A stretch of 64,000 nt of DNA, taken from NCBI RefSeq assembly GCF_963921235.1, contig NC_086097.1:52702001-52766000 (forward strand), given 5' to 3'. Shown here piece after piece: positions 1-64,000 of this stretch (position 1 is its first letter; each line of letters begins with the position of its first letter). Under the pieces are notes generated by a model that made no database searches, was not told where the DNA came from, and was given only the letters and a program-made list of their open reading frames with translations. The stretch comes from Mobula hypostoma. Taxonomy: Eukaryota. The position numbers were made by a program, and so were the translations under genes.

Positions 1-430
1 TTATATACCTCTGTAAGGTCACACCTCAGTCTCCTACACTCCAAAGAAAACAGCCCCAGCCTCTTCCATCTTTCCTGATACCTCACACTCTCCAGTCCCA
101 TCAACATCCTATGGATCGTTGCTGCACCTTTTCCTTCTTAAAGACATCCTTCCTACAGCTAAGCAAGCAGAACTATACACAATGATCCAAGTGTGCTCTC
201 ACCAATGTAACATTACAACATAACTCTTATGCTCAGTGCCCTGAACAATAAAGGCAAGCATGCTAACCACACTCTTCAACACCCAGTCTATTGGTGTCAC
301 CACTTTCAGGAAACTATTCACTTTTACCTCCAGAACTCTCTGCTCTACAATAGCACTGCCATGGTTTAACTTGCCAAAATGCAACATTTTGCACTTGCCT
401 GAACTAACTTCCATCTAACATTTGTCAGTT
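1..430 (-). mobile_element. Decayed CR1-type LINE ORF2 C-terminal fragment
   Basis: ORF 199..414 (MEVSSGKCKMLHFGK...MLAFI) resembles the CR1 'WQMEFNxxKCxVLHFG' region seen in other copies in this window. Confidence 0.75.
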
Positions 431-689
431 GATCTCGATCCTTTTTCAACAGAATCATAGAGTCAAAAGGAAAAAAGCATGGGGGAAAAGAAAATGGCAT
501 TGGCCCAACTAGCCCACGCCAACCATGATCCCAGCAAGTTAATTCCAGTTATCAGCACATGGCCCACATCCCTCTAAACCCCTCCAAATGTCTTTTAAAT
601 GCTATTTTACTTGCCCCATCTGCTTTCTCTAGTTTTTAGTTTCCCTTCCCTGGGTAAGTATGCATTTCCCCTGTAGATAGGCCTCATGA

Positions 690-1192
690 TTTTTTTTATT
701 TAGAGATACAGCGCGGAGCAGGCCCGCCAAGCTGCACAGCCCAGCATCCCACTGATTCAACCCCTGGCATAATCACAGGACAACTTACAGTGACCAGTTA
801 ACCTACGTACTAGCTGGAATGTCTTTGGACTGTGAGAGGAAACCGGTGCACCAGGAGGAACCACATGGGAAAAATGTTTACAAACTTGAACCTTTTGGAC
901 ATTGCTTTTTTTGTCCGTCTTGTTGTTTGTGGTTTTTCTGTTTTGTTCCTTTGTACATATTTACAGTGAATGTCCACAAGAAATAGAAACTCAGGATATA
1001 TGGTGCCATATGTATAGATTGATAATAAATTTACTTTGAATTTTGAACTTAGATATTGCACCACTTAGCATGGGACGGGTAGTGCATCACTTGGCCTGAG
1101 AGGAGAAGGGGTTGGTGGTGGTGGAATTGACCCCCAAACTCTGATACCCCAAGCTGTAATAGTGCCTGGATAACTGCTACACTGCTGTGGCC
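690..1192 (-). mobile_element. tRNA-derived V-domain SINE interrupted by an inverted templated insertion (892-1125)
   Basis: Core 'gtctttggactgtgagaggaaaccggtgcaccaggaggaaccacatggg...acaaact' resumes at 1126 with the head 'attgaccccc...gctgtaatag'; same family at 23350-23495 and 54972-55197. Confidence 0.7.
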
Positions 1193-1194
1193 AA

Positions 1195-1665
1195 ATTCAA
1201 AAGCATTAGCACCTTCATCTCATCTCAGGGGATAAGTTTCATTACAGGCCTACAGACTCCAATAGTATTTGACTACACTTCCTCCCACCCTGCCCCCAGT
1301 AAGGATTCCAATCCTTACCTCTCTCAATTCTACAAGCTTCACAGAGGCATCTCTTTACTATGACTTCCCTCTCCCATTATTGATTTTGATCTCACCTGTT
1401 TTTCACACATCAGCTCTCAAACCGTCCCTGCCAGACAGGGTAAAGGCAGAGTTCCCCTGGGCTACACCCTCCACCCCACCAGCCTCCACATTCAGCAGAT
1501 CAGGCTTTACAATTTATACCATATTCAATGAAATCCACCCTTTCTCTTCCACTGTCAACATTTAGAAGGGTCTACTACCCTTGCCATTCCCTAGCCCGCT
1601 TGTCCACCACCACCAACCCCTTCTCCTCTCAGGCTAAGTGATGCACTACCTGTCCCATGCTAAGT
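1195..1665 (+). mobile_element. Penelope-like element fragment (RT C-terminal region)
   Basis: Degenerate 'PTDSxSYxDYTSSHP..KDSIP.SQF' coding sequence; homologous to 34430-34900. Confidence 0.7.
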
Positions 1666-1677
1666 GGTGCAACATCG

Positions 1678-2775
1678 AAGTTCAAAATTCAAAGTAAATC
1701 TATTATCAATCTATACACATGGCACCATATATCCTGAGTTTCTATTTCTTGTGGGCATTCACTGTAAATATGTACAAAGGCACAAGATAGAAAAACCACA
1801 AACAACAAGATGGATAAAAAAAAGCAATGTCCAAAAGATGCAAATACAAAAAGAGAAAAACAAACAAAATAATAGCAATAAATAAGCAATGAAGATGAAG
1901 TGTCCTTCAAAGTGAGACCATAGGTTGTGGAAACAGCTCAGTGTTGGGGTTAGTGAATTTGAATGAAGTTATCCCCACTGGTTCAAGAGCTTGATAGTTG
2001 AGGGGTAATAACTGTTCCTGAACCTCATAGTGGGCTGAACCTGTCCTCCTTCAAAGAACGGGGCTTCACTTCCTTCACCATTGATGCTTCCCTCACCTGC
2101 AGTTCCTCCATTTCCTGGACACCTGTGCTCACCCCATTTTCCTGCCATCTTGACAGGGATAGAGTTCCTCATGCCCTCACCTACCATCCATGAGCCTCCA
2201 CATTCAACATGTCATTCTCTGCAACTTTCACCACCTTCAGTGGAATCCTACCACCAAACAGATCTTTACCTCCCCCCCCCCCACCACCACTCTCCACTTT
2301 CCACAGGGATCACTCCCTCCATGATTCCCTGGTCAATTTATCTATTTCCACTAATCCCCCCACCCCCCCAGCATATATTCCTGCAAGTGACAGACATACT
2401 ACACCTGCCCATTTACCTCCTCTCTTACCTCCATTCAGGGCCCCAAACCGTTCTTCCAGGTGAGGCAATGCTTCACCTGCAAACCTGTGGGGTTTGTGTA
2501 TTGTATCCGATGCTCTCAGTGTAGTCTCCTCTGCATTGATGAGACGTGTGACAGTGGTCTTTGTAAATGTGTTCAATGGTGGGGAGGGCTTTGATCATGA
2601 TGGACTGGGCTTTTCCATTCAAGGCACTGGTATTTCCATACCAAGCCATGATGCAACCAACCAGTTTACTTTCCACTGTGCATTTATAGAAGTTCGGCAA
2701 AGTTTTAGATGACATACAGAATTTTAGCAAACTTACAAGGAAGTCATAGCACTGCTGTGCTGTCTTACAAATAGC
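1678..2775 (-). mobile_element. Rex1/Babar-type LINE 3' fragment (1678-2035 and ~2545-2775) interrupted by a PLE fragment
   Basis: Minus ORFs contain 'RFRNSYYPSTIKLLN' and 'LPNFYKCTVESKLVGCIMAWYGN'; 3' tail 'ttcaaagtaaatctattatc'. Confidence 0.7.
2040..2545 (+). mobile_element. Penelope-like element fragment (RT thumb to start of GIY-YIG)
   Basis: Homologous to 34550-35050 ('cagggccccaaaccgttcttccaggtgaggcaatgcttcacctgc'). Confidence 0.75.
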
Positions 2776-2990
2776 CAGAATTCGTGGTCTATGTAAGTAT
2801 CAATGACATGGGTAAGACAAGTGACAAGGTTCTACATAGGGAGTACAGGGAGTTAGGTGCTAAGTTAAAGGGAAGGACCTCCAGGGTTCCGATCACAGGA
2901 TTGCTTTCCATGCCAAGTACTAGTGAGGCTAGAACTAGGATGATAATATGGAGTAATACGTGGCTAAGGAGTTGGTGTAGGAGGAAGGGC

Positions 2991-3600
2991 AAAGTCGAGG
3001 AAAGAGGACCAGGTGGAGACAACAGAGACTTATGGAGAAGAATAAAATGGATGAGTTCATGGCGCTAGCCAGGTGTCAGAGAACGTTTTGGGAGTGCAGT
3101 GTTATGTGTTTCACTGGAACGGGCCTGCACGAGAACATACCCGACCAAAGCTTTTCCATGGACGGCTTCCAGACCGTTCGGGCTGACCGGAAGTGCACTG
3201 AGAGCGGTAAGCGTAAAGGAGTTGGGTGCTTACTGTTCTGGTTAACAACAGATGTTGCAATCCAGGTCATATTATGATCGAGGAATGTGTTTGTAGACCA
3301 GGTATTGAACTTTTTACTGTTGGACTTCAGCCATATTCCACCGAGATACAACACTGGGCGGCACGGGAGGTCGCTTCTGCCTGTGGCCATCGGACTTGCA
3401 GCTCCTCCCGTGGAGAGTCAGACACCCTGAGCCAATAGACTGGTCCTGGACTTATTTTCCATCTGGCATAGTTTGCATTCTGTTGTTTGATTGTTTGTGG
3501 TTTTTGTATTGCTATATTTATGCTCTATTCTTAGTTGGTGCGGCTGTAACAAAACCCAATTTCCCTCAGGATCAATAAAGTATGTCTATCTATCTATCTA
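2991..3600 (+). mobile_element. Internally deleted Rex1/Babar LINE (APE fragment joined to 3' tail) inserted in CR1 ORF1
   Basis: ORF 3032 'KMDEFMALARCQRTFWECSVMCFT.T.LHENIPD' is an APE N-terminus; tail 'aatttccctcaggatcaataaagtatg(tcta)n'; CR1 resumes at 3601. Confidence 0.75.
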
Positions 3601-5768
3601 TAAGATTTTTGGATCATCGGTCTCTCTTCCAGGGAAGGTGGGACCTGTACAGAAGGGATAGTTTGCACCTGAACTGGAGTGGGACTAATATCCTAGTGGG
3701 AAGGTTTGTTAATGTTGCATGGTGGGGTTTAAATTAGTGTTGCAGGGGGATGGGAACCAGAGTGTCAGAACAGTTAGTGGAGAGGTTGTGGAGGTAGAGG
3801 TTGGTAAGACTCCAAAGTCAGGAATCAAAAGGTTGAACATGGTGCGGCAAAATGGAGAAGAGTGAATACAGGATTGAAGGTGTTGTATCTGAATGAGTGC
3901 AGTATACAGATTAAGGTAGATGAACTTGCCGCACAACTGCAGATTGGCAGGTATGATGTTGTAGGCATCACAGAATTATAGCTAAAAGATTATAGCTGGG
4001 AGCTTAATATCCAAGGATACACATTGTATCGAAAGGATAGGGAAGAAGGCGGGGGGGGGCGCGGCGGCATTGCTCTGATGGATAAAATTAAATTATTAGA
4101 AAGAGGTGACATGGGGTCAGAAAGTGTAGAATCATTGTGGATAGAACTAAGGAACTGCAAGGGTAAAAGAACCTTGATGGGAGTTGTATACAGAGCCAAA
4201 CAGTAGTAAGGATGTTGCCTACAAATTATGAGAGATAGAAAATGCATTCTAAAAGGGCAATATTACTATAGTCATGAGGGTCTTCAATATGCAAATAGTT
4301 TGGGAAAATTAAGTTGGTGCTGGATTTCAGGAAAGGGAATTCCTAGAGTGTGCATAAGATGGCTTTTTAGAGTAACTTGTGGTTGAGCCCATTAGAGGAT
4401 CAGCTATTCTGGACTGGGTGTTGTGCAATGAACCAGAATTGATTAGAGAGCTTAAGGTAAAAGCAGCATTCGGGGAAGTTATCATAATATGATTGAATTC
4501 ACCCTGAAATTTGAGAAGGATAAGCTAAAGTCAGATGTATCAGTATTACAGTGGAGTAAAGGCAATTACAGAGGCATGAGGGAGGAGTTAGACAGAACTG
4601 ATTGGGAAAGAACACTGGCAGGGATGATGGCAGAGAAGCAATGGCTGGAATTTCTGGAAGCAATTTGGAAGGCAAAGGATATATACATCCCAAAAAGGAA
4701 GAAGTATTCTAAAGGAAAGGTGACACAACTATGGCTAACAAGAGAAGTCAAATTGAACATTAAAGCCAAAAAGAAGGCATATAATAAAGATTAGTGGGAA
4801 GTTAGAGGATTAGGAAGTTTTGAAAACCCAACAGAAGACAATTTAAAAAGTCAATAAGAAAGTAAAAATGGAATGCGAAATTAAGCTAGCCAATAATATT
4901 AAAGAGGATACCAAAAGTTTCTTCAGATACATAAAGTGTAAAAGAGATATAAGAGTGAATATTGGACAGCTGGAAAATACTAGAGAGGTGGTAATGGGGG
5001 ACAACAAAATAGCAGACAAACTGAGTATTTTGCATCAGCCTTCACTGTGGAAGACACTAGCAGTATGGTGGAAGTTCCAGTTGTCAGGGGGCATGAAGTG
5101 TGTGAAGTTATCATGACTAATGAGAAAGTCTGAATGTAGATAAGTCACCTGGACCAGATGGTGTACACTCCAGAGTTCTGAAAGAGGTGGCAGCAGAGAT
5201 CATGGATGCATTAGTAATGATCTTCCAAGAATCTCTATATTCTGGAATGGTTCCAGAAGTCTGGCCAATCGCAAATATCACTCCACTCTTTAAAAAGGGA
5301 GAGAGGTGGAAGAAAGGAAACTATAGGCTAGTTATTCTGACCTCAGTGGTTGGGAAGATGCTGGAGTAGATTATTAAGGATGAGGTCTCAGGGTACTTGG
5401 AAGCACATGATGAAATAGGCCGTAGGCAGCATGGTTTCCTCGAGGGAAAATCTTGCCTAACAAATCTGTTGAAATTCTTTAAAGTAGTTACAAACAAGAT
5501 AGACAAAGGAGAATCAGTTGATGTTTTGGACTTGGATTTTCAGAACACCTTTGATAAGGTGCCATAAATGAGTCTGCTTAACATGAGCCCATAGTATTAC
5601 AAGCATGGATAAAAGGGTGACTAATTGGCAGGAGGCAAAGAATGGGAATAAGGGGAGCCTTTTCTGGTTGGCCGCTGGTGACCAGTAGTGTTCCACGGGG
5701 GTCTGTGTTGGGACCAATTCTTTTCATGTTACATGTCAATGATTTGGATGATGGAATTGATGGCTTTG

Positions 5769-7109
5769 TGTCATAAGGTGGGGTGCTGGGAACAGACCCA
5801 AATGCAAGACACAGACACTGAAGTACTTGGAACAGGACTTGACTAGAGAGCAGGGACAAGAACACAGACTTGGGCTAGGACATTGGCTAGGCAAGCAGGA
5901 ACAGGACAAGGAACTGGGAACTAGGATCCTGGGCTTGGACTCCGAGCTGGATACTGGACAAGGATCCAGAACCTGCGTCTTGACTCAGGCTCGGACCCTG
6001 GAACTAGGTGAGGACATGACATGGCTACAGGACTGGACATGGCTTGGGTTCTTTGAGGCGAGGACATGACGAGGCTTGGGCTCTTCGAGGCAAGGACATG
6101 ACGAGGCTTGGGTTCAGACTCTGAGCCAGAGACTGGACAAGGACCCAGAACCTGGATCTTGACTCGGGCTCAGATTCTAGAACTAGGCAAAGACATGACG
6201 TGGTCTTGGGAGACAGGACTAGATGAGGCTACAGGACAGAACAAGAGGCACATGAACAGGATGAGGGAACTCCAGCACAGGACAAGGCACATGGACGGGA
6301 CGAGAACACGAAGCCCTGACTTGGTACTCAGGAACAACCGAGCCTTGGACTTGGGGTGACAGGAACCTCGGAACCTTGGACTCGGGACGACAGGAACGCA
6401 GAACACAGAGCCTTGGTCTTGTGGAGGACAGGAACACAGAGCCTTGGCCTTGAGATACAGGAACACGGGGACACAGAACACAGAGTCAGGACCCCTCCTT
6501 GGGAACAGGACTTGGGGCCGGGATTCTACACAGAATGCTGAACACGATGAGACGGTTCTCAACACTAAGTAGCGGCAAACGGCCGGACCTACCTAGTGAA
6601 GGCGTGGACACAGAGACGGCCCCCCAACACTAGGTAGTGGCAAACGGCCAGACCTACCTAGCAAAGGTGTGGACACAGAGACAGTTCCAACTCAATGATA
6701 GACAGTTCCTTATCTTGACACAGCAAGGCTCCGGTCTTGCTCCAGTGGTAGAACTTAACAAGGTTGCGGGCAAAGGCTCCAAAAGGAAGGGGAAGGGAAG
6801 GGAACAGTCCAGCCTCAGAGTAGCGGCAAAGACAGCCTGGCTTACCCAAGAGGCAAGGACAGGAAGGGACAGATCCAACCACAGGGTAACAGCAAAGACA
6901 GCCTGACTTACCCCACAGAGGCAAGAACACAAGACAAACCAACACCCACACTCGAACCCAGAGCCACTTGTATTCCCAGCCCCAAGATGAGTATCAGGTG
7001 CCTATGACTAAGCTCAAATGAAACATGGGACAGCCGGAAGACCCAGGATCCAGAGTTCACAGACCAGACCGTGAACCGGAACGTGGACTTCACGGACTGG
7101 ACCATGAAA
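5769..7109 (-). mobile_element. Solo LTR (Gypsy-like), copy 1
   Basis: TGTCAT...ATGAAA termini (ATGACA in copy 2); 5-bp TSD CTTTG at 5764-5768 and 7110-7114; CR1 sequence continues across it; internal tandem subrepeats. Confidence 0.85.
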
Positions 7110-7658
7110 CTTTGTTGCAAAGTTTTCAGACAATATGAAGATAGCTGGAGGGACAAGTAGTTTTGAGGAACTAGAGAGGCAACAGAAAGATTAGACAGAT
7201 TAGGAGAATGGGCAAAGAACTGGCAGATAGAATATAGTGTCAGGAAGTGTATGGTCATGCACTTTTGTAGAAGAAATGAAGGGATTGACTATTTCCTAAA
7301 TGGAGAGAAAATTCAAAAAACTGAGACACAAAGGGACTTGGGAGCCCTTGTGCAGAATTCCCTAAAGGGTAATTTGCAGGTTGAGTCTGTGGTGAGGAAG
7401 GCAAGTGTGATGTTAACATTCATTTCAAGAGGACTAGAATATAAAAGCAAGGATGTAATGTTGAAACTTTATAATGCACTGGTGACACATCACTTGGAAC
7501 AGGTTTGGGTTCTTTACCTTAAAAGGGATGTTCTGAAACTGAAGAGGGTTCAAAGAAGGTTCACAAAAATGATTCCAGGATTGAATGGCTTGTCATATGA
7601 AGAGCGTTTGATGGCTCTGGGCCTGTGTTTATTAAAATTCAGAAGAATGAGGGGTGAC

Positions 7659-8558
7659 TGTCACAATGGGGTGCTGGGAACGGACCTAAATGCAAGACGC
7701 AGACACTGAAGTACAAGGAACAGGACTTGACTAGGTAAGGAGCAGGGACAAGAATGCAGACTTAGGCTAGGGAAAGCAGGACCAGGACTAGAAACCATGG
7801 ACTAGCAGACAAGGCTTGGACTCCGAGCCCGAGACTGGACAAGGATCCAGAACCTGGGTCTTGCCTCGGGCTCGGACCCTAGAACCAGGCAAGGACATGA
7901 CATGGCTTCAGGATAGGACGTGGCTGGGGCCTAGAGGCCTGAGCCTGGAGACAGGCTGGGGTCTTGGGTCTTGAGCTTGGCTGCAGGATCCTCAAGGCTG
8001 GAGTCTTGGGTCTTGAGTCTTGAGCTTGGCTGCAGGATCCTCAAGGCTTGAGTTCTTGGAGCTTCTCCTGGGCAGGACGCAGAACTCCACTCCACGGAGG
8101 CAAGACAGGGAGGGACAGACCCAAGCGCAGGGTGACAGCAATCAGCCTGGCTTACCCCACAGAGGGAAGGGACAGGAAAGGAGCTCAATCCAGGGTGTCT
8201 CTGAGTCTCAGGGCAGCCAGAAACCTTGGATGGCTACAGAAACAGCCAAATCCATACCACAATGACTACTCCAACAAGTGGCAACAAGGCTCCATAAAGC
8301 AGTGGTCCTCCAACCAGGCCTAGAGATTACAAATGGTTTCACTAGCCTTCCATCAGCAAGTTGCTCCAAGGGAGACTGACAAGACAAACCAGCAGCCTAC
8401 ACTCAACCCCAAGGCCACTTATATTCCAAGCCTCAAGATGGGAATCAGGTGCCTATGATTAACTCAACCAAACCAGGGACAACTGGAAGACCCGGAGTCC
8501 TGAGTCCATGGACCAGACCGTGAACCGGAATGCGGATTTCACGGACCGGACCATGACA
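7659..8558 (-). mobile_element. Solo LTR (same family), copy 2
   Basis: TGTCAC...ATGACA termini; 5-bp TSD GTGAC at 7654-7658 and 8559-8563; both ends homologous to copy 1. Confidence 0.9.
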
Positions 8559-8952
8559 GTGACCTCATTGAAACCCATCAAATGGTGAAGGGCTTTGGTA
8601 GAGTGGATGTGGAAAAGATATTTCACATGGTGGGGGAGTCTAAGACCAGAGGCCTCAGCCTCAGAGTAGAGAGGCATCCTTTTAGAACTGAGATGAGGAG
8701 GAATTTCTCTAGCCAGAGAGTGGTGAATCTGTGGAATTCTTTGCCACAGACAGCTGTGGAGGCCAAATCTTTATGTATATTTAAGGCAGAGGTTTGTTAG
8801 GTTCTTGATTGGTCTGGTTACAAAGGGAGTATGGGGAGAAGGCAGGAAATTGGGGCTGAGAGAAAAACGGATCAGCCATGACGAAATGGTGCAGCTGACT
8901 TGATGGTCAAAATGGCCAAATTCTTCTCCTATATCTTACGGTCTTATGGTCT

Positions 8953-9420
8953 TAAATGCTGGAGCCAGGACAGGTCTTCTGAAATGATAATGACGAGGAG
9001 TTTGAAGTTGCTGTCCCTCTCTACTTCTGATCCCCTGATGGGAACTGGCTCAGGGACCTCTGGTTTCCTCCTCCTGTCGTCAATAATCAGCTCTTTGTTT
9101 TTGCTGACATTGAGTGAGATGTTGTTGTTGTGACACGACTCAGCCATGTTTTCAGACTCTCTCCTATATGCTGATTCATCACCTTTGATTCAGCCAATGA
9201 CAGTGGTGGCATCAATAAACTTAAATATGGCATTGGAGCTGAGCTTTGTCTCACAGTCATAAAAATACGGTGAGTAGAGCAGGAGGCTAAGCACATCGTG
9301 GTACACCTATGTTGACGGGGATTGTGGAGGAGATGTTGTTGCCAATCTGAACTGGCGCGGGTCTGCAAGTGAAGAAATCGAGGATCGATTTCCACAAGGA
9401 GGCATTGAGGCCTACATCAT
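8953..9420 (-). mobile_element. Rex1/Babar LINE RT fragment
   Basis: Minus ORF 'CHNNNISLNVSKNKELIIDDRR...VERDSNFKLLVIIISEDLSW'. Confidence 0.8.
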
Positions 9421-10019
9421 GAAACTCCTTGCAGTTAACTCCATTTTCTCACTCCACTTCCTGATCTGCTGACCATTTCATTCAGCCTTGACTCTTACTA
9501 ATTTTACATGTCCCTTTTGTTTTCTCTCTATCCACTCTCTTATTAACTGAAGAGCTTCATCAACAGCATATCATGATGGAAATTCCAGCTTGAGTTAACT
9601 TGCTTTCCTTGAACAGTCTTCAGCCTGAGACATTAACTCTGCTTCTGTTTCTATGGCTACAACCTGCCCTCCTGTTTTCACTCCTGGTCTATAGTGTGCC
9701 TATTTAGGGCACTTACTTACTAAAGGATGCCTATGACTTAAGACAGCAGCATTGATGGTTTGCATTGATTTCTAGGATACAAAGTTTATCTTATGAATAG
9801 AGAATAAACAATCTCCTTGAAACAGATAATTTGGAAATAGATTAACAAGATAGCTATCAACAATCTTCAACAGACCTCAATCTAAATGTTCAAAAATAAT
9901 GGGTATGTCTCAACATAAACAACTAATTATTTGGAATTGACTTTAATTGAAATATCTTCATTCAAAGGAGTGTGATCTTCTTCAAGTTTCTACCTCAGCA
10001 CACTATTGACCTTTAATTA

Positions 10020-10755
10020 TTCAGAATCAGACTTATTATCGTTGACTTTTCTGTTATAAAATTTGTTGTTTTGCAAAGCGGTACGGCACAAAAACATGAA
10101 ATTATTATCCATTACTAAATAAGGAAGTACATTAAATAAACAAGCAAACAAATGGTGGGAGGAGGAATAACAAAATAATGTCCATGTGTTCATGGGCTAT
10201 TCAGAAAATCTGATGGCGAAGAAGTTGTTCCTAAATTATTATGGCTCTCCAGGTTGAAGTATCTCTTCCCTGATGGTTATAATAAGAAGAGGGCACGTTC
10301 CAGATGCTGAAGCCCCTAAGTGACGGATGCCACCCTCCTGAGGCACCACATTTTGAAGATATATCTGATGGTGGAGGCTTTTGCTCATGATAGAGCTGGC
10401 TGAATCTGCAAACCCCTATAACCTCCTGCCATCCCTTGCATTGGAGCTGCCAGACCAGACTACGATGAGACTAGTCAGAATGCCCTCCACCGTACATAGA
10501 ATAGAGAACAGTACAGCATGGGACAGGCCCTTTGGTCATGGTGTGTGCCAGCTTTTTAAATCCAAGGTCAATCTGTAGAAATTTGCAAGAGTTAGTGTTA
10601 TTTCCTCCAATCCTTAATGAAGTAGAGGCTGTGGTTTGCCTTCCTCATGATTGCATCAATATGTTGGGCCAGGACAAATCCTCTGAGATGCTGATGCCCA
10701 AGAACTTGAAACTACTCATCCATTCCAATGCTGACTCCTCAATAAGGACCTGCTG
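10020..10755 (-). mobile_element. Rex1/Babar LINE 3' fragment, with a small CR1 tail insert (~10496-10570)
   Basis: 'cagaatcagacttattatc' tail; homologous to 56634-57300. Confidence 0.7.
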
Positions 10756-11056
10756 ACATTGACCATGAGTATTTTTCATCCCGAAATCGATTAATCAATC
10801 AATAAGTTGAAAGGGTAGTGAATGCTAAAGAGGTTTTAGATTCTATCTGATCCATTATTTTATGTTTTAAGTTCTTATGAATATAATTCAGTTTGGTTAC
10901 AGATTGGCAATCATTCCTCATGCACTTAGAGACTGTCATTATTCAGTTTGCATGGAACGTCAAGCAACATGAGATAAGATCGGAAATCAAAATTGAAATT
11001 ACTGGAAATATTTAGCGGGCCAAGCAACATCTGCAGAAAAACAAACAAAGCTAATG

Positions 11057-11540
11057 CTCCATTCACCAGAAAAAGCAGGATCTCCCGGTGGCCACCCATT
11101 TCAATTCTACTTCCCATTCCCATCCAGATATGTCAATCCATGGCCTCCTCTATTGCTGTGATGAGGCCACACTCAAGTTGGAGGAGCAATACCTTTTATT
11201 CCATTTGGGTAGCCTCCAACCTGATGGCATGAACATTGACTTCTCAAACTTCTGGTGATCACCACCCCCCACCCCCGCCTTCATCATTCCCCATTCATGT
11301 TTCCCTCTCTCACCTTATCTCTTCACCTGCCTATTTCTCCCCTCTGGTGCTCCTCCTCCTTCTCTTTCTTTCATGGTTCTCTGACTTCTCATCTTTTTTT
11401 CCAGTCCTGATGAAGGGTCTCAACCTGAAATATTGACAGTTTACTCTTTTCCATAGCTGCTGCCTGGCCTGCTGAGTTCCTCCAGCACTTTGTGTATTTT
11501 GCTTTGGATTTACAGCATCTGCAGATTTACTCCTGTCTGT
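11057..11540 (+). mobile_element. PLE 3' fragment (end of GIY-YIG plus tail with degenerate HHR at 11403-11438)
   Basis: Homologous to 35095-35682. Confidence 0.8.
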
Positions 11541-13329
11541 GACACTTCAGATTGATAACTTTTTGTCAAAACTTATAATGCCACAGGACAACCCGTTTAG
11601 GAGGCAAATTTGACTGAAGGGTTCATTGACCTGAAATATTGGCTCTCTTTCTTTCTCTAAAGATAGTATCTGACCTGATGAGTCTATCCAGCATTTTCTG
11701 TGTTGACTTTGGATTCCCAGAAGTATTGTTCTTTGGTCTCACAAGTTTTTTTTCTGTTTTCTAAGCCATCTGTCTCTTTTTCATAGCAAAAAGATTTCTA
11801 TTATGAATCATCTGAAATATACAATAAGCTGCATCTTTCTGTTATATTTATTAGAGGACTATGAGCCTAAACATAGACTGGAAAATTGGCGCAATCTTGG
11901 GCAGACTAGTGGGAGAATAAATTCTAGGCTTGTCATCTGTAAGTGTTCCAGTACTTAGTTTAGAAATAGAATATCATCCAAAGTTACCATTTAGAGCTCA
12001 GTAAACTTCTATGCAGCTTGGAATGCTTGATACAGATATAGCCCACTTTCTCTTGAATTCTGGGAAGCCATAACTGGGAGCACAAAGGAAGGTACTGCAT
12101 CAATCCAAAAGCAAAATGTGATTGGTGTTGGCAGTTCAAAATCACACAGAAAATATGCTGGGAATTCCTGGGAGGTCAGGCACGGTGTCTGAGACACAAA
12201 CACTGTTAATATTTCAGATCATAGACCTTTCGTCTGAACCACAGGAGTGAGGTAAGTGGTAAAAGTGAATTGTGGATGTGTTGTGGGGGAAGGGTGGAAC
12301 AGAGGAGGAGGACTGACATCAAAAGAGGCTCAGTGCTTCTTTATGAGACACTGTTGACCCACGGGAAACCTAAGCCAACATTTAATGTTTACCTTCTTAG
12401 TTCTTGTAGCCCTTGAACTATTTCTGTTGAGGTTTGGCCAATTAGGAAGCACTAATTTCCTGCTTAGGCCTTCTTATCAGTCTTTGCTTATGTTGTTTAT
12501 GTATAGTTCTTCATAAATTCTTCTGTGCTTCTTTATTTTTCTGCATATGCCTGTGAGAAAATGGATCTCAAGTTAGTATGTATGGTAATATATAATAATT
12601 TGTTAATGAATTTTACTTTGAATTGCTTTGATTTTGACTACCAATGAATTCCTGGCCATAAGCTGAAAGAGGTCATTGCTTTCATATTTACTGCCAAGAG
12701 AAGCAAAGTAAAATTGAGGATGTAAATTATTTCATTCTTAGGCACGTACTACTGGAATCAAATTAATCAAAATTTGGCTCCTTAACAGATTATACTGTAG
12801 CATTGTGGGGACTGTTTTCTTTCACCTTGGACACTGTGAGGCTGGAAATTACACATACATAGCTTATGACATGACAGGAAAAAATACTGAATAAAGTTCC
12901 TTATTCTTCATCTTTACACATTTTCCCTTTGATCTGATGTTCCTGGCAGAAGCCAGGCCTCACTTATTCCAAACGTTAGAATATATGTGGCCAGAGATGC
13001 AAGCCAAACAACTTGTGAGCTTGTTCTACCATTTCGTGATTGATCCTTCACTTCACTTACTGCTCAATTTTTCATCAGAAAATCTCCACTTTATCTGTTT
13101 CTACATCCAACCTCCATTCACTCCACCTTGTTCCACCTGACCAGCATCCCGCTCCTAAACTAGTTCCACCAATCACCTGCCAGGTCCTGCCTCATCCTCC
13201 CCCTTCACTTTGGCTAGCTTCCCTGTAAATTCTCATTCTTGGTGCAGAGTCTCAACCTGAAGTGTTGATGCCCTCTTCCTCCACAGACGCTGCATGACCC
13301 ATTGTGTTCCTCTAACAGTTTGCTTTATG

Positions 13330-13530
13330 CCTTTTATAGCCTATTTCTATCAGGTTGATCTTCACTCCAAGGAATACAAATCACCCTGTCCAATTCCTCC
13401 CTATAACTAAAGTCATCCTGCTCCCCCATGCATCCTCTGCAGGCAACCATATGGGTCCTTTAGTGTGGCAACCACAACTGCAGACAATAGTCCAACTGTG
13501 GACATCCAGTGTTTTGTAAAGTTGCAACAT
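13330..13530 (-). mobile_element. CR1 ORF2 fragment; appears to continue at 21530-21930
   Basis: Collinear with the minus-strand CR1 at 61900-62560. Confidence 0.55.
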
Positions 13531-15714
13531 TATATAGGAAGTTAGGAAGGGAGCTTCTAATCGACTGAAACAGTTAGGCCAAGAGTATGCCTTGGCTCCA
13601 GAACCTGCCTTATATAAAAGACTTGTTGAAACTAAAACTAAATACGATCTCTTTTTAACTTATCCAATTGAAACCCAACTCTTAAAAGATAAAAGCCAAT
13701 TTTATATTCATGGAGATAAAACAGGTAAATTATTGGCTGATCAAATTAAAACCTTTATAGCTAACAACAGATTAAAGAAACATGCAAAGCTAGTGGTGAC
13801 AGGACAACTGATTATTTAGAAATAAATTATACTTTTAGAGAATTGTACTCGAAACTTTATAGTTCTGAATCTTCTAAGGATAACACTGTAATGAACAATT
13901 TTTTAGATTAACTAAACATTCCTACAATTTCTGCCGACAATAGAAAGTTGTTGGAACAACCTATTTCTTCTGAGGAAATTGTTGAGGCTGTGCACTCATT
14001 ATATTTGAGGAAAGCTCTGGGTCCAGATGGATTTTCTGGAGAATTTTACAAGACCTTTTCCTCTCATTTATGTTCAGTTTTTTTGGATTCATTTAAGTCG
14101 GGCAGACTCCCTTGATCTTTTTATGAGCCTTTCATTTCTCTTATTCTTAAAAAGAATAAGGATCCAACTGAATGCTCTTCTTATAGACCAATTTCTTTAC
14201 TTAATGTTGATACTAAGATCCTATCTAAAGTTTTGGTCCATAGGACTGAAAATAGTTTCTGATAACCAAACTGGATTTATCAAAAATCGATATTCTCACT
14301 TTAATATTTGTCAGTTATTAAATGTTATTTATTCTCCTTCTAATACAATATCGGAATGTATGGTATCCCTAGGTGCTGAGAAAGCTTTCGACAGAGTTGA
14401 ATGGAATTATTTAATTAAAACTTTAGAAAATTTCAATTTTGGACCCGTTTTCATTCAATGGATTAAATTACTTTATTTAGCTCCTTCCGCTAGGGTTATC
14501 ACTAATTCTCATAATTCCAAACCATTTAAGCTTCAATGTGGCACTAGACAAGGCTGTCCATTAAGCCCTTTGCTTTTTGATCTGGCCTTAGAACCCTTAG
14601 CCATCGAGAATCTAATGATATCACCGGTATTTTCAGGAGAGACACTATTCATAAAGTCTCGCTGTACCCTGATGATCTGCTGCTGTTTATTTCTAATGTT
14701 GAGACTTCATTACCCCATGCGCTTTCTTTACTCTCCTGTTTTAGCCAGTTCTCAGGTTATGAATTAAACCTATATAAAAGTGAACTTTTCCCTTTGAACA
14801 ATTCGATACCAACAAATTCTAACCTTCCTTTTAAAATTGTAAGAAACCAATTTACCTATTTAGGTGTAACAATCACTAAAACCTATAATGTCTATTTAAA
14901 GAAAATTTTCTTACCCTATTGAATCAGGTAAAAAGGATTCTATCAAATTGGTCACCTCTCTCGTTATTGCTGATTGGTCGAATTAACTCTTATCAAAATG
15001 AATATATTACCTAAATTTATATCTTTTTCAGGCATTGCCGGTTTTTATTCCTAAATCCTTTTTTGATTCTCTTGACTCTATTACATCTTCTTATATATGG
15101 AAGAATAAGCATTCCAGATTAAACAAAATTCATCTTCAGAAAGATAAGAAGTATGGAGGATTAGTCTTACCAAACTTTAGATTTTATTATTGGGCAGTTA
15201 ATATAAGAAATCTTACATTCTGGTTATATTACATAAATCATGACGATTGCCTGATGTGGGTTTTTTTGGAAGCTAACTCTGTTAATAAATTCTCTATTAT
15301 TTCTCTTCTTGGATCCTCACACCCTTTGTCTCTGAGTAAGTTAACTGATAATCCAGTATTTAAACACACTATGAGAATTTGCATACAATTCCGAAAATAC
15401 TTTGGCTTTGTGACGGGATCCTGAATTACCCCTATGAACTGTGCTTTTGGAAAGAGAGAGAGAGAGAGATGAAGACTAACTTTTGGACTGTCACTTTAAG
15501 GCACTGGAAGTAACTTTTGGATTTCTGCTGAGTTGGAGAGAGAGATGGCACCAAGCAGCTCGTAAGTTGCTATGATAACCACGATGGACAATCGATGTTA
15601 TGATTTTTTGGCAGCGTGCTTATACTCCTCAAGGACAATTGACTGCTTGCATTTCTTACACAGAGAAAGGAAGGAGGAATTATTTGAATGACAGTTGGTG
15701 CTCAGCACGGGAAG

Positions 15715-18032
15715 ATAAGACCATAAGACAAAGGAGCAGAAGTAGGCCATTCGGCCCATCGAGTCTGCTCTGCCATTTTATCATGAGCTGATCCATTTTA
15801 TCCTATTTAGTCCCACTGCCCCGCCTTCTCACCATAACCTTTGATGCCCTGGCTATGCAGATACCTATCAATCTCTGCCTTAAATACACCCAATGACTTG
15901 GCCTCCACTGCTGCCCGTGGCAACAAATTCCATAGATTCACCACCCTCTGACTAAAAAAATTTCTTCGCATTTCTGTTCTGAAAGGGCACCCTTCAATCC
16001 TGAAGTCATGCCCTCTCGTACTAGACTCCCCCATCATGGGAAACAACTTTGCCATATCCACTCTGTCCATGCCTTTTGACATTCGAAATGTTTCTATGAG
16101 GTCTCCCCTCATTCTTCTAAACTCCAAGGAATACAGTCCAAGAGTGGACAAACGTTCCTCATATGTTAGCCCTCTCATTCCTGGAATCTTCTCTGTACCC
16201 TCTCCAACGTCAGCACATCCTTTCTTAACGTCAGCACATCCTTTCTTAAATAAGGAGACCAAAACTGTCCACAGTACTCCAAGTGAGGTCTCACCAGCGC
16301 CTTATAGAGCCTCAACATCACATCCCTGCTCCTATACTCTATTCCTCTAGAAATGAATGCCAACATTGCATTCGCCTTCTTCACTACTGACTCAACCTGG
16401 AGGTTAACTTTAAGGGAATCCTGTACGAGGACTCCCAAGTCCCGTTGCATCTCAGAACTTTGAATTCTTTCCCCATTTAAATAATAGTCTGCCCGTTTAT
16501 TTTTTCTGCCAAAGTGCATAACCATACACTTTCCAACATTGTACTTCATTTGCCACTTCTCTGCCCATTCTTCCAAACTATCCAAGTCTCTCTGCAGACT
16601 CTCCGTTTCCTCAGCACTACCGGCCCCTCCACCTATCTTCATATCGTCAGCAAACTTAGCCACAAAGCCATCTATTCCATAATCCAAATCGTTGATGTAC
16701 AATGTAAAAAGAAGCGGCCCCAAAACTGATCCCTGTGGAACACCACTGGTAACCGGCAGCCAACCAGAATAGGATCCCTTTATTCCCACTCTCTGTTTCC
16801 TGCCAATCAGCCAACGCTCTATCCACGTATGTAACTTTCCTGTAATTCCATGGGCTCTTATCTTGTTAAGTAGCCTCATGTGTGGCACCTTGTCAAAGGC
16901 CTTCTGAAAATCCAAATATACAACATCCACTGCATCTCCCTTGTCTAGCCTACTGGTAATCTCCTCAAAAAATTGTAATAGGTTTGTCAGGCAGGATTTT
17001 CCTTTAAGGAATCCATGCTGAGTCCTGCCTATCTTGTCATATGTCTCCAGGTACTCTGTAACCTCATCCTTGAAAATCAACTCCAATAACTTCCCAACCA
17101 TCGATGTCAAGCTAACAGGTCTATAATTTCCTTTTTGCTTCCTTGCCCCCTTCTTAAATAGCGGAGTGACATTTGCAATCTTCCAGTCTTCCGGAACCAT
17201 GCCAGAATCTATCGACTTTTGAAAGATCATCGCTAATGCCTCCGCAATCTCCACAGCTACTTCCTTCAGAACACGAAGGTGCATTCCATCTGGTCCAGGA
17301 GATTTATCGACCTTTAGCCTATTCAGCTTCCTGAGTACTTTCTCTGTCGTAATTGTGGCTGCGCACACTTCTCTTCCCTGCCACCCTTGAGTGTCCGGTA
17401 TCCTGCTGTCTTCCTCAGTGAAGACTGATGCAAAATACTTGTTCAGTTCCTCTGCCATCTCCTCATCTCCCATTACAATTTCTCCAGTATCATTTTCTAT
17501 TGGTCCTATATCTACTCTCACCTGTCTTTTACTCTTTATATACTTGAAAAAGCTTTTAGTATCCTCTTTGATATTATTTGCTAGTTTCCTTTCATAGTTA
17601 ATCTTTTCTCTCTTAATGACCTTCTTGGTTTCCTTTTGTAAGGTTTTAAAAACTTCCCAATCCTCTGTCTTCCCACTAATTTTTGCTTCCTTGTATGCCC
17701 TCTCCTTTGCTTTAACTTTGGCTTTAACTTCTCTTGTCAATCACGGTTGCATCCTTTTTCCACTCGAAAATTTCTTCTTTTTTGGAATATACCTGTCTTG
17801 CACATTCCTCATTTCTCGCATAAACTCCAGCCACTGCTGCTCTGCTGTCTTTCCCGCCAGTGTCTCTTTCCAGTCAACTTTGGCCAGTTCCTCTCTCATG
17901 CCACTGTAATTTCCTTTACTCCACTGAAACACCGACACATCAGATTTCGGCTTCTCTTTTTCTAATTTCACAGTGAACTCAATCATGTTATGATCACTGT
18001 CTCCTAAGGGTTCCTTCACCTCAATCTCTCCT
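15715..18032 (-). mobile_element. Young 5'-truncated CR1 LINE
   Basis: (ccataaga) tail at ~15715-15729; near-intact ORF2; ATAA at both junctions (15715-15718, 18033-18036). Confidence 0.95.
16175..17740 (-). pseudogene. CR1 ORF2 reverse transcriptase domain (521-aa open segment)
   Basis: KSPGPDG, NYRPVSLTS, QHGF, YLDFQKAFDKV, GVPQGSVLGP and FADD motifs; in-frame upstream ORF 17741..18049 separated by one stop; frameshift near 16180. Confidence 0.95.
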
Positions 18033-20311
18033 ATAAAATAGGAGGTCAAATGATGTAGACCTCAGACACATGTTTTGGACACTGAATGTGCTTTGATGTG
18101 CCCGCAGGAAAGGTGGGTTTTTGGAGGATCGATCAGGCAGATCGATCAGTGGCTCTTGCAGTGAAAAGGAAAGGGGTTGACTGGTGGGGAGCTGTCCATG
18201 CTTCCACCCTTGGCTGGGTGATAGCTCCACCAGAGAAAACCAGTCCCCTTTGTTGTGGTTACAGTCAGTGACTTTGAAAGGATTTTGGAGGACAACGAGA
18301 AGACCGACGGCAGCAGCTCACCTGAAGATTCAAATCTCTCCCTCTCTCCCTCTCTCTCTCTCTCTGCATCACTGCTCAACTCAAAACCACGAACTGAACT
18401 GAATTGAACTTTACTCATCATCGTAAGACTGTATCTTTTTACCCCTAGACTTAAAGAAGCTTGGTTTTTCATACATATATTTCCACACTTATTGATTTAC
18501 TTACTTGTATATAATCATTGCTAACCTGTTTGATTTATCTATATTTATATTACTGTATTGCGTAGTCACTAATAACTATTATTAGTTTATAGCAATACTG
18601 GACTCCAAAGTGTTTTCCATCTCTGCTGGTTCTTTATTCCCGTCACGGGGTACGTGGGGGACAGCTTATTGAGACTTTCTCTTTTGAGTCCCATTTTTTC
18701 TAATTTTTTTTAAACCCTCTATGATTGATGTGGCTTTTAAAGAATGGGATAGATTAGGTATTAAATGCTTTCAGGACTTGTTTGTGGAGGACAGTCTTTT
18801 TTCGTTTGAACAACTGTCAACTAAATGTAGTTTACCCAAAATTCTTTTTTTTTGATACCTACAAATAAGAGATTTTTTTTACGGTCTCAAATAAGTACAT
18901 TTCCTAAAAGTCCTGATAAGTCTACTAGATGTAATCTTTAATTTGAAACCTTTTTATAATGGATCTATATCTAATATTTATAATATGTTGCTGGGAATCA
19001 GAAGTTTCCTTTAGATAAAATTAAAAATCTTAGGGAACAAAATTTACAGACTTCAATTTCTGAGGAAACTTGGAATCAAATTTTTAAATTGGTTAACACT
19101 TCATTGTTATGTGCCCACTACTGTCTCCTACAATTTAAATTGGTCCATAGGGCTCATATGACTAAGGATAAGTTGTCTCACTTTAGTTAGATATATCTCT
19201 GTATTGTGATAAATGTAATAATGGAGACGCTTCACTCATTCATATGTTTTGGATATGCCCGAGTCTTGGAAAATATTGGAAAGAAGTATTCCAAACTTTC
19301 TCGATACTTTTCAAGGTAAACTTTAAGCCTAAACCTTTGACCGCTTTATTTGGTATTGTTGGAGGGAAGGATATTATTTTGGAGCCATCTGACTTGCACA
19401 CTTTGGCCTTTATTTCTCTTATGACCAGAAGGACGCTCTTGCTTAAATGGAAAGATGTGGCCCCTCCTATTCACGCTCAATGGTTACGTGATGTGATGTC
19501 ATGTTCAAATTTAGAGAAAATTCGATATACAATCTTTGAATCTAATCAAGACTTTCAAATATTGTGGGGACCTTTTCTGAATTATTTTCAAAACCTTTGA
19601 TTTGCTGTTAAAGCACAGATCATGACTAATATTTTTTTTCCTTTTTTTCTTTACTAATCAGCTTCGGTCTTGGTAGTGGGTTAGATTTTTTTTATATAAT
19701 AAAATTACTATATTTCAATGTTATGAATGAATTAACTTGTAAGAATATAGGGTAAGGAGTCTTTATATGCAATTTAGTATAATGTATTGATATATATATT
19801 TTTTTCCTGTACTCTGTATTCTTATATATAAATTAATAAAAATATTGGAAAGATAAGGAAGGAAGCTAAAAAGCAGAACCTCAAGGTTGGTCAAGATTGA
19901 TGCCTGTGCCACATGACAGAGAGGGTAAAAATAGGATGATATGGCAGACGAATGCATGGCTGAAGACTTGGTGCAGAGTTAGTGAATCATTGGAATTTCT
20001 TCTGGAGTATGTATGACCTGTAGAAGAGGAATAGATTACACCTGAACTTAAGAGGAACCAATATCCTTGTGGGCAGGTTTGGTAGAGTTGTTGTTGAGGG
20101 TTTAAACTGAATTGGCAGGGGAAAAGGAACGAGGGATAGGTCAGATGATGGAGCAGTTGGTGGAAAGGTTGTTCCAATTTGTAGAGAGACTGTGAAGAAC
20201 AATAAGTGATGAATATTGCATAAATGCAGTCGGTTAATGGGTTGAAATATGTTTATGTTAATGCAAAAAGTATGAAGAACAAAGATGATGAACCTAGAAC
20301 ATGGGACAGTA

Positions 20312-20782
20312 GATGGGGTGATTAATAAGTTTGTGGCCTAAGTAGGAAGGAGTCAATTTTAGAAAACCTAGTACATTTATTTTTCCTACATTTACACACT
20401 TAGTCCAGCCATCATGGAGCATACAGATCCCTTCTTTGTAGAAGTCGGCATCTTGGACCTCCAAAAGTGGTCTACAGCAGGGGTGATTGATAAGTTTATG
20501 GCCTAAGGTAGAAGGAGGTAAGGAGAAACTTCAAACTTTCTGCATTTGCACTCAGAGTTGAACTGCATGTGTATGTAATGAGAGCTGTATAACTCGTCTC
20601 CTTCTACCTAAGGCCACAAACTTATCAATCACCGCTGCTGTGGACCACTTCTACAAAGAAGGGATCCGTATATGGACTAAGTGTGTACATGTAGGAGGGG
20701 ACTATGTTGAAAAATAAATGTGCTAGGTTTTCTAAAATTGACTCCTTCTACCTTAGGCCACGAACTTATCAATCACCCCTCA
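20312..20782. mobile_element. Mariner/Tc1-type MITE (fold-back)
   Basis: TIRs 'ggggtgattaataagtttgtggccta' / 'taggccacgaacttatcaatcacccc'; TA TSD at 20310-20311 and 20783-20784; long inverted arms. Confidence 0.85.
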
Positions 20783-21529
20783 TACTTGGATGTCACAAGG
20801 ACAGAAATGGCTGCTGCATCTTCTGGGGTTTAGATGTTTCTAAAGGGACAGAGGTGTTTCTATGGGTGACTTTAACTTCCCTAGTACTGATTGGCACCTC
20901 CTTAGTCCAAAAGGCTTAAATTAGAAGGATTTCTGAACAGTATGTTGACAGACCAACTAGAAGAAATACCAAAACGTATCGAATACTAGGCAATGAACCT
21001 CACTAGGTGACAAATCTCTCAGTGGATGAGCATTTCAGAGACAGTGGCCACAACTCTCTGACCTTTAGCAGAGCCATGGATAAGGATAGGAGCAGGCAGT
21101 ATGAAAAGTATTTAATTGGGGGAGGGCTAATTATAAGGGTACTAGGGATAAACTTGTGAATGTGAATTGGGAACGGATGTTCTCAGAGAAATGCACAACA
21201 GATATGTGGAGGTGATTTACAGAGCCTTTGTCTGGAGTTCTGGAAGGTTTGTCCCATTGAGACAGGGATAGTATAATTGGATAAGGAACCAAGGTTGACA
21301 GGAGAGTTGGAACATTTAGTCAAGAGGAAGAAGGAAGCATACTTAAGGTTTTGGAAGCAAATAACTGATTGGGCTCTTGAGAGTTATAAGGTGGCTAGGA
21401 AGGAGGATAATAAGGGCCTTAGGAGAGCTAGAAGGGGTCATGAGAAGTTCTTGGCAAGTGGAATTGTCAAAACCCCTAAGGCATTTTACATGTACATGAA
21501 GATCAGGAGGATAACTAGAGTGAAGGCAG

Positions 21530-22150
21530 AACTGATGATGGTCAATGTACCAAAAGCACTCTTTACGACCTTATTCACCTATGATGCCACTTTCAAAGAA
21601 TTATGGATCTGTATTCCCAGTTCCCTTTTTTCTAACACAATCCTCAGAGTCCTACCATCCATTGTGTATGTCTTACCCTGTTTTGTCCTCCCAAAGTGCA
21701 ACACCTCACACTGGCCTGCATTAAATTCTGTCTTCCATTTATCAGCCCTTTTTTCCAGATTCCATTGCAAGCTTTGATTGCCTTCCTCACTGTCCACTAC
21801 ACACTCAAACTTGGTGTCATCTGCAAAGTTGCCGTCCAGTTTACCACATTATCATCCAGATGGTTGGAATATCAACAGCACTAGTCACAAGCCTCCAGTC
21901 AGAAAGACAACCATCTACTATCACTCCTTATCACTATTGCAGAGAGTGGCGAGCACATGGAATACACTGCCACCGGTGGTTAAAGAAGCAGGTGCACTAA
22001 GGACACTTACGAGGCTCTTAGATAGGCACATGGATAAAAGGAGAATGTAGGGTTACGAGGGAAGAGTTATCTTGATTTTAGAGTAGGTTAAAAGGTTGGC
22101 ACACATCATGAGCCGAAGAACTGTAGTGTTCTGTACTGTTCTATGTTCTC
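21530..22150. mobile_element. CR1 fragments: minus RT piece (21530-21930) followed by plus 3' end (21935-22150)
   Basis: Minus ORF 'ADKWKTEFNAGQCEVLHFGRTKQ'; plus 'QRVASTWNTLP'; ttctatgttc tail. Confidence 0.75.
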
Positions 22151-22527
22151 TGTCCTATACTTCCCAATATTTACATTCAATGAAGTTATGAAGGTAAGCA
22201 CTCCATATGCCTTCTTCTCTATCCTATACTTGTTGCTATTTACAGGAAACCTCAAAGTCCCTCTGTTTAACAACATTCATTGTATACATCCTATTCCTAT
22301 TTGGCTTCCCAAAATGTGTCTCCTCACATTTGCTGGGATTATGTTCCATTTGCCAAAGCACTGGCTACCTTGATATCTGAGTTACATCTTACTATATGCC
22401 TCAGACAACCTTTCTCGCTATTCACCCTGCCAATTTTTATTTTATTTTTATTTTGAGTAACAGGTCCTTCTGAGCCAATGAGTGCGCATTGCCCAATTAC
22501 ACCCATGTGATCAATTAACCTGCTAGC

Positions 22528-23268
22528 CATAAGACATAAGAGATCGAATCAGAATTAGGCCATTCATCCCACCATTTCATCATGGCTGGTCCATTTCCCC
22601 CTCAACCCCATTCTCCTGCCTTTTCCCTGTAACCCATCATGCCCTGACTTATCAAGAACATATTAACCACCGCCTTAAATACACCCAATTACCTGGCCTC
22701 TACATCCACCTGTGGCAATGAAGTCCATAGATTTACCACTCTCTGACTAAAAAAAAATCCTCGTCATCTCTGTTCTAAATGTATGTCCCTCTATCCTGAG
22801 GCTGTGCCCTCCAGTCCTAGACTCTCCCTCTATAGGAAATATCCTCTCCACATCCACTCTATCTAGGCCTTTGAACACTTGATAGTTTTCAATGAAATCT
22901 CCACCTCATTCTTCTAAGTTCCAATGAATACAGGCCCAAAGCAAATAAATTCTCCTCACATTATAACATTTTCATTCCCAGAATCATTCTCATGAACCTC
23001 CTCTGAACCCTCTCCAATGACAGCATTCTTTCTTCAATAAGTGGCCCAAAACTGCTCACACTAGTCCAACTGTGGCCTCACCAGTGCTTTATAAAGCTTC
23101 AGTACTACATCCTTGATTTTATGTGTTAGTCTTTTTGAAATTAATGCTAAAGCTGCATTTGCTTTCCTCACTACTGACTCAGCCTGCAAGTTAACCTTTA
23201 GGGAATCCAGTACAAGGACTCCTCAAGTCCTTTTGCAACTTGGATTTCTGAATTTTCTCTCCATTTAG
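22528..23268 (-). mobile_element. CR1 3' fragment inserted in a V-SINE (SINE pieces at 22440-22527 and 23270-23345)
   Basis: 'ccataagacataag' tail; collinear with 15715-16480. Confidence 0.85.
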
Positions 23269-23349
23269 TGAAACAGTGACAGAATTTAACCCAGGTCACT
23301 AGTGATGTAATGGTGTTACACTAACTGCTATTCTAATATGTCACCCCTT

Positions 23350-24005
23350 TATGTCATTAGTGTAACATCATTACATCACTAGCGACCTGGGTTAAATTCT
23401 GCCACTATTTGTAAGGAGTTTGTATGTTCTCCCCATGACTGCATGGGTTTCCTTCAGCGGTTCCAGTTTCCTCCCATATTCCAAAGACATACAAGTCAAA
23501 GAAGATAGGTGGAGGGGCAGGTGGTGCTGATGAAGCAGGGAGGTTGCAGAAGAACTTAGACAGATTAGGAGAATGGGCAAAGAAGAGGCAGATGGAATAG
23601 TGATGAGAAGTGTATGGCCATGCGCTTTGGTAGAAAGAACTAAAGCTTAAATAGTTTTCTAAATGGAGAGAAAATTCAGAAATCCAAGTTGCAAAAGGAC
23701 TTGAGGAGTCCTCGTACTAGATTCCCTAAAGGTTAGCTTGCAGGTTGAGTCAGTAGTGAGGAAAGCAAATGCAATTTTAGCATTCATTTCAAAAATACTA
23801 ACATATAAAAACAAGGATGCAGTACTGAAGCTTTATAAGGCACATTTAAAGTTAAATTGGAAAGATGTATGGACAGGAAAGGAATGGAAGGTTATGGACT
23901 GAGTGCAGGTTGGTGGGACTAAGTGAGAGTAAGAGTTCGGCACGGAGTAGAAGGGCCGAGATGGCCTGTTTCCGTGCTGTAATTGTTATATGGTTATATG
24001 GTTAT
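23350..24005 (+). mobile_element. V-SINE head/core, CR1 RT fragment (inverted-duplicate arm), and a separate CR1 3' tail
   Basis: SINE core 23410-23490; CR1 23495-23843; (tatatggt)n-tailed 3' end 23844-24005, same family as 41981-42258. Confidence 0.75.
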
Positions 24006-25214
24006 ATCTATGAACTTACTGATCCTTTTACTTTCACATCCAAATTGTAATACATATCACCAACAAAAGGATCCCAATACCAGTCCCTGAGATGCACCAC
24101 TTGACGCAGACTTCCAGTCTGTAAAGCATCCTTCCACAACTACCCTCTGCCTTCTATCACTGAATTGACTTAAATTTGTGATCCAGTTAGTCAGCTAGCC
24201 TTGGATTCCATGTGCCTTAATCTTCTGGACCAGCTATCATATGGGATCTTTCAGTACATCCTTAAATCTTTTCTTTGGATTGCCTGGTAATCTCCTCCCT
24301 TTACTGAGCTCAGAATGGAGTGTTTCAGAAATATATAGTGTTGAATACATAACTGTATTAGACAGGCCATATTGGTCATACACCTAACAGTAGGCGCAGC
24401 AAACAAGCATTCTATTCTAAACTCTCTTCTGGAAACAGATTGCAGGCAGGACTCCATGTGTACTCAAGTGATTAAGTAAGTTGTTTTATGTGTAAACTAT
24501 GTGTAAAAAGATAAATCTCCCAATTTTTGATTATTTACAAAGGCCTTACTTGCTGTGGTGTGATTAGATCATGAGTGTGTAATGTTTGACTAATCTGATC
24601 TTAACCATTTCAGGATTTTTTAGAGAATAAATTTTCTGAAATATGCTCCTTCACCAACCTGCACTTATCAGAAAATCATTCATCAACCTTCTTGGATTTT
24701 CATTAGCCTAGAACACCGTAGTTAACTTAACTTCCAGCTTGCTGAAACTGACAATATTTTGAAATTGTCCATGGAAGCTTATTGACTCAAAATAAACAGA
24801 AGGTTTTAATAAACTGGAATTAATTGTTTTTCTTCCAACCAAAAGCATTTTAAGACCTTTTTCAATCTGTGGTAAAAGGAATTTTGATTTAATATTGAAA
24901 AGTCTAGTGGATCAGTTTCTTGGGAAAAGTCCAACCCTGCTTCTGGCATGCTTATTTCATGTGAAATTTCAAAACATCCTGGATTGGTGCCAGAATGATG
25001 AGGTTTTCTGGTTCCGTTAAAATTGTTTATACTTTACTCAGAGTGCAAGCTTTGGAATTACTGTGGAAGTGAAAGTCTCCCACCAATGAAACCTATAACA
25101 TTTCTCCATTATTTCTGATTGGCTCTGAAGGGATGCTCATCTTCACCTCACAAGGTAAGTCGTGAGTTGGATAATTCCAGAACTGGGGAAAACCTAAGCC
25201 AAGAGTTCTCATTC

Positions 25215-25790
25215 CTCCCCTACGGCTGGAAGCTGCTTCAAGTAATTGAAGGCATAGCAGGCCCTCCATGGAGGTGGCGTCCTAACTGTCTATGCAATCC
25301 AAGGCAGTATGATATGGACAGCAAGCTGTTGCCCATGCAACAGGCTTCTCCTCTCCACACAACTGAAGCAACAGCAGCGACCAACGCAGTTTGGCATCAG
25401 CGGTGTTGCAGGAGTTGCCAGTTAGCATTGAACTCAATGAAAGACTGTCTTAGGGACTCCAGCTCCAGACTTTACCTTGGGGTTTCGTCCTGAAACCTTC
25501 CCATGAGAGGGTATACCCACAAAGCAACAGAGGTTTGAAATCAGAGTTTTCCTTCTCCGAGATGAGCAGCCAACCATGGCTGACAAGCCCCATCTGCCTG
25601 AAATAATCGGTTTTAAAGCACGAGTAGCCCGACTTTGCCCTTTCTCCTGTCACAGCTTAGTATCTAGCTACACTTGAAGGTCAGGAGCTGGACTTGGTTG
25701 TCAGAGGCTATTTGAAATGCATGCCATTGGGAGCACTTAATAGGTAGTGGGAACTTGTCCTCATTACCCTCCAGCAACGACAACCTTAAG
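25215..25790 (-). mobile_element. Probable RTE-clade LINE 5' UTR or non-autonomous derivative
   Basis: Minus strand 'gggtaatgaggacaagttcccactacctattaagtgctcccaatggc...ggagaaggaaaactctgatttcaaacctc' resembles RTE-type 5' UTRs; recognised from memory, not verified. Confidence 0.45.
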
Positions 25791-26009
25791 GAACCATCTG
25801 AAGATATAACCTACAGATCTTTAGAGGGGCATATAAAGGGGACCAGATAAGTAAGAAGCCACATCTCCCCAAATGTTTGTTCTAAATATTGGAAGATCTG
25901 CGTTGTGTTTAAGGGAGCCGAAGGTACAAAGGCCATTCAGGGCATCCCTGGAATTTGTTGAAAGAGAGTTTCTCTGCAAATCTTGGCAGTGTCAGAATGC
26001 GAAATGCCA

Positions 26010-26935
26010 AGCTATCAATACTAGAACCTACAATATTTACAATGATGTGCTTGAAGAGAGTGAGCATATATACAATTTGCTGATGAAACAAAGATGGGTA
26101 TGAAGGCTAATTATGTGAGGATATGAAAAAATCCACTAAGAAATATAGATTTGTTGCAAGAGCAAGAAGAAGTCTGGCAGATTGAACATAACGTGAGAAG
26201 GGAGAAATTATTCAATTTGGTAGGAAAATTAGAAAAGCAAAATATTGTTTGAATGGAAGCACTATTAGGGTATCCTTGAATATGAACCAGAGAAAGCTGG
26301 TATGCAGGTATGCAGCTTGTTATCAAGAAAGCAATCAGAATGTTGGGCTATATAACAAAGAGATTGAATATAAAGCCATTGAAGACCTCACCTGGAGGAC
26401 TATGAACATGTTTGATTTGCTTACTTAAGGAGGGATATACTTGCTTTGAAGATAGTTCAGAGACAGTCATTATGCTGGTTCAGAGGGATGAAAGGGTTGT
26501 CTCATGAGGAAAGGTTGAATAGTACAGTATGTGCCTTTCCTCATTGCAATTCAGGAAAAAAAAGGTCTTTTTATTGAAATGTATAAGACTCTGAGGGGAT
26601 TTACTGTGTGGATAATATGAAGAAGTTTTTTTTCTTGGTGGGTATATGTCGAACTAAAGGCACAGATTCAGAATCAGTGGATGGAAGTGAGGAGGAATTC
26701 CTTCTGTCAGAGGTTTGTAAAATCTTTGGAATTCTCTACTCCAGTGAACAATGGAGGCTGTTACTAATTATATTCAAAGCTGAAATCAATAGACATGAGC
26801 GCAAGAGGGGAGCTAAGAGGTTTGAGAAATGGGTGGAAAATTGGGGTTGAGGCTAAGATCAGCCATGATTCTATGGAATGGCTGAGAATTTTTGGGAGAC
26901 CATTCAGCCTGTTCCTGCATCTATTTCTAATGTTC
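26010..26935 (+). mobile_element. Old, highly decayed CR1 3' portion
   Basis: Degenerate 'gaggaggaattccttctgtcagag', 'ttcaaagctgaaatcaataga' and 'gatcagccatgat' motifs. Confidence 0.7.
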
Positions 26936-27669
26936 TTGTCTCTCATTTCCCTATGCAGTCCCTGATTAGATAAAGAATTAATGCATTCTCTGTGCTTTTC
27001 TCACATCTCTAATCCTGCATTCATTAATGCATATCCAAACTCAAAACATGAACTTAACAGTCTGAAAGCCACAAATTACCATACAATAATGAAATTTCAT
27101 CCATGTTAATAGCTTTTTGCTCCCAGCGTCAAACTGTGCTGTAATCAAGTTGAGTTAGTAATGGAGCAATCTGTTGTTCCATAATATGAAAGATGATTGT
27201 TATGACAATGTGTCTGAGAGATTGGATCTACCATATGGCTCAGGATCAGATGTTTCTGTGAGCTGCTTTCTTCTAATCAACCCGCTCCAGAAACTGCCTC
27301 TTGCTTTTCTGAAGCGGTGTGGTCCTGGACTTCTGCCTGTAAATCATGGTCAAAAATATAATTTTGCCCCAGAACATTAGGCGGGTTGTTTTTGGAAATA
27401 TTGCTGGCAGAGCATTTCTGGAATTTGGCGATTGCTGAGCGGTCTCTATAGCATAAAAACTAGTTAAACTGGTTAGAAGTGGTTCTGAAGTGCCTCCAAC
27501 ATGGAATGTTAGCTCCAGCTCTTTTTTCACAGCTGCTGACTGCCTCCAGTATTTTATGTTTTTATTTTAGCTAAACTGACATTTATTTTCAATGTGTAAA
27601 AGAGAAACATATGCATTAATATCACCATTAGATGGTGTATTGATGGAACTGATTATCAATAGTTAACTG

Positions 27670-27829
27670 GCCAGACAACATCTATGGTAAAGAGAGGTCC
27701 TGATGAGGGGTCTTGGCCCGAAACCTCGAATGTTTACTCTTTTCCACAGATGCTGCCTGGTCTGTTGAGTTCCTATGGCATTTTGTGTGTGTTGCTTTGG
27801 ATTTCCAGCATCTGTAGATTTTCTCTTGT
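27670..27829 (+). mobile_element. PLE terminal mini-insertion with a short inverted 5' piece and degenerate HHR
   Basis: 17-bp TSD TTATCAATAGTTAACTG at 27653-27669 and 27830-27846; CTGATGA...GAAA at 27700-27723. Confidence 0.85.
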
Positions 27830-27879
27830 TTATCAATAGTTAACTGTAGGATAACCAATATTAGGCTAATGTGCACTTA

Positions 27880-28660
27880 ACATAGAACATAGAGCATTAC
27901 AGCAGAGTACAGACCTTTTGACCAACCAGTTAATCTACCCCAAGGTCAATCTAAACGTACTCTCCCACATAGCCCTTATTTTTCATTCATCCATCTATCT
28001 AAGAATTTCTTAAATGTCCCTAATGTATCTGCCTCTACCATATCCATGGCAGGTTGTTCCATGCACCCACTAGTCTCTACAAAGAATGCTTACCCCTCCC
28101 CGCATATTTTCCTTTAATCACCTTAAAATTATGCCCCCTCGTATTAGCTATTTCCACCCTGGGGAAGAAGTCTCTAGCTAGCCACTTAAACTATGGTTCT
28201 TATCATCTTCTACACCTCTATCAAGTCAATTCTCATCCGCCTTTGCTCCAAATCAAAGGGTGGGTTCAGCCCTAGCTTGCTCAACCTTTCTGCATAGGAC
28301 ATGCTCTATAACCTAAGCAGCATCCTGGTAAGTCTCTCTGCACCCTCTATAAAGCTTCCACATCCTTCCTATAATGAGGTGGCCAGAACAGAACACCATA
28401 TTCCAAGTGTGGTCTAGCAAGGGTTTTATAGAGCTGCAATATTACGTTGTGGCTCTTGAACTCAATCCTCCAACTAATGAAGACCAACACACAAGTAAAC
28501 CTTCTAAGCAACTTTGAAAATCTGTGGATGAGGATCCCAAGATCCCTCTGTTCCTCCACACTGCTAAAGATCTTGCAATTAATCCTGTATTCTGCCTTCA
28601 AATTCAACCTTCTAAAGTGAATCAATTAATACTTTTACGTGTTGAAATCTATCTGCCAAC
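27880..28660 (-). mobile_element. CR1 3' fragment
   Basis: (catagaa) tail; minus ORF 'QLYKTLARPHLEYGVLFWPPHYRKDVEAL'. Confidence 0.85.
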
Positions 28661-28889
28661 TGCTGACACTTTCTTCTCTATTCCCAGCTTTTGCCTTTAA
28701 TTCCCATTACTTTAAATCAGTGGTAGCATTTCAATCAAACGCTTTTGGAAATCAAACAGCTTTATAGCACTTGCCACGCAAAATGTTCACACCACAGATA
28801 AAAGCTTTTCCTTTAACTCCCATCATCAGAAGTAACTATTTCAAAATGTTAGTGAGTCATGAACTTTCCCCTCTGTGACCTGCGAGATG

Positions 28890-29320
28890 ACTCAGATAAA
28901 ATCTGCTATGGGAAATGGAGGAAGAAGTTGGTGACATTTCATGTCAAAACCCTGCAATATGACCAAGATTGGAGAGGCGAGATAACCAGTGTAAAGAGGA
29001 AAGGCAGTGGGTTGAGATAGGTGGACTGGAAATGGGTGAAGGATGATAGAATAGATGGAGCCAGGTTGGAGAGGAGAAGGGATGGTGTTGGGAGACAAAG
29101 GCAGGTGGATAGATGGGGGCAGGCAAAAGAAAGGCAGATTGAACCAGGTAGTTGGAAGGTGAGAGTGGAGATAGCTAGGACAGTGATAAGCAGGAATACA
29201 AGGTTACCAGTGCTCGAATCTGATATGTAAAGAAGGGGAAAACCAATAGCAGGAAGGTGAAGGGGATATGGAGCAAGAACCACATGGGGGAGGAGGGATC
29301 TGTGGTTAAATGTGTGTATA
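28890..29320 (-). mobile_element. Old PLE 3' tail
   Basis: Purine-rich tract, 'gttaccagtgctcgaatctgata' (end of endonuclease) and degenerate HHR remnant at ~28932-28963. Confidence 0.5.
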
Positions 29321-32171
29321 CAATCAGGACAGGGAGGGCGGGGTATGGGTGGAAGGAAAGAGGAAGATCAGAAGTGGGGAGGGGGGGAGAGATGAGTAAA
29401 CACTGTCCGAGATATGCCTCTGAGATAAAATATGGAATTGAATAGAGCAGTGACAATGAACTTCATACACAAATTCATAGCTAGGTATCACACCTGGGAA
29501 GAGAGCATAGAAACTAGAAAGTAGCTGCTTCACTCAAGGTTAATTTTGACACCCATAGCAGTGCTTCTGTTATTTTTTAAGCTTTTCTCATCTCTTTTTT
29601 CATGTGCAGAATCAGTAACCAATGCTGTAAGCAAGTTATTGGCCTTGAAATCATGTGTGCTTGCAAATTAACGTGCTGGGTTTAGGTACAGGCCAGACAT
29701 TCTCAATGCAAGCAACAAGATAATCATCTACAAATTTAGCAGCAGGAACCATGTAAAAGGCCATGTTCTTTGGTTGCTGCTACTAGCTTTGCAGATAACC
29801 TTAAACGTTTCTGTATCTTGCCTGAGGAAATTCTCTTCATGATCATAACCCACATTGCCCACAACTTGCTTCGCTCATGGAGACTGGAATATACTCAGCC
29901 ATGAAGAGAAATTGTTATTCACCCCTGGTGCTCTGAGTGGTGTGACATTTAGCACTGACCACCAATTGGGGGACCCTAAAGTAAAACAAAATCGCTGTTA
30001 TCTGTCTATAGACATTACAGCTCAGAATTAGATTCAAGAGCTTTATCACTGACATTAGTTGTGAAATTCGTTGTTTTCTGGCAAGCAGGTACAGCGCAAT
30101 TGGTGATAAGACCCACTGGAAAGTGAATTTGAATTTTAATAAGCACTTCTTGGTTAACTAGAGCAGTTCTTAAAAAAAGACTGCCGTGTGGCTGAAGGAG
30201 ATTTATGTATTCAGAGATGTATTCATACACTACAGCTCCAAGCCCACAATCATTCGCATTGATCCATTCCCATCTCATAAATGACCCCTTGTCAGACTCA
30301 TAAATATACCACTGTGGCCCTGGACATTCGTCATAATGAAATCTTGGAATGACATTGTTTTTCAGTGTAAGTCACAGTTCACTCAGGCAGGGTCATCTGT
30401 CAAAACAGTAATTTCTGGACCTCTAATGACTCTATTTGTTGACTTTGAGTGATTACTCAGAACTAAAATCATAGATCATAAATTAGACAATCTTGCATCA
30501 GTTTCTGTTGAAAAATACCATCCACAGTATAGATGATGTCATTGTGATGTTGTGGAATTCACGCTCTCTCAGCCGTGGTGAAATGCCAAAGCAAACTCGA
30601 TGGGCCAAATGACCTTATTCTGCTCCTATATCTTATGGCCTTATGGCTTAAGCACCTTTGCACTGCAGTGTTTGCATAGAGAACTCTGATATTACCTGCG
30701 GGGCTTTTTATCAGGTTGAAGATATTTCATTGGTTACTGAGCCAAGGGCTACATTCACTTCCTACCCCATTGCTGGTGCATCTGGTACTGCCCCATCCAT
30801 TCTGATGCCTCATCCAGTGCTTTCCCCCTTGAGTATTCATCATTTCCTTTCAGAAGTCATTACTGAGTCTGCTTCAACCACTCTGGTGTTAGTCATCTTA
30901 AAATCTATTAATGACATTATCAACCTTACACCCACTGAAATTTCTTTTTAGTTACTTAATTTGATTTGAATGCCCTGCCTCTGCGCATCAGTCTCTACTG
31001 ATAACTTTGTTTTCAGAGAATCACATGTATATGAATGCTGTGGTTAGAATTTAATTTGCAACAGAAACTTGAAATTGATTTTTAACCATACTGCAGAAGA
31101 CAACTATATTATTAAGATGTATCTCTGTGTGTCATGGAGAAAGCTTTAACTTCTTGGTTTTCCCAGAACAGGGATCTTCACTTGCACAACCCAATACAAC
31201 AAGAAAGAGTTTGGGAATAATACTCCTTTGTTACTGCCTTTGTCATTGAGTATCAATCTAGACCTATTAGCATGGCTTTAATTGTTCATATCAAGATATA
31301 TATAATTTACAAGATTAGATTTATCATGCCATGGGTGCATCTTAAAACCTCACTCAGGTTAATCACAGATGGTTTTCATTTCCTTTCATAGTGACGGAAG
31401 CAAACTTTGAACTCTCTCAGCTTTTAAAAACATATGTATGTAAATAGATTGTGATTGCAAACCTCAAAATAAGACTTAATACTGTTTAAAAGAAGTTTTA
31501 CCCAATTAAATATGCTTGCATTAGGACTTTCAATAAAAAGGATGCCATCATCTGAAAGGCTGTCATTAAAACCTTGTTTCATTATTGAGCAAAACTTCCA
31601 AAGACTTTTTGCATCAAAATTATATGAACAAACAAATCTATGACTGCTGGTGTCCCACAACCCCTGACTGAATTGTGGTCTGTCTTTTAATGTTAAACAA
31701 GAAGCCCAATCCCTGAGGGAAAAAAAGAGTAATTCAACAACAATGAATTTCTGACCGTACTCTTTCAAATCCATTAGCTAAGACTTTGGACTCAGTTCCA
31801 ACCAGACATATCTGACTCCAGTTCAGGATGAGATGGAAATGGGTCTGGACAGGAAATTGCTTCCAATCTCTTCCCACATCACTGTTCAGGATACTCTAAG
31901 TTCTCCCTGTAGAAGTAAGCAATCAAATATTTCCAATATGAAATGGTCTCAAATATAGTGGGATAGCTACAGGCTCTGTTTATCCCTTTCTCTGTCTGAA
32001 GACAATCACAGCCTGGCATAGTAGGAGTACCCAGCAGTGCAACTTCAGAAAATGAATTATACTTTTCACAGGCATAGTGCCATTGGACCATAATTCCAAT
32101 TTCTTTTGTATCCATGCTCCAAAGTGTTATTTTCCTTACTTGCTAATTGGGAAATTAAAGGGATTTGAAAT

Positions 32172-32505
32172 AACACACATAAAAGTTGCTGATGAACGCA
32201 GCAGGCCAGGCAGCATCTCTAGGAAGAGGTACCGTCGACGTTTTGGGCTAAGACCCTGCGTCAGGACTAACTAAAAGAAGAGTTAGTAAGAGATTTGAAA
32301 GTGGGATCTGATTTTGGATCTCCCCCTCCGCCTCCCACTTTCAAATCTCTTACAAGCTCTTCTTTCAGTTACTCCTGACGAAGGGTCTCAGCCTGAAGTG
32401 TCGGCTGTACCTCTTCCTAGAAATGCTGCCTGGCCTGCTGTGTTTCACCAGCAACTTTTATGTGTGTTGCTTGAAATTCCAGCACCTGTAGATTTCCTCG
32501 TGTTT
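32172..32505. mobile_element. Fold-back PLE terminal mini-element (minus tail plus plus tail)
   Basis: Arms 32172-~32306 and ~32308-32505 are reverse complements; 12-bp TSD GGGATTTGAAAT at 32160-32171 and 32506-32517; mutated HHR in each arm. Confidence 0.9.
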
Positions 32506-33164
32506 GGGATTTGAAATGATAACTTTCACTTTTGCTGCTTCCAGATTATATTTTTTTCAGTTGTTAGCTATTAAGGATTTGAATAGCACAAATGCTCAGG
32601 CAAGGAACCCAGTGAGTGATAATGGCAAGCACAAAGCTACTTTGACTTTTATTACAGAGGGATAGAGTACAAAAACACAGGAGTCTTGCAGTGATTGTGC
32701 AGTTTGGATGGAAATACCGTAAGCAGCAGATCAAGAATCTTCACTGGAGAGAGAAAGCATTAACGTTCAGCTTTTATAAGCAAAACATGCAGATGCTGAA
32801 CATCCGAAATAAATCAGAAGATGCTTAAAATAATTAACAGGTCAGGCATCAACCAGGCACCCAGGCCGATAAATGGTTCTTAACTTGAAATGTTAACTCT
32901 GTTTTCTCTTTCTATAAATGCTGCCTGACCTGCTTAACACTCCCAGAATTTTGTGTTTTATTTAACATGTCAGTTTAATAGCCTTTTATGAGAACTGGGA
33001 GATTTAAGAATGTATAACATGCAGAGAAAGGAAGGAAAGAGGGAACAAAACAAAAGATGGTGAAAGGCTAGAAAGTAGGAGAGATTAAATGTAAATTGAG
33101 AGGACCATCACAGGTGACAATGGGATAGAGATGGCAATGGGGCAAATAAAGAAGCATATGGCAT

Positions 33165-33764
33165 CATACATCAAAGTTGCTGGTGAACGCAGCAGGCCAG
33201 GCAGCATCTATAGGAAGAGGCGCAGTCGACGTTTCAGGCCGAGACCCTTCGTCAGGACTAACTGAAGGAAGAGTGAGTAAGGGATTTGAAAGCTGGAGGG
33301 GGAGGGGGAGATGCAAAATGATAGGAGAAGACAGGAGGGGGAGGGATAGAGCCGAGAGCTGGACAGGTGATAGGCAGATGGGGATACGAGAGGATCATGG
33401 GACAGGAGGTCCGGGAAGAAAGACGGGGGGGGGGGTGACCCAGAGGATGGGCAAGAGGTATATTCAGAGGGACAGAGGGAGAAAAAGGAGAGTGAGAGAA
33501 AGAATGTGTGCATTAAAAAGAGTAACAGATGGGGTACGAGGGGGAGGTGGGGCCTAGCGGAAGTTAGAGAAGTCAATGTTCATGCCATCAGGTTGGAGGC
33601 TACCCAGACGGAATATAAGGTGTTGTTCCTCCAACCTGAGTGTGGCTTCATCTTTACAGTAGAGGAGGCCGTGGATAGACATGTCAGAATGGGAATGGGA
33701 TGTGGAATTAAAATGTGTGGCCACTGGGAGATCCTGCTTTCTCTGGCGGACAGAGTGTAGAGCA
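33165..33764 (-). mobile_element. 5'-truncated PLE (end of GIY-YIG plus HHR tail)
   Basis: 13-bp TSD AAGCATATGGCAT at 33152-33164 and 33765-33777; reverse complement of 35080-35682. Confidence 0.9.
33224..33259 (-). ncRNA. Minimal type I hammerhead ribozyme, intact core
   Basis: Minus: AGTC CTGACGA AGG gtctcgg CCT GAAA C GTC GACT; predicted cleavage after GUC. Confidence 0.8.
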
Positions 33765-34355
33765 AAGCATATGGCATGCCTTGAGATAGTTTGAATTCAA
33801 GCAACAGTCATTTTCTGAAATACTTCAATACTGTTTGACAAGCTGTCACGTGCCAAACTGAAAGTCTACCTACTGCCCCTCAATCTTCCATCACATTTCA
33901 TTCGAAGACAATGAGGACGGAGAACACAGAATATCATTGACACAGAAAGCTAAAGTCGTAGGTAGCCTAAAATTTAGTTATGCTTGTACAATTAGCACAG
34001 TTATTCTGCATAGTAGGCGCCATGTGCATTTGACTTCCATGAGAAGCCTGATTCTTCATACAGAAGCCCCCTTGGATTAGTGAACTATGGAGAATGGCAA
34101 CATTCACTTAGCTCGGTTCTGACCCAGTACGTGAAGGGCTCCGAGCCAGGAGTATATTCACCAATACTGAATCCTCCTGATCATCTGTTGGAATGGAGAG
34201 ATGGATCACTCAGAGTGAAGCTTTTAGGCTTAACTTGCTAGATTCTGCTTCAGTTCAAAAACAGATTAGGAAATAGGGATAAAAGTAGAAAAATCTTTAA
34301 TCTCAGTACTGAAAGTGAACAAACATTTCCCATAAGCAGAATGTTTTGTACACAC

Positions 34356-35682
34356 AAGGAAATCTGCAGATGCTGGAATTTCAAGCAACACACATAAAAG
34401 TTGCTGGTGAATGCCTCGAGTGGTAGTGAGGGAGGACTATTCCTCTTCTCACCCTGTCTCTTGCAAAAATGCCATCCCCTTCTCACAATTCCTCCATCTC
34501 CGCCGCATCTGGTCTCAGGATGAGGCTTTTCATTCCAGGATGAGGGAGATGTCCTCCTTTTTTACAGAAAGGGGCTTCCCTTCCTCCACCATCAACTCTG
34601 CTCTCAAACACATCTCCCCCATTTCACGCACATCTGCTCTCACTCCATCTTCCCGCTACCCCACCAGGAATAGGGTTCCCCTTGTCCTCACCTACCACCC
34701 CACTAGCCTCTGGGTCCAACATATAATTCTCCATAACTTCTGCCACCTCCAATGGGATCCCACCACTAAGCACATCTTTCCATCTCCCCTCACCCGCTTT
34801 CCGCAGGGATCGCTCCCTACGCAACTCCCTTGTCCATTAGTCTCCCCCATCCCTCCCTACTGATCTCCCTCCTGGCACTTATCCTTGTAAGCGTAACAAG
34901 TGCTACACATGCCCTTACACTTCCTCCCTCACTACCATTCAGGGCCCCAGACAGTCCTTCCAGGTGAGGCGACACTTCACCTGTGAGTCGGCTGGGGTGA
35001 TATACTGCGTCCGGTGCTCCCGATGCGGCCCTCTATATATTGGCGAGACCCAACGCAGACTGGGAGATCGTTTCGCTGAATACCTACGCTCTGTCCGCCA
35101 GAGAAAGCAGGATCTCCCAGTGGCCACACATTTTAATTCCATGTCCCATTCCCATTCTGATATGTCTATCCATGGCCTCCTCTACTGTAAAGATGAAGCC
35201 ACACTCAGGTTGAAGGAACAACACTTTATATTCCGTCTGGGTAGCCTCCAACCTGATGGCATAAGCATTGACTTCTCTAACTTCCGCTAATGCCCCACCT
35301 CCCCCTCGTACCCCATCCGTTATTTATTTATTTATATTCACACATTCTTTTTCTCTCTCTCCTTCTTCTCCCTCTGTCCCTCTCACTATACCCCTTGCCC
35401 ATCCTCTGGGCTTCCCCCGCCTTTCTTTCTCCCTCAACCTACTGTCCCATGATCCTCTCATATCCCTTTTGCCAATCAACTGTCCAGCTCTTGGCTCCAT
35501 CCCTCCCCCTCCTGTCTTCTCCTATCATTTCAGATATCCCCCTCCCCCTCCCCCTCCCACTTTCAACTTTCTTACTAGCTCTTCTTTCAGTTAGTCCTGA
35601 CAAAGGGTCTTGGCCCGAAACGTCAACTGTACCTCTTCCTAGAGATGCTGCCTGGCCTGTTGCATTCACCAGTAACTTTTAA
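34356..35682 (+). mobile_element. Penelope-like retroelement (probably Neptune-type) 3' half with an inverted terminal piece at its 5' end
   Basis: RT thumb 'SSSHPVSCKNAIPFSQFLHLRRI'; Cys linker 'CKRNKCYTC'; GIY-YIG; inverted tail 34356-34414; 13-bp TSD GTTTTGTACACAC at 34343-34355 and 35683-35695; HHR with G8>A at 35593-35628. Confidence 0.92.
34964..35290 (+). pseudogene. PLE GIY-YIG endonuclease domain
   Basis: 'GVIYCVRCSRCGPLYIGETQRRLGDRFAE...VATHFN...RLKEQHFIFRLGSLQPDG'. Confidence 0.9.
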
Positions 35683-36304
35683 GTTTTGTACACACTGTTG
35701 ATTCCAGATATCCCCTTTTTCTTGGCTGTTTTCCTCCTACTGCAACAAAAAATTGAATGAACTCTGTTTCTCATTTAGTTGGGATATTCATTCCTGAGCT
35801 AAAAGCCATCCCAACATCATCATATAGTGTAGATTAGATAAGTGAATAATAAATACTTTACATACTGCTTTGTTTTATTGTGTGTTATCTTTTGCTTCTA
35901 TGCTTCAGTAGTTTGTAACTAAATGATATAACATGAGTTTGCTTTCATTGCAGAGTGATCTCTTTGATAACTCATAAAAGTGTTGTATGTCAGAAGCTGA
36001 TGCTATGGCTAAGCCACCCACACTCACCACTGGAGTAAAGAAAATTGCAGACTAAGCTTTTGCAGATACCATAATATACATCAATTCACAGGTACTATTA
36101 GATGATGCAATGCTGCCTTGTTGACAGGTTAGAACTAGCAACGCTCACAAACTGTCTGAGAAACTGACTGTTGATCAAGCCACACCCTTGGAATTCTTGG
36201 CTCTCAGAAACTTAGAAGTATTGAGAAAAGGTTAGGGCAACTACATTAGAAAAATAAAAACGAATTACTCGTAAATACTTTTTAAACGATTAGATACTTT
36301 AAAG

Positions 36305-37331
36305 CGGGGTGACCAACCTTTTACATTCTATGCGTCAATTTTTTCATGCACGAGTTCAGATGCGCCATACAACTCTTGCACCCCCATTCAATTCTTGTAA
36401 AAATATGTTAATATCATTATATTTAGCATTTTACATGATATATTGATTTAATATAAAAACAAGATAAACATTACTTACCTTAATGAGACTTTTAACAATA
36501 TATTTTGTCTTCTTTTGATTTCTTCCTTTTTCTTAACCACATATTCTTTCTGTAACACAGACCCAAGCACTAGCTTCAGTTTTCCTTCTATTTCAGTCTG
36601 ATGTTGTGTTTTATAGTGTCTATTAAGATCATGTCTTCTATTATGTGAGGAAGTGTTTTCACAAACAATGCACAACCGTTTTCCTGACGGACCCGCTATA
36701 AGTAAGAACTCATTTTCCCGCTGTTCATTGAATTCATGCTTACTATCACTTTCTGCTTTTCTTTTGCTCATTTTCTTGTGCACTGTGATGGGTAACTGAA
36801 TGTAGAAGTAAGGCTTACTTTTCGAAAAAGTGAAAAACTGCAAGTATTCACAAAGGACGAACAAAGCACAACTCCGTAGCGCACGAGTGTCAATTGTAAA
36901 CTGACTGGCAAAAACCTGCGACGCACCGCTGGTGCAGACGCCTGGTGCCTCAGGATCAAACAAGTAATCAACGAGTTATAGAGCAACTGCAGAACAAAAG
37001 TTCTTCTTTCCTAGTTTGACTCATCGAACTTTTTTTTAATTGAAAACAGATTAATGTGGAAAAAGATAACATTCGCCAAAAGATGTGCACGAATTAATAA
37101 AATCGCTAAAAATAATTTCTAAGTTTTAGATTTATTCTCAGTAAAACCCATTTCTAGCTCTAAGCTACTTGAATTCCTGTTATAGATTTTTTTCTACAAA
37201 TTGGTTTTTGGTTAGTACTTCTTGCATGAGTAGCCTTATTTTTTTTATTATTATCATTGGAGTGTAATGTGCCACTTCTAATCATCCAATGCGACACTTT
37301 TGGTGCATGCGCCATAGGTTGGCCATCCCTG
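36305..37331 (-). mobile_element. Non-autonomous hAT (Buster/Charlie/SPIN-like) transposon retaining the transposase N-terminus
   Basis: TIRs CGGGGTGACCAACC / GGTTGGCCATCCCTG; 8-bp TSD CTTTAAAG (36297-36304, 37332-37339); ORF 'MSKRK...FNEQRENEF...CIVC...DLNRHYKTQH' is a zinc-finger N-terminus. Confidence 0.88.
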
Positions 37332-38079
37332 CTTTAAAGCAAACAATAAAAAAATTTCATCTTAGTCTTTTTCATTTTGCTAGTAATGTTTCTTCTTCAT
37401 TCAAATGAGTAGATTTGCTGTTCCTAACAGATACACAGTTGGCAGTGACCCTGGTGTAGCTGCAAGGTGATTCATGGTTCTGGCTTTGTCACTGGATTTC
37501 ATGTGAAGGGCAGTGCTGGACAACTGGATGGCCTACATTCCAGTATTGCATTTACTCACCTATTGTTCTAGGAATTTGCAACACTGAATATACGTACCTA
37601 GATTGATGAAGGGGGATATATGCATTATCCTTCTGTTCATTACATGAAAATAGCAATTTCACCTACAAACATTGACTTCAAATTTACCAATGCTCTTTGA
37701 TGCCACATTTGGCTAAATACTGCCTTGTTGTCAAGGCAACATTTGAATGAGCAAGATGGCACCAGTAATTAATGGTGACATCCTGCAGACATTCACAAAA
37801 CTACTTCTTCTTCTCCTTCTTCTTTTAAGTATACTTCTCCCACTAATCTGTGTGTGATTGGAATTTGCATTTTGATCCTGTGTTTTTCGGCTGACTGAGC
37901 GATCTGGCACTTTTGCTGTGTCTGAGTGGATTTGATGTGATTGAGAGCAAGGTTGAGAACGGAGTATGCAATTTAATGGTGGAGCATGAATCCATGATTG
38001 CCCCAATTCTTGACCAACTTGTCGATGAAAAAGCTGACTAAAATTGAAGTCAATAAGGACAAGAGTGGAAGGCGAACGG

Positions 38080-38550
38080 GTGTTCTTTGCCACATCTGCC
38101 TGAGTTTGACTCTTCTCCATCTCCCTTGCATGAGTCTTGGGTCGTGGGCAAGATTTGATCTGTGCAGTCTGTGGATTGGACTCATTCTTAGAGGACGCTG
38201 CAGTTCAAGTTATATTTGTTTCCGATTTCTGATTACTCCTATTTTTATTGTTATTTTATGTGATTTTGATTGGGGCAGTTTGGCTCTGCTGCCTGCAGTG
38301 AGCAAATGGCCCAGCACTATATGGAATTAATCTAACTGAATATTCCCAGACTGTTACAAGGATTTTGCGGTTTGATGTTTAATCCTCTGTGTGTTATTCA
38401 CTCGTTTTTTGCCGTTTGCATGATTTGTTGTTTTTTTGTGCATTGGGTGTTCGATGTTTACTTTGACGGGGTTCAGTTTCTTTGTTTCATGGCTGCCTTT
38501 GTACTGCACACGTACTTTAATAATAAATTAACTTTGAAGCTTTGATTCTG
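38080..38550 (+). mobile_element. Non-autonomous LINE-tail repeat (Rex1-like 3' end)
   Basis: T-rich tail ending 'taataaattaactttgaagctttga'; similar tails at ~12480-12630 and 48060-48242. Confidence 0.45.
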
Positions 38551-38994
38551 AAATTCAGCTCATTTGTCCTTATTTGAACCAGGGCAGCCCTGTGGCATGG
38601 AGCCAAGTGGATCTGGTGAAGACTGTGTCAACCATCCATAAGCAGGGTATTGGAAAATTCTGCCAATTGAAGGTAATATTCATTACTTTGCCAATGATTG
38701 AGAGAAGGCCTGATAGGATAATAATTGGCTGAATTGGATTTATTTTGCAGTTTTCAGACAGAACACGTGATCAGTTTTCCACTGTTGGGTAGCTGCCAGC
38801 CCTGTAACCGGAGTAGAAGAGATTGGCTTATTTTGGAATTTCTATTGCTGCTGTAAGCTTAACCTTATACACTAGGATGACCAAGAGAGATGGGGGAGTG
38901 TTTACAGTACTGCTTGGAGTCGGTTCACTGGGCAATATTCAGGAATTCAACTTCAAATCTGAATGAATGCACCACTGTTGTTACTGATTTCATC

Positions 38995-40848
38995 AGACTT
39001 GTGTGGATGAGTGTGTGCCTTTGAGAACATACCTGATATCCCAAAACCAAAAGATGTGGATGAACCAGGAAACTCATAGTCTACTGATGGCTAGATCAGT
39101 GGCATTCAAGACTGGTGATACAGAACTATAATAGAGGTCCAGGTACAACCTATGGAAGGTTATTTTAAGAGCAAAATAAAATTCTGATTGACATTAGAGA
39201 CAGAATTGGATGCACGATGGATCTGACGGAGTTTGCAGTTCATTTACTTCCTACGAAGCGAAACATAACATCTTGAATAGCTGTAAGACTTCACTCCCAG
39301 ATGAGCTCAACACTTTTTTATGTTTTGAAACAGAGAATGAAACTACAGCCATGCAAATCCCTGTAGTATCTGATTACCCTGTGAACTCTGTCTCAGAAGC
39401 TGACATCACAATATCTTACAGGTGGGAGAACCCTCACAAGGTGTCAGGCCCTGATGGTGTGGCTAGTGGGGCACTGAAAACCTGTGCCAACCAACTGGCA
39501 GGGATGTTCAAGGACACCTTCAATCTCTTACTGCTGCAGTCAGAGGTTCCTACCTACTTCTAAAGGGTGACAATCCTCAAGAAGAGCGGGGTGAGCTGCT
39601 CCAATGACTATCAATCAGTTGCACTCACATCGACTGTGATGAGTGCTTTGAGAAGTTGGTCATGGCCGGAATCAACTCCTGCCTAAGCAAGGACCTGGAC
39701 CTGCTGCAATTTGCCTATCGCCACCACAGGTCCACAGTGGATACAATCTCACTGGCTCTGCACTCGACTTTGGATCACCTGGACAATAACAATACCCATG
39801 TCAGAATGCTGTTTATTGATTACAGCTCAGTGTTTAACACCATCATGCCCTCAGTACCAATGAATAAGCTCAAAAACCTGGGTCTCCATACCTCACTCTG
39901 TAATTGGATCCTTGACTTCCTCGTCAGGAGAACACAGTTAGCGTGAAATGGAAATAATATCTGCTCTTCACTGAGAATCAACACTGGCACACTTCAACGA
40001 TGTGTGCTTAGCCCAGCCTTCTACTCGCCTTACATACACTACTATGTGGCTAGACACAGCTCAAGCGCCATCTATAAATTTGCCAATGACACGATTATTG
40101 TTGGCATAATTTCAGATGGTGCCAAGGAAGTGTACAGGAGTGAGATAGATCAGCTGGCTGAGTGGTGTCGCAACAGCAACCTTGCACTCATTGTCAGTAA
40201 GACCAAGGAATTGATGGTGGACTTCAGGAAGGGGGAAGTCAAGGGAACACACATCAGTCCTCATCGAGGGATCAGCAGTGGAAAGGGTGAGCAATTTCAA
40301 GTTCCTGGGCGTCACCATCTCTGAAGATCTATCCTGGGCCCAACATATTGCTTCAATTGTAAAGAAGGCACGGCAGCAGCTATATCTCATTGGGAGTTTG
40401 AGGAGACTACAGGAGAACAAAGACTCAAACAAATTTCTGCAAATGTACCCTGGAGAGCATTCTCTGCCAGCTTCATCATGGGCAATAGCCTCCCCAATGT
40501 TGAGGACATCTTCAAAAGGCATTGCCTTAAAAAGGCAGCAACCATCATTACAGACCCCCAACCCTTGGGACATGCCCTTTTCTCAGTGCTACCATCAGGA
40601 AGGGGTACAAGAGCCTGAAGACACCTACTCATCATTTTAGAAACAGCTTCTCTCCCTCTGTCATCAGAGTTCTGAATGGACAAGGAACCCAAGTACATTA
40701 CCTCACTTTTTTTTGTTTTCTTTTTGCACTACTTATTTAATTTAAGGTGTCCAAGACCTTTGCACTGTACTGTAGTAATTTTATGTATTGCACTGTACTG
40801 CTGGCGCAAAAAAAATCATGGCATGTGTGAGTGTTGATAAACCTGATT
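38995..40848 (+). mobile_element. Decayed Rex1/Babar LINE (RT and 3' UTR)
   Basis: 'KVSGPDGV..LKTCANQLAG', 'DLLQFAYR', 'VRMLFIDYSSVFNTI', 'IYKFAND', 'ERVSNFKFLGVTISEDLSW'; tail 'gataaacctgattc'. Confidence 0.9.
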
Positions 40849-41624
40849 CCACCCCCGTGCTTAACAGTTGGAGAGGGGTACTTTTCATGAAATTCTGCAC
40901 CCTTTTTTCTCCAAACATACCTTTGCTCATTGCAGCCAAAAAGTTCTATTCAAAAGGTTCAAAGGAACATCTAAACATGCCTGATGCATTTTGGAAACAA
41001 GTCCTGTGGACTGATGAAGTTAAAATAGAACTTTTTAAATACCAGCAAATTCTGGAAGCAAACATCACACTGTCTGTAAAAAAGATGAAAAGAGGATGGC
41101 TTCTACAACAGGATAATGATCCTAACCACACCTCAAAATCCACAATGGACTACCTCAAGAGTTGCAAGCCGAAGGTTTTGCCATGGCCCTCACAGACCCT
41201 CGACCTAAACATCATCGAGAATCTGTGGATAGACCTTAAAAGAGCAGTGCATACAAGACGACTTAAGAATCTCACAGAACTAGAAGCCTTTTGCAAGGAA
41301 GAATGGGTGAAAATCCCCCAAACAAGAACTGAAAGACTCTTAGCTGGCTACAAAAAGCATTTACAAGCTGTGATGTTTGCCAAAGGGGATGTTACTAAGT
41401 ACTGCCATGCAGGGTGCCCAAACTTTTGCTTCGGGCCCTTTTCCTTTTTTGTCATTTTGAAACTGTAAAAGATGGAAATGAAAAAGTTTTCTTACTTAAA
41501 ATATTCAAGAAATGTGTCATCTTTAACTTTATGCCTTTTGGAAATCAGTTCATCTTTTACTGGCATAGCTATTCACAGTAACAGAAATTTTGACTGGGGG
41601 TGCCCAAACTTTTGCATACCACTG
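40849..41624 (+). mobile_element. Rearranged Tc1 (DD34E) transposon, right half, with IR/DR-type terminal repeat
   Basis: 'VLWTDE', 'QQDNDPNH', 'WPSQTLDLNIIENLW'; DR GGGTGCCCAAACTTTTGC at ~41412 and ~41598; ends CACTG followed by TA (41625-41626). Confidence 0.9.
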
Positions 41625-44600
41625 TATGTTGCCTCCCAGGTACCAGGGTCAGAGATGTTTCAGATCAAGTCCATGACATTCCAAAGGGAGGTGGTACATA
41701 TTGGCATCAATGACATCGGTATGAAAGGTGAAGAAGTCCTGAAGAGAGATTCTAGGAAAAGCTGAAAAACAGGAACTTGAGGGTAGTTATCTCTGGATCG
41801 TTGCCCATGCCACACACCAGTGAGGGTAAGAATATGATGATCTGGCAGGTGAATGTGCGGCTGAGGAACTGGTGCAGGGGGGCTGGGGTTCAGATTTAAG
41901 GATCACTGGAAGTCCTTCTGGGGAAGGTACAACCTGCACAAAAGGGATGGGTTATACCTGAACCCTAAGGGGACCAATATCATATAACCATATAACAATT
42001 ACAGCATGGAAACAGGTCATCTCGGCCCTTCTAGTCCGTGCCGAACTCCTACTCTCACCTAGTCCCGCCGACCTGCACTCAACCCATAACCCTCCATTCC
42101 TTTCCTGTCCATATATCTATCCAATTTAACTTTAAATGACAACATCGAACCTGCCTCAACCACTTCTGCTGGAAGCTCATTCCACACAGCTACCATTCTC
42201 TGAGTAAAGGAGTACCGCATCATGTTACCCCTAAACTTTTGCCCTTTAACTCTCAATTCATCCTTGAAGGCAGGTTTGCTGGAGCTGTTTGGGAGGGTTT
42301 ATACTAATTTGGCAGGGGATGGGAACCGGAGTGATAAGGCTGAGGATGAGGAGTGGTTTACAAACGGAGGTATTGTGTAGTGAGACTGCTAGCAAGGAGA
42401 GACGGACAATAGGGTAAAATTGCAGTCAACTGAATGAGTTGCAATGTAAAAGGGTGAAAACAGGACTGAGGGTGATCAGTAAACAGAAACAGGTAGATGA
42501 ACTTGTAGCACAGTTTTACAATTGCCATGTATGATGTTGTGAGCATCACTGAATCATAGCTGAAAGAAGATTATAGTTGGGAGCTTAACATCCAAGGATA
42601 CACATTGTATTGAAAAAACAGGCAGCTAGGCAGAGGAGGTGGTGTGGCTCTGTTGGTAAAAAAATGAAGTCAAATCATTAGAAAGAGGTGATCTAGGGTC
42701 AGAAGGTGTTGAATCATTGTGGGTAGAGCCAAGGAAATGCAAGGGTAAAAAGACCTTGATGGGAGTTATATACTGATCCAGAAATAGTAGTAAAGATGTG
42801 GTCTTCAAGTTACAACGGGAGATAGAAAATCCATGCCAAAAGGGCAATATTACAATAGTCATGAGGGATTTCAATATCCAGGTAGATTGGGAAAATCAGG
42901 TTGGTGCTGGATCCCAAGGGGGGGATTTGTAGAATGCCTACGAGATGTTTTTTATTGCAGCTCATGATTGAGCCCACTAGGGGACCAGCTATTCTGGACT
43001 GGATGTTGTGCAATGAACTGGAATTGATTAGAGAGCCTAAGGTAAAGGAGCCCTTAGGGGCCAGTGCTCATAATATGATAGAATTAACACTGCAATTTGA
43101 GAAGGAGAAGCTAAAGTCAAATGTATCAGTATTACATTAGCATAAAGGGAATTACAGAGGCATGAGAGATGAGTTGGGCAATATTGATTGGAAATAGACA
43201 CAGGCAGGAATAATGGCAGAGTGGCAACGTCTGGAATTTCTGGAGCAATTCAAAGGGCAAGGATATATACATCCCAAAGAGGAAGAAGTATTCTAAAGGC
43301 TGGATGACTTATCTGCGGCTAACAGGAGAAATCAAAGCCAACATAAAAACCAAAGAGAGGGCATATAATAGAGCAAAGATTAGTGGGAAGTTAGAGGTTG
43401 GAAAGCTTTTGAAAAACAATGGAAGGCAACTAAAAAAGTCATACAGAAGGAAAAGATGGAATACAAAGGTAAGCTAGCCAATAATATTGAAGAGGATACC
43501 AAAAGTTTCTTCAGATACATGAAGTATAAAAGAATGTGGAAAGTAGATATCAAACACTAGAAAATGATGCTAGAGAGGTAGTAATGGGGGACAAGGAAAT
43601 GGTGGATGAACTGAAGAAGTATTTTTCATCAATGTTCACTGTGGAAGACATCAGCAGAATGCCGGAATTTCAAGAGGGTCAGGGGGCAGCAGTGTGTGAA
43701 GTTGCCATTATTAGGGAGAAGGTGCTTGGGAAAGGGAAAGGTCTGAAGGTAAATAGGTAATCTGGACCAGATGGTATACACCCCAGGGTTCGGAAAAAGG
43801 TGTCTGAAGAGGTATGGAAATATTAGTAAAGATCTTTCAAGAAAAAATTTATTCTGGCATCATTCTGGAGGAATGGAAAATTGCAAATATCACTCCACTC
43901 TTCAAGAAGGGAGAGAAGCAGAAGAAAGGAAATTATAGGCCAGTTAGTCTGACCTCAGTGGTTGGGAAGATATTAGAGTTGATTATTAAGGATGTGGTTT
44001 CGGAGTACTTGTAGGCACATAATAAAATAGGGTGTAGTCAGCATGGATTCCTTAAGGGAAAAGCTTGCCTGTCAAATCTGTTTGAAATATTTGAAGAAAT
44101 AACAAGCAGGATAGACAATGGAGAATTGGTGGATGTTGCATTTCAGAAGGCCGTTGACAAAGTGCCACACATGAGACTGCTTAACAAGCTATGAGTTCAT
44201 GGTACTACAGGAAAGATTCTGGCATGGATAAAGGAGTGGCTGATTGGCATGAGGCAAAGAGTGAGAATAAATGGAACTTTTTTTGTTTAGCTGCCGGTGA
44301 CTAGTATGTTCCACAGGGGTCTGTGTTGGGACTGCTTCTTTTTACATTATATGTCAATGACTTGGATGATGGAATTGATGGCTTTGTTGCAAAGTTTGAA
44401 GAAGATACAAAGATAGATGGAGGGGCAGGTAGGTTTGAGGAAGTAGAGAGGCTACAGAAAGACTTAGATACATTAGGAGAATGGACAAAGAAGTGGCAGA
44501 TGGAATGCAGCGTCAGGAAGTTTGGATCATGTACATTGGTAGAAGAAGTAAAAGCACAGATATTTTCTAGATGGAGAAAAAATTCAAAAGACAGAGGTGC

Positions 44601-45325
44601 AAAGGGACTTAGGAGTCTGCGTGTAGTATTCCCTGAGATGTTAATTTGCAGGTTGATTCAGTAGTGAGGAAGGCAAATGTGATGTTGGCATTCATATTGA
44701 AGGGACTAAAATATAAAAGCAAGAATGTAATATTGAGGCTTTATAAAGCACTGGTCAGGCCCCACGTGGAGTATTCTGCGCTGTTTTTGACCCCTTAGAT
44801 AGGATTTGCTGATACTGGAGAGGATTCAAAGCAGTTTCATAAAACTGATTCTGGGTTTAAAAGGCTTGTCATATGAAGAGTGTTTGATGGCTCTGTGCCT
44901 CTGCTCACCGAAATTCAGAAGAATAAGCGATTACCTCATTGAAACTATCAAATGTTGAAAGGCCTTCATAGAATGGATGTGGAGATGATGTTTCCCATGG
45001 TGGTGGAGTCTAAGACCAGACTCAGAACAGCCTCAGAACAGAGGGACATACTTTTAAAACGGAGATGAGGAGGAATTTCTTTATCCAATGAGTGGCGAAT
45101 CTGTGGAATTCATTGCCACAGGCAGCTGTGGAGGCCAAGTCATTGGGAATACTTAAGGCAGAGATTGACAGTTTCATGACTGGTCAGAGCATGAAGGGAT
45201 ACAGGGAGAAGGCAGGAAAATGGAGCTGATATGAAAAATGGATCCGCCATGATGAAATGGCAGAGCAGACTCGATGGGTTAATGGCCTAATTCTGCTGTT
45301 GTCTCTTGTGATCTTATAGTCTTAT
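41625..45325 (+). mobile_element. Decayed CR1 LINE (ORF1 esterase through 3' UTR)
   Basis: 'VVHIGINDIG', 'NYRPVSLTSVVGKILE', 'LLFTLYVNDLDDGIDGFVAKF'; collinear with 2780-8952. Confidence 0.92.
41981..42258 (-). mobile_element. Short CR1 3' fragment nested in CR1
   Basis: Minus ORF 'FTQRMVAVWNELPAEVVEAG'; (accatata)n tail; host 'gggaccaatatc|cttg' is split. Confidence 0.85.
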
Positions 45326-45627
45326 ATTGATTCAAGGGGTGTGGACTTTGCAGGCTGAGCTGGTGTTTCCCTAGTTGCTTGCTATGTTTCTACCTTGATT
45401 ACCTTGGTAATGTGGTATGCAGGGTAATGTTCCATGCATTTCCAGCATTTACATTCATAGTCCATAAAAAGAGGTACAACTCAATTTAGTTCTGGTTGAA
45501 ATGCAATATTAGTGGGTTCATTACAGAATAGAATTCTATAGATAAATGAAGAGATAGAAAAAAAATAACATAGTGATTATTTTTCCATACATTTTTATTT
45601 CTAATATTTTTAAAGCAATATACAGTA

Positions 45628-46515
45628 CACTCAGTGACCATGTTACTTATACCTCTTGTACCTAATAAAGTGCTGTTTGTGGTCTTCTGTTGCTGTAGGC
45701 TATCCTCTTCAAGGTTTCACATGTTCTGCATTCAGCAATGCACTTCTGCACAGCACCATTGTAACGTGTTGTTATTTGAGTTACTATCACCTTCCTGTTA
45801 GCTTGATCCAGTCTGGCCATTCTCCTCTGACCTCTCTCATTAACAAGGCATTTTTGCTCACAGAATTGCTACTCACTAGATGATTTCTTTTAGTTTTCCG
45901 CAGCATTTGCTGTAAACTCTAGTGACTGCTGTGTGTGAAAATCCTGGGAGATCAACAGTTTCTGAGATACTCAAACCACCCTATCTGGTACCAACAATGA
46001 TTTCACAGACAAAGTCTGTGAGGTATTGATTGTGTGGATACCCAGAGGCTTTTCCCCAGGGCTGAAATGGCTAACATAAGGGGGGCATATTTTAAGGTGC
46101 TTGGAAGTGGGTACCGAGGGGATGTCAGGGGTAAGTTATTCACACAGAGAGTGGTAGGAGTATGGAATGCACTGCCGCTGATGATGGATACAATAGTATA
46201 TTTTAAGACACTCTTAGACAGGTGCATGGAGCTTAGAAAAATAGAGGGCTATGCAGTAGAGTAATTCTAGACAGTTTCTAGAGTAGGTTACATGGTCAGC
46301 ACAACATTGTGGGCCAAAGGGTCTGTAATGTGCTGCAGATTTCCCTTCACTTCGATCACATTTCTTCACTGTTCTGATGTTTGATCTGAATAACAACCGG
46401 CCCTCTTGACCATGTATGAATGCATTTATGCATTGAGTTGCTGCCACATGATTGGCTGGTCAGAAATTTGCACTTTAATCAGGTGCACAGGTACACTAAA
46501 AGTATTGAATCATGT
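45628..46515. mobile_element. Tc1-derived non-autonomous element with a nested CR1 3' fragment (~46010-46340, +)
   Basis: TA then 'cactcagtgacca...gtacctaataaagtg' left end; degenerate 'caggtacactaaaagt' right end; CR1 'KLFTQRVVGVWNALP'. Confidence 0.6.
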
Positions 46516-46993
46516 AAAATCATGAATTATGGAACAATTGGCACTTAGTCAACAGGAATTGAGAGCTAATGGTTCTGAAAAGAAGTAAGATACATCCATA
46601 TTGTTTCCACAGGAATGGGGAAAGATGAATTCTTCTAGTCAAGAATCAAGTCATTAATTTACTTCTGTACCAGGTTGAGTAGAAAATAAAAATTTATTCT
46701 CTAATATGGGAAACTCTGCTACATGGAAGACTGAAACAAATTGTTACATATTTTATGAGAAAATTGGATATTTTTTCACAGAGGACAGCTTACAAGGCTT
46801 AGGAAAGAATTGGGTTATTTTTAGAATGCGTTCATAGCACAATGATGTTAGAAATGTGTGCAGTTTTATTGGCTGAAAATGACATAATTGGTATCTTTGT
46901 AATCCTTTAATCTTTGTTTTACACACACTGGTTGCAAATTATGCCAGTAAATTTCATTGCAAAGCTATAATTTTACATTAAAGAATACTAAAT

Positions 46994-47195
46994 AGCTAGC
47001 TCTTGGCTCCATCCCTCCCCCTCCGGTCTTCTCCTATCATTTTGGATCTCCCCTCCCCCTCCCACTTTCAAATCTCTTACTAGCTCTTCTTTCAGTTAGT
47101 CCTGATGAAGGGTCTCAGCCCGAAACGTCGACTGTACCTCTTCCTAGAGATGCTACCTGGCCTGCTGCGTCCACCAGCAACTTTGATGTGTGTTG
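46994..47195 (+). mobile_element. PLE terminal mini-insertion with intact HHR
   Basis: Near-identical to 35506-35682; possible TSD CTAAAT at 46988-46993 and 47196-47201. Confidence 0.85.
47098..47133 (+). ncRNA. Minimal type I hammerhead ribozyme, intact core
   Basis: AGTC CTGATGA a GGG tctcag CCC GAAA C GTC GACT; predicted cleavage after C47129. Confidence 0.8.
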
Positions 47196-47619
47196 CTAAA
47201 TGTTAAATATCACTTTTAACTTTCTACACACTTTCACTTATCATTTGTCTCTGAGCCACAAAGCAAAGATAAAAGATTTGTTTACTGAACGGAAACTCCA
47301 GTCAGAAGACAATTTACCACTAAGTAGTCTGGGAAGGCATGTCAATACATCTTCAAAATTTATGCTGTAAGTCACCAAACCTGTCAAGAAATAACCAAGC
47401 TTGATCATTGTCATGCAATGGGGGGGTTATATGGGAGGCAGGGTTTGAGGGTCGGCACAACAATGTGGGCTGAAGGGCCTGTACTGCGCTGTACTATTCT
47501 ATGTTCTATTTTCTGTGTTCAATGATAAACAGTACCTTTTGCACATTTTGCTCAGATATGATCACTGCAATCAAGAGCCTGTAAATTCCCTTTTGAACTG
47601 CCTGTACGGCCTGGCATTT

Positions 47620-48242
47620 TTGCAGTGTGAACTGAGGTCTCACAGGTGCAGAACGGTTGTGGAAGTGGTGTGTACAGGCTGAGTTGAGCTATTAGGGCCC
47701 GGGGCCAAGAGCAGGGCATGAGCCAATACTTGGCCATTGCTGGAGTGCACTTGAAGGCAATTCGATGCGGCAGAGTTGAGGCGAGGTGAGCAGAGGCGAG
47801 ACAGAACTGAGGTGGCAGGGCCCAGGGCCTGGCCTGAGAGTAGGAAAAGACTTGAAATTTGACTAATTTAAGCGCTGGGGTGAATTCAAAATGTCAGGTA
47901 CATGCCGAATCGAGTCCAGCCCTGAGCATATCAAAACAACTTCCAAAAGTGAAGAACAACCTGAGGCTTGGCCAATTTAAATGTCAGGCCAGATTGAAAA
48001 GATTATGGTGTCAAGGCCGGAGGCAAAGGATGGGCTGGTATTCACGTCACCGTTTTGCAAGCTATTTGCTTACTTTTACTGTTTGCACGACTTGTGTGTT
48101 TTTTTCTGCATATTTGGTGTTTGACAGCCTTTTTTAATGGATTCTATTGGATTTCTTTGTTTTGAAGCTGCCTGTAAGGAGACCAAATCTTAAGGTTGTA
48201 TATAGTAGACAGACTTTGACAATGTGTACTTTGAACTTTGAA
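47620..48242 (+). mobile_element. Non-autonomous repeat with GC-rich head and Rex1-like tail
   Basis: GC-rich 5' part; tail 'gctgcctgtaaggagacc...tactttgaactttga'. Confidence 0.45.
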
Positions 48243-48916
48243 ACCTTAGGCACCATGTGCAACACAATAGCCCTGCACAATTAAATGCTCTGAGGGGTCT
48301 TTCCTCCACTTGGCATATCATTGAAGGGCTGGAACTTCAGTAGCGGACAGGGGAGAGGAAGGAGAACAAGGACAAGCAATCAGTGAAAAGGGACCCAAAG
48401 GGAACTGACAAAGACAAAAGCATTGGAGCAAGGCGGCAAGGGGGGTCATTGTTGAAATATTAAACAGGACAAGCCTTCAAGAGGACTCAGGTATCAAAAT
48501 GAGATGGATTACGTAAGCCAGTTTTCCATCAGTGACACTGCTACAGTCCTCACATGAATTGCGATAGCTTGTGGCTGCGTAGAGGTTTAGAGTGTTTGTG
48601 AGAATATCATGCATGAAATAATTTTAAGGATATTTTATTTTTCCTTTTCTCAGAGATACGGAGCTGGAGAGATAAATGCAAACAGAACATAAATACAAAA
48701 GAAAATGAATACTGAGCAAGTCATACGGGGTTGAAGGGAGAACAGTAGATAAAGTTTACAGAACTCACCCTCCCCACTTCCTAATAAGCACTATCTTCCT
48801 CATTGAGGTACAGTTCTAAATAAATCTTTGTCCAAGTTACCTTTACTTGTGTGCAAACCATAACAGTGAGGTTGGAGAATGAGATGGACGCAGTATACAC
48901 AAGCCTAGAGGTCAGT

Positions 48917-50517
48917 TGTATTGTGTATTTAACATTTCAGTAATATCTGAGTAATATTGTAAATATATTTTTGATTAAGCATACTTTGTTGTTTACATAA
49001 ATTGTTATGGGTCATATGTAAAAGTATGTAAGTGACATACGCTATGATGCCACCATGTCATATGGCACACCTCACTAAAGTAAAAGCAAAGCGTACACAT
49101 TCTTCTAGGTTTCTGTATTTTCTCTTTCAGTTAGTTTTATGTTTTGGAGTTACAAAACATAACAGTGGCAATGAGAATGTTTTAAAATTAACCCAAGATG
49201 ACTACCTACCTGTTGAAGTGCAGAGAGATGCTCGAGATTTTAAAAAGCACATTTTTAACTACATATCAGGAGGAAACGGCAATGGACAAAGCAGTGTGAG
49301 GTGGCTTTCAAAACCATAAAGGAAGTGACGTGTTGAAACACTGTATTCACAAACTATAATCCATATCGTCCAGTGACGCTTGCCTTGCACTATGATAGAG
49401 GTGCAGCCATCTCACATGTTTGAGTGATAGATGTGAATGCTCCTTTGATTCACGTTCCCTTACCACTGCAGAGAAAAGTTATACACAGATTGACAGAGAG
49501 GCTTTGAATCTGGTTTGGGGTATAAAATACTTCAACCAGTATCTGTGTGGGAGAAAGTTTATTCTCATTACTGATCATCAACCACTAGTGTCCATTTTCA
49601 ATCCACAGAAAGATGTTCCACTAACCGCAGCAGTATAAATACCAAGATTGGCTCCCTTTCTATGAAATTACAGTTACAAGATTGAATTAAAGAGGGTGAC
49701 TGATCATGGAAATACTCTTGAAAAAGGAAATACCTGAAAATTTTACACAACAGTGGATATTCCTCAACATATCCTCCTTAATGCAAATTTAGAGTCTCCC
49801 TATTACAATAGAGATGAGCCAAAGCGAACCAAGAAAATACCTCACCTTGTCTCAGATCGACATGGCAACCATAAATGGCTGGAATGCGCAGCAGAAATCC
49901 CAATTCTCCCATTTTAACCAGTGGAGGATGAACTTGCCCTTAAACAGGGGTTGCCTTTTGTGGGGATTGAGAGTAGTTGTACCATTTAAGCTGAGAGCTA
50001 AAGTGTTGGAGCTACATACCAGTCATCTAGACGTGGTCAAAGTGAAAACATTGGCTCAAAGCTTTGTCTGGTGGCTTGGGATAGATCAGCAGATCGAGCA
50101 GAAGAAAGATATCCAGATCTATCAGAACCACTTCCAGAGTCAGCTTCTACAACCACCATGGAGGAGGCCCAAGAATCTAAGATTCTTCACAGCCACAAGT
50201 CTCACCTGCCAAGGAGAGTAACCCTCCCTTGTCAGGAAAGGCATTATCCCACAAGTGTAAGAAATCCTCAACAGCAATTAAATCTTTAAGCTTGAAAGGG
50301 ACAATTTAAAATTGACTGCTGTGAATGTCTATGTAGTAGTTATTTTGTATAGTATGCTGTATATATAGTTGATCTGCATTCAAAATTGAGTTGCAGTTTA
50401 TAGCTAAGCAGCAAGGAATGTGTGCGTTCAATATTTCAGTAACATTGAGTAATACTGTAAATATATTGTTTGATTAAGCATTCTTTGTGATTTACATAAT
50501 TTGTTATGGGTTACATC
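48917..50517 (+). mobile_element. Internally deleted Gypsy LTR retrotransposon
   Basis: 5' LTR ~48917-49164 ending AACA; degenerate PBS TGGCAATGAGAATG; RNase H 'AEKSYTQIDREAL..GRKFILITDHQPL'; integrase Zn region 'LHTSHL..VWWLGIDQQIE'; purine tract 50406-50418; partial 3' LTR from 50419. Confidence 0.88.
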
Positions 50518-50539
50518 ACTGGTTACATTATGGATCTTT

Positions 50540-53500
50540 CCGTTGGCCCAATTAAAAATTGTGATTCATTAGTAAAGGCAAATGAAAATAAGGCAGGGAC
50601 AAGCAGAGCAGCAATTGATAGAGTGGATCAGGGTTAGAGTGAGGAGATTTGGGCTCATTGGGCTTCAGTGAGAACAGGGTAGGGTGAAATAAGTATCTGG
50701 TAAGTTTCTTCTTCTTTCTTCTTCATTCTTGAAACATAATGGCACTAATGAAATGGGTAGGAAAAGGTTGCAGGTCCTGAAGAGAGAATTTAGGGAACTG
50801 AAAAGCAATACCTGCAGGGTAGTGATCTCTGGATTGCTGCCTGTGCCGGTGAGGGTAAGAATAGGCTGATTTGGCAGATGAATGTGTGGCTGAGGACCTG
50901 GTGCAGGGGCAGGGTTTCAGATTTCTTGATCATTAGGATCTCTTCTGGTGATTATATGACCTATACAAAATGGAAAGGTGACACATGAACCTAAGGGGAC
51001 CAATATTCTTGTGGGCAGGTTTGCTAGAACTGTGGGGATGCTGGAGACTAATTTGCCAGGGGAATGGGAAACTGGATGATAGATTTGAGGATGGGGCAGT
51101 GGGCATACAAGCAGAGGCAGCGTGTAGTGAGGGTGTCAGGAAGAACAGGAAAATGACAGGGCAAAATTGAAATCAGTGAGATGAGGCAGTGTAACAGGGG
51201 GACAAAATTGAAAAGGGTGATGAATATAGGATTGAAAGTTCTATATTTGAATGCATACAGTGTACTAAAGAGGTAGATGACCTTGCAGCACAGTTAGAAA
51301 TTGGCAGGTATGACATTATGGGCATTTCTGAGCCATGGCTGAAAGAAGATCATAGTTTGGAGCTTAACATCCAAGGATTCACATTGTATCGAAAGGACAG
51401 GCATGTAGGCAGAGCGGTGGTGGTGTGGCTCTATTGATAAAAAATGAAATCAAATCCTTAGAAAGAGGTTACATTGGATAGGAAGATGTAGAATCATTGT
51501 TGGTAAAGCTAAGAATTTGCAAGGGTAAAATGACCCTGATGGGAGTTATACACAGGCCTCCAAACAGTAGTCAGGATGTGGATTCAAATTACAATGGGAG
51601 GTAGAAAATGCACGTCAAAAAGGCAAGATCATGATTGTCATGGGAGGAGTTCAATATGCAGATAGATTGGGAAAATCATGTCGGTGCTGATTTTGGATTC
51701 CTGAAGAAAGAATTTGTAGATTGCCTGTGAGATGGCTTTTTAGAGCAGCTTGCGATTGAACCCACCAGGGGAAAGGCAGTTCTGGATTGTTTGTTAGATA
51801 ATAAGCCGGATTTGATTAGAGAGCTTAAGGTAAAGGAACCCATAGGGAAAAAGTGAACATAATATGATGGAATTCACCCTGCAATTTGAGAGGGCAAAGG
51901 TAAAGCCAAATGCATCAGTATTACCGTTGAGGAAAGGGAATTACAGAGGCAAGAGAGAGGAGCTGGCTGATGTTGATTGGAAGTGGACTCTCACTGGGAT
52001 GACAGCAGAGCAGCAATGGCTGGAGTTTCTGGAAGCGATTTGGAAGGTGCAGGACAAATACATCCCAAAGAAGAAGAAATATTCTAAAGGCAAGGTGACA
52101 TAACAATGGCTGACAAGGGAAGTCAAAGCTAACACAAAAACCGAAGACGGGCATATAATAGAGCAAAAATTAGTGGGAAAGAGGATTGGGAGGCTTTTAA
52201 AAACCAAATGAAGGCAATTTAAAAAGCCTTAAGGAGGGAAAGGATGAAATATGAAGGTAAGCTGTAATATCAAAGAATATACCAAAGTTTTTTTAGGTAT
52301 ATAAAGAGAAAAACAGAGATAAGAGTAGATATTGGACAGCTGGAAAATGATGCTGGAGAGGTAGTAATGGGGTACAACAAAATGACGAAAGAACTGAATA
52401 AATATTTTTCATGAGTCTTCACTGTGGAAGACAGTAACAGTATGCCAGAAATTTGAGAGTGTCAGGGAGCAGAAGTGAGTGCAGTTGCTCTCACTAGAGA
52501 GAAGATAATTGGGAAGCAGAACGGTCTGAAGGTAAGTAAGTCACATGGACCAGATCAACTTCCCCAAGGTTCTGAAAGAGGTGGCTGAAGAGATTGTGGA
52601 GGCATTAGGAATAATCTTTCAAGAATCAATAGATACTTACATGGTTTTCCAGAAGAATGGAAAATTACGAACGTCACTCTTCAAGAAGGGAAGGAGGCAG
52701 AAGAAAGGAAGTTATTTGGCCAATGAACGGGAGAGGTTGGAGTCCATTGTTAATGATGAGATTTCAGGGTACTTGGGAACACGTGATTAAATAGGCCAAA
52801 GTCAGCATGGTTTTCTTAAGTGGAAATCCTGCCTGACAAGTCTGTTGGAATTCTTTGCAAAAATAACAAACAGGATAAACAAAGGAGAATCAGTGGATGT
52901 TGTGTACTTGGATTTTCAGAAGGCCTTTTACAAGGTGCAGCACATGAGGTTATTTGGCTACATAAGATCCCATGGTATAACAGGAAAGATACAATACCAG
53001 CATGGATAAAGCATTGGCTGATTGGCAGGAGACAAAGAATGGAAGTAAAGGGAGCCTTTTCTGATTGGCTGCTGGTGACCAATGATGTACCGCAGGGGTC
53101 GATGTTGAGACCATTTCTTTTTACGTCTTATTTCAATGATTTGGATGATAGAATTGATGGATTTTCAGCTAAGTGTGCAGATGATTCAAAGATAGGTTGA
53201 GGGGCAGGTAGTGTTGAGGAAGAAGGGAGACTGCAGAAGGACTTAGACAAATTAGGAGATTGGGCAAAGAAGTGGCAGATGAATGCAGTGCCAGGAAGTG
53301 TATGGCCATGCACTTTGGAAGAAGGAATAAAAGCTTAGACTATTTTCTTAATGGGGAGAATATTTAAAAATCCAAGGTGCAAAGGTACTTGGGAGTCGTC
53401 ATGCAGGATTCCCTAAAAGTTAACTTACAGGTTGAGTCAGTGAAGAGGAAGTCAAGTGCAATGTTATCATTAATTTTGAGAGGACTTGAATATAAAAGCA

Positions 53501-54077
53501 AGGATGTAATGCTGAATCCTTATAAGTCATTAGTGATGCCACTCTAGGAGTATTGTGAGGATTTTTGGGCTCTTTCTCTAAGAAGTGTGCTGACATTGTG
53601 AAGGGTTCAAAAGTGGTTCATGAAAATTATTTTGGGAATGGAAAGGTTATCATATGAGGTGTTTGATGGCTCTGGGCCTGTATTCACTGGAATTTAGAAG
53701 AATGAGGTGGATCTCATTGAAACCTATCGAATGTTGAAAGGCCTACATTGAGTGGATGTGGAGAGGATGTTTCCTTTGATGGGGGAATCTAGAACCAAAG
53801 GGCACAACCTCAGAAAGAGGGAGCTCCATTTGGATGGAGATGAGGAGGAATTTCTTTAGCCAAAGGGTGGTGAATCTGTGGAATTCTTTGCCACAGATGG
53901 ATGTGGAGGCCAGGTCATTGTGTGTATTTGAGGCAGAGATTTAAAGGTTTTTGATTACTCAGGGCATGAAGAGATACTGGGAGAAGGCAGGAGATTGGGG
54001 TTGAGAGGGAACTAGATCAGCCATGATGAAATGGCAGAGTAAACTTGATGGGTCTACTGGCCTAATTCTGCTCCGAC
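50540..54077 (+). mobile_element. Decayed CR1 LINE (5' UTR remnant, deleted ORF1, ORF2, 3' UTR)
   Basis: Collinear with 41625-45325; 'VPQGSMLRPFLF', 'KCADDSKIG'. Confidence 0.92.
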
Positions 54078-54080
54078 AGG

Positions 54081-54503
54081 ACTGTGCAAAAGCCTTAGGC
54101 ACATATAAATAGCCAGGGTGCCTAAGGCAAAGCACAGCACTGTACTAATTTTATGTTTTGCACTGTACTGCCATCATTAAAAAAAATACAAATTTCATGA
54201 CATCTGTGCACGATGATAAACCTGACTCTGATATGAGTCTCTATTGTGGGCTGAAAGTGGGAAGGGGGCAGGGAGAGGGGAGAGAACAGGGAGCACCAGC
54301 GAGACATTCTATAATGATCAATCGTTTGGAATCAAGTTACCTTGCCTGGTGTCTTAGAATTGGGTGCGTCTACACCCAAGCCACCCTCCTGCCCTTGGCA
54401 CTCCTTTGCTGCCACCTGTCCCACACCTTTCTCAGCATTCACCATTCGCAAAAGCTTTTGCTCTGGCCAGATTTCCAAACTGGCTCTCCACTTGTCCCAC
54501 AAA
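54081..54503 (+). mobile_element. Composite repeat: ~65-bp Tc1-like mini-MITE, Rex1-type tail and unknown segment
   Basis: 'ctgtgcaaaagccttaggcac..gtgcctaaggcaaagcacag' inverted pair followed by a tail homologous to 40770-40848. Confidence 0.55.
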
Positions 54504-54971
54504 CCAGTTCCTGGCAAGTTTCCACAACAGGAAGCTATCACAACTGCCTGCTGAGACCTAGTCTTGTGTAGCAGATACCACATCACAGTGACACAAGTCA
54601 CATGATACGTCATACTGATTGTCACATTCATTTAGGGCCTAGGCTGGGTGGGTTCCCAGGCACCTTTCCTGAAGAATTTCTTTGTGGACAGCTTGTAATC
54701 TCATTGTTAAAGCAAATAAAAGTCATATTCTGCCCGAGTCTAAGCTTTGTCCTCTGCTGGTTTGAGTCAAGTACATTGATTCATGCTGACACTCCCTCCT
54801 GTTTCCGGTCAAGAGCACTTGGAATGCTTAAGTCTAGACAAAAAAAGTCACAGGTCTACTGAGTTTGGTTTTCTATTTTCTCCTCACCTATGATCTAATA
54901 CACTGAGGAGCAATCCTTTTCACCTAAGCCAATTTGTATGATGACGGACTACAACGAATTCTAACAGAGAT

Positions 54972-55197
54972 ATTTATTTATTTAGAGATCCAGCACGGTA
55001 ACAGAGCCTACCAGTCCAATGAACCTATGCTGCCCAATTACACCCATGTGACTAATTGGATCTACTAACCCAAATGCCTTTGGAATGGGGGAGGAAACTA
55101 CTGAGCACCCAGAGGAAACCTAAGGGGTCACAGGGAGAGTGTACAAAGGCCTTACAGACAATGGTGGAAACTGAGCCTCTACGTTACTGTGCTGCCC
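54972..55197 (-). mobile_element. V-domain SINE
   Basis: 'ttatttagagatccagcacggtaacag...gaggaaac...gagcacccagaggaaacc...gtcacagggagag'. Confidence 0.75.
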
Positions 55198-56107
55198 TTA
55201 ACAAGTAATGAAGTACATCTGTGCTAGTTGTAAGCATGCAAACACTGAAATGTTAGACTCCTATATAAATCATGTGATATTCCCTTTTGACCAATGTATA
55301 CTATTTGTGGGAAAAAGTCCCAGAGGTTTTTTTTAAGTACTTTTATCACCTTCCTGCAGATGCTCTTTCAAGTTTATCAAGAAGTCTCTTTAGCCAGAAT
55401 ATAGATGCCCCTTTTCACAAGTCAATGCTTTTAAACCAAGTTACAGCCTTGGGAACCGTGATATTTTAATGCCGCTGCTGCAGAGTGTATTCTCACTGTT
55501 CAGCTGTTAACATCTTGGAATAACTTAATTGTTCCGCTTAACAAATATCTGGTTAACAGCTGCAAAATAAACATGAGAAAGTTCTCTGGAATTACGCAGC
55601 TACCAGGAAATAAAAACAATTAGAACAGTGGTACATTACGCACAACAACTTATAAAAGCTTGTTATCTATTATAGTAATGAGCCAGAGGAAGCATGCTTA
55701 TTTTGATATGCTGCGGTGGAGTTTGCAATTCACAGTAAATTCTACATAATATGGCCAACTTTAAATGAAAAGCACTTCAGTTCATGTTTTATTCCAATGA
55801 ATTATTGCATCATAATTCCTGTACCAATGACCTAAAACAGTCTACACAATCATATAATCTTATAGGCCATTTAACCCATCATATCTATGCCAGTTCAATG
55901 AAAGGTCTATCCACTTGGTTTATTAATCTTTTATCATGAATATTATGTTCATTCATTTCACTTTTTAAATGTTACTGATTAATTAAAGAGGCCTTCAATT
56001 TCCAATCAAAATATGGATTTTATGGATTTGTAGTTATGTTTCTTTACTTAAGACTCCTTTGTTTAAATCAAAACTTCAGAAACTCAAAGGACAGCTTTGT
56101 GTTTCCA

Positions 56108-56500
56108 AGTGGACCATGGGAGAAAGAGAAGGAGGAGGGGCACCAGAGGGAGGTGATGGCAGGTGAGGAGAAGAGAAGAAGAGGGAAGCCAGAATTACAT
56201 GCTCCACGCCTATCAGTTTCCTTTGTCTTCAGACCTTTGCCTCTTCCACCTATCACCTCCCAGCTTCTCACTTCATTCTCCCTCCCGCCCACCTGGCTTC
56301 ACCTACCACCTGTCAGCTTGTGTTCTTTCCCTTCCCCCCACCTTCTTATCCTGGTTTCTTCACCCTTCCTTTCAAGTCCTGATGAAGGATCTCAGCCCAA
56401 AATGTAGACTATATAATCATTTCCATAGATGCTACCTGACCAGCTGAATTCCTCAAGCATTTTGTTTGTGTTGCTCTGGATCTGCAGAATCTCTTGTGTT
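56108..56500. mobile_element. PLE tail with inverted 5' piece and degenerate HHR (56375-56410)
   Basis: Purine-rich minus piece 56108-56195, then plus tail 'agtcctgatgaaggatctcagcccaaaatgtagact'. Confidence 0.7.
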
Positions 56501-56633
56501 TGCCATGGAGGACATTGTATTTTGGGCTCCTCTGTATGTTTATTACATGAGCTTAAATGCTTCTGTCAGCTGCACTACTCCAAGGAGAAGGTTTGCAGTC
56601 CCTCCATACAGCACCAATCCTGAAATCATTTCT

Positions 56634-57660
56634 GAATCAGAATCAGGTTTAATATCACTGGCGTATGTCATGAATTTTGTTGCTTTGTGACAGCAGTACA
56701 TTGCAATACACTAATAAAAAACTATAAATTACAATAAGAAGTGTGTATATATATAAATTAACAACGAGAGGAAAAAATAGTGAGGTAGTGTTCATGGGTT
56801 CATTACTCACTCATAAATCTGATGGCAGAGGGGAAGAAGATGTTACAGAAATATTGAGTGTGTATCTTCAGGCTCCTGTACCTTCTCCTTGATGGCAGCA
56901 ATGAGAAGAGGGCATGTCCTGCATGATGGGAGTCCTTAATGATGGATGCTGCCTTTTGTGGCCTCACCTTTTGAAGGTGTTCTGGATGCTGGGGAGGCTG
57001 GTGCCCATGATGGAGCTGGCTGAGTTCACAACTTTCTGTACCTTTTTCCGATCTTGTGCAGTGGCCACTCCATACCAGATGGGTATGCAACCAGTTAAGA
57101 TATTCTCCACTGTACATCTGTTGAAATTTGCAAGTGTCTCTGGTAATATACATAGTTTCCACAAAATCCTATTGAAATACAGCCGCCTTCAGCTCTTCCT
57201 TGTAATTGCATCAATGTGTTGGGCCCAGGATAGATCTTCAGAGGTGTTGACACCCAGAAACAGTTCACACTTTCGAGTGTTGATCCTTTGCTAAGGACTG
57301 GTGTATGTTCCATCAACTTCCCCTTCCGGAAATCCACAATCAATTCCTTGGTCTTATTGACATTGAGTGCAAGGTTGTTGTTCCAATGCCACTCAGTCAA
57401 CTGATATATTTTGATCTTATGCACCTCCTCATCACCATTTGAAATATTGCCAACAATAGCTGTGATTGATGGCGTTTGAGCTGTACCTGTCCACAGGTGT
57501 AGAGAGAGTAGAGCTAAGCATGCATCCTTGAGGTGTCCTAGGGTGGATTGTCAGTGAGGATGGGATGTTAATTCTGATCCACACTGACTGTGGTCTCCCA
57601 GCGAAGAAGTCAAGGATCCATTGGAAGGAGAGGTACTGAGGCCCAGTTTTGGAGCTTGAT
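56634..57660 (-). mobile_element. Rex1/Babar LINE 3' portion
   Basis: (gaatca)n tail; 'NNLALNVNKTKELIVDFRK', 'NFNRCTVENILTGCIPIWYG', 'LFSLLPSRRRYRSLK'. Confidence 0.88.
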
Positions 57661-59892
57661 GCTTTGGTGCATCAGCAAATATTTCTGCTCCCTATACAAA
57701 GCATCCAAACATGCAATTGTAGCTGGGGCTCGGCATTATAAATGTTAATCAAAATATCTTTACTCTTGTACCACAAGGTTCTATTCAGAGTCCTGGATCC
57801 TGTGTTTTTTTTGAACTATTTTCTCAACCTGCCATAGCACTTTCAATCAAACATTCACAGACTCTTCTAGATCTCTCAACTCTTGCAATTTTATAAATTT
57901 CCCTGGAATTTTTACAGTGATTGCCTTCTAAGCATTAAGATCATTGTGAAGTAAAGAAAAATAAAATAAATTTACTTTTGTTCCCTTACCTACTCACTAA
58001 TATTATGTCAGATAACAATCAATAAAACATGTATGTTTTTGTTGACCTTTTTCCATTACATGGTCTCCAGGATAAGAGAATAAATAAAAAAAATCATTTC
58101 AGCTGCACTGTTTACTGACCAGTGTATATTGGGAATGAACCCCGACCATTGCTTTGGTTCTAGTTCAATCAGCACAAGAGTTGCATGGAAAAATTTCATT
58201 TGATCTTTAATTGCAGGCTGTACGGATTCAGATGGAACTGAGAAGGACTGAACAAATAATAGCTGAGTTCAGTTCAAGTAAAAGGATGAGTAATATGGAA
58301 TTTTCTGTGGAGGTATAAAGCTTGGAAGGTCTGAAGACAGTTGGTTATGATGCACTATAGGGTCTCCATGCAGGGTCTAACTTACCAAATAACCTTAGTG
58401 ATATGTAATTCCTTTGTGGTACAGGCACGCAGAGAGTTAGTCATCTGTATCTGCCATTAAGGATTGCTTATTGAGTTTATTTTAGAAGAATGATGCTGTA
58501 TGAGGAATTGTTGTAAAATGACTTGTACAGAGGCAGAGAAAACTAATTTTCCAGCTGGAAAATTCCTTGTGCAATGTGTCATTCAGTTGACGTGCATTGC
58601 TAAATGAATCAGGATGTAGGGTGGAGCTCTCTCTTGTTCAAGAGAATCTTCAGAAGTCTTCTATTTTAAGTGTTCATTGTCCATCAAGGAAAACACTTCT
58701 ATCAAATATTTAAATATCAAGATTTCTGGTAGCTTTCAAATTTGCATAAATATTTCTTTGATGAGTATCTGAAAGCAAGTTTTAGAAAATGCTTTTAAAA
58801 ATAATTTTTACTTGCATTATATTCTCTGCCTAAATTTTAGATCTTGAATCACTTAGCTATTTTTCTAGTATTTAATTTAACTGACACACCCTTCGTGGGT
58901 CCAAATGATTCAATAGTTGAATGGTTCAATTTGAACAGCAAACCAGAAAATTATTTCTGTTTAATATATCACCCCCCCAGAAAAAAAACACAGCAAATAA
59001 CAAACCTTCATCAGTCTCAGTTGATACCACCATTTGTCTCCACCTTTCCAAAGATATTCCCTTTGATCTCTCATACTTGTTTTCATACTTTTCCAACTCA
59101 GATGATCATTCATTGACCTGAAACGTAAACTCTTTGTGTCTATTGTCAAGGATGCTGAATATTTCCGGCATTTTCTGCTTTGATAACAGAAAGAAGACTC
59201 ATTGATTTACAAAAAGATAACAGTTCTGGGCTCATCTCTAATCCATTCTTTACTGTGGGTTAGCACTCCATTGCAACCTTCGGTATTTCAAACACCAAGT
59301 TATATACCTTCTGTGTGCTTTAATCCGTAACAGATATTCCTGTTGTATAGTACTACAAGTCAATGCAGTCCTTAGTTTTAAGCCCCATTCTAATGACATT
59401 TGCACATTCAGTCCAGGTCATGCAGAGCTAGCTATGTTAGACATAATTGTGGCCAAGCCTTATTTTAGATGCGTGGGGAAACTTCTGTTTTCCACAGAGA
59501 AATGTTAGCATCTGTACCAAATCAGCATGATTCTTGCCCAATACCAGGACTCAGTGCCAACTCAAAAGCCACAGGGTTAACTTCAGGACAGACTAGCAAC
59601 CAAAGACAAGAATGATGTGGGCTCAGATGAACAGCACAGAAAATAGGACACAGTAATTGCTTTTAGCATAAAATTACTAAGAATGGTAAGATTTTTAACA
59701 TTCAGTTTTGATGTATTAAAGACATCAAACTTGAGAAGACGGTTGATTAGAAACCAACTTCATAAGAAAATAAACAGGTTGATGGTTTAAGCAGAAGCAA
59801 GGCAGGTGAAATTTAATGCAGCCAAACAGATAGTCACCTGTGTTGATGGGAATAATGTAGCCATCCTAAGAAATGTAGAATTTGAAGGGAAG

Positions 59893-60580
59893 ATGGCGAC
59901 GTGACGCAGCGTGCAGTGGCCACTCCGGAATGAATATCGGCTATTTGTTGAGTAGGATGCCGTGCACAATCCTGATTTGACGGAGACGGACGTGAGAAGC
60001 ACGGAGGAACACCTGGTGAAACTTCTGAAATGCCTGTTTCACTGCCGCTGCTACTGTGCGATCCAGAATCACTGGAGAGGAAGGCCCCGAATCCTCAGCT
60101 TTGCCTGTTGCTTGGCAGCTGGGGCCGGGGTTGAAGCGCTTGGCAGAGATGGTGCTCAGTGCTCGGTGCTCGGTGTTGAAGGGCTGGTCAGAGGCTCGAA
60201 GTTTTTGGACGGACTCAGACTCGGCTGTGGTCAGGTGCTTCCAGGGTGCTGCATCGGCAAGTTTGCGGCGCTGGAGGTTCATGGCAGGGAGAATTTTTCT
60301 TCCTTCTACCGTCTGCATAAGATGATGGGGCTATCGGGACTTCGAGACTTTTTTTTACCATGCCCATGGTCTGCTCTTATTGAATTATGGTATTGCTTTG
60401 CACTGTTGTAACTGTTGTAACGATATGTTACAATTATGTGGTTTTTGTCAGTTTTAGTCTTGGTCTGTCTTGTGTTTCTGTGATATCATACTGGAGGAAC
60501 ATTGTATCATTTCTTAATGCATGCATTACTAAATGACAATAAACGAGGACTGAGTGTCCTCATAATCTAATCTAATCTAA
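59893..60580 (+). mobile_element. Young non-autonomous LINE-derived short element (CpG-rich head, LINE tail)
   Basis: Starts GAAGATGGCG; ends AATAAA, GAGGAC-tgagt-GTCCTC hairpin and (CTAAT)n. Confidence 0.7.
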
Positions 60581-60707
60581 TTTAAATACTGGATGTACAG
60601 GAGTTGTGAAGGACACTTAGAATTTGCTTTGATTTTATCACTGCAAAAGGGCAAAATCAAGAAGATTTGAAAAATCTTGAATTTGAAAAAAGATTTAATG
60701 TCTGAGA

Positions 60708-60898
60708 CACGAGGAATTCTGCAGATGCTGGAAATTCAAGCAACACACATCAAATTTGCTGGTGAACGCAGCAGGCCAGGCAGCATCTCTAGGAAGAGGT
60801 ACAGTCGACGTTTCGGGCCGAGACCCTTCATCAGGACTAACTGAAGGGTCTCGGCCTGAAACGTAGACTGTACCTCTTCCTAGAGATGCTGTCTGGCC
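60708..60898. mobile_element. Fold-back PLE terminal mini-element
   Basis: 13-bp TSD TTAATGTCTGAGA at 60695-60707 and 60899-60911; minus tail 60708-60845, plus partial tail 60842-60898. Confidence 0.92.
60803..60838 (-). ncRNA. Minimal type I hammerhead ribozyme, intact core
   Basis: Minus: AGTC CTGATGA a GGG tctcgg CCC GAAA C GTC GACT. Confidence 0.8.
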
Positions 60899-63416
60899 TT
60901 AATGTCTGAGAAAAAGTTTTGGAAGACTTTTACTATATCAATAGTAGGCAACTTTTTAGTGGGAAGAGCCAGAGGAAACTTCTGACAACCATTCAGGAGA
61001 ATCACACTGTATTTTGTCCAAACCATTCAGAAAAATATTTAAGTCCTAAGTGTGCCGTTCTGAGATTCCTGAGAACATTGGGTGAGCTGTCAGACAGGAC
61101 AAAGACTGACCTCACAGTACAGCTGGGATAAGAAATGATTGGATTCATCATGTATCATTTTGGCTCCACAGTACCAGAATGATACCATGGATAAGGGGTA
61201 TAGTGATATGGGGAGACAAGGGATGAAGAACTTGTCATTCTTACAGCAGAGAATTGTAACACAAGATTTGATAAAGATGTCAAAATTAATGTAGATAAGG
61301 TTATAATGAGAAAGACTTCTTGTGGTAGAAAGATTGATAACCAGGCAATAAGATTTAAATCAAATATGTTTCAATTGTAACTTTTCCCAGTTCCGATGAA
61401 AGGTCATCAACTTGAAATATTAATTCTGTTTCTTTGTTCAAAGCTGCTGCCTGAACTGCTTTCTATTTCCAGCATGTACTATTTATATCACAGATTTCCA
61501 GCATGGTTTTACTTCTCAAACACAAAACGGGAGGTGCTAGAGTCAAAGAGTCATAGAGAGGTACAATGCAGAAACAGGCCCTTCAGCCCATCTAGTCCAT
61601 GCTGAAACCATTTAAACTACTTACTCCCACCGACCTGCACTGGGACCATAGCTCTCCCTACCCAAATATCCACGTACTTATCCAAACTTCTCTTAAATGT
61701 TGAGCTCACATGCACCAACTGTGCTGGCAGCTCATTCCACACTCTCACAACGCTCTGAGTGAAGATGTTTTCCCTCATGTTCCCCTTAAACTTTTCAGTT
61801 TTCACCCTTAACCCACAATCTCTGGTTGTAGTCCCACACAACCTCGTGGGAAAAAGCCTGCTTGCATTTACCCTATCTGTATCCCTCATAATTCTGTTCA
61901 AATCTCCTCTCGGTCTTCTACGTTCTAAAGAATTCTGTCCTAGCCTATTCAATCTTATAACTCAGGTCCTTCATACCCAGCAATATCCTTGTAAATTTTC
62001 TCTGTACCCTTTCAAACTTGTTTACATCTTTTCTGTAGGAGGGTAACCAAATCTGCACACAGTACTCCAACATCTTATACAACTTCAACATATCACCCCA
62101 TCTCCTGTACTCAATACATTTATTTATGAAGGCCAATGTGCCAAAAGCTTTTTTATGACCCTGTCTACCTGTGACGCCACTTTCAATGAATTACGTACAT
62201 GTTTTCCCAGATCCCTTTGTTCTACCACACTCCTCAGTGCCCTACCATTCACTGTGTAGGACCTGGCTTGTTGGTTCTAGCAAGGTGCAACACCTCGCAC
62301 TTGTCTGCATTAAATTCCATCTGCCAGTTTTCCGCCCATTTTTCCAGCTGATGCAGATCCCTCTGCAAACCACGATAGCCTTCCTCACTATCCACTACAC
62401 CCCCAATCTTGGTGCCATCCGCAAATTTGCTGATCCAGTTAACCCCATTATCATCCAGGTATTGATATAGATGACAAACGACAAAGCACTGATTCCTGTG
62501 GCACACCACTAGTCACAGGCCTCTGGTCAGAGAGGCAACCCTCTACTACCACTCTCTGGCTTGTCCAACAAAACAAATGTCTAATCCAATTTACTACTTC
62601 ATCCTAAAAGTCGAGCAACCATCTTGACCAGCCTACCACATGGGACCTTTTCAAATGATTGCTGAAGTCCATGACGACACCATCCACTTCATCTCCTTTC
62701 CTGGTAACTTCCTCAAAGAACTCTAGAAGATTGGTTAGACATGGTCTACCAAGCACAAAGCCATGCTGACTATCCTTAATCAGTCCATGTTTATCCAAAT
62801 ACTTGATATCCTGTCGCTAAGAATATATTCCAATAATTTTCCCACAACTGATGTCAAACTCACTGGCCTATAGCTTCCAGGTTTCTGTTTTAGGTCTTTT
62901 TTTAACAGCAGATCAACATTGGTCATACCCCAATCCTCTGGTACTTCTCCTATCACTAAGGATGATTTAAATATCTCTGCTAAGGATCCAGCAATTTCTG
63001 CACTTGCCTCCCGTAGGGTCTGAAGGAAACTTTGCCAGACCCTGGGAATTTATCTGCCCTGATTTGCCTCAGGGTAGTAAGCACCTCCTCCTCTATAGTC
63101 TGTACAGGGTAGATGAAATTGATGCTTTGCCTCATTTCTATAGACTCTGAGTCCAATTCCTAAGTAAATACAGATACAAAGAATTCAATTAAGATCTCCC
63201 CCATCTGTTTTGGTTCCACACATCGATTACCATTCTGGTCTTCCAGAGGACTAATTATGTCCCTTGAATACTTTTGCACTGAACATATCTGTAGAATCCA
63301 TTAGGATTCTCCTTCATCTTCTCTGCTAGAGTGACTTCATGCTTTATTTTAGCCTTCCTGATTTCTTTCTTAAGAGTTCTCTTGTATTTCTTTTAATCCA
63401 TAAGCACCTGATTTGC

Positions 63417-63510
63417 AACACACATCAAAGTTGCTGGTGAACGCAGCAGGCCAAGCAGCATCTATAGGAAGAGGCGCAGTCGACGTTTCAGGCCGAGACC
63501 CTTCGTCAGG
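63417..63510 (-). mobile_element. 94-bp PLE terminal insertion (HHR plus 3' trailer only)
   Basis: 11-bp TSD ACCTGATTTGC at 63406-63416 and 63511-63521; nearly identical to 33167-33258. Confidence 0.92.
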
Positions 63511-63513
63511 ACC
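63478..63513 (-). ncRNA. Minimal type I hammerhead ribozyme, intact core
   Basis: Minus: GGTC CTGACGA AGG gtctcgg CCT GAAA C GTC GACT. Confidence 0.75.
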
Positions 63514-64000
63514 TGATTTGCTCTAGCTTCCCTATACCTGCCATGCACCTCCTTTTCTCTCTTAACTAGGGCCTCAATATCTTTTGAAAACCAAGGTTCC
63601 TGACACTTGTTATCTTTACTTTTTATTCTGACAGGCACACGCAATCTTTGTTTTTGAAGACCTCCCACTTACCAAGTACGCCTTTGCCAGAAAGCATACT
63701 TCTACATACTGACGAAGGAAACTTTCCTGAACACATTTGACAAACTCTATCCCTTCTAGCCCTGTGACAGTATGGGATTCCCAGTCAACATGTGGAAAGT
63801 TCAAATCCCCTTCTACGACAACCTTATGAATCTTGCAGCAGTCTGAGGTCTCTTTACAAATTTGTGCCTCTAAATCCCTCGGACTGTTGGGTGGCCTGTA
63901 ATATAGCCCCATTAACGTAGTCATACCTTTCTTATGTCTCAGTTCCACCCATGATGCCTCAGGAGTTGAGTTTTCCAGCCTGTCCTCACTGAGCACTTCC

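What the first reader, a model, noticed from the sequence alone, without database searches (positions are those of the whole stretch)
47098..47133. Dispersed family of minimal hammerhead ribozymes in Penelope-like element termini
Seen: the motif AGTC-CTGA(T/C)GA-3-bp stem II-GAAAC-GTC-GACT is intact at 33224-33259(-), 47098-47133(+), 60803-60838(-) and 63478-63513(-). It is mutated at 11403, 27697, 32233, 32371, 35593 and 56375, with older relics near 9620, 11615, 12205, 13240, 28935, 32870, 59100 and 61393. Helix III is reduced to the palindrome ACGT. Established: PLEs carry minimal type I HHRs whose palindromic helix III favours dimeric cleavage. Inference: about 18 copies in 64 kb would imply a very large number genome-wide, and intact copies could cleave host transcripts in cis or as dimers.
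Basis: partly seen in the sequence, partly recalled or inferred. Interest (0 to 1): 0.75.

Follow-up and report, generated by a model that had tools for sequence, protein, structure and literature searches.

The report
Ray Penelope copies carrying minimal hammerheads
These are the ends of broken copies of a very abundant Penelope-type jumping gene, each carrying a tiny predicted self-cutting RNA motif of a kind already published for such elements; the copies here are decaying and are unlikely to cut host RNAs, so the finding is real but mostly ordinary.

Summary
Real, and of a known kind. The motif sits at 47098-47133(+), predicted cut 47129/47130, and fits the published minimal PLE hammerhead (PMC4209133). 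A strict descriptor finds 5 copies in the window and none in 60 simulations. All 18 listed places were located. The PLE link is shown: copy 35593 lies 303 nt behind an RT-thumb, zinc-linker and GIY-YIG remnant (Neptune-type) whose nearest relatives are from rays. Arms are often head-to-head, and 6 of 9 insertions have 11-17 bp target duplications. Copy number is likely about 10^5 (71,701 contigs laid). Cutting of host RNA is not supported. Core CpG letters are changed in 6-13%, like a flank CpG (9%). Of the four 'intact' copies, one is locked in a fold-back and two have G10.1-U11.1. The upstream pyrimidine tract is predicted to mask the core about 70-fold. Eleven of 13 arms run across the cut site, none starts there, and 4 start at helix I. 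This scan has noted the family many times elsewhere in this genome. Open lead: the RNA's 5' end, made by splicing or by the start site, may gate the ribozyme.

The parts
46998..47197 (+). 5'-truncated PLE end (pLTR stub, short 3' end without tail) that holds the focal hammerhead
   Evidence: blastn to other arms; contig depth rises at 46998 and falls after 47197
47098..47133 (+). minimal type I hammerhead with intact core and G10.1-C11.1; predicted cut 47129/47130
47078..47099 (+). branch-point-like heptamer, pyrimidine tract and two AG dinucleotides (3' splice-site-like, judged by eye); predicted to pair with C3-A6 and G8-U10.4 and mask the core
   Evidence: sequence; folds; splicing not shown
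34411..35290 (+). 5'-truncated, frameshifted PLE ORF: RT thumb remnant, C-x4-C-x2-C linker, GIY-YIG endonuclease, stop at 35290
35291..35684 (+). 3' UTR/pLTR of that copy, with a broken hammerhead at 35593-35628 (G8A, G1.1A)
34352..34411 (-). inverted short arm with the 33-35 nt tail; the whole insertion 34352-35684 lies in a 13-bp target duplication
33165..33760 (-). PLE stub (endonuclease end plus pLTR); hammerhead 33224-33259 has an intact core but G10.1-U11.1; 13-bp target duplication
32160..32505 (.). head-to-head two-armed insertion; hammerheads 32233-32268(-) (A9C, G12A) and 32371-32406(+) (A15.1G, C15.2T); 12-bp target duplication
60707..60899 (.). fold-back insertion: core-intact hammerhead 60803-60838(-) fully paired with the second arm 60843-60899(+); 13-bp target duplication
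63415..63512 (-). stub that begins at helix I; hammerhead 63478-63513 has an intact core and G10.1-U11.1; 11-bp target duplication
27665..27832 (.). second-subfamily insertion: short inverted arm plus a + arm that begins at helix I (hammerhead 27696-27731, G16.2C); 17-bp shared flank
11056..11545 (+). second-subfamily stub with endonuclease end; hammerhead 11403-11438 with ATAT palindrome still meets the descriptor
56240..56500 (+). second-subfamily stub; hammerhead 56375-56410 broken (G12A, C15.2T)
61383..61460 (+). example of the old relics (also 11615, 12200-12240(-), 13235, 32860, and weakly 9611, 28906-28987(-), 59100); several show U-A in place of C-G at pair 2.1/1.1

Best explanation
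The motif is the minimal hammerhead in the pseudo-LTR of a Neptune-type Penelope-like retrotransposon, likely of a ray, and the copies in this window are 5'-truncated insertion stubs that are likely dead and decaying neutrally. Shown: motif anatomy, position behind the RT/GIY-YIG remnant, head-to-head arms with a one-sided tail, target duplications, CpG-type change in the core. Inferred: in active tandem source elements two hammerheads pair through ACGU:ACGU, likely with help from the element's protein, and trim the element's own RNA; selection acts only there. Reverse transcription likely starts inside the RNA about 68 or about 102 nt downstream of the cut site, reads through an uncut or re-joined hammerhead, and usually stops early, often at the front edge of helix I. 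After insertion, methyl-CpG decay likely hits G8, G12, the helix III palindrome and C17/G1.1, and flanking sequence or the second arm is predicted to mask the survivors, so host RNA is rarely cut.
For: Descriptor 5 vs 0 and match to the published consensus. ORF remnant and its relatives. Arms, tails and target duplications of 11-17 bp in 6 of 9 insertions, as described for PLEs. Eleven of 13 arms cross the scissile bond and 0 of 13 start within 5 nt of it (offsets, read). In DNA run X1 six core CpG letters are changed in 6.3-13.1%, against 9.1% at a flank CpG; run X5, from another organism, agrees. Variation near 40% is confined to tolerated letters (position 7, 11.1, loop II), while their essential CpG partners G8 and G12 change in 6% and 13%, which fits selection in source elements only. 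In RNA-labelled runs broken cores are no more frequent than in DNA. Predicted share of the open hammerhead fold at 47098 falls from 0.02 to 0.0003 when 20 nt of native upstream sequence are added.
Against: No cleavage was tested. Covariation in 19 copies is not above the shuffle control (score 0.308, 49 of 500 shuffles as high). The depth figures come from assembled contigs, which the tool says give no copy number, start, strand or level. The RNA label of X13 and X17 is a guess. In 8 young arms the core is, if anything, a little less changed than the flank (CpG 3 of 32 vs 6 of 28, p=0.28; other sites 2 of 68 vs 35 of 772, p=0.76), which is too weak to exclude some selection on copies. Summed contig depth in the RNA-labelled runs, relative to DNA, is about 3-4-fold higher 25-60 nt downstream of the cut site than over the hammerhead; this is unexplained and could reflect cut or short RNAs.
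Confidence: 0.8

Rival explanations
1. Gated ribozyme: the pyrimidine tract in front of helix I is the end of a pLTR intron, or lies just upstream of the start site, and masks the core. Only an RNA whose 5' end or splice junction lies at helix I would fold an active hammerhead, and that short RNA would be the usual template for stub insertions. This can hold together with the best explanation.
For: Splice-acceptor-like sequence at 47078-47099, with a perfect branch-type heptamer in copy 32268 (consensus recalled). Masking of 2.6 kcal/mol at 47098 and about 5 kcal/mol at 33259. Four of 13 arms start within -7..+9 of helix I. In Drosophila virilis Penelope the intron end maps to helix I (PMC4209133). 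Earlier scan notes report the same clustering genome-wide (unchecked).
Against: Any U/C-rich tract pairs with GAAGGG: 12 of 200 composition shuffles and 5 of 200 random flanks mask as well. Loose ends before 47100 relative to 47098 are as frequent in DNA (461/1488) as in RNA-labelled runs (70/251, 38/104), so no splicing signal was seen. No upstream exon is joined to helix I in the two stubs that start there.
Confidence: 0.2
2. One reading: core-intact dispersed copies cut host pre-mRNAs in cis or as dimers at a biologically relevant rate.
For: About half of the depth keeps all six core CpG letters if changes are taken as independent (0.52), so intact cores are likely very many. Two core-intact minus-strand copies lie 2.7 kb apart (60803, 63478). 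A dimer fold is possible (-16.3 kcal/mol).
Against: The 60803 copy is fully paired in a fold-back (-128.5 kcal/mol). The active dimer lies above two monomer folds (2 x -10.1 for the bare motif) and above the best dimer (-25.4). Published monomers are inactive and dimers weak. In the anole element cleavage needed protein and no RNA-seq reads ended at the cut site. Intact cores are not depleted in RNA-labelled contigs. No host exon was identified in the window.
Confidence: 0.08
3. The motif no longer cuts even in source elements. It persists as a structural or protein-binding element of the pLTR, or as a passenger.
For: All 11 arms that include the site were copied from RNA that was continuous across it. 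Catalytic mutants did not affect insertion in vitro for the anole element. Naiad PLEs spread without hammerheads.
Against: Subfamily-level variation avoids G8, G12 and the palindrome. Pair 2.1/1.1 changes on both sides, C-G to U-A, in 4 old relics.
Confidence: 0.15

Closest known systems
Minimal hammerheads (min-HHR) in pLTRs of metazoan PLEs (Cervera and de la Pena 2014, PMC4209133; parts 1-3 of 4 of the text and supplement part 2 read)
   Same: CUGANGAH core with one extra base before 10.1, G10.1-C11.1, GAAA-C-G-U-C palindrome without loop 3, short helix I, U-rich upstream flank, mostly solo truncated copies, some close pairs on opposite strands.
   Different: No cartilaginous fish among the supplement files searched (file 1 could not be searched). 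Helix II is at the short end (4 pairs). Copy number is likely about 10^5, against about 4,000 (coelacanth) and 9,000 (Xenopus) there.
EN+ Penelope-like elements, Neptune/Nematis type (Craig et al. 2021, PMC8557442; Arkhipova et al. 2013, PMC3846280; passages read)
   Same: C-terminal GIY-YIG with CCHH, CX2-5CxxC linker, inverted 5'-truncated arm, 30-40 bp tail at one end only, target duplications.
   Different: Only stubs are present here. Clade placement rests on motifs, not on an RT tree. Target duplications (11-17 bp) are longer than the 8-10 bp in the rotifer examples read.
Poseidon element of Anolis carolinensis, PAc (Frangieh et al. 2024, PMC11167929; parts 1-2 of 4 read)
   Same: pLTR hammerhead; 3' ends fall in two classes separated by a tail, downstream of the cut site; uncut RNA appears to be the template.
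   Different: Different clade (has no linker finger). There the ORF starts in stem II; here the ORF start is not in the window.
Non-LTR retrozymes (PMC7229834, passages; bioRxiv 10.64898/2026.07.22.740005, parts 1-2 of 5 and passages)
   Same: Type I hammerhead, PLE-related, very high numbers possible (a section heading gives up to 120,000 in axolotl); reported in one chondrichthyan genome.
   Different: Those are tandem repeats, and in PMC7229834 they carry canonical, efficient hammerheads. These copies are dispersed or head-to-head and minimal (one search shows no tandem array at them).
Lunse, Weinberg and Breaker 2017 (PLE-associated small hammerheads cleave as dimers)
   Same: Short palindromic stem III and dimer cleavage, as cited in the review PMC6765202 (passages).
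   Different: The paper was not held, so I cannot say whether it lists ray or shark families.

Membership tests
Metazoan PLE min-HHR | Core CUGANGA ... GAAA ... UH in type I order | tested here: met
   47102-47129; 5 descriptor hits vs 0 in 60 simulations
Metazoan PLE min-HHR | One extra base between positions 9 and 10.1 | tested here: met
   A at 47109; feature named in PMC4209133
Metazoan PLE min-HHR | G10.1-C11.1 pair | tested here: met
   Met at 47098 and 60838; G-U in 33259 and 63513; T at 11.1 in 42% of X1 depth
Metazoan PLE min-HHR | Palindromic 15.2/16.2 with no or tiny loop 3 | tested here: met
   ACGT at 47125-47128; same as several rows of supplementary Fig. S3
Metazoan PLE min-HHR | Located in the pLTR of a PLE | tested here: met
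   Copy 35593 lies 303 nt behind the GIY-YIG stop; 46998-47204 aligns to that 3' region at 85%
Metazoan PLE min-HHR | Compensatory changes in helices I and II | tested here: inconclusive
   2 of 8 pairs show two-sided change; not above shuffles (49 of 500), above slid controls
Metazoan PLE min-HHR | Self-cleavage as dimer, not as monomer | not testable with these tools
   Only folding energies
EN+ PLE, Neptune/Nematis type | GIY-YIG endonuclease C-terminal to the RT | tested here: met
   Thumb remnant then endonuclease at 34411-35290; Pfam GIY-YIG E 0.005, below the curated cut-off; the sea-urchin relative P0008 has both RVT_1 and GIY-YIG, also below cut-off
EN+ PLE, Neptune/Nematis type | CX2-5CxxC linker finger | tested here: met
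   C-x4-C-x2-C in ORF 34841-35290; feature per PMC8557442
EN+ PLE, Neptune/Nematis type | CCHH motif in the endonuclease | tested here: met
   By eye: complete in close relatives; one His reads Tyr in this decayed copy
EN+ PLE, Neptune/Nematis type | Inverted 5' arm, one-sided 30-40 bp tail, target duplication | tested here: met
   4 two-armed insertions, each with the long end on one arm only; duplications in 6 of 9 insertions
EN+ PLE, Neptune/Nematis type | Partial-tandem full-length element (pLTR-ORF-pLTR) | not testable with these tools
   No genome held; no relatives in metagenome or viral contigs
Neptune clade proper | Placement on an RT tree | not tested
   No reference clade set was available; motif evidence only
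Non-LTR retrozyme | Head-to-tail tandem units each with a hammerhead | tested here: not met
   None of the 10 tandem arrays overlaps a hammerhead copy
Rfam hammerhead families | Score at a family's gathering threshold | tested here: not met
   0 hits in the window; no hammerhead family at E<=10 in 46900-47300

The most novel reading that the evidence does not exclude
The ray PLE hammerhead is a 5'-end-gated ribozyme. The pLTR's own splice-acceptor tract pairs with the catalytic core, so the roughly 10^5 genomic copies stay silent in host read-through RNA, and the ribozyme folds only in the element's RNA that starts or is spliced at helix I. That same RNA end would explain why so many insertions begin at helix I and none at the cut site.
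Probability: 0.2. Interest if true: 0.6.

Novelty: new member of a known kind. Interest (0 to 1): 0.27.

Why it matters
It extends the known PLE minimal hammerhead to a ray family of likely about 10^5 copies, roughly ten times the largest min-HHR counts in the defining paper, though similar to the axolotl retrozyme count. The role of PLE hammerheads is still open in print (PMC8557442, PMC11167929), and so many dated insertions are a good data set for it. They suggest that uncut RNA is what gets copied, and that selection on the core acts in source elements only. If the gating reading held, it would explain how a genome tolerates so many intact ribozyme cores.

Tried and rejected
Whole-genome count: no genome held. 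Rfam: no hammerhead hit. Related loci for a wider covariation test: none in metagenome contigs by DNA pattern or by protein alignment (23 pattern matches, none confirmed), none in viral contigs. Sequencing runs: no RNA holder listed on record; RNA labels are guesses. Contig data showed no place where many molecules begin or end, but contigs cannot show that. Host gene: 136 of 195 unmasked reading frames scanned against Pfam gave only retroelement domains. Candidate exon 38583-38672(+) had no match; candidate 34065-34238(+) had none either. The apparent RNA joint 38498-48225 was rejected as a splice: both ends lie in similar repeat-tail sequence and the letters between are not in the window. 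A conserved structure downstream of the cut site: no consensus pairs in 9 copies; 1 of 2 long arms folded better than shuffles (z -2.66 and 0.14). Retrozyme reading rejected (no tandem units). Chance rejected. Literature on chondrichthyan PLE hammerheads: searches found none that describes this family; Lunse 2017 could not be read and file 1 of the PMC4209133 supplement could not be searched, and bioRxiv supplements are closed; any of these may list it.

Full report
1. Observation. The motif is at 47098-47133(+) as stated. Read as a type I hammerhead it has helix I of 4 pairs, C3-A9 at 47102-47108, an unpaired A at 47109, helix II of 4 pairs (three G-C, one U-G) with a 4-base loop, G12-A15.1 at 47122-47125, the palindrome ACGT at 47125-47128, and C17 at 47129. 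A descriptor requiring the core, both helices and a 15.2/16.2 pair found 5 sites (C3 at 11407+, 47102+, 33255-, 60834-, 63509-) and none in 60 Markov simulations. Rfam has no model that scores this form.

2. What carries it. Two frames at 34411-34863 and 34841-35290 encode an RT-thumb remnant, a C-x4-C-x2-C linker and a GIY-YIG endonuclease (Pfam E 0.005, below cut-off). Eleven of 13 longer relatives found are from the rays Mobula and Hypanus... more exactly 10 of 13 (identity 74-97% over the matched part), and 3 are from a sea urchin (44-46%); the relatives hold the RT core. The host is therefore likely a myliobatiform ray (inference). The linker finger marks Neptune or Nematis and is absent from Penelope/Poseidon (PMC8557442, passages). 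Hammerhead copy 35593 lies 303 nt after the stop, and the focal stub 46998-47204 aligns to this region at 85%. The 13 recent arms form 9 insertions; 4 are head-to-head pairs with the long 3' end on one arm only; 6 of 9 have target duplications of 11, 12, 13, 13, 13 and 17 bp, and 3 of 9 showed none above 6 bp. This is the published PLE layout.

3. Abundance. In DNA run X1, 71,701 contigs were laid on the 361-base stretch at 80% likeness, nearly all on the 200-base stub, with summed depth of 6-7 million over the hammerhead against 13.6 on unique flank; run X5 of another organism gave 49,797. The tool warns that this is no copy number, and overlapping contigs inflate it. I take only the order, about 10^5 (inference). 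An earlier scan note gives roughly 100,000 (unchecked). The defining paper reports about 4,000 and 9,000 for coelacanth and Xenopus.

4. Are the copies under selection? The core holds CpG at 7/8, 11.1/12, 15.2/16.2 and 17/1.1. In X1 the changes are G8A 6.3%, G12A 13.1%, C15.2T 11.0%, G16.2A 12.0%, C17T 9.1% and G1.1A 9.9%, against 9.1% at the one flank CpG shown; X5 agrees within 1 point (52 further rows were not shown). Variation near 40% occurs only at tolerated letters: position 7, 11.1 (G-U wobble) and loop II. I read this as neutral methyl-CpG decay after insertion on top of source elements that kept the core (inference; the window's CpG observed/expected is 0.25). In 8 young arms of the window, core and flank do not differ significantly. 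Across 19 copies, pair 2.1/1.1 is U-A instead of C-G in 4 old relics, but the overall covariation score is not above shuffles, and some relics align poorly.

5. Could they cut host RNA? Of the four core-intact copies, 60803(-) is fully paired with its second arm, 33224 and 63478 have G10.1-U11.1, and only 47098 is canonical and free. Its predicted share of open hammerhead fold is 0.02 when the RNA starts at helix I and 0.0003 with 20 native upstream bases; for 33259 it is 8e-4 and 3e-7. The mask is the pyrimidine tract pairing with C3-A6 and G8-U10.4. It is only modestly special: 12 of 200 shuffles and 5 of 200 random flanks do as well. The active dimer scores -16.3 kcal/mol against -25.4 for the best dimer (the model has no tertiary terms). 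In print, a single min-HHR did not cleave and dimers were weak (PMC4209133), and the anole ribozyme cleaved only with the element's protein, with no RNA-seq reads ending at the site (PMC11167929). In the RNA-labelled runs X13 and X17 broken cores are not enriched (unchanged fraction 0.62 and 0.71 vs 0.52 in DNA); these are contigs with a guessed label, so this is weak. Against my reading, their depth relative to DNA is about 3-4-fold higher downstream of the cut site than over the hammerhead, which I cannot explain. No host exon was identified, so it is unknown whether the window lies in a gene.

6. Mechanism. With offset 0 at the first base of helix I and the cut between +31 and +32, arm 3' ends fall near +86 to +109 or +132 to +134, apart from two short second arms at about +65 and +69; the two main classes lie a 33-35 nt tail apart. 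This matches the two internal RT start sites shown for the anole element. Eleven of 13 arms cross the scissile bond, so their template was uncut or re-joined there. None starts at the cut; 4 start within -7..+9 of helix I (27697, 60843, 60845, 63511). Several earlier notes on this genome report this clustering and propose that the RNA begins there; I reuse that reading and checked it only on these 13 arms. The sequence just upstream looks like a 3' splice site (recalled consensus), and the D. virilis intron ends at helix I, but one search shows no excess of spliced-type loose ends in the RNA-labelled runs. I commit to an element-internal, likely protein-assisted dimer ribozyme whose dispersed copies are inert (0.8), with gating as an added possibility (0.2).

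7. Known or new. Every sequence feature of the published min-HHR consensus that I could test is met, except covariation, which is inconclusive; cleavage is untestable here. Searches found no paper on this ray family. One chondrichthyan genome is covered in a 2026 retrozyme preprint, and Lunse 2017 was not readable. Papers seen: PMC4209133 (parts 1-3 of 4, supplement search, supplement file 2 part 2), PMC11167929 (parts 1-2 of 4), bioRxiv 10.64898/2026.07.22.740005 (parts 1-2 of 5 and passages), and passages only of PMC8557442, PMC6765202, PMC6155905, PMC7229834, PMC10085705 and PMC3846280. Hammerhead numbering, the effects of core changes and the splice consensus are recalled knowledge. Verdict: new member of a known kind, interest 0.27.

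Noticed in passing
window 1271-1537 and 2042-2546 (+): Two older PLE ORF remnants (RT thumb, linker, start of endonuclease) with no hammerhead found behind them.
   Followed up: partly
window 16175-17740 (-): 521-aa open frame with RVT_1 (E 1e-32), likely a young CR1-type LINE with a short tandem duplication at 16206-16249.
   Followed up: no
window 14009-15424 and 19187-19600 (+): L1-like RT remnants, apparently split by the LINE at 15713-18039.
   Followed up: no
window 49399-50221 (+): LTR-retroelement remnant with RNase H and integrase zinc-binding pieces.
   Followed up: no
window 40779-41468 (+) and 36475-36975 (-): Tc1-like DDE transposase remnant and a Spin-doc-type zinc finger, likely of a hAT-related transposon.
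   Followed up: no
window 38583-38672 (+): 90-nt stretch with good acceptor and donor sites and an open frame; no protein match found.
   Followed up: partly
window 11403-11438 (+): Two CpG-type changes turned ACGT into ATAT, so the helix III palindrome and descriptor match are kept.
   Followed up: partly
proteins P0003, P0005, P0009: Ray gene models named mucin-2, DIPK1C and chitinase domain-containing protein 1 isoforms contain this PLE ORF; likely annotation artefacts or exonised repeats.
   Followed up: no
window 47141-47200, runs X13 and X17: Contig depth in RNA-labelled runs relative to DNA is about 3-4-fold higher here than over the hammerhead, and lowest over 47050-47075. Unexplained.
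   Followed up: partly
window 13235, 28906-28987(-), 32233-32268(-): Three copies read C at position 9 followed by the extra A; possibly a variant core and not decay.
   Followed up: no
window 6041-6929 and 7959-8059: Cluster of 31-68 bp tandem repeats, unrelated to the hammerhead copies.
   Followed up: no
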